From: Wallemia ichthyophaga EXF-994
Taxonomy: Eukaryota; Fungi; Basidiomycota
Reading direction: 5' to 3'
Length of the DNA: 32,000 nt
NCBI RefSeq assembly: GCF_000400465.1
Contig: NW_008806296.1
Coordinates: 60,001-92,000 of the forward strand
Shown here: positions 1 to 32,000 of the stretch, piece after piece
Layout of the letters: every line of letters starts with the position of its first letter
Numbering within the stretch: position 1 is the first letter of the stretch
Notes under the pieces: model-generated
What the model was told of the DNA's origin: nothing
Database searches by the model: none
Seen by the model: only the letters and a program-made list of their open reading frames with translations
Position numbers and translations under genes: made by a program

Positions 1-206
1 ATTCATCTCACAACCGGTGTTTACAAGCGGTGAACCGGTGGTGGATACCCGGTTATTTGAAGGTAAAGTAATTATGTAACGCAATCTTACATCATTTGAA
101 TATCCTATTTCAGCTAATTTCAAGTCTCCGACTGTCCTCCACACCGCGAAAGGTGCAAATGAATATTTTCACAAGTTAGATTGTATAAAGGTAACAAAAC
201 AAGCAA

Positions 207-1223
207 TCATTCTAAACTTTTACTTTTACGCTTCTTTGATTCGCTTGTAGTATTTTTGTCATTATTCTTTTCCTTCTTTTCCGATGACTTGTCATCAATT
301 TTCACTTTCTTCTCCTTCTTGTCTTTCTTATCAGCTTTGCCAGCACTATCTGTCTTTACTGAACCTTTCTTATTCTTCTTATCCTTCTTACCTGCATTGT
401 CCTTGTTCTGTCCTCTCTTGCCCTTGTTTTCATCTTGCTCACTAACAGCAAGTCGCCGCCGCTCATCTGCATACTTGGCCTTGTTTGCTTTCTTACGCTC
501 ACGTCTAAGCACTCTCTTGGCCTCCTTAGCCTCCATATTTTCCTGGGTACCTGTCTCATTCATATCCGATTCGACGTGTTTCTTCTCAACTTCGTCCAAA
601 GGAACTGGCAGTGTTTTCTGTGCTTGTAGTTTACGCAGCAAGCGCTTCTCCTTTGCAATCTTAGCCTGATTAGTGCGTTTTTCTTCCTTTTTAGATTTCT
701 GTTTTGGCATTGAGCCTTGCTGCTCGTTGTATGTATCAATATAAGCATGGACATCGTCGTCTGTATCCACGTTATTATCTTTGATGAACTGTCTAAACTT
801 GTTTATACGCCTGTTGTGAGCCTTGGATTTGAGATGCTCGTTTCCAAATTTATCCGCTGTAAACAGCCTTCCTGGGCAAATAGCGCAACGCTTATGGGGA
901 TATTCGCTGAACAGAGGTGAAGTGAGTGCGTTGTGGATGGTGATATCCTCTAGCTCAGAGGCACTTGAATAACTGTCTTCTTCGTCGTTCTCGTCCACGT
1001 CGTCGTCGTCGATCTTTTCGTCGTCGTTGTCCTCGCTGTCATTCTCACTGCCATCGTCACTGCCATTCTCACTGTCATTCTCGCTGTCTTCACTCCCCTC
1101 ACTTCCCTCGCTATCGCTGCCAGACTCGTCTGAATCGGACACAGCGCCTCTCAAGCCCTCTGCGAGTCCAATTTTATCCTCTAATTCTGAGCGTTTCTGC
1201 CTTTTAGCTGCTCTTTTGAACAT
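207..1223 (-). CDS. Uncharacterised Asp/Glu/Ser-rich and Lys-rich protein with one C2H2 (U1/JAZ-like) zinc finger, 338 aa, probably nuclear/nucleolar
   Basis: Single-exon ORF with an acidic N-terminal tract, the motif CAICPGRLFTADKFGNEHLKSKAHNRR (C-x2-C...H-x5-H) and a very Lys-rich C-terminus ending KKRKSKSLE. Localisation is inferred from composition only. Confidence 0.75.
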   Translation of the reverse strand: MFKRAAKRQKRSELEDKIGLAEGLRGAVSDSDESGSDSEGSEGSEDSENDSENGSDDGSENDSEDNDDEKIDDDDVDENDEEDSYSSASELEDITIHNALTSPLFSEYPHKRCAICPGRLFTADKFGNEHLKSKAHNRRINKFRQFIKDNNVDTDDDVHAYIDTYNEQQGSMPKQKSKKEEKRTNQAKIAKEKRLLRKLQAQKTLPVPLDEVEKKHVESDMNETGTQENMEAKEAKRVLRRERKKANKAKYADERRRLAVSEQDENKGKRGQNKDNAGKKDKKNKKGSVKTDSAGKADKKDKKEKKVKIDDKSSEKKEKNNDKNTTSESKKRKSKSLE

Positions 1224-1269
1224 ATCGTTCTACTTGGGAAGAGAGAAGACCTTCTTGTTTAGGACGTCG
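1224..1269. promoter_or_regulatory. 46-nt divergent interval between the zinc-finger gene and DHR2 (putative shared bidirectional promoter region)
   Basis: ATGs at 1223 (-) and 1270 (+). Promoter function is inferred from geometry only. Confidence 0.45.
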
Positions 1270-3529
1270 ATGGCGAAAATTAAATTCGACGGCGACGGAA
1301 ATAAGCAGGAGACAAACGGGAAGCGTGAGACGTCTCCGGTGAAAGGTTCTGCTCCGCCATTTGCCTCATCTGTCTCATCTCCGTCGAAGAAGAAACGGAT
1401 TTACTTTGACGCAGATGGCATGGATGATGGTATACGCGACAGTGCACGCGATAGTAATCATTACTCCACTCATGACTCCACCAATTCCCCCCATAAAGCT
1501 CGTCGGAAAGCGCACAAGAAGGTCGACATTGAACAACGCAACCGAATGCTCGAAATAAGGAAACAGCTGCCTATTTGGACAGGTGCGTTGAGCGTGCAGA
1601 TTGTGTACCACCACTCACACACACTCAGGCCGTGAAGCGCTCATCGATGCTGTCCACAACAACGACATCATCGTCGTTCTCGGCGAGACTGGTTCTGGTA
1701 AAACAACGCAACTTCCTCAATTTCTCCTTGAGAGTGGAATTGGTAGTGGTCGTAAAATAGCTGTCACTCAACCCCGTCGTGTCGCTGCCGTGTCCCTCGC
1801 TCACCGCGTTTCACAAGAAACAGGCACCCAACTAGGTAGTCTTGTCGGTTACAGTGTCAGATTCGATGATATGTCGTGGAAAGGCACGCGACTCAAGTAC
1901 ATGACTGATGGTATGCTCATGCGCGAGCTACTCTCAGATGAGCTGCTGTCTCAATACGGTGTGATTGTTATAGACGAAGCACACGAGCGCACCCTCCGCA
2001 CTGATCTTATCATCGGTACACTCAAGTCAATAATGCGTCGTCGTCACTCAGCTGCCCTGCCCCCACTCAAGGTGGTGGTGATGAGTGCAACGCTGGATGC
2101 AGACAAATTTGCGCGGTTCTATAACGCACCCGTGCTTTATGTCAAAGGTCGTCAACATCCAGTGAGGATATTTAATGCTCGCGAGGATATACAAGATTAC
2201 GTTGATGGAGCACTCAAGACGATTTTTCAGATACACCAGACCCAGCCGCTGCCCGGCGACATACTGGTCTTCTTGCCTGGCCAGGAAGAAATCAATACGC
2301 TCGGAGCGTCTATCAGTCTTATCGCAGACGGCGCTCCCCTCAAGCATGACATATCCATTCTGCGTCTCTATGCCTCTCTCTCGCCCGCGCAGCAGCAGAA
2401 AGTATTCGTCAATGCACCAGCAAACACGCGTAAAATAATCCTCGCTACCAATGTAGCTGAGACAAGTATTACAATAGCGGGAGTCCGTCATGTAATAGAT
2501 TCCGGACTAGCACGCGAGCGTAAGTACTATTCCTCGCACGGCGGTATAGGAGTGGATACGTTATTTGTGAAACCAATTTCTAAATCGTCGGCTATGCAGA
2601 GGGCAGGAAGAGCAGGACGTGAATCCGCGGGTACGTGCTATAGACTCTACACGGAAAGAACCTTCCTGTCTCTACCCCCCACTACACCACCGGAGATTGA
2701 GCGAACAAATTTGAATTTTGCCATACTACAACTCAAGGCGGTGTCAGAGGAGACGTTCCGCAATTTTGAATGGCTCGATGAGCCCAGCGAGGAGGCAATG
2801 CAGCAAGCGCACATGAATCTGTTCGGGCTGGGTGCTGTGAATGAACGGGGGGAGATAACGGAGGTGGGTAAGAAACTTGCTGGGATGCCACTAGATCCTG
2901 GTATAGCGAGGATGTTACTAGCTGCACAGACGCGCGAGTGCGTTGGGACGTTGCTCAGTCTCTGTGCACTACTCGCAGTAGATTCGCCCATTTACACAGC
3001 TACATCTGCTTCGCAGGAGCAGGAGGAACAGCAACACACACGCGACCGCTTCGCCAGTCGCCACGGTGACCATATATCCCTGCTGCATATCTGGGATGCG
3101 TACATGGATGTCGTACAGTCTGGGAGCACTGGCGACGTGAAGGAGTGGTGTGTAGCTAACAAGCTGAGCGAGCGCACTCTGCGTAGAGCGAGGGACATTC
3201 GCTCACAACTCTCCCACCAATGTCTCAAAATGGGTATGGATGTCAGTGTAAATGCTCACACGCAAGATGATGAAACCATCTTGCAATGCGTACTCGAGGG
3301 CATGTTTCATAACGTCGCTATTCGACAGGGTGATGGGACTTACCGACAGATAGTCAATCAGGGGTTGGTCAAGATTCACCCCACTAGCTGCCTCCTGCAG
3401 CGCAAAGCGCCGTGTATTATGTACAGCGAACTTACCCTCACTACGGCCACTTATGCGCGCACTGTCTCTGCTATTCACCCAGCTTGGCTGAGAGCCGTTG
3501 CGTTTTATAATCAGCGCGGGAGTATGTAA
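1270..3529 (+). CDS. DHR2: DEAH-box RNA helicase, DHR2/DHX33-like (exons 1270-1582, 1629-3529; ~737 aa)
   Basis: Motifs GETGSGKTTQLPQ, TQPRRVAA, DEAHERT, SAT, TNVAETSITI and QRAGRAGR, followed by HA2/OB regions. A 46-nt intron 1583-1628 (GTGCGT...CAG) joins LPIWTG to REAL in frame. Assignment to DHR2 rather than another DEAH helicase rests on the short N-terminus and overall resemblance. Confidence 0.85.
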
Positions 3530-3617
3530 ATTATTAGCTGGAAGTGTGCAGTAAATAGCACACACTATAGACAAGAATGACCACCATTGTACTAGAATAC
3601 ATATGCTTAATAAGTAA

Positions 3618-4591
3618 TTACTCCAGCTTGGCGACCTTTGTATTAACATGAGAAGCGATATCCCATTCAGCCTGCTTCTCAATAACGTTGGCGTCGACAA
3701 GAGTGTTAAGGGTGTTCTCCACAACGCTCTTGCTGACTACGCGGAGGTGATTCTGAGAGTAAGTGACGCCATCCAACCACTTCTGCACGTCATCCTTATC
3801 ATAGCCGAAAGTATCGCGCACATACTGCACAGCGCTACCATCAGATCTACCTTTGTCGAACAGTCTGACAGCGTCGTCTAGGGCGTCAAGGAAGGCAGTT
3901 GCTTGGGTATGATCCACATGTACACCAGCCACAATGCTCCAGCTGGGCCAAGGTGTGAGTTGATTACCGACAAACTTCACCTCGCCGCTCTTAACGTATG
4001 GGAGGGTAGTGAACCACTCCCACATAAAAGCACTAGTAGAGCCATCATTGACACTCCCGCGGAGAGCTTCGAAAGTGCCCTGAATGGCGAAATCAGGTTT
4101 CTCGGACCATTTCTTCTCGAGCGCCATCACATTCGCCATCACTTGGCTCCCAGATCCCGCCCGACTGATGCCGAACGTGGTTCCTTGGAGTTGGGAGAGG
4201 GAGGAGTAAGGCGAGTCAGCGGCAGTGATGACTGCCCAGTTGAGTGGAGATTCTATGTACGTGCCTATCAATTCAAATGTGGTATTACCGCGCACTCGTC
4301 CTGCCAGAAGACTCTCGGTTAACGCTATCGATATGTCGATCTCGCCCGCAGCGAGCTTGCTCATTATTTGGCCTGTGCCGCTCGGACACTCGACCAGAAC
4401 GAACGTTGCACCGCCGTCGCGTTCACCCAGTTGCAGAAGCGGTGATGAAAAGTGCCTGCGATTCACTTGAGTTGATCGCTCACTCGTACTTTCACTTTAC
4501 TCACTCCGGAACATAACCTATCCTCAGTGCTGCAGTAGCTGCTCGTTAGCGCCCCAGTCCTACTCGCACCATTTCACCACCTACGAGCCAT
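3618..4591 (-). CDS. Type-2 periplasmic-binding-fold protein, Ca3427/NMT1-THI5-like (exons 4591-4585, 4538-4505, 4455-3618; ~292 aa)
   Basis: Splicing introns 4539-4584 (GTAGGT...GCTAAC...CAG) and 4456-4504 (GTGAGT...CAG) gives MAPTAALRIGYVPEHFSSPL. The body has CPSGTGQIM, GISRAGSGS and FMWEWFTTLP, recognisable features of this fungal family. Confidence 0.8.
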
Positions 4592-4659
4592 GGTTTGAGA
4601 AGAAGATTGGCCATCTCATATAACTAGAGTATTTCAAGTATTGCGAGTATTTAGTCTAT

Positions 4660-5796
4660 TTACAAAAACCGTCTATATAATTCATCGCATTTGCGAACAG
4701 CACTGCGCGCATATACACTCACATCACCCTCTTGCGCGACGACTGAGGGCTGCGTGACGACATAAGGGTGTCCCCACCTATCGCAACAAGAGGCGTATCT
4801 GGCAGGCTGGGCTTTGATGTGATCGAGATTGAGGAGGACATGTGTAGTGGAGAGGGCGCCCAAGAAAGCCGATATGCAATGGTGGGGGGAACCGCACCAC
4901 CTGGCCATGTAGAAAGCAAGAGCCATAAGCAGATCCAGCAGGACACCTAGATGCTCGTAGAAGATACTCGACCACACGACACCCGGATGCACGATGACTG
5001 AGCGCGTGCTACTGTGACTTGCACGGAGCTCCTCATCGAGTCCGATCGCTAGTGCCTCAGTGAGGTATTTAGATGCTTCGTACGAGTAAGCGTGGCGCTG
5101 CATGTCGAAATCCCCCTCTAAGTCGTAGGCACATTTGCTAGCCTCGAGGCTGGACATCCACAGGATGGACGTAGGCTGAGTGCGCGACTCAGCTTCGAGC
5201 AATGCAGTCAGCTCGCGCGCTATGATAAAGTGCCCGAAGATGTTCATTTGGAACACCCACCCGAGGTTGTCCGACGAGGTCGCGCCGTGCGATTGTAGCT
5301 TGTAGGTGGGGTACGTGACGGCAGCGAGAGGGTGAGATAGCATCTGCACCGTCGCTCCCACCCAGTCTATACCGGAGAAAGTACCCCCGCCGGCGTTGCA
5401 GATTAAAGAGGCTATGGAGGTGTAGTTGGACTTGATACGCTCCGCGAACGCGCGACTAGACTGCACGCTGCTCAGATCGCAGTGTTCGTATTGGAGGGTG
5501 ATGTGTGTGCTGCTGCTCTCAGTTCTGGCGTGTGCGTCAAGATACTCCCGCTGAAGCACCTTTATCGCGCCTTCGGCCCTCAACTGCGACCGGCACGCTA
5601 GGATTAATCGAAGCCCCCTTCTTCTGGCCTGGTGGAGGAATGGGGAGATGCTATCGTCGCTGGTATGATTGCCATCTCCTCCCACATCGGTCGCCCGCTG
5701 GCTGCTCACTTGCGACAGGATCCGCTGGGATATACCAAAACCGACACCGCTATTTGCGCCAGTAACGATGACGTTGACAAGGCTGTCTTTGGGCAT
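4660..5796 (-). CDS. ERG27: 3-keto-sterol reductase (short-chain dehydrogenase), ~378 aa
   Basis: VIVTGANSGVGFGI Rossmann motif, LILACRS, LICNAGG, GWVFQMNIFGHF, LWMSSLEA and YEASK. Start chosen at MPKD (5796) rather than at the ORF-track start 5901. Confidence 0.85.
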   Translation of the reverse strand: MPKDSLVNVIVTGANSGVGFGISQRILSQVSSQRATDVGGDGNHTSDDSISPFLHQARRRGLRLILACRSQLRAEGAIKVLQREYLDAHARTESSSTHITLQYEHCDLSSVQSSRAFAERIKSNYTSIASLICNAGGGTFSGIDWVGATVQMLSHPLAAVTYPTYKLQSHGATSSDNLGWVFQMNIFGHFIIARELTALLEAESRTQPTSILWMSSLEASKCAYDLEGDFDMQRHAYSYEASKYLTEALAIGLDEELRASHSSTRSVIVHPGVVWSSIFYEHLGVLLDLLMALAFYMARWCGSPHHCISAFLGALSTTHVLLNLDHIKAQPARYASCCDRWGHPYVVTQPSVVAQEGDVSVYARSAVRKCDELYRRFL

Positions 5797-5921
5797 GAGA
5801 AGGAGTGTAGAGAAAAGAGAAGATGGACGTTGGGGAGAGAGAGGGAAAATAAATGGCGGATAATAAAAATAAAAAATGACCACACAATGTCTGGCTGACA
5901 CAAGGTAGTGATGCCACCATC
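5797..5921. promoter_or_regulatory. 125-nt divergent interval ERG27/TOA2 (putative bidirectional promoter)
   Basis: Head-to-head ATGs around a purine- and A-rich stretch (gagaaaagagaaga...ataataaaaataaaaaatg). Confidence 0.45.
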
Positions 5922-6468
5922 ATGGCCAACGCACAGAACTACTTTGAACTGTACAGAAGATCGAGGTGCGTTGTTGAGAGTGCTGTGTACGAAACTAACA
6001 ATTCCGTAAGCATCGGAATAGCGCTGACAGACTCGCTGGATGAGCTGATAACGTCTGGACACATAAACCCACAGCTGGCGATGAAGGTTTTGAGTCAGGT
6101 GGGCGTGGAGTGGCGTGTGTTGCGTGGCTGTGGCTAACAGAGCGTTTCTGCAGTTTGATAAGTCGATGATGGATGCTCTATCGAATCAAGTGAAGAACAA
6201 GACGCAGATGAAGGTAAGCGGTGTATTGTCTGATTGGCTGATTGGCTGTTATAAAAGCCCTTCTAACACACCGATACAGGGACACCTCCACACTTACCGC
6301 CTCTGCGATGAAGTTTGGACGTTTATCGTAAAAAATCCTCAAATGAAGGTCGATCAAGGGGAGCTGCTCACTTCCGATAAGATTAAGATCGTCGCTTGTA
6401 GAAACACCGAGGGGAATCCATTCCAGCAGCCTACGAATCAGCCAGCCAATTCAGCTGGCTCAAAGTAA
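5922..6468 (+). CDS. TOA2: Transcription initiation factor TFIIA small (gamma) subunit (exons 5922-5965, 6011-6098, 6154-6213, 6280-6468; 126 aa)
   Basis: The spliced product [41 protein letters not shown]...[19 protein letters not shown]...KIVAC is the TFIIA gamma signature. Introns 5966-6010, 6099-6153 and 6214-6279 are GT-AG, each with a CTAAC branch. Confidence 0.92.
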
Positions 6469-6520
6469 CTAATTTGTATTTTAGTATATGTATTTATATT
6501 TCTTTCTCTTTTAATCTTGA

Positions 6521-6876
6521 TTAGCTTCTTTTTATTCCTTGATTTGCCCTCTTCCTCGATTCCTGATACACCACGTAGCTTGCAAAGATCCCAACCGTGG
6601 ATAAACCCAGCAGCAATAGCCCCGCGGGTATCCTCACTGCCCAATATCTGTCTGGGAAGTATGCCTGTATTGCGCTGTGTGCGGATATAGCTGGCTACAC
6701 GCGAGTTAGCCTATTTGCACACCCATAACACACCACACACAGTCACAAACACCCAAAGCGTGTAGTAGGTGAATATAACGCCACTGCCAATCATCATCAG
6801 CAGTCCGAGTACATTGGTTGGTGTCTGTACGCGGTTTTGTCAATTCAAACTCGTGTCTCAACTGCTAGCTCACCAT
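6521..6876 (-). CDS. DPM2: Dolichol-phosphate mannose synthase regulatory subunit DPM2 (exons 6876-6874, 6824-6741, 6694-6521; 86 aa); not in the ORF track
   Basis: Spliced: MTPTNVLGLLMMIGSGVIFTYYTLWVFVTPAISAHSAIQAYFPDRYWAVRIPAGLLLLGLSTVGIFASYVVYQESRKRANQGIKRS. It has two TM helices and the FTYYTxW / YFP..YWAxxIP pattern of DPM2. Introns 6825-6873 (49 nt) and 6695-6740 (46 nt, GCTAAC branch). Confidence 0.85.
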
Positions 6877-6905
6877 CGTTGTGAGCAAACTAAACAAGAC
6901 ATAAA

Positions 6906-8920
6906 TCACGAGTAATTTACTATTATATACAAAAACAGCGTACTTAGCAACACCAGCACGCTGCTTTTACTCCTCTTCACACTCTCCACATCCACCGCTA
7001 TCAGCAGCGTCACCAACACCTTCCACCAGATATTTCTTTTCTCGGTGATTAAATGCAGCTGTAGCGTGTGTGTTAGCGTGGATAGCGATAATATCCAGAC
7101 AAACCTTCACTAGCACCCCTCCAGCCATATACAACCCCTTCAATGGTATTGCCGGCAGTATTCGCGGTAGTATACGCGGTGGCGGAGGGAGTTTGCGTGT
7201 TTGTTTGGCAGTGTGAGTGTGAGTGTGAGCAGCAGAGTGATTGGAATAAGCAGCGCCATAACCACCCACACCGATACCTTTCTCTATCCACTCCACCTCT
7301 TCCAACACCGCGTGCGCTAGAGGCCTACGCGCCGAATCTCTACTGAGCAGCTTGGCAAGCAGGCGAAAGAGGGAGATGGGGAGGTGAGGGAAAGAGAGAG
7401 ATGCCTGCCTAACATCCTCCTCGCTGAAGCTGTATCATGTGAGCCGCAACCACAACCAAAACCGCACAAACAGCACTCACCCTCTATAATTGGCTATTTC
7501 CGCAGAAAGCACGTCGTAGTCCGTCGCCCCACAGTCACCCACAGTGTGCCAAGGGAGAGCTAGGAAGATCATCTCGTGCATTATCATCCCTAGAGACCAC
7601 ATGTCCTGCGTGAATGAGTGCTGCTGCGTGAGATGACCGTTTGCATCGACGTGCAACGCTTCCGGGGAAGCATACTCCATCGTCCCAGTCTGCCCTGTAC
7701 GTTGGGCCGTTGCTTTGTCGATATCTCCATTACCTCCTCTAACCCCTGCCAGTGACAAGGATGAGCCGAAATCAGAGAGCATTGCGCGAGGAACAGCAGA
7801 AGGATTGCTGCTATCACCAACATCATCCCAACTTAGCAGCACATTCGCCGGCTTGAGATCGAGGTGCATAATTCCTTTGCTGTGCAGGAAGTCGAGACCA
7901 TCAGTGATGTGTTTGAGCAGTTGGAGGAGCTCTTCTTTGCGGAGGTGTTGATGTGTTGGGGTGGGGGCGGGGGTATCAGTGTTATTGTTGGTGTGAGTAT
8001 CTGTTGAGTGCGCCGAGTGAATTGAGTTCTGCCTCTTCTGTCTCCGTTGCTTGCGTGTCTCGGCAATAAAATTTTCATTTGTGTATGAGCGTGACTGTGA
8101 ATGTGAGTTGGAGGGCAAATGTGCTTTATCCACACCCTCCGCATTCCCACCACGGCGCTCATATATCAGCTCAGCCAGACTCCCGCCATTCGCAAAAGAC
8201 ATGAGGAGGTAGAGAGTTGGAACGCGAGGGCCAAACTGGGTGAGCGTCGCCAACTCGACCCATGAATGGTGGTAGTCGACAATATGCGGGTGGCGCAGAC
8301 TCTCGAGCAGCTTTACCTCCTGCAGTGCCCTGGTGAGGTACGCAGAGGACAGCCCGACAGCCACCTTCTTCACTGCATATAGACCCAGTGCGTTATCGTT
8401 CAGCGTGTGCTGACAGAGATGTACACTGGCATATGCACCACGACCTATTTGCCGCAATTCGACGAAGAATTTCGCATAATAGCCGTCGACGCGTGATGTG
8501 ACGTCATGTGCGTGCGAGTGGTAAGAGTGAGTGGGATTACGAGGGGAATCTGCTTTAGCTGGCTGAACATCTGCTATCGAATTACGCTTCTGATATGGTG
8601 GTTTCTGGTATGTTTTCGTATAAGGAGGTGTACGCGCACCTTCAAGCTCACTAAGCAAGCGGAAGTAGTTGGTGGTAGGTGGAATATCATCGGCAGGATC
8701 TGGCTGCATCGGGCGTAGACAATTGGGGCAGATTGAGTCGTGTTGGGTTTGTGGGTTGAGTGATTGAGTAACTTTAAGTGATTTCGTGGGTGGATGGTAG
8801 AGTACTATCTGATTAGAGGTGTTTGATCTGCCATAAAGTAATTTAATATGATTCAGCCAATGTAATAATCCCTCACAACACCAATTGCCAGTCTTTGTCG
8901 TGGGCTTTGACCAATGCCAT
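6906..8920 (-). CDS. IKS1: IKS1-family Ser/Thr protein kinase with predicted C-terminal membrane segments (exons 8920-8877, 8827-7481, 7429-7105, 7058-6906; ~622 aa)
   Basis: N-terminus WQLVLSNTSNQIVLYHP...CPNCLRP and YYAKFFVELRQIGRGAYASVHLCQH...YAVKKVAVG are typical of IKS1. Kinase motifs HLDLKPAN, DFG, GTMEYASPE and DMWSLG are present. Introns 8828-8876, 7430-7480 and 7059-7104 all join in frame. Confidence 0.82.
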
Positions 8921-8938
8921 GGTTGTGTCCTTACAACG

Positions 8939-9885
8939 ATGGTCAGATAACTCTAATCGCGTCATTTAGATAAATACTAAATAGCTCACAGGTTAACACT
9001 CGCAGCACTCTCCCGCATTCTCCTTCTCCTGATCATCTCGACAGCGATTGGCGTAGGCTGAGTGCCACACAGCGCAGAGAGATACACAGCGCCTTCAATG
9101 ATTTTACAAAGAACAAGAGCGCCGATAGGAAAAGCATGGATATTACGCCCTCTGATAACCCAGGTGGCTTCATCGTTGAATCTGATGATGAGCCTGATGA
9201 GCCTGATACAACATCCCTTCTCCCGTTCTCCCGCATCAGACCCATCTTGCGCTCTCTCAATCTCGACGATAATGATGAGCAAGTGTTAGACATTTTTAAG
9301 CAAGCGGCCTTAGGGTGGGGGAGTGGTGATGCAGACGACAACGATATTGGCACTATCCCCTGGCAAGATTTCGCTTCGGTGGCAGCAGTCCTCGTTGCTC
9401 AGAGAGATGCAGACAGGGATTTGCAAGGTGATGAAATGGACGATGATGACGACGACGTGGATGCATACAAGCTTCAACCAGGCGACGATGATCTCAGTGA
9501 TCCGAGTGACCCGGGTGATCCAAGTGACGCCGAGAGTGATCGCGTAAGCGATCTAGTTGAACATGACAAACCCTCCAAGAAAAGTGAAAGGAAAGTAAGC
9601 CAGAAACAACACGACAGCAGCTTGGACACCTTCAGACTCTTCTTCCCAGACCCTCATTTTGTCACTCAAGACTCAACTCTTTCTCTCAGCGACTTGAAAC
9701 GCGTTATCAGATCGCTTAAAGAAAAGATTAGTGATGAGCAGGTGAGCTTTAATTCGTTATTCATACTCTCATTCACCATCCCACAACAGGCGACAAAAAT
9801 GATGTCTATGGTGTCCACCTCTAACAACACTTCTGTATCCTACCAAGACTTCACTCAGATGCTACTATACACCAATCTCATTTGA
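8939..9885 (+). CDS. Uncharacterised acidic protein with degenerate EF-hand-like (centrin/Rad33-like) helical pairs (exons 8939-8941, 8992-9741, 9790-9885; ~282 aa)
   Basis: ATG|GTCAGA...CTAAA...CACAG (50-nt intron) opens a frame continuous with ORF 9136-9885. A second intron 9742-9789 (GTGAGC...CAG, 48 nt) is in frame. The C-terminus LSLSDLKRVIRSLKEKISDEQATKMM...VSYQDFTQML resembles an EF-hand pair. The exact start is uncertain; Met at 9136 is the alternative. Confidence 0.65.
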
Positions 9886-9959
9886 GTAGCTATCAAATAT
9901 TGAAATAACGAAATTTTCATGTCTTACACTCACTCATACTGACTACACTTTTACACTCA

Positions 9960-11569
9960 CTAGTTCTCCTCTGGATCGCCAACCTTCGTCTTCACTCCAC
10001 TTCCACTTGACTTGGGCGTCATCTGGCCATCCACCGCATCTACCTTATCAACCACGTATCTCTCGGCCTGCCCATCGTCATGCCCCCCTCCATTCAGATC
10101 TCTCCCCTTATTCTCCCAAGCAAGGAGAGCAGTGATGATGAGCAGCGCAGCGATAATCCCGACAAAGATACCGCTAACTGTAGCGTAATCCTCGTGCACT
10201 CTTCCACAAGTCTCGATCATGCGCGTTTCGCCTGCCCTAGATTCGATCTGAGAAGAGCCAGACGCCACCTACAAGAGAGTGAGCGAGGTGAGCAATGACA
10301 GTTTGGAACTGAAACACACCATCAGACCCAAATTATAAGCCAGGCCTCCAAACAGCGCTCTCACATTTGGTGGTGACAGCTCATTCATGTAGATAGGCAC
10401 GACAGCCCACGCGCTCTGCACGCCAATTTGCACGAAAAATCCACCTGCCGCGACGCCGTTGAAGGACGAAGGCACGACCCATAGCGGTATGAAAGCGCCT
10501 GCAATGCAGCTGCACACCACTACAGTCAACCTGCGGCCTAATTTCTGCGACATGATCCCACCTACTACTCCTCCAACTACACTGCCTGTGTTGGCGACTA
10601 TGACCAGCTGTGTGGCTCGGAAGTTGGAGAAACATTTCGATTGCACATACATGGTCAGCAGGAGATCTTGCGAAGCGTGCGAGAAGAAGGCGAAGAGAAT
10701 CATCAACCAGATCGCCAGCAGGATGTTCGGGTAGTAGGTGCGAAGGATAGTGCAGAGGTGTTGGAAGAGTTTACTCTTGGTCTTGGTCTCGCTATTACTT
10801 TTACTTTTGCTGTTATGTACTCGTGACACTGGCACAGCTGCTTGAATCGCTGCTGCTAACCACGATAGTCCAGCGCCGAGGAAGAAGAGGGCACGGTAGT
10901 TAGCACCCCCACTCAAGCTCACACTTGGCACCAAACCGAGATTGACACAGCTGGCAACGAGATAACCGCATGCGTAGCCTTGTTGGAATATGCCTGGTGG
11001 TGTTTGTGTTGAGATACATGCTCACGCCGATCGTCTCGCTCACCCACCACTGAACAATCCCCGCGCTTCCCTCGGGAGATTCTCAAGAGACAGACTAGCA
11101 GCAGGGCCCCAGACACCTCCCATGACTGTTGCGTGTGAGAACTCATGACCCTTCCTCAAAAAGTCCCATTCCACTCACAAACACCGAAAAGCGCTCGAAC
11201 GCCGAGAAACGCACTGAAGGTGTCGCAATATCCAGTGGCTAGACTGAGTGCACCGACGACGACCATTATTGTAGCGAGAACCCATTTGCGGTTGTACATG
11301 TCAGAGAGAATTCCGCCTACTAACGCCCCCACGGGCCTCAGCAGCAAGGTGAGCGTTATGGCAGTAGTCACTTGCGTCGAATCTTTCCCGAATCTCTCAC
11401 CTATGGAAGTACTCGACAGACTTACGCTGAAGTAATCATAAGCGTCCATCAGCCAGCAGAACCTTTTTTTTTCTCATATAAGTGAGACATACGTCGCCAC
11501 CTCAATTTCACTCACCATGCTGAGAAGAATATGAGGAGATGGACTATTTTGCTTTTGTCTGCATTAGAT
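9960..11569 (-). CDS. JEN1: JEN1-like carboxylate:H+ symporter (MFS, sialate:H+ symporter family); N-terminal start unresolved
   Basis: Spliced motifs FFSAWFCWLMDAYDYF, LLLRPVGALVGG, ENLPREARGLFSGIFQQGY, SHASQD, AWAVVPIYMNELSPPNVRALFGGLAYNLG. Introns 11463-11515, 11126-11178, 10994-11047 and 10269-10319. The frame stays open to a probable acceptor near 11570; the upstream exon(s) were not resolved. Confidence 0.82.
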
Positions 11570-11964
11570 CGACTTGTATGTTTAGTGGGATTGTGTTATT
11601 TACACTCTGCGACAAACGATCAACCTGGTTTGTGTGTGAGGGATACTACAATGTAGATATTGTTATCCACCCACGGATTTAAGCTATCACGACTTTCGCT
11701 TGTATTTTCATTCCCATTACCCCTGCTACTACGTGAGCTTGGCTTGCCGCAATTCTAGCGTCGCACCTGCGACTAATCCCATTTGTAATATGTTCACGCA
11801 GCCTGATCCTCCAATTTGACATGACAGGAAGAACCCAACAATATCTCCTTCTCAGCTTCATACCAGTTGCATTCCTGGGTACATAAAAGCATTACAGCGT
11901 GCAACGGAAAATACTCACATAAACACTAGTATAGTAAGGAAGAACATCTATTGGACGAGAAATT

Positions 11965-12960
11965 TTATGCAGATTTAAACAACACTTCACTCTTACCGAG
12001 TGGAGCGGATTTATACGCACCATTTTCAAAGAGGGTGGAGCTAGGCAGTGATACTTCTGGACGTACGTGGAGATAAAGCTGGTGCAGTGCGTTAGTAGCA
12101 GCGCGATATTTAGCCATTTTGAGCGAAGATCCGAATCCTTCACCGAGTTGGATATTATCGTCAGCGAATACGCCGACAATGTAAACGGGCGACTGCGTAT
12201 ATCTTCCTGTCTCCTTGAGCAACTTCACATCTACTCCGCTGTAGCCAAACTTGGTGGCAGTCTGGTTGATTATGGTTACTGGGTTTTCAAACTTGAGGAG
12301 TGAGCGAAGGTCGAGGGAGCGGGAAAGGAAGAAAGCTTTGGCGAAGTGAGAGGCTTTCTCTACACCTCCATGCTTGAGTACCAAACCAACGACACTCTTG
12401 CTCAGACTAGCCATGGCGTCTTCGTGGAGAGTAAGGCCGTGGGTTGATTCGCGTCTCCATCTCAGCGACGAGTGCGCACCCCACTCCCGACTAACAGCAG
12501 AGCAAGTCTTGGGACCAACAAGCATGCTGACAGCTGCTTTGAGCGGCTTGAGTGGTAGATTTGGGTAGGTGAGGTGGAGGTGTTCAGTTGCAACGAGTCC
12601 AAGGAATGTGTTGCCGATGGATTGTAATTCGTCGTTGTTGGATGACTCGCTGAATGACGCATGAGTGCACGCCTTCTCTATTTCGTCAATTTCGACACTC
12701 AGTCCGAGTCTGTGTCCCAGAGCCACGAGAGAAGATTCACGCACGGGCACCGACGAAGCCCATTCCTTTGCGTTAAATGGTGGCAGTGAAGAAGATTCCT
12801 GTGTGATATTCTCTGTGATATTCTCTGCGCTATTCACGCTACGCTTCCCTTTGGCTTCGACTGGCGGCGCTCTAACTGCAATTCTACTACTGCTACTGCA
12901 TACAGACGTCGATAAACTGCGCAGATTCACCGCTCTCACTGCTTGCCGAGTTGCCATCAT
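11965..12960 (-). CDS. MRPL3: Mitochondrial large-subunit ribosomal protein mL44 (yeast MRPL3), RNase III-like domain plus dsRBD, 331 aa
   Basis: Arg/Ser-rich presequence-like N-terminus; degenerate RNase III signature NDELQSIGNTFLG; PNLPLKPLKAAVS; C-terminal dsRBD LLKETGRYTQSPVYIVGVF...LGEGFGSSLKMAKYRAA. Confidence 0.85.
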   Translation of the reverse strand: MMATRQAVRAVNLRSLSTSVCSSSSRIAVRAPPVEAKGKRSVNSAENITENITQESSSLPPFNAKEWASSVPVRESSLVALGHRLGLSVEIDEIEKACTHASFSESSNNDELQSIGNTFLGLVATEHLHLTYPNLPLKPLKAAVSMLVGPKTCSAVSREWGAHSSLRWRRESTHGLTLHEDAMASLSKSVVGLVLKHGGVEKASHFAKAFFLSRSLDLRSLLKFENPVTIINQTATKFGYSGVDVKLLKETGRYTQSPVYIVGVFADDNIQLGEGFGSSLKMAKYRAATNALHQLYLHVRPEVSLPSSTLFENGAYKSAPLGKSEVLFKSA

Positions 12961-13047
12961 TTTTTATGATCGTCGTCAGAGCACAAGTGTGCAAATATAC
13001 GCTCTAAATAATACAATTTCTTTTCAATATACACGCCATTATATCTT

Positions 13048-15575
13048 TCAATTTGAAGCCTTACGCTCCCCACTTGAATCCCTGCTCTGTGGTCCTAGCC
13101 CCAGTCCGGCAATCACAGACGGGGCAGACGACAGCGTCGGCGACCTTACATGCCGCGTGCGGCGGTGAGTATTGTTGTTCGTTTGATTAGTATTGTTGGT
13201 ACCACTAGCGCCTGTCTGATGTCCTCCTGACAACACCGAATTACCACCTAGATATGGAGTATTTGGCTGCGACTGTGTCCATGCATTCGACAACGACGCT
13301 GGAAACAAATTGATTGAAGGCGCCACTGGGGAGCGCATCGGTGGTGACTTACTCCCATCCCTTCGAACAAATGTAACATCTTCATCACTCGACTCTTCTT
13401 CGCGATTCTGATTCATCAAAAATGCTTCCCTCTTCTCTCCTTCCAGCCTCTCAACTGTAGCTCTCAAATTGAGCACCTCTTCGGGCAAATCTGTATTCTG
13501 GAGTGGATGGACATGTACTTCTTTAACTTGCGGTGTTTCCCTCACTTGACTGCGGTTTCTACTCTCAAGTAGCTCCGTCAACCTGCTCTCCAGATGCTCG
13601 TTCTTAAAACGCAGCTGATCGCTCTCATTGCGCGACTTACGAGCCTCGTTCTCTGCCGCGACTCGTGCATCTCGCTCTGCTTTTGTCATTGTCTTGAGCA
13701 CATTAAACCTACCTAAGAGTAGCTGCATTTCGCGTCTTTGCTCGTCGTGTCTAAATAGATCATCGTCTCTGTCGGGTTATGTTAGCACATGCACATTTCC
13801 CTCACAACGCCAACCCACCGATCTGCCAAAAGATTCATCAACTCCTTGTTGCGCTCTTGTAACTTGCCAAACTCCTCAATTTTAGGTGTCCACTCTCTGA
13901 TCTGATTCTCAAGCTCGAATATTTGATTACCTGAATCAGCCAGTCTTCCTAGATTAACACGAATAATCTCTTCACTTGCACTACGTTCGCCTCTTAATCC
14001 AACAGCTTCTGCATCCCAGTTCTTCTTCTCTTCTCGGAAATACTTTACTTTCTTCTGTAGCTCGTCCGTCCATGTAACATGACGTGAGTGAGTTTTAGTT
14101 GCTTCGCTTCGAGCGTTAGACAGAGCAGCCTGTGCTTGTGACAACCTGGAGCTGAGTTCGCGGAGATGTATGTACAAAGACTGTTGGGCATCTTCATCGC
14201 GTGCTTCTGCCAATCTACGTCTATGTAACTGACCCAATCTCATCAACAGTTGTCCTTTAATATACTGCTCGTACGTGTAGTCACGCTTGATGTCATCTGT
14301 TCCAAACATCTCCCTCTCATCACCTTCTTCATCTTCCTTTTTCTCCACTCTCGCACGGTGGATGCTCTCACGCAAAGCTTTCGATTCAGGTAGGTAGATA
14401 ACCGATTGATCGATCTGCGAGTCTAGTTGGGAAAGATCTGCATTTTCTTGATTGAGGTGGGTGTTTCCATCGATTATAATTCCCTCAGCTACACGTCTTC
14501 CATATTCAACAATACTTGCTGCGTTGATCTCAAGCACTGCGCACTGTGCAAGAATAGCTTGTGATTCAGTGTCAGGCCATCTGCAGCTTGTCTGTGTGAG
14601 CTCATAGTGAGGATCATTGAGAGGGTGTTTGAGGAAGAATGGATGTATGAGATGAGTTCGTAGTAATGGAAGCGAGCGAGCCTTGATGAGATCTACAAAC
14701 AACCACTGATCAATATCTTGAACGTAAGGGTTGTCGAATTCAAAAGAATTGAGGTATTCAATCGGAGACCGTAAGAATGCGAGAGTGTTGGCTGGAAAAA
14801 TACCATAAATGAAGGTAAACAGAGGTGAAGGGGAAGGAGTGAATTTGCTATCTTGAGTGAGTTGAATGAAATCTTTATTCTTGAGAGTGAGTGTACGTGT
14901 CACTGCCAGTTTATCAATCTCATTTATGATTTCAGAGTGAATGAATGCATTTTTACGCCTTTTCCAAACCAGAATTCTACCGATGAATGCGAGGAATGTT
15001 GGTATATACTTTGATAGCAAGATTGGGAATTTTGGAAGTAAGATGGAGTAAATGCAGCTAATGAGACTGATGACGCTGCTATCGTTATCAGTCAAGCTGC
15101 TTAGTATGATGAGTTGAAACAGATCAGAGGATATAAGATGATGTGAGTGAATCGACTGCTGACTGACTAGACTGAAAATTAGTTGCAAAGTTTGTAAACG
15201 ATATGATTCAGACTTGAAGTGAGTAATTAGGATGTTGTAGATAGTTGAGGCATGACTAGGAAGTACTTCAATGAGAAAATGTTTACTGTCATTGCTAATT
15301 GAGCTCTGGTTGAGATATTCACGTATAAGAAGAGAAGCAGTGTGTGTATCTAAGTGCTTTATAAGGAGCTTTCTCACGAGCTCATTGCGAAGATAGTGAA
15401 TAAAGTAATTCTCTATAAAAAAGTGCAAATTGCTTGAAATATCCAAGTCTAGCAAGCAATTGACTGTATATTCAGTCAAAGGGAGATTCCTAGGCTTGAA
15501 ATCATCTAAATTGAAATGTTTATAATATTTCTTATCAAATTCTTTATGTTTTATTGAATAAACGAGTTCATCCAT
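13048..15575 (-). CDS. TSC1: Hamartin / TSC1 homologue (exons 15575-13819, 13768-13048; ~825 aa)
   Basis: N-terminal helical domain with FIGRILVW and LFTFIYGIFPANTLAFLRSP (hamartin-typical), a long C-terminal coiled coil and a Ser/Pro tail. A 50-nt intron 13769-13818 (GTGGGT...GCTAAC...CAG) joins the two ORF-track pieces in frame. Confidence 0.8.
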
Positions 15576-15578
15576 GGG

Positions 15579-16171
15579 TTATTCTGTGGTGTTGGTGGTG
15601 GTGGTGTTCGTAGGCTGATCCTCAAGCTCAAACTGAAGCCTGGGTAATATTTTTGTTTTGAATATCTTACCAGCAGCGTCTTGACCAAATTCATGTGATA
15701 TTGCTCCAATCAGCGCTTCCACTGTCGATCCTCTAACCTTGAAAATACCGTTCTCTTGACTTGTTGAGAATCTCATCACCTTCTCTAATCCCCAATCCCT
15801 GCCAATAGAATCCCCAAGGCTAGGCGTATCTAAGCACCTAAACTTGTGATTCCTCACGCTCTTCCCGCTTTCCATTAAGTGCATTAACAGCTGAAAGCGC
15901 AGTGTTCTTCTCCCTAAGAAACTAAGCCTCGATTGATGATCCCCGGAAACTCCAGCTATTGACTTGTGTGTTACCGCCCTTAACGCTGTATCCTCACGCA
16001 TTTCACCGGGCAAAGAAGGAAATTGCTCTTTCATGTATTCCTTCAATAATGGTGTATTCAAGCGCGATGAATTAGCTTCAGTGGCTATGAAATCTTAGTT
16101 TTGATATAAGCCATATGCTACACTCAAAACTCACCTAATCGCCTACTCTGGGTCACCGCTGCTCGATACAT
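15579..16171 (-). CDS. MRPL15: Mitochondrial large-subunit ribosomal protein mL57 (yeast MRPL15), RNase III-like (exons 16171-16135, 16084-15579; 180 aa)
   Basis: Presequence-like MYRAAVTQSRRLA; AVTHKS...QSRLSFLGRRTL and GSTVEALIGAISHEFG are degenerate RNase III-fold motifs. Intron 16085-16134 (GTGAGT...ACTAA...TAG). Confidence 0.75.
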
Positions 16172-16337
16172 CCTCAACGTTAGTTACCAAGAGAGAAGAC
16201 TCAGTGAAACAAAGAGAAATGTATAAAACAACGATAAATATGTATAAAAGGTATAATCATCGTATTTACATTATCAAATGACACAATCAAAATCAAGAAA
16301 TGTACTAGTGAAAATTACTTCCGTCAGCTAAAGTCAA

Positions 16338-18336
16338 TTACTGCTTGCTTTTAAACCTTAATAATGGCGCTAATCCAGATAACGCGCACGATTTCTGCAT
16401 AAATTCGTGATTCACCAATTCATCTGCAGCTGCCCTTGACTTTACATCTACGCAAAGACAAACTGCCAAGAAGGACTTCAACTCTCTTGTTAAACTCTCT
16501 GGCTTCTTTAGAGTTGGTGTTCCATTCGTTGCAATCAAATACAGCGCTTTCAATGGCTCCTCATCGAGATATGGTGGCTCTTGCTCAATCATCTCTATTG
16601 CCATTATACCTAATGACCAAATATCTACTTTGGCACCATATTCCTTCTGCTTGACCACCTCTGGTGCCATCCAATATGGTGTACCTACCATCGTTGCTCG
16701 CTTTGACTTTTGATCTGATAACTTTGCGCAGAATCCAAAGTCTGTTATCTTTACATGTCCTTGTGAATCCAACAAGACATTGTCTGATTTGATATCTCTA
16801 TGAATGATTGATTGTTGATGTAAGTGGTTCAATCCCTTACACGTCTCCCTACAAATACACGCTATTTGATCCTCTTCAATCTCATTGTTATCTATAATAT
16901 CTGTTAATGCTCCACCTTCCATGTACTCCATAACTACCCAAAGTTCTCCATTTTTTATCAAGTAAGCATCTAAAAAGTTGACTATATTAGCATGATGACT
17001 CTCCTGCATCACCAAGATCTCATTGACAATTAACTCTTTCCTTGGTTGTGCACTAAGATCCATCTGTTTCACTGCAACTTTCTGTCCATTGTCTAATATT
17101 TTTGCAACATATACACTACCAGAAGCACCTTGACCAACTTTCTTGATTTTTGAGTATATGTTATTTGGATCACCTTGGCTAACAACCTGTCTCAGCTTTT
17201 CCATTATCTGTGTATCATTCATTGAGGATATACGCCTCTCGGCTACTTTGGGTGTTGAAGGCTCATTATTAGGAACTTGTTGAGGAACAGGCTGCTTAGC
17301 TTGAACCTGTTGTTGTTTTGGAGTGAGGGCAGGTTGGTTTGCCTTTTTATTCGTCAAAAGTGGTTTCACAGGTGGAGGTGCTTTTTGTGTAAGTGGAGGA
17401 GGTTGATGAGAAGGTTGAGAAGGTTGCGAGGGCTGCTGTGGTGGAGGATGCTGTGGAGGTGGTGTTGGTTGCAAAGATTGCTGCGCTGGAGCAGCTGATG
17501 ATTTTTCCTTCTTGACGCTCGCGCTTGGTTGCGATGGTGGAGGAGGTGCAGCTCTTGGTGCAGAAACATTTTGACCAGCAAGGCCGGTCCCATTACCGAA
17601 TCTTACATTTGCAGCTGGAGGTGTGTACGTTGTACCACCGGAAGGAGGAAATCTGTTATTCTGGCCAGCTTTCTGACCCTGGTTGAAACCAACTTCTTCT
17701 CTTCTCTGTTGATCAGTGTAGAATTCCAAAACGTCGAGAACAGCTTGAGGATTCTTAGCGTAATCTTCCTTAGTGATGGCTGAGGTCTGCAGAAGCTTAT
17801 TCCACTGCTCAGGCAGACCTGTAAATGCGCCCGAGACAGGGTCAAAGCCGACGTGGACCTGATGGACGAAATCGGTGGGAGTGGTAACACCGAGTGGGCT
17901 AGCGTTGTAGATGTCATCCAACCATGCGTATAGCTCGTCGTCAGATTTAAAAGCCAGGCTGTAAACTTTATTCGTTGTAATTTCAACGCAGAATGGTTTC
18001 TGATCGGTGCGCTCGACAGCGATGATATTGCTGAGGTGGATAGCTGTCTGTGGAGCAGGAGCAGACTAAATAATAAAGAAAGTGAGTTGCGTGTCTATAC
18101 GCCGCTTCAACACCCACATCATTCTTGTAAACGTCTATAGTGCGTGGATTGAGTACAATCCACTTCTTTGTCCAAAGCCACGACATTATTGGGCTATCAT
18201 CTTTCATCGATGCCCATCCCCTCCTATTCGGCGCCTTTGCGTTGTTCTTGATTATTGGTTTTGCAGTCGCTGCAGTCGCAGGTGCTGTCGCTGGCGGCGG
18301 TGGAGCAGCCCTCGTTGGTTGGAGGTGACTGTTCAT
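16338..18336 (-). CDS. CLA4: PAK/STE20-family kinase of the CLA4/SKM1 type: PH, CRIB and kinase domains (exons 18336-18118, 18065-16338; ~648 aa)
   Basis: PH domain (RRGWASMKDD..WLWTKKWIVL...DDELYAWLDDIY); CRIB GVTTPTDFVHQVHVGFD; kinase GQGASGSVY, HRDIKSDN, DFGFCA, GTPYWMAPE. Intron 18066-18117. Confidence 0.92.
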
Positions 18337-18647
18337 CTATTTTGCAGCTTATTTTTTTTATTTTTCGTGCGTCAATTTACCGTCTTGAGCGTCTTCTGGA
18401 CACAAAGACCAGTGCGCAATCAAAGTGCACCATTTTAAATATTTTCGTGGATTTCAAAGGAGGTGATAGACTTGTAATCAGCACTCAGTAGCCTGTCTCT
18501 ATCTTCCCCTCCTATTACTCTCCTTTTCATTTTCAACGCGCCGCAACTTTCTTCGCTTAAGCGAGGCAATACACTTTGACAGCCTCAGGTGCACTATACA
18601 CCCACTCACTCACTCACTTTCCCCGCAGCACCAAGATTTTCAAGGGT

Positions 18648-18682
18648 TCTCACCCTGTCTCACCCGTCTCACCCGTCTCACA
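18648..18682. repeat. Short tandem repeat (TCTCACCCG)x~3 in the WD40-CLA4 intergenic region, next to a (CACT)n run at ~18603-18618
   Basis: ttctcaccctgtctcacccgtctcacccgtctcac and cactcactcactcact read directly from the sequence. Confidence 0.7.
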
Positions 18683-18754
18683 TTCTCCACCGCAATTTAA
18701 AGTCAATTTTTCAAGAAAATAAATTATATTGTGTGTATCCTGCTACTGGCTGTA

Positions 18755-20630
18755 TCAGAAATACTGATGCCTATCATGCTTTGGTGAGATGGTTGAATTA
18801 GGTGTAAGCGTTAGCGGTGAATGTGAATGAAAGTGTGATTGCTTGTGTCCAGATGTTGATGAGTCACTTCCACCGAGAATTGGTAGTGCGCTCAAAGGTC
18901 TCTTGCGTCGTGATTTTTTCTTATTTGTACTACCTGTACTCGATGGTAGTGGTAAACTCATCTGATTAGGTTTCGGATGCTTCAACTCCGGTACCTTATT
19001 CTGGTTGATCGAAGCTCTGTAGACGTATATAGATCCACTATCACTTCCACCGACAACAATCACCTCATGCTCCTGGCGTAGTATTGCTGTACATTTAATA
19101 AGTTCGGGTGTTTGCCATAGGTCATAACCGGGGATGTTGATGCTGTTATCATCTGCTCTGGCATTGATCGCACATTGCGTAGGCCATACGTAGAGATGCT
19201 TGTCTTCACTGCCAGAGCTGATCCAGCTACCATCGCTGCTGGGTGTGATACCCATCTGCATCGATCTGTTTTTATTACCTTGGTGGTGTGAGACTGTGTA
19301 AATCAAGAATACCCCACAAACCTTTAAACTTCGCGACTACTTTCTTGCTATCAAGGTTAACCATGTATGCTCTGTTATCGGCGTTTGTAACTAAGACGAA
19401 ATCATCGTGGACATATGGAATTGCTTCAATTCCTACTATCTTTTTGCTGGAGTTTATCCTCTTTGAGTTGTGATTCTCAGCGTTGTGAATGTGTGTCTGG
19501 TTTGTGTAATTGTAAAGCTTAATGGTAGCTACATGCTTCATCCCCTTATTAGAGTAGGTGAATATGTCAAGCTGACCGAGGAGGGTGCCAACCAAGATGT
19601 AGTTACCCGTCTTGCTAAATGCGCAAGCTGTGATGAGCTCATTGAGTCTGTGTGAGAAAATGGCAGATTTGAGTGGAATTGACCATAGTTTGATTGTAGC
19701 ATCTAAACTAGACGAGATAAAATATCTGTCGTCCTTAGGATGAAATTTGGTAGATGTGACAATATCGTTGTGCCTAAAAGTGGACAAACAGCCAGATCTA
19801 TTTGGATGCCAAAGTCTAACAGTCTTATCTAGACTTGCGGTGATGAAAAAATTGTTCTTGCTCCAGTCCAAACCAGATACGCCGGAGTGATGATCGCTAA
19901 ACTCTTTCACATCAATATCGTCGAAAGAAGTCTTATCGTGTTTGAGATTGTGAATTCTGACCAAACCGTTAAAGTTAGCCGAGGCAAGGTAGTTACCATC
20001 GTGACTAAATTTCATGTCGTAAACAGCGTCTTCATCGTCGTAGCTGGCGGATCTTTGAGGAGCGTTCTCTGTAGAAGGAGATCTAGTTGGAGAATAAGGT
20101 CTAGAAGATTTGTGAATTTTTGCACGTTCGGCTAATGAGGAAGGAAGAACGGATAAATTAGACATAGGAGGATAAAGAACTTGTTGTAAGTGTAGTCTAT
20201 GAAATTGTTTTGTAGGTTGCCGATGAGAATGTATCCGGATATGTTGGGGGATGCCATCAAAAGATAAGCGACGATGAGGATGGTAGGAGCGGCATTTGCC
20301 CTTATTCTTGAATAGCTTGCCTATAAGATTATTGCGCTGGCTATTAGAGCGATTTGGATGTGTGATCTTGGTCGGCGGGCGATGATGGGGGGGTTGAGGA
20401 GATTGAAGTGTGTAATCGCTGTAATCGCTGCTGTTGCTATCGGAGGTGTCTGTGGGTTGCTGCTGTGAGTAATTGTCTTGAGAATCTTGAGAATCTGGAG
20501 GCTTTAGTGGCTGTTCTTGGTGGGTGTAGGCGGTGGTGTTGGTGATGCTGTCACTGCCACTACCACTACCACTACCACTACCACTGCCACTCTGCGTATC
20601 CCAGCCTAGCCAATTGAATAAGAAATTCAT
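18755..20630 (-). CDS. WD40-repeat protein, WDR44/YMR102C-DGR2-like (exons 20630-19322, 19278-18755; ~610 aa)
   Basis: WD repeats DMKFSHDGNYLASA, LDWSKNNFFITASLDKTVRLWH, HNDIVTSTKFHPKDDRYFISSSLDATIKLWSI and SSDGSWISSGSEDKHLYVW. A 43-nt intron 19279-19321 joins KFKG to NKNRS. Confidence 0.8.
20551..20592. repeat. Coding hexanucleotide microsatellite (CCACTR)n encoding a Ser-Gly run in the WD40 protein N-terminus
   Basis: tcactg ccacta ccacta ccacta ccacta ccactg ccactc, translated on the minus strand as SGSGSGSGSGSGSD. Confidence 0.9.
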
Positions 20631-20802
20631 TACATAAAAGAAATGAAAATTATCTCTTGGTGGTTGATTTATAACAATTCTCGTTGATAATCCCTAATCT
20701 CTGTCTAACACTTGACTAAGCCGGTGGGCTTTAGAAGACCGGTGAAATTTTAATTTTGTATCAAGTGCCCTAGGTTGCAATTTTAATAGTCCCTCTATTG
20801 AA
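20631..20802. promoter_or_regulatory. 172-nt AT-rich divergent interval WD40/DSS1 (putative bidirectional promoter)
   Basis: Head-to-head ATGs; AT-rich sequence with two CCGGTG copies at 20721 and 20739. Confidence 0.45.
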
Positions 20803-23632
20803 ATGAAGAGATCCCTATTACAATCCAAGAATGCCTTCAATTTACAAAGGAAGTCTGCCGTAAAACTAATAAACGCTGCAACTTCAAATAAGTTCAGTAA
20901 ATCCCCTGGCTTGGATTATTCAAATAACCTCGCTGGTAATTTTAAACCAATCCGATTCCACGATGGCGTTACTGATTCTTGGTGGCTACGTTTCACTCCA
21001 AATCACTCAACTGCCCCTGGGGACTTTGTATATATCCCAAAGTTGGTTTCTTTTGGTATTATTCTCCCTCTCTAATCCTCCTAACAGATACTCCCAAGTC
21101 GGTGTTGCTCTAGGCGTTGATATCATCGATGGTAGGCGCGTTTGGCACTGTCTACACTCCTCAGGCGTTTTATTACCTTACCCTGATTCTGCCATCGTTC
21201 ATTCAACTCCGTTGTTCGATTCCTCTGAGTTAGATTTCAATCAAATTAGTGACATCATATCTCACTCAAAGCTGAATCCTCCTGCCGAACATCACGTTTA
21301 CAACCCTGAAACTGATCCATTTGCTCCTTACAAAGCTAGGCTTTCTTCTCGCCTCAAGCGTCTTCGTTTTGACTTGGAATCCGTTCAGCGACAGCTAACC
21401 ACTCAGGTTAATGACGTCTACAATTCTATAAAGCACAAGAATGATATGAAGTGGCGTGAATATGACATTCTCACTCTTGCTACACGTCATTTCAATCTGA
21501 AGCAGCCCACACAATTGCACATTCTTGCACTGCATATCATGCTCTACTCCAATACAACCGAGTACAACATGCTTGAAACACCTTCATCCATACAGGCTAT
21601 GAAGTTTGGTGTGCGACCCGCTACTGAAGTTAGCATCCTCAGACTGGTGCACGACTGGGTCAATACCCGAGAAGGGAGAAGCATCCTTGGGAGCTTTGTC
21701 GAAAAGACCCACAAACTGCTAGAGGCTTCATCACAAACCGACAAGTCTATCAAATCACCACTGCCACTACCTCCACCACTCACCTACACTCCTAACGAAG
21801 GCATTCTCATTCGCTTCATCACTGACGCCTGCCAGACGCTCAACACACCATCCTTCAATCCCTACGAATCTCTCTGCTGCATACTCCTCAAGAACTTTCC
21901 TCAATACCACCACGTCAGCCAGGAAAACTGGCGATCGTTGGCCTTTGACCTGCTCCAGAATGTTGGAGTATTTGCACCCTGGGAGAGCATACATATGGCA
22001 GGCAGCGCAACACTAGTTCCACGCGACAACCACGTCGATAGACAGTTCGACCGGTTGAGCGAGACAGCGATACGGGAGTACCGCAGTGGTCCCACCATTG
22101 GCAGTAGCGGGCATACGCTGCAACAGCATGACATACTAGACGCACACCGACGAGATTTCGGACAGTTGCCAGTCTTCGTGATAGACGATGCCAATGCAAA
22201 TGAGCTCGATGACGGTGTATCGCTTGAAGAGGTCGATGGCGAAGGGAAGCAGTGGGTGCATGTGCACATAGCCGACCCAGCTAGTGGGATCCCACACACA
22301 CACCCCCTCTCTCTACTAGCTAAAGAACGCATCAGTTCGCTCTATCTCCCCCACCGCACCGTCCCAATGCTGCCACGCGAGTTGTGTCGCGAGGGTTTTT
22401 CGCTCGGCAGTCGCACACCGCAGCCGGTGCTTACGTTTTCTGCGCAAGTAGACGCACATGGCGCATTAGTCGACTATGACGTGAGCGCATCTATCATTAA
22501 TAACATCCACACGCTCACGTACGACGATGTCGACGATGCGCTGGGGGTGAGTGGGGAAGCCACACGCATGCATGGCCGACTGCTAGATAGAGTGAGTAAG
22601 ATGCGTGGTAAAGCTAACCAAGACTCACCCGCACTGTCTCACCCGGCCATCCCGTCGCATCACTTGGACACACTGCGCAAGCTCGTCCACGTCTCCACGC
22701 AGCATTCGGCACAACGCGTCGCGAATGGCATGCTATTCTGGCAGACTTATGTGCCTAGCACATCTGTATCGCCGCTGCCGCTCCCGAGTCCGCCACTGCA
22801 GATGCAGACGCTATGGGAGGGGCGTCCGCAGGTAGCACTACATGCACAGCCTACCCCCGACTCTCTCTCGCGCCGACTCGTCAGCCAATGCATGGCACTA
22901 GGGTGTCAAGTAGCTTCGCGGTGGCTAGGGGAGCGTGACGTTCCCGGTGTGAACCGCGGCGCACCCGTCCCCGAATCAGCCCTACCTGGTGCGATGGAAG
23001 AGCTACTATCACAACGCGACCAAGTAACGGGTGAGGTGTCCACCGCTGCCGTGTCTACCGCCGAGGCTAGTTTCACAGGCGGAACACTCTCTTCACGTCC
23101 CATTCCCCACTCCCTTAATGGATGCATGGATGGTTACGCTCGTGTTACATCCCCCCTGAGACGATATAGCGATTTGGTAATGCACTACCAGATTCGCAGC
23201 GCTCTGCTAGCTCATCACTCCCCGACCGAGCGCGTGCCATGGATGTATAAAACGCACGATGAAATGGAGGTATTCCTCAATAAATGTCGCCAGTTTGAGG
23301 GACCGCACAGCCGCATAAGTAATCGCGTAAACGATTATTGGGTGGTAAGGGAACTCAGACGCAGACATGCATGCTCGGAAGGCGGATGGGAGGCGCACGC
23401 ACCCCTCACTTGCACTATCACTGGTGCGTGGAAGAATGACGGCGCAGGAACACGTAGTTGGGCGCCGTGCGAGGTCGGCGATCTCGGAAATATGGGCGCG
23501 AGGCTCGTCAAGGATCACATCACTCCTCATCACCTCTTCAAAGCTGACATAGGTAGGGTTGTTAGAGGATCACCGCTCGATTTCCAACTCTATGAAAGCG
23601 CGAGATTGATCGTCAAGTTGGAGGAAATGTAG
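20803..23632 (+). CDS. DSS1: Mitochondrial degradosome exoribonuclease, RNase II/RNB family (DSS1/CYT-4) (exons 20803-21041, 21088-23632; ~927 aa)
   Basis: Basic presequence-like N-terminus; RNB motifs VFVIDDANANELDDGVS, VHVHIADP, SLYLPHRTVPMLP and YARVTSPLRRYSDLVMHYQI. A 46-nt intron 21042-21087 (GTTGGT...CTAAC.AG) joins in frame. Confidence 0.85.
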
Positions 23633-23728
23633 GTGGCTCGTTGAGTGTGAGGTGTGTTGCTGACTGGAGCATATCAAAGGTAATTTATTTATTTAGACTG
23701 TTTCTACTCTATACACATACATATTATA

Positions 23729-25312
23729 TTACACATCACTGCTTTGGTTTTGACTTTTAGTTTTGCTCTTCTTTTTGTTATTCTTGTTTTTGTTCTTGCG
23801 TTTCTTTGCTGGGGCAGCTGCTGCTACTCTGGCTCCTTCTGCAGTATCCACTCTCTCGAAACAAGCCACAAAGAATCCATTGGTGCGGTCGGTTCCAGGA
23901 GAACAGCGAATGACGCTCTGCGCCAAACCGACATCACCACCAAACGGCTCAGAGTGACCGCGCGTAGGCCATTCCGGCAGACACGAGTCTCTGCTCGCAA
24001 GTCTAAAATCGGGATGCTGGATGAGCGAATTCATAACCACGCACTCATTCTCCTCCTCGTGCACTGAGCAGGTAGAGTATACGATGCGGCGTACATTTGG
24101 AACTAAAGTGGCGTGATATGTTGGTTGGTTGATACGCAATACGCACACTACCCACATTTCATCGCATGTCCTATGATAGTCTCCTGGAAAGCCGCCAAGG
24201 CACTGAGACGGTCATCGTGCGCCTCTCTGTCGTCGTTATCTGGTGTGTGTGTGAACATCAAGGCTATAAACCTTCCACGCCGCCAACGCACCTTGTTCAG
24301 TGAGGTAATCGAGTCTGTTGACAATCCCAGAGCCCGTACAGCTCGGGTCGAGGAGGATGTGTGTGACGTCGGCGTGTGCAAATGGATCGCAATGGGTGAA
24401 ATCACCCAGGACGTTTTGGGTGTTAGCGCAACCAGCCACACTGACCATCTTTTCGAGCGTCGCAAATCGTTTTGGCATGTGCTCGTAAGCGAGTAGCTTG
24501 CCTTTGTTGTGCATGAGCGACGACAGCAGCGTAGTCTTGTTGCCGGGTGCCGCCGTCGCATCGATGACCGTGCCCATGTTGTGACTCTGACTGTCCAATT
24601 CACTCGCCAGCCTCTTGCCATATGTTTTGAGCTCATTCAGCAGCACTACCGGTGGCATGCAGCTCGCTAGATCTTGCAGTATTACCTCCCCGCTGTTGTA
24701 CATGTCGCTCGACGTTATGCGTTGCGATAGCCTTACATGCACTGCTATCAGGCTCGGTATATGTTCCACTACCCTGTATGCGTCACTCGCTAGTGGCTGC
24801 TCATTGCTCGTCTTATCCTCGCGCAAACCCAGCAGCTGAGCCAGCTTGGTGACGCCATCGATAAATGCTATTTTGTTTGTGTTGATGCGCAGGTATCTCG
24901 GAATAAGTTCTCCTTCAGATTCAGCCTTCCTACCCAAATCACTATTCGTCGTCACACCAGCCTTGACTCTCAACTTGGTGAGTTCCCCCCTTAATCTCGT
25001 TTTGTGGCGCAGAATTGCATCTTTGATCGGCCCTGAGCCAGCTTCAATCGCCTGCCGCTTTGAGAATAGCAGGTCGTGTAGAAGAACCATGACAAGATAA
25101 ATAGGATCGCCTTGTGGCTTGGCAATCTTAATCGCCTTCTTCTCTTTATCTAGCAACCCAGTCACTCCAACCAGCTGCTTTATCACATCCTGGTACTTGA
25201 GCGTCTCCAGTACAAGAGCGAGCAGTCGCTTGGAATGGGCGTACGATTTAACCGACGTCTGCTTGTTAAGCACCCTCTCAACTGCCTCCGACGCCTGACG
25301 ATAGAATTCCAT
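23729..25312 (-). CDS. RCM1: 25S rRNA cytosine-C5 methyltransferase RCM1/NSUN5 (exons 25312-24292, 24239-24156, 24102-23729; ~492 aa)
   Basis: IPRYLRINT, LQDLASCMPP, DATAAPGNKT, LLDPSCTGSG (motif IV Cys) and IVYSTCSVHEEENE (motif VI Cys); Lys-rich tail. Introns 24240-24291 and 24103-24155. Confidence 0.88.
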
Positions 25313-25452
25313 CCGTTGGTTGCTACGATTGCTATCACTCAAGACACACATATAAAACGTAGAAAAACTTCAAAAGTCCAATACATCCCTAAAACTATAC
25401 ATTTATCCTCCCTCATCTGACTAATCCATCTTTCTTGCTTTTTTTTTACTCT

Positions 25453-28019
25453 TTATACTTCTGGCGCTGGTGAATATGTCGACGGTGAGTTTGTGCTCGG
25501 TGGACCCGGTGAGCCAACTCCCACTGCTCGTATGTGTGTCATCTGTGGCGCTGGGTAAGGTACCAGTGGTGTCATCTGAGGTGAAGGTGATGGGTATGCT
25601 GCAAAAACTGTTCCTCCTCCTTGGCTTGGTTGTGATTGCTGTGATTGCTGTGGTGTTGGTGTTGTTGATTGATGTTGTGGGTGTCCAGGTGGTGGCCCTC
25701 CCATTGGCGGCCTGTTTTGCATATTAGGTGAAAATTGTGGCATATATGCTTGTCTGGGTGCTTGCAATCCTGCCGCCATCGCAGCTTGGAACATTTGCGC
25801 AGGTGGTGGTCCTTGACCTGGTTGCATTTGTGGTCCAAATCCGATCGCTTGTCCTGAGGGTGGTCCAGCTATGAATTGTGGTACCATTCCATATGGTCCT
25901 GGGCCTGGCCCTGGTGGTGCCCCAGGTGCTCCTGGTGCTCCCATTGGTCCTCCTCCATTTGGCATTGGTGACTGTCCGCCAAATGGAATTCTATAGTAGT
26001 ACGGCTGCCCTTGACTCATTGCCGCTTGTGCTTGTGCTTGTGCTGCGGCTTGTGCTTGTGCAATCACCATATTCTGAGCTGCAACAGCTTCATCAGGTGA
26101 ACCATAATCATTGTTTCCATAGTACTGATTACTTGGAAACCTCGATTTATATGACTTTCCACTGAATTGCCAGTGTGGTCCAATCTGTTGTGCTTCCATT
26201 ACTGTTTGATTCTTGAATGGATTGAAATCTTCCTTTACGTGCAGCCCAGACAAGCCACGTTTAATTGGCTTTGTACCAAAAAATGGATTTTTAATAGGCG
26301 TCGGAGCGCTAGTACTAGTAACTTGAGAAGTTGATTGTGATGGTGGTTTTGGTGATAGGTTGTTAGATGATCCACCTGGTGTAAAAGACATGGCATTTGG
26401 ATTAGGTTTGAATGAGAAGGCTTTTGGATTCAAAGATTTTGATCCACCTGCAGTTGATGTGCTAGCTTGTGATAAGGCAGGTGAAACAACTGAACGGCGA
26501 TCGACAGGAGGTGAACCTGGAGATTGATTGGTAGCCGGTTGTGAGACATGACGATTGCGCTCAGCTCTGACAGCCTTTACGCGCTCAGGGTTGAAAGGCG
26601 GAATCTTGGGTATGTTCATGTACTGCTTCAAAGAAGGTGACTTGGATTGTTTGAAGTCGTCCGGCTTTGCATTTGACTTGGTTGAGGTGTCAGAGATTGA
26701 TTTATCAGATTCCTTCTCCTTCTCCTTTCTCTCATTCTTTGCAACGATACCTGCGATATCTTCTGGCATATCAGTCTTGAGCTTGAAAGACTGACCAAAC
26801 TTGATCAAATCAGCAACTGTAGATGACTTTTCTTGGTTTACGAGTGCTTGCTTCTTTTGTTGTAAGCGCTCTTTTTCATTTGAGACAAAAGCTCTAAAGT
26901 CACCAATAAGAGAAGGGTCCGAAGGTTTTGTGGGCACTTTCTCATGAGGTAATTGCATTTGAACTTGGGATTTTGGAGCGGTGGGTGGCTGAGGCTGTTG
27001 TTGTTGCTCTGGTTGACTGGGTTGTTGTTCTTTTTGCTGCAATGGCTGCTCTGGCTGTTGCACTGGTTGTTGCACTGGTTGTTGCAATGGCTGCTCTTCT
27101 GGTTGCTGCAATGACTGCTGTTGTTGCACCTTCTGTGAAGCTCTACGTGCTTGTGGAGGAACATATGCATTTGGACCTCTTGTGACGCCAGAATACTTTT
27201 CTTCCTCGGTTAAAGCCACAGACTGACCTCTTTCTTCATTAACGTGAGCGTTTGAAGATTGCTGGTTAAGAATTTCTTTTGCCAGTTTATCAGCCTTCTT
27301 CTCGCGTTCTTTGTAGTCATTTCCCGACCTATCGAGCTTTGTAGTGTACATTTCCTCATTGTAGTTTGTTTGTAATCCAAACATCTGTTCGTTTGCCTTG
27401 AATTGATCCCAGGCGCCACCTTGATGATTATCTTGTGTCTCCACAGACTCATTACTTGGATAATCATCCGCCCAGCTCAACGACGCAGAAGCGTCTTGTG
27501 AGGATGAAATGATAGCAGGATCATCCGGTAAGACGTCTGGCGTCCAAGGCTTTAGCTCGCGTTCGTTGGTGTGCTTAGCTTTAGAGATATCTGTATCGAC
27601 TTTGAAGGCTTTTGGAGTTGTGAGATTGAGTGAATTGTAGCACCACTAATACCACTCACAATCAGCCTTTATTTGCTCCAAGTCGACCAAGTCTTTGAGC
27701 TGTACTTTTGTGTGTTTGGTGTCCTGCTTAAGTGTAATCTCATGATTGGCTGAAATGAGTGTCCCTCTGAGTTTCTCGTTTTGACGCGTGGAGATGACGA
27801 CTTGCTTGCCCTAAAAGCGTGTTAGATTGGAATATACGTCATCATATACTCACTATCGCTCCTTGTAACTTATCTGCGCTCTTATTATGGGTTCTCCAGC
27901 TCTGTCTCCTGGACCTTGTAAGCAGGTGGCTGGTACACAGCCCAATAATAAACCCACCTTGCACCATTGTTAAATGAATTGTTGTTGTTTCTCTTTCCCC
28001 CTCTGCTCGCTTGATTCAT
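25453..28019 (-). CDS. PBP1: Poly(A)-binding-protein-binding protein PBP1 / ataxin-2 (Lsm, LsmAD, PAM2-like, Pro/Gln/Met-rich tail) (exons 28019-27958, 27914-27854, 27810-27660, 27608-25453; ~809 aa)
   Basis: Lsm-like GKQVVISTRQNEKLRGTL; FKVDTDIS...ERELKPW; LsmAD WDQFKANEQMFGLQTNYNEEMYTTKLDR; PAM2-like SLNPKAFSFKPNPNAMSFTP. Introns 27915-27957, 27811-27853 and 27609-27659. Confidence 0.88.
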
Positions 28020-28100
28020 TTCAATCTCAGCGTATGAGTATTAAGTGGTTGCAGTCCAAGATATTTGTGAAAAAATAAATATATCTCTATTTTTTATATT

Positions 28101-31100
28101 CTAATGTCCACTTCTTCCAATAGCCCGTGCTTCGTCTACTCTCGGTAACTTGTACTCCCCTTCCCCAGTTGGTGCTCCCAGGAACTCCGCTTTGACCAAC
28201 CACGCGACGTATAATCCCAACAAAGGCATATCAACCGTCGTCTTGACCTTCTCATCCGCCTTGGACTTCTTGATCAACTCTTGTGCATTCTTGTCATCCA
28301 GCGATGCACTCTTGGTCGACGTAGGCAGGTCATCCAAAACAAAGTGCAGCAATGGGAACAATGCGTTATCTCCAACTTCCATTACGTGCTTCTCCAGCTC
28401 TGACCTCCACACAAGATAGTCACTCGTCTGAACTTGATATCCGTATTTCTCCAGACATCCTAATAAGTCTGAGTAACGCACAGGTGGTCGAGCTGTTACG
28501 TGGACAACTCCATTACTATTTCCGTCTTCAACCCTACTCAGCATAGACAGTGTTGTAAGTCTGGCGACGTGATCAACGGGTACCATGTTAACAAAGTTGT
28601 GGATATTTGGCACTTGTCCGAGTTGTACGCATCCCTTGACTAACCTCCACAGAAAGTCATCCGTGTTTGTCACTTTTGCCTCATTAGATTGTTTTCATTA
28701 GTAGATCACCTCACCTACCTGCTGACTCTGAATCTCCAACAACGTACCCCGGTCTAACTATCGTACAGGCCAAGCCTCGCTTCGTGGCCTCCATCAAAAG
28801 CTTCTCGGCGACCCACTTGCTCTGTCCGTAACCAGTGCCAAGTCCCTCGCGAGCGCCTTCAAGATCATCTGACTCGAGCACACCTGAAGATTGACCGGAC
28901 AGTGTCAATTCATCAGAAAGCTTGATGTAATGTTCAGTATCGAGTGCGGAAGTTGAAGACACAAATGACAACGCCTTAGCCTTCTGGTTGGCTGCCAGTT
29001 CAATAGCAGTCATTGTAGAGAGAACGTTAGCCGAACGAAGCTTGCCGTACGAGTAAACCCAGTGCACAAATGCACCATTGTGAATTATGGCGTCAGAGTC
29101 ACTCGAAAGCCTATTCCACTCCTTTTCGTCTAATCCAAAATGCTTAGATTCAAGATCACCAACTACTGCCTCAACTCTGCCCTGCTTGACCCACGTCTCA
29201 TCCCATGAATGACGCGCTGATCCACCCTGTCTGAGTCTGTTGATACCGTCCTCGTTCGATTTAGCACGAACAACACAGATTACTTTATCCACTCTGTCTC
29301 CACGCAACTTGAGCAGATCACGCAGAACAAAAGCACCAAGGAAACCAGTGGCACCAGTCAAAACCACAGTAAGCTTCTTGTTGTTCAAGTCTGATGGTAG
29401 TGCTGGGTACTTGTCAGCCAATCGAGGTATGAGAGAATCGAAATCGTTTCCGTAATGAACCTCATCCGACGCTGCTTTGTCATCCTTCTTCACACCGACA
29501 ACGTCAGCATGCAGTCCGAGATCGGCTGCCTTCATTCCTTCAATTGAGTAGGCCAATCCTTCAATAGTTGGCTGCTCGAACACCAATCCGAGCGGTGCTT
29601 CAACGACGAGAGCTTTTCTTATCTCGAAAATCAATCGAGTCGCCAAAATGGAGTGACCACCTAAATCGAAAAAGTTGTCATCTAAAGCGATAGATGATGG
29701 TGCTGAAGGAAGAAGATTCTTCCAGACATCGTGGATAGTTTGTTGAATTGGAGTAAGCTTACGGTCGTCACCCACGTTTGTACGCGGCGTAAGAATAGCC
29801 GTATCTGGGAATGGCAGAGCTGGCTTGTCGATCTTACCATTTGGATTGAGTGGCATGCGCGTGAGTGGGATGAAAACTGAAAAATCTAGTCAGCATCATT
29901 CAAATAAAATACTAAGACTCACTAGATGGGATCGAATACGTTGGTAGCTTGGTTTTGAGATGCTCGCGCATGTTCTTGATAAGCTTACGGTAACGCTTCA
30001 GTCCTCTAGCAATCTCCCTTGAACGATCATCCTGAACGTCGTGACCTTCATCTTCGTCGTTACTCATGTATCCTTCAAGCTCGCTTGTTTCATTTGGAAC
30101 AAAGTACGACACAAGAACCTTTTCCTCGTCCTTGTCACGTCTGACGAGAGTAACATTGTTTCTTACCAATGGATGAGCTGAAAGGTGAGTATCGATCTCA
30201 CCCAACTCAATTCTAAATCCACGGATCTTGATTTGGTCATCTGCTCTACCAGTACACTCTACCAACCCATCTGGGCCATATCTACCTAAATCGCCAGTTC
30301 TGTACATTCTGTCACGAATACCTTTCCAATATTTACTGTAGTCTGGTTTCGTTTCGGCTATGGTATCTCTCCTTTCAACGCCAAAGCCAAACCAATTCTC
30401 GGTGAATTTCTCCTTAGTAGCATTTGGATCTAAATAACCCTCTGACAGACCACCTGAACGGACGTAAATCTCGCCGACTTCACCAACACCACATAGGACG
30501 TTCTTGTCCTGGCGATTAACAACAAGTAACTGCACGTCAATCATTCCCTGACCAGCTGGCATTATATCTTTTTGTCTACCGAGGAAAGAAGAATTAGCGT
30601 TAACTGAAGGGATAGAGTAGTATGATACTGCTCTTTGGGTCTCAGTTGTACCGTACATGTTATTTATTTGAACGTTATGAGCTAAAGCTTGCAAACGAGT
30701 ACAGTCACGTTTAGTGAGGACATCACCAACAAAGAAGGCATTCTTGAGAGACGGTATGTGTCTAACGGCCTGAGCTGACAGTAACTGACCCATCGCTGGT
30801 GTCAAGTGTGTGACTGTGACTTGGGAATCCGCCATCCACTCAGCAAGCTGACCTGGTGTGCCAATATCTTCAGACGTTGGAACGTGCAACTCAGCACCGA
30901 GGAAAAGAGGTGTGAAGATATCTCTTTGGATAGGGTCGTGTGCGATACCACTAAGCATAGTGAACTTTTCATCCTTTGTCAAATTGAAACGCTCAGACAT
31001 CCAAGGGAAAAAGTGGGTGAGTGAGTAGTGACGACCCATCACACCCTTTGGAATACCAGTTGAGCCAGAAGTGAAAGAAAGAGTGCCGATTGAATCAGGA

Positions 31101-32000
31101 CCCAGTATAACACCTGGATGTTGAACAGATTTTGGTGATGGGTTTGCGAGTATGTCTTGTTGGCCATCGAGAGAGCCGCCTCTTAATCCATCTTTGGTGA
31201 GGCGCAAAGCAGGAACTTGGACGCACAAGTCTAGCTCCTGATTGATGTAGTCTTTGACTTCTGCCGACAGAACTCCGGCTCTGTCGAGCACCACCAAACC
31301 ACGAGGACGCGCGACTTGCAAGTAGATATTTTGACGAGAAGGAGGGTAGGCGGGGTCTGTTGAGTATCGAGGTTAGTTAATGTAAATGAAATGAAATATT
31401 ATCGCCTACCAATAACAGAGAAGGTAGCTCCAGCTTTGAGAACACCCATGACAGCAACGACCAAGTCAACACCTCTGTAGGCGTAAACCATAACGACCTC
31501 CTCTCTTTGTATACCACCATTCAAAAGATGGTGAGCGAGTATATTAGATGCGCCGTCGATTTCCTTATACGACCACGTTTGTTTGTTGCCTTGGTCAGTG
31601 CTCTCAACGATGCAAGTGCGAGTTGGATCGATATGAGCATTTTTTGAGAATATGTCGGTGATGGCACCCTTATAGCCACACCAGTCGAGGTCAGCGCGAG
31701 GATCAGGTAAAATACCAGCCTGAGACTCGGTGAAGAGAGGAAAAGAGCCAATGTTTGAAATGTTGGCAGTGTTATTCCTGAGGAGGTTGAATTGCATGAT
31801 AAGGCTCTTTATTCTCTGGTTTGAGAAGAGGAGTGCGTTGTAGACAACGGCGATAGATTTCTCAACCTGATCGTAGTAAACAGCCAAATCGGAAGCTAAT
31901 GCCGATTGAGTGCGCTCGTTGGGGGTGGTTGAGAGAGAGACTCTAAAGATGGTGCTATCGTTTGAATGGCTTGCCTTGAGAATCTCAGACCTAAGCTGAT
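28101..32000 (-). CDS. LYS2: L-2-aminoadipate reductase (A-T-R NRPS-like enzyme of lysine biosynthesis), 5' end beyond the window
   Basis: A-domain motifs TLSFTSGSTGIPKGV, YGTTE, YRTGDLGR and [38 protein letters not shown]; reductase VLTGATGFLG and GYGQSKWVAE. Introns 31358-31409, 29877-29922 and 28673-28718. The frame is open to 32000. Confidence 0.93.

Follow-up and report, generated by a model that had tools for sequence, protein, structure and literature searches.

How can a gene be expressed when its start codon lies only three nucleotides beyond the stop codon of the gene in front of it? This question is raised by the junction between mL57 and TSC1 of the salt-loving fungus Wallemia ichthyophaga, which lies within the 32,000 nucleotides of DNA analysed here (the window). 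Across the junction the minus strand reads ...ACA GAA TAA CCC ATG GAT GAA..., so that the mL57 stop TAA (15581-15579), the spacer CCC (15578-15576) and the TSC1 ATG (15575-15573) stand in a single frame. A sequence-only reading of this DNA had drawn attention to the in-frame 3-nt spacing, and re-reading of the coordinates bears it out. The junction, including the same three spacer nucleotides, is identical in L006, an independent W. ichthyophaga assembly, hence it is not an assembly error. As the NCBI annotation of W. mellicola also puts the two genes just 6 nt apart, an assembly or annotation artefact can be ruled out.

The upstream gene, mL57, consists of two exons on the minus strand. Exon 1 (16135-16171, MYRAAVTQSRRL) begins with the ATG at 16171, is 37 nt long and ends in phase 1, as read from the spliced sequence; its length, its phase and its GT donor are kept in two relatives, L002 and L007. 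Removal of a 50-nt intron (16085-16134, GTGAGT...CATAG) puts the 160-codon open reading frame at 16061-15579 back in frame. Exon 2 (15579-16084, stop codon included) encodes an RNase III-like domain that ends at ...KILPRL (15636), followed by a Thr-rich, non-conserved C-terminal tail of 18 residues (QFELEDQPTNTTTTNTTE, 15582-15635). The earlier assignment of this gene to mL57 holds, given a match to Pfam PF14622 (Ribonucleas_3_3) at 64.4 bits (cut-off 35) and best PDB matches that are both fungal mL57 chains, from N. crassa (6YWE chain 9, 4.5e-7) and from yeast (5MRC chain 9, 7e-4). The exon 1 product MYRAAVTQSRRLA is Arg-rich and contains no acidic residue, features that are kept in L002 and L007, and the N-terminus looks like a mitochondrial presequence.

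The downstream gene, likewise on the minus strand, is by homology TSC1, the hamartin homologue. It comprises exon 1 (13819-15575, from the ATG at 15575), a 50-nt intron (13769-13818, GTGGGT..TGCTAAC..CAG) and exon 2 (13048-13768, stop TGA at 13050-13048). The spliced product is 99% identical to an 824-residue W. ichthyophaga protein at NCBI ('Tuberous sclerosis 1 protein-like', starting MDEL), and the match runs across the exon junction; the exact 597-residue open reading frame matched no record. The Pfam Hamartin model scores 18 bits, under its cut-off of 25.9. A profile of five Wallemia TSC1 proteins matches the HEAT-like N-terminal domain of Chaetomium TSC1 (C. thermophilum, 7A0N and 7A0M; 1e-16 and 3e-16), S. 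pombe Tsc1 (4KK0/4KK1, 9e-10) and human hamartin (0.03), and the matches to the TSC1 N-terminal domain structures and to S. pombe Tsc1 confirm the identity that had been proposed. With the same profile, no TSC1 was found outside Wallemia. By eye, residues 430-640 or so look like a coiled coil, the kind of C-terminal region through which TSC1 binds TSC2.

The ATG at 15575 is supported as the start of TSC1 because the MDEL N-terminus is common to five TSC1 proteins of the Wallemia lineage and similarity ends directly upstream of it. Furthermore, the next in-frame Met is residue 423, in agreement with the earlier remark that some 400 codons pass without another.

The spacing has to be seen against the background of a very compact genome, of 9.6 Mb with 514 genes per Mb and about three quarters coding sequence (PMC3849046). 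TSC1 is followed by a second tight tandem junction, with mL44 (11965-12960, minus strand) starting 87 nt past the TSC1 stop. The other tandem gaps between coding sequences in the window are about 101 nt (Pbp1-like to NSUN5), 166 nt (PAK to mL57) and about 418 nt, and the 3-nt gap is far below all of these. In the W. mellicola NCBI annotation, tandem gaps are 126, 369, 134, 6 and 99 nt, convergent gaps are 63, 45 and 35 nt, and divergent gaps go down to 42 nt. With the other tandem gaps of the window at only 87-418 nt, sharing of space between promoters and terminators appears to be normal in the W. ichthyophaga genome. In Cryptococcus the median leader is 105 nt and the median 3'UTR 127 nt (PMC7049704); separate leaders, 3'UTRs and promoters would hardly fit into the Wallemia gaps unless UTRs are much shorter there. 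The earlier inference that mL57 and TSC1 have no space for a separate terminator and promoter is thus sound; what it missed is that the junction looks like the extreme end of a compaction that is genome-wide in Wallemia.

The base composition around the junction suggests where the missing signals might lie. An AT-rich patch (15467-15593, minus strand; up to 80% AT per 80 nt) begins at the mL57 stop and extends to about codon 36 of TSC1, and it ranks at the 99.97th percentile among all 80-nt windows of the window (top 0.03%). Seven such patches occur in the window, six of them at gene ends, this one alone inside a coding sequence. The 100 nt past stop codons in the window have on average 64% AT (sd 6, n = 15) as compared to 52% in the final 100 nt of coding sequences, and the value rises to 72% in the 100 nt past the mL57 stop (TSC1 codons 1-32). 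Third-position GC is 0.19 in TSC1 codons 2-28 versus 0.37-0.56 at the starts of five other genes, and 0.19 in the patch versus 0.41 in the remainder of TSC1 exon 1. The homologous patch reaches at least the 98th percentile in four relatives with tight junctions and lies at the median in a relative with a 166-nt spacer. The AT-richness at the TSC1 start is mostly forced by a peptide rich in K, N, D, F, Y and I, which is found in the relative with the 166-nt spacer as well. We suggest, from composition, that the patch may be the 3'-end-formation region of the mL57 mRNA.

Based on this geometry, we consider it probable that mL57 and TSC1 are separate genes with two independent, physically overlapping mRNAs, whose ends we infer from what is shown here, namely the structure of both genes, how the junction is conserved and the base composition, and that the junction reflects extreme gene crowding. 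TSC1 transcription would start inside mL57, probably in the final 40-120 nt of the mL57 reading frame, giving a short AUG-free leader. Cleavage and polyadenylation of the mL57 mRNA would take place in roughly the first 100 nt of the TSC1 coding sequence, which are AT-rich. Promoter-proximal poly(A) sites are weakly used. A polymerase coming from the mL57 promoter, about 600 nt upstream, would be competent to terminate in the patch, unlike one that has only just begun transcription at the TSC1 site. That the spacing is exactly 3 nt and in frame would be incidental, with the mL57 frame running through a 60-nt spacer to its first stop.

The last AUG before that of TSC1 lies 119 nt upstream in the window and 103, 71 and 42 nt upstream in relatives, which makes a short AUG-free TSC1 leader possible; with seven AUGs in 546 nt, however, AUG-free runs of this length (42-119 nt) have no significance. 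All 18 contigs recovered from relatives are colinear with genomic DNA and keep the introns; among them, the Logan/ENA contigs L005 and L009-L018 are DNA-derived, as they follow the W. mellicola genome colinearly, without intron-sized gaps. A scan of JGI metagenomes for the W. mellicola junction gave no match.

A specific poly(A) signal had been proposed in the AATAAA hexamer at 15550-15555 (minus strand), which occupies TSC1 codons 7-9, 24 nt beyond the mL57 stop. Its position is as described, but it is not good evidence for a signal. The hexamer is present because the codons for S-I-K-H encode it; it occurs 26 times in the window, and from base composition we estimate about 0.5 copies per 80 nt of an 80% AT patch. 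Among related loci it is confined to the W. ichthyophaga clade (L002, L007), being absent from W. mellicola, L005 and L003. In Cryptococcus, the sole basidiomycete with mapped poly(A) sites that we found in the literature, these sites associate with ATGHAH and not with AAUAAA (PMC7049704). One ATGHAH copy (ATGAAC, from the codons for M-D-E-L) lies 8 nt past the mL57 stop. The motif shows only a weak enrichment past stop codons of the window (11 in 2400 nt versus 6.2 expected), and predictions of promoters and of poly(A) sites are not reliable in this lineage.

Comparison with relatives points to a junction that is kept tight and is otherwise free to vary. The order PAK-mL57-TSC1-mL44 is retained, and the mL57-TSC1 gap is at most 12 nt in four lineages: 3 nt here, 5 nt and out of frame in L002, 6 nt in W. 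mellicola, and 12 nt with an in-frame TAG inside in L007. In a distant relative it is 166 nt. Neither the length nor the frame of the 3-nt in-frame spacer is therefore conserved, and in-frame spacing has a chance of 1 in 3. The mL57 stop codon is TAA or TGA, the latter at the 5-nt junction. No part of mL57 is less conserved than the sequence upstream of its stop: the tail is 3 residues long in W. mellicola, 10 in L007, and 18 with a different sequence in L002, and N. crassa mL57 terminates 2 residues past the KIL.RL motif. Of the 60 nt that separate the conserved end of mL57 from the TSC1 ATG, most code for the Thr-rich tail, in effect a former spacer read as protein. Variation of spacer, stop codon and tail is what drift under compaction should produce, rather than a sequence-specific device. 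The 3' part of mL57 has no clear synonymous constraint. Over the first 30 codons of TSC1, identical codons are in raw excess (e.g. 18/22 versus 49%), but this excess is weak when two-fold codons alone are counted (p = 0.04, 0.11, 0.38 and 0.24).

An intron-like element at the 3' end of mL57 (GTAAGA at 15670, TACGAAC, and a CAG ending at 15584) is attributed to chance. It was rejected as an intron because its removal would delete the conserved KILPRL helix and because L001 and L002 lack its donor.

The variable spacer bears directly on the first mechanism that had been offered, namely that TSC1 is the second cistron of an mL57-TSC1 mRNA, in which ribosomes stop at the UAA and restart at the AUG 3 nt on, so that TSC1 is tied to mL57 translation. 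The stop-to-start distance of 3-12 nt in four lineages is compatible with such reinitiation, since the UAAUG site of hypovirus CHV1, which works at 2.5-4.4% in a filamentous fungus, tolerates 1-10 inserted nucleotides as well as a change of UAA to UGA (PMC2699510). Read-through polycistronic RNAs are known in basidiomycetes (PMC4503453), and low TSC1 levels would, we assume, probably be enough. The upstream mL57 frame of 180 codons is, on the other hand, long for ordinary reinitiation, and we found no sign of an aid. The segment 15660-15496 does not fold better than shuffled sequences (z = -0.83), hence the junction shows no significant RNA structure; a search for Rfam families and tRNAs in the window gave none. 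UGGGA (TURBS motif 1) is missing from the last 150 nt of mL57 in the window and in L001, L002 and L005, while L007 has one copy, at -122, and the region in which an enhancer would lie is the least conserved part of the gene. Ordinary reinitiation fades after short ORFs, and the cases known to us of reinitiation after long ORFs all need an upstream element.

Furthermore, an AT patch resembling a 3' flank straight after the mL57 stop makes little sense for an obligate bicistron. As in calicivirus TURBS and CHV1 UAAUG systems, a stop and the next start lie a few nucleotides apart after a long ORF; in contrast to those systems, neither a conserved enhancer nor an upstream motif complementary to 18S rRNA was found, the junction varies by species, the pair is cellular, and it is seen in DNA alone. 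Reinitiation is hence possible as far as spacing goes, and it finds no backing in a UGGGA motif, a conserved junction or RNA structure; we consider it unlikely. If true, it would be a rare cellular case of viral-type termination-reinitiation, and in a nutrient-signalling gene. Leaky scanning to the TSC1 AUG on such a transcript is excluded by the seven upstream AUGs.

The frame of the junction also invites a second reading, that occasional readthrough of the stop codon gives an mL57-Pro-TSC1 fusion carrying a mitochondrial presequence. mL57 and TSC1 share a frame in the window, in W. mellicola and in L007, but three in-frame cases among four junction types are not significant (p about 0.11), and UAA CCC AUG is no known readthrough context and is followed by no structure. 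The out-of-frame 5-nt spacer of L002 and the in-frame TAG of L007 exclude a fusion conserved between species, contradicting the earlier suggestion as a conserved mechanism, and we regard readthrough as extremely improbable.

A spliced route is conceivable too. The TSC1 mRNA could begin at or above the mL57 promoter and lose most of mL57 in a long 5' intron, which we hold to be very unlikely. An AG lies 6-14 nt upstream of the TSC1 ATG in every species compared, and joining the exon 1 donor to it would, for example, leave a 13-codon upstream ORF ending 3 nt before the AUG. In the window, a splice from that donor to ACAG|AA would preserve the mL57 frame and end at the same TAA. However, by our estimate chance alone puts an AG within 14 nt in about 57% of cases, there is neither a conserved branch point nor a pyrimidine tract, and an intron of about 550 nt would stand against local introns of 50 nt. 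In W. mellicola the same splice would yield an in-frame fusion, so the outcome is not conserved.

Independent, overlapping mRNAs, our preferred explanation, have precedents. In the compact microsporidia Encephalitozoon cuniculi and Antonospora locustae, as in Wallemia, spacers are very short, so that neighbouring genes would have to accommodate the functions of promoters and terminators, and transcripts overlap, with mRNAs expected to span more than one gene and to have one ORF translated (PMC2742732). Wallemia differs in being a basidiomycete that is free-living, has introns and possesses a genome of 9.6 Mb, the overlap is deduced here rather than observed, and 3 nt is extreme even for this genome. 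Closer by phylum are the Agaricomycetes, where genes that appear in polycistronic reads have independent transcripts as well (Gordon et al. 2015, PMC4503453). Those genes resemble the Wallemia locus in being tandem, on the same strand and conserved in order; such polycistrons have not been reported for Wallemiomycetes, translation of the downstream ORF was not shown in that study, and the Wallemia locus is known from DNA.

Poly(A) sites inside coding regions occur in yeast, e.g. in CBP1 and RNA14. The likeness to mL57-TSC1 is that a region of 3'-end formation lies within a coding sequence, where full-length and truncated RNAs could compete; the difference is that the putative signals here would belong to the upstream gene and lie at most about 100 nt from the start of the downstream gene.

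The same geometry could carry a further layer, a regulated premature-polyadenylation switch or transcriptional interference by which TSC1 output would run inversely to mitoribosomal gene activity. Either TSC1 transcripts would be truncated at the 3' signals of mL57, or transcription of mL57 would occlude a TSC1 promoter within it. Some interference is nearly unavoidable given the geometry, with a patch resembling a 3' flank 0-100 nt into TSC1, and read-through transcription may interfere with a downstream gene (Gordon et al., PMC4503453). However, crowding of this kind is found at many unrelated neighbouring pairs, hence no TSC1-specific logic is needed, and the AATAAA is not conserved. Of the earlier proposal of a promoter inside mL57 with 3' signals in TSC1, the geometry is thus retained, being close to our preferred explanation, whereas nothing shows a regulated switch, to which we give only a slim chance.

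If overlapping mRNAs hold, a single stretch of DNA serves both as TSC1 coding sequence and as the 3'-end region of mL57, and the junction offers a clean natural test of RNA polymerase II promoters and terminators at a 3-nt gap between unrelated nuclear genes of a free-living fungus. A practical warning concerns annotation: a single search found no W. ichthyophaga mL57 sequence in NCBI or UniRef, and the protein may be missing from the public protein sets of this species.

TSC1 lies between the two mitoribosomal genes with an RNase III fold, mL57 and mL44. The proposal that the mL57-TSC1 junction couples TORC1 to mitoribosome synthesis is unsupported and is speculation. In its strongest form the level of TSC1, the TORC1 brake, would be hard-wired to mL57 expression, either because it is translated solely by reinitiation on a bicistron or because its promoter and first codons lie in the mL57 transcription unit and are throttled by mL57 transcription and 3'-end formation, with the gap of at most 12 nt and the flanking by mL57 and mL44 as selected features; we judge this improbable. 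The junction looks like an ordinary, if extreme, result of genome compaction, and nothing found points to a special coupling mechanism. A recent duplication as the origin of mL57 and mL44 is ruled out by their BLASTP comparison (E = 0.41). The identity of mL44 is clear, with Pfam RNase III, dsrm and MRPL44 domains and PDB matches to 6YWE chain 5 (4.8e-29) and to yeast and human mL44.

The W. ichthyophaga junction reads ACA GAA TAA CCC ATG GAT GAA on the minus strand (15584-15570), and an independent assembly of the species (L006) carries the identical junction. The positions given in the sequence-only reading were all confirmed, namely the mL57 stop codon TAA at 15581-15579, the TSC1 ATG at 15575 and an AATAAA hexamer at 15555-15550, as was its statement that TSC1 lacks another in-frame Met for about 400 codons, the next one being codon 423. 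Both gene names hold, because the mL57 ORF has a Ribonucleas_3_3 domain (64 bits) and finds as its top matches among solved structures mL57 from the mitoribosomes of Neurospora crassa (6YWE chain 9, 4.5e-7) and yeast, and the TSC1 product is 99% identical to an NCBI W. ichthyophaga 'Tuberous sclerosis 1 protein-like' protein. Furthermore, a profile of five Wallemia TSC1 homologues matches solved TSC1 N-terminal domains, that of Chaetomium thermophilum at 1e-16 and that of S. pombe at 9e-10.

The mL57 product has 180 residues and an Arg-rich N-terminus; the 37-nt exon 1 of its gene (ATG at 16171, minus strand) is followed by a 50-nt intron, and this exon, its phase and its splice sites are also present in two relatives. 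TSC1 comprises two exons around a 50-nt intron (13818-13769, minus strand) and encodes 825 aa. An 87-nt intron-like element in the mL57 3' end (15670-15584, minus strand), with a GTAAGA donor, a TACGAAC branch-like site and a CAG acceptor, was rejected; the donor is missing in relatives, and removing the element leaves the same TAA to end mL57 but loses the conserved C-terminal helix. A search with the window mL57 protein matched Logan and ENA ORFs only and no NCBI or UniRef W. ichthyophaga protein, so mL57 may be missing from the public protein sets of this species or may have been lost to the word filter of the search. At 132 aa, the annotated W. mellicola mL57 model is shorter than the ORF of its second exon (165 codons), and its splicing may be wrong. 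On the minus strand (16171-11965), TSC1 lies between two RNase III-fold large-subunit mitoribosomal genes, mL57 upstream and mL44 downstream, whose products pair with each other in the yeast mitoribosome structure. A recent duplication as the origin of the two was rejected (BLASTP E = 0.41).

We retrieved the corresponding locus from five further lineages. The gene order PAK-mL57-TSC1-mL44 is retained in every contig long enough (the window, L001, L002, L005, L006 and L019). The W. ichthyophaga junction (GAA TAA CCC ATG) has a 3-nt, in-frame spacer. In its clade, L002 (TSC1 87% identical) reads GAC TGA ATTTG ATG, with a 5-nt, out-of-frame spacer, and L007/L008 read TCA TAA AACTAGAAATTC ATG, with a 12-nt, in-frame spacer that carries an in-frame TAG. 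A spacer of 6 nt separates the genes in W. mellicola and L005 (TAC or TTC TAA GTCGAT ATG), and in the distant L003/L004 (TSC1 52% identical) a TGA is followed by an AT-rich spacer of 166 nt. The ortholog alignment suggested by the sequence-only reading thus gives a divided answer: spacing of 12 nt or less is kept in four lineages, but length, frame, stop codon and sequence differ, and AATAAA is confined to the closest clade, being missing in W. mellicola, L005 and L003. The hexamer is common to that clade because the codons S-I-K-H are.

The conserved domain of mL57 ends at KILP(K/R)L, which in N. crassa is only two residues short of the C-terminus. Beyond it the tail measures 3 residues in W. 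mellicola, 10 in L007 and 18 in both W. ichthyophaga and L002, the last two being Thr/Ser-rich with sequences unlike each other. Given these variable tails, the conserved coding sequences of the two genes are actually 18-62 nt apart. The lineage-specific, Thr-rich W. ichthyophaga tail beyond KILPRL (15582-15635, minus strand) looks like former spacer DNA translated as protein, and most of the distance simply happens to be translated, until a stop just before the ATG. The variation in spacer length, frame, stop codon and tail excludes the proposed readthrough fusion as a conserved mechanism, with L002 out of frame and L007/L008 carrying their in-frame TAG, and makes the in-frame 3-nt geometry, as judged from these alignments, incidental. 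Functional stop-codon readthrough is accordingly extremely improbable. The junction is genuine and reproducible, and its great tightness has been stable in evolution; the features suggesting a device (in-frame 3 nt, AATAAA) do not hold up when judged by conservation.

At 80% AT, the first 80 nt of TSC1 rank at the 99.97th percentile when every 80-nt window of the 32 kb is scored. Seven patches reach at least 74% AT in 80 nt; six are at gene ends (149-241, 6444-6556, 16194-16322, 20610-20698, 23671-23764 and 28033-28116), five of them directly 3' of stop codons, and the seventh is the TSC1 start. In the window, the 100 nt past stop codons average 64% AT (sd 6, n=15), whereas the final 100 nt of CDS average 52%; W. 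mellicola shows this pattern too, and the W. ichthyophaga genome seems to have AT-rich 3' flanks as a rule. The 100 nt past the mL57 stop are 72% AT despite being coding, and GC3 is 0.19 in TSC1 codons 2-28, compared with 0.41 in the remainder of exon 1 and 0.37-0.56 at the starts of five other genes. By these measures the patch looks like a 3' flank that must also encode protein. Its composition is the best clue to mL57 mRNAs ending inside the TSC1 start, although the peptide encoded by the patch contains many residues that have AT-rich codons and also occurs in the relative whose spacer is 166 nt, and extra synonymous-site conservation is weak when two-fold codons are controlled for (p = 0.04 to 0.38).

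The W. ichthyophaga genome is unusually compact (9.6 Mb, 514 genes/Mb, CDS almost three quarters; PMC3849046). Same-strand gaps from stop to start in the window are 166 nt (PAK kinase to mL57), 87 nt (TSC1 to mL44) and about 101 nt (Pbp1-like to NSUN5). As annotated by NCBI for W. mellicola, tandem gaps near the locus are 126, 369, 134, 6 and 99 nt and convergent gaps 63, 45 and 35 nt; a DEAH helicase and its divergent neighbour (L019, 21822-21865) have only 42 nt between start codons, and their promoters must overlap coding sequence. As a yardstick we used Cryptococcus, a basidiomycete with mapped transcript ends, whose median leaders and 3'UTRs are 105 and 127 nt (PMC7049704). Against these lengths, the lack of space for a separate terminator and promoter claimed for mL57-TSC1 is borne out but is not peculiar to the pair; for many Wallemia gene pairs it is the rule. 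The junction is a new, extreme case of an already known type of genome compaction.

Most likely, in our judgement, mL57 and TSC1 are expressed from two overlapping, independent mRNAs. The mL57 mRNA would end inside the AT-rich start of the TSC1 coding sequence and the TSC1 mRNA would begin inside mL57. The last AUG upstream of the TSC1 AUG is 119, 103, 71 or 42 nt away, depending on the species, which makes a short AUG-free leader from inside mL57 feasible. A TSC1 mRNA with a long 5' intron instead is very unlikely, and leaky scanning through mL57 is ruled out by the seven AUGs in the 546 nt preceding the TSC1 AUG. An obligate mL57-TSC1 bicistron is a doubtful alternative, since reinitiation after an ORF as long as the 180 codons of mL57 normally requires a dedicated upstream element, and our search of the junction found no UGGGA motif in the last 150 nt of mL57, no conservation among relatives upstream of the mL57 stop and no stable RNA structure (z = -0.83). 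It keeps a small share of the probability because reinitiation at the hypovirus UAAUG reaches 2.5-4.4% in a fungal host and persists after a change to UGA or the insertion of as many as 10 nucleotides (PMC2699510).

Overlapping, independent mRNAs also have precedents. Transcripts from the compact genomes of microsporidia extend over adjacent genes, with just one ORF apparently translated (PMC2742732). In Agaricomycetes, genes that occur on polycistronic reads have independent transcripts as well, and the downstream gene may suffer interference from read-through (PMC4503453). Regulated premature polyadenylation or interference, added to the overlapping mRNAs, is rather improbable here. For the suggested coupling of TORC1 control to mitoribosome synthesis, adjacency is the sole support.

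Several minor observations concern other genes. Six independent Logan assemblies (L005, L010, L011, L013, L014 and L018) break at almost one and the same point (L001 about 2965-2975), towards the 3' end of the PAK kinase gene, which suggests a repeat, polymorphic or hard-to-assemble stretch. A single 841-aa W. mellicola model (L019, 15426-19582) unites a kinase, a short-chain dehydrogenase and a PBP2_Ca3427-like domain, and a TFIIA-gamma gene lies within it on the other strand (16990-17429). In the window (about 3618-8709) these domains occupy separate minus-strand ORFs (7477-8709, 4660-5901 and 3618-4466), and the W. mellicola model probably results from an erroneous fusion. Finally, the AMP-binding, PP-binding and NAD_binding_4 ORFs at 28101-31887 (minus strand) form one Lys2-type alpha-aminoadipate reductase gene, the gaps of 55 nt and 77 nt between them being introns rather than intergenic spacers.
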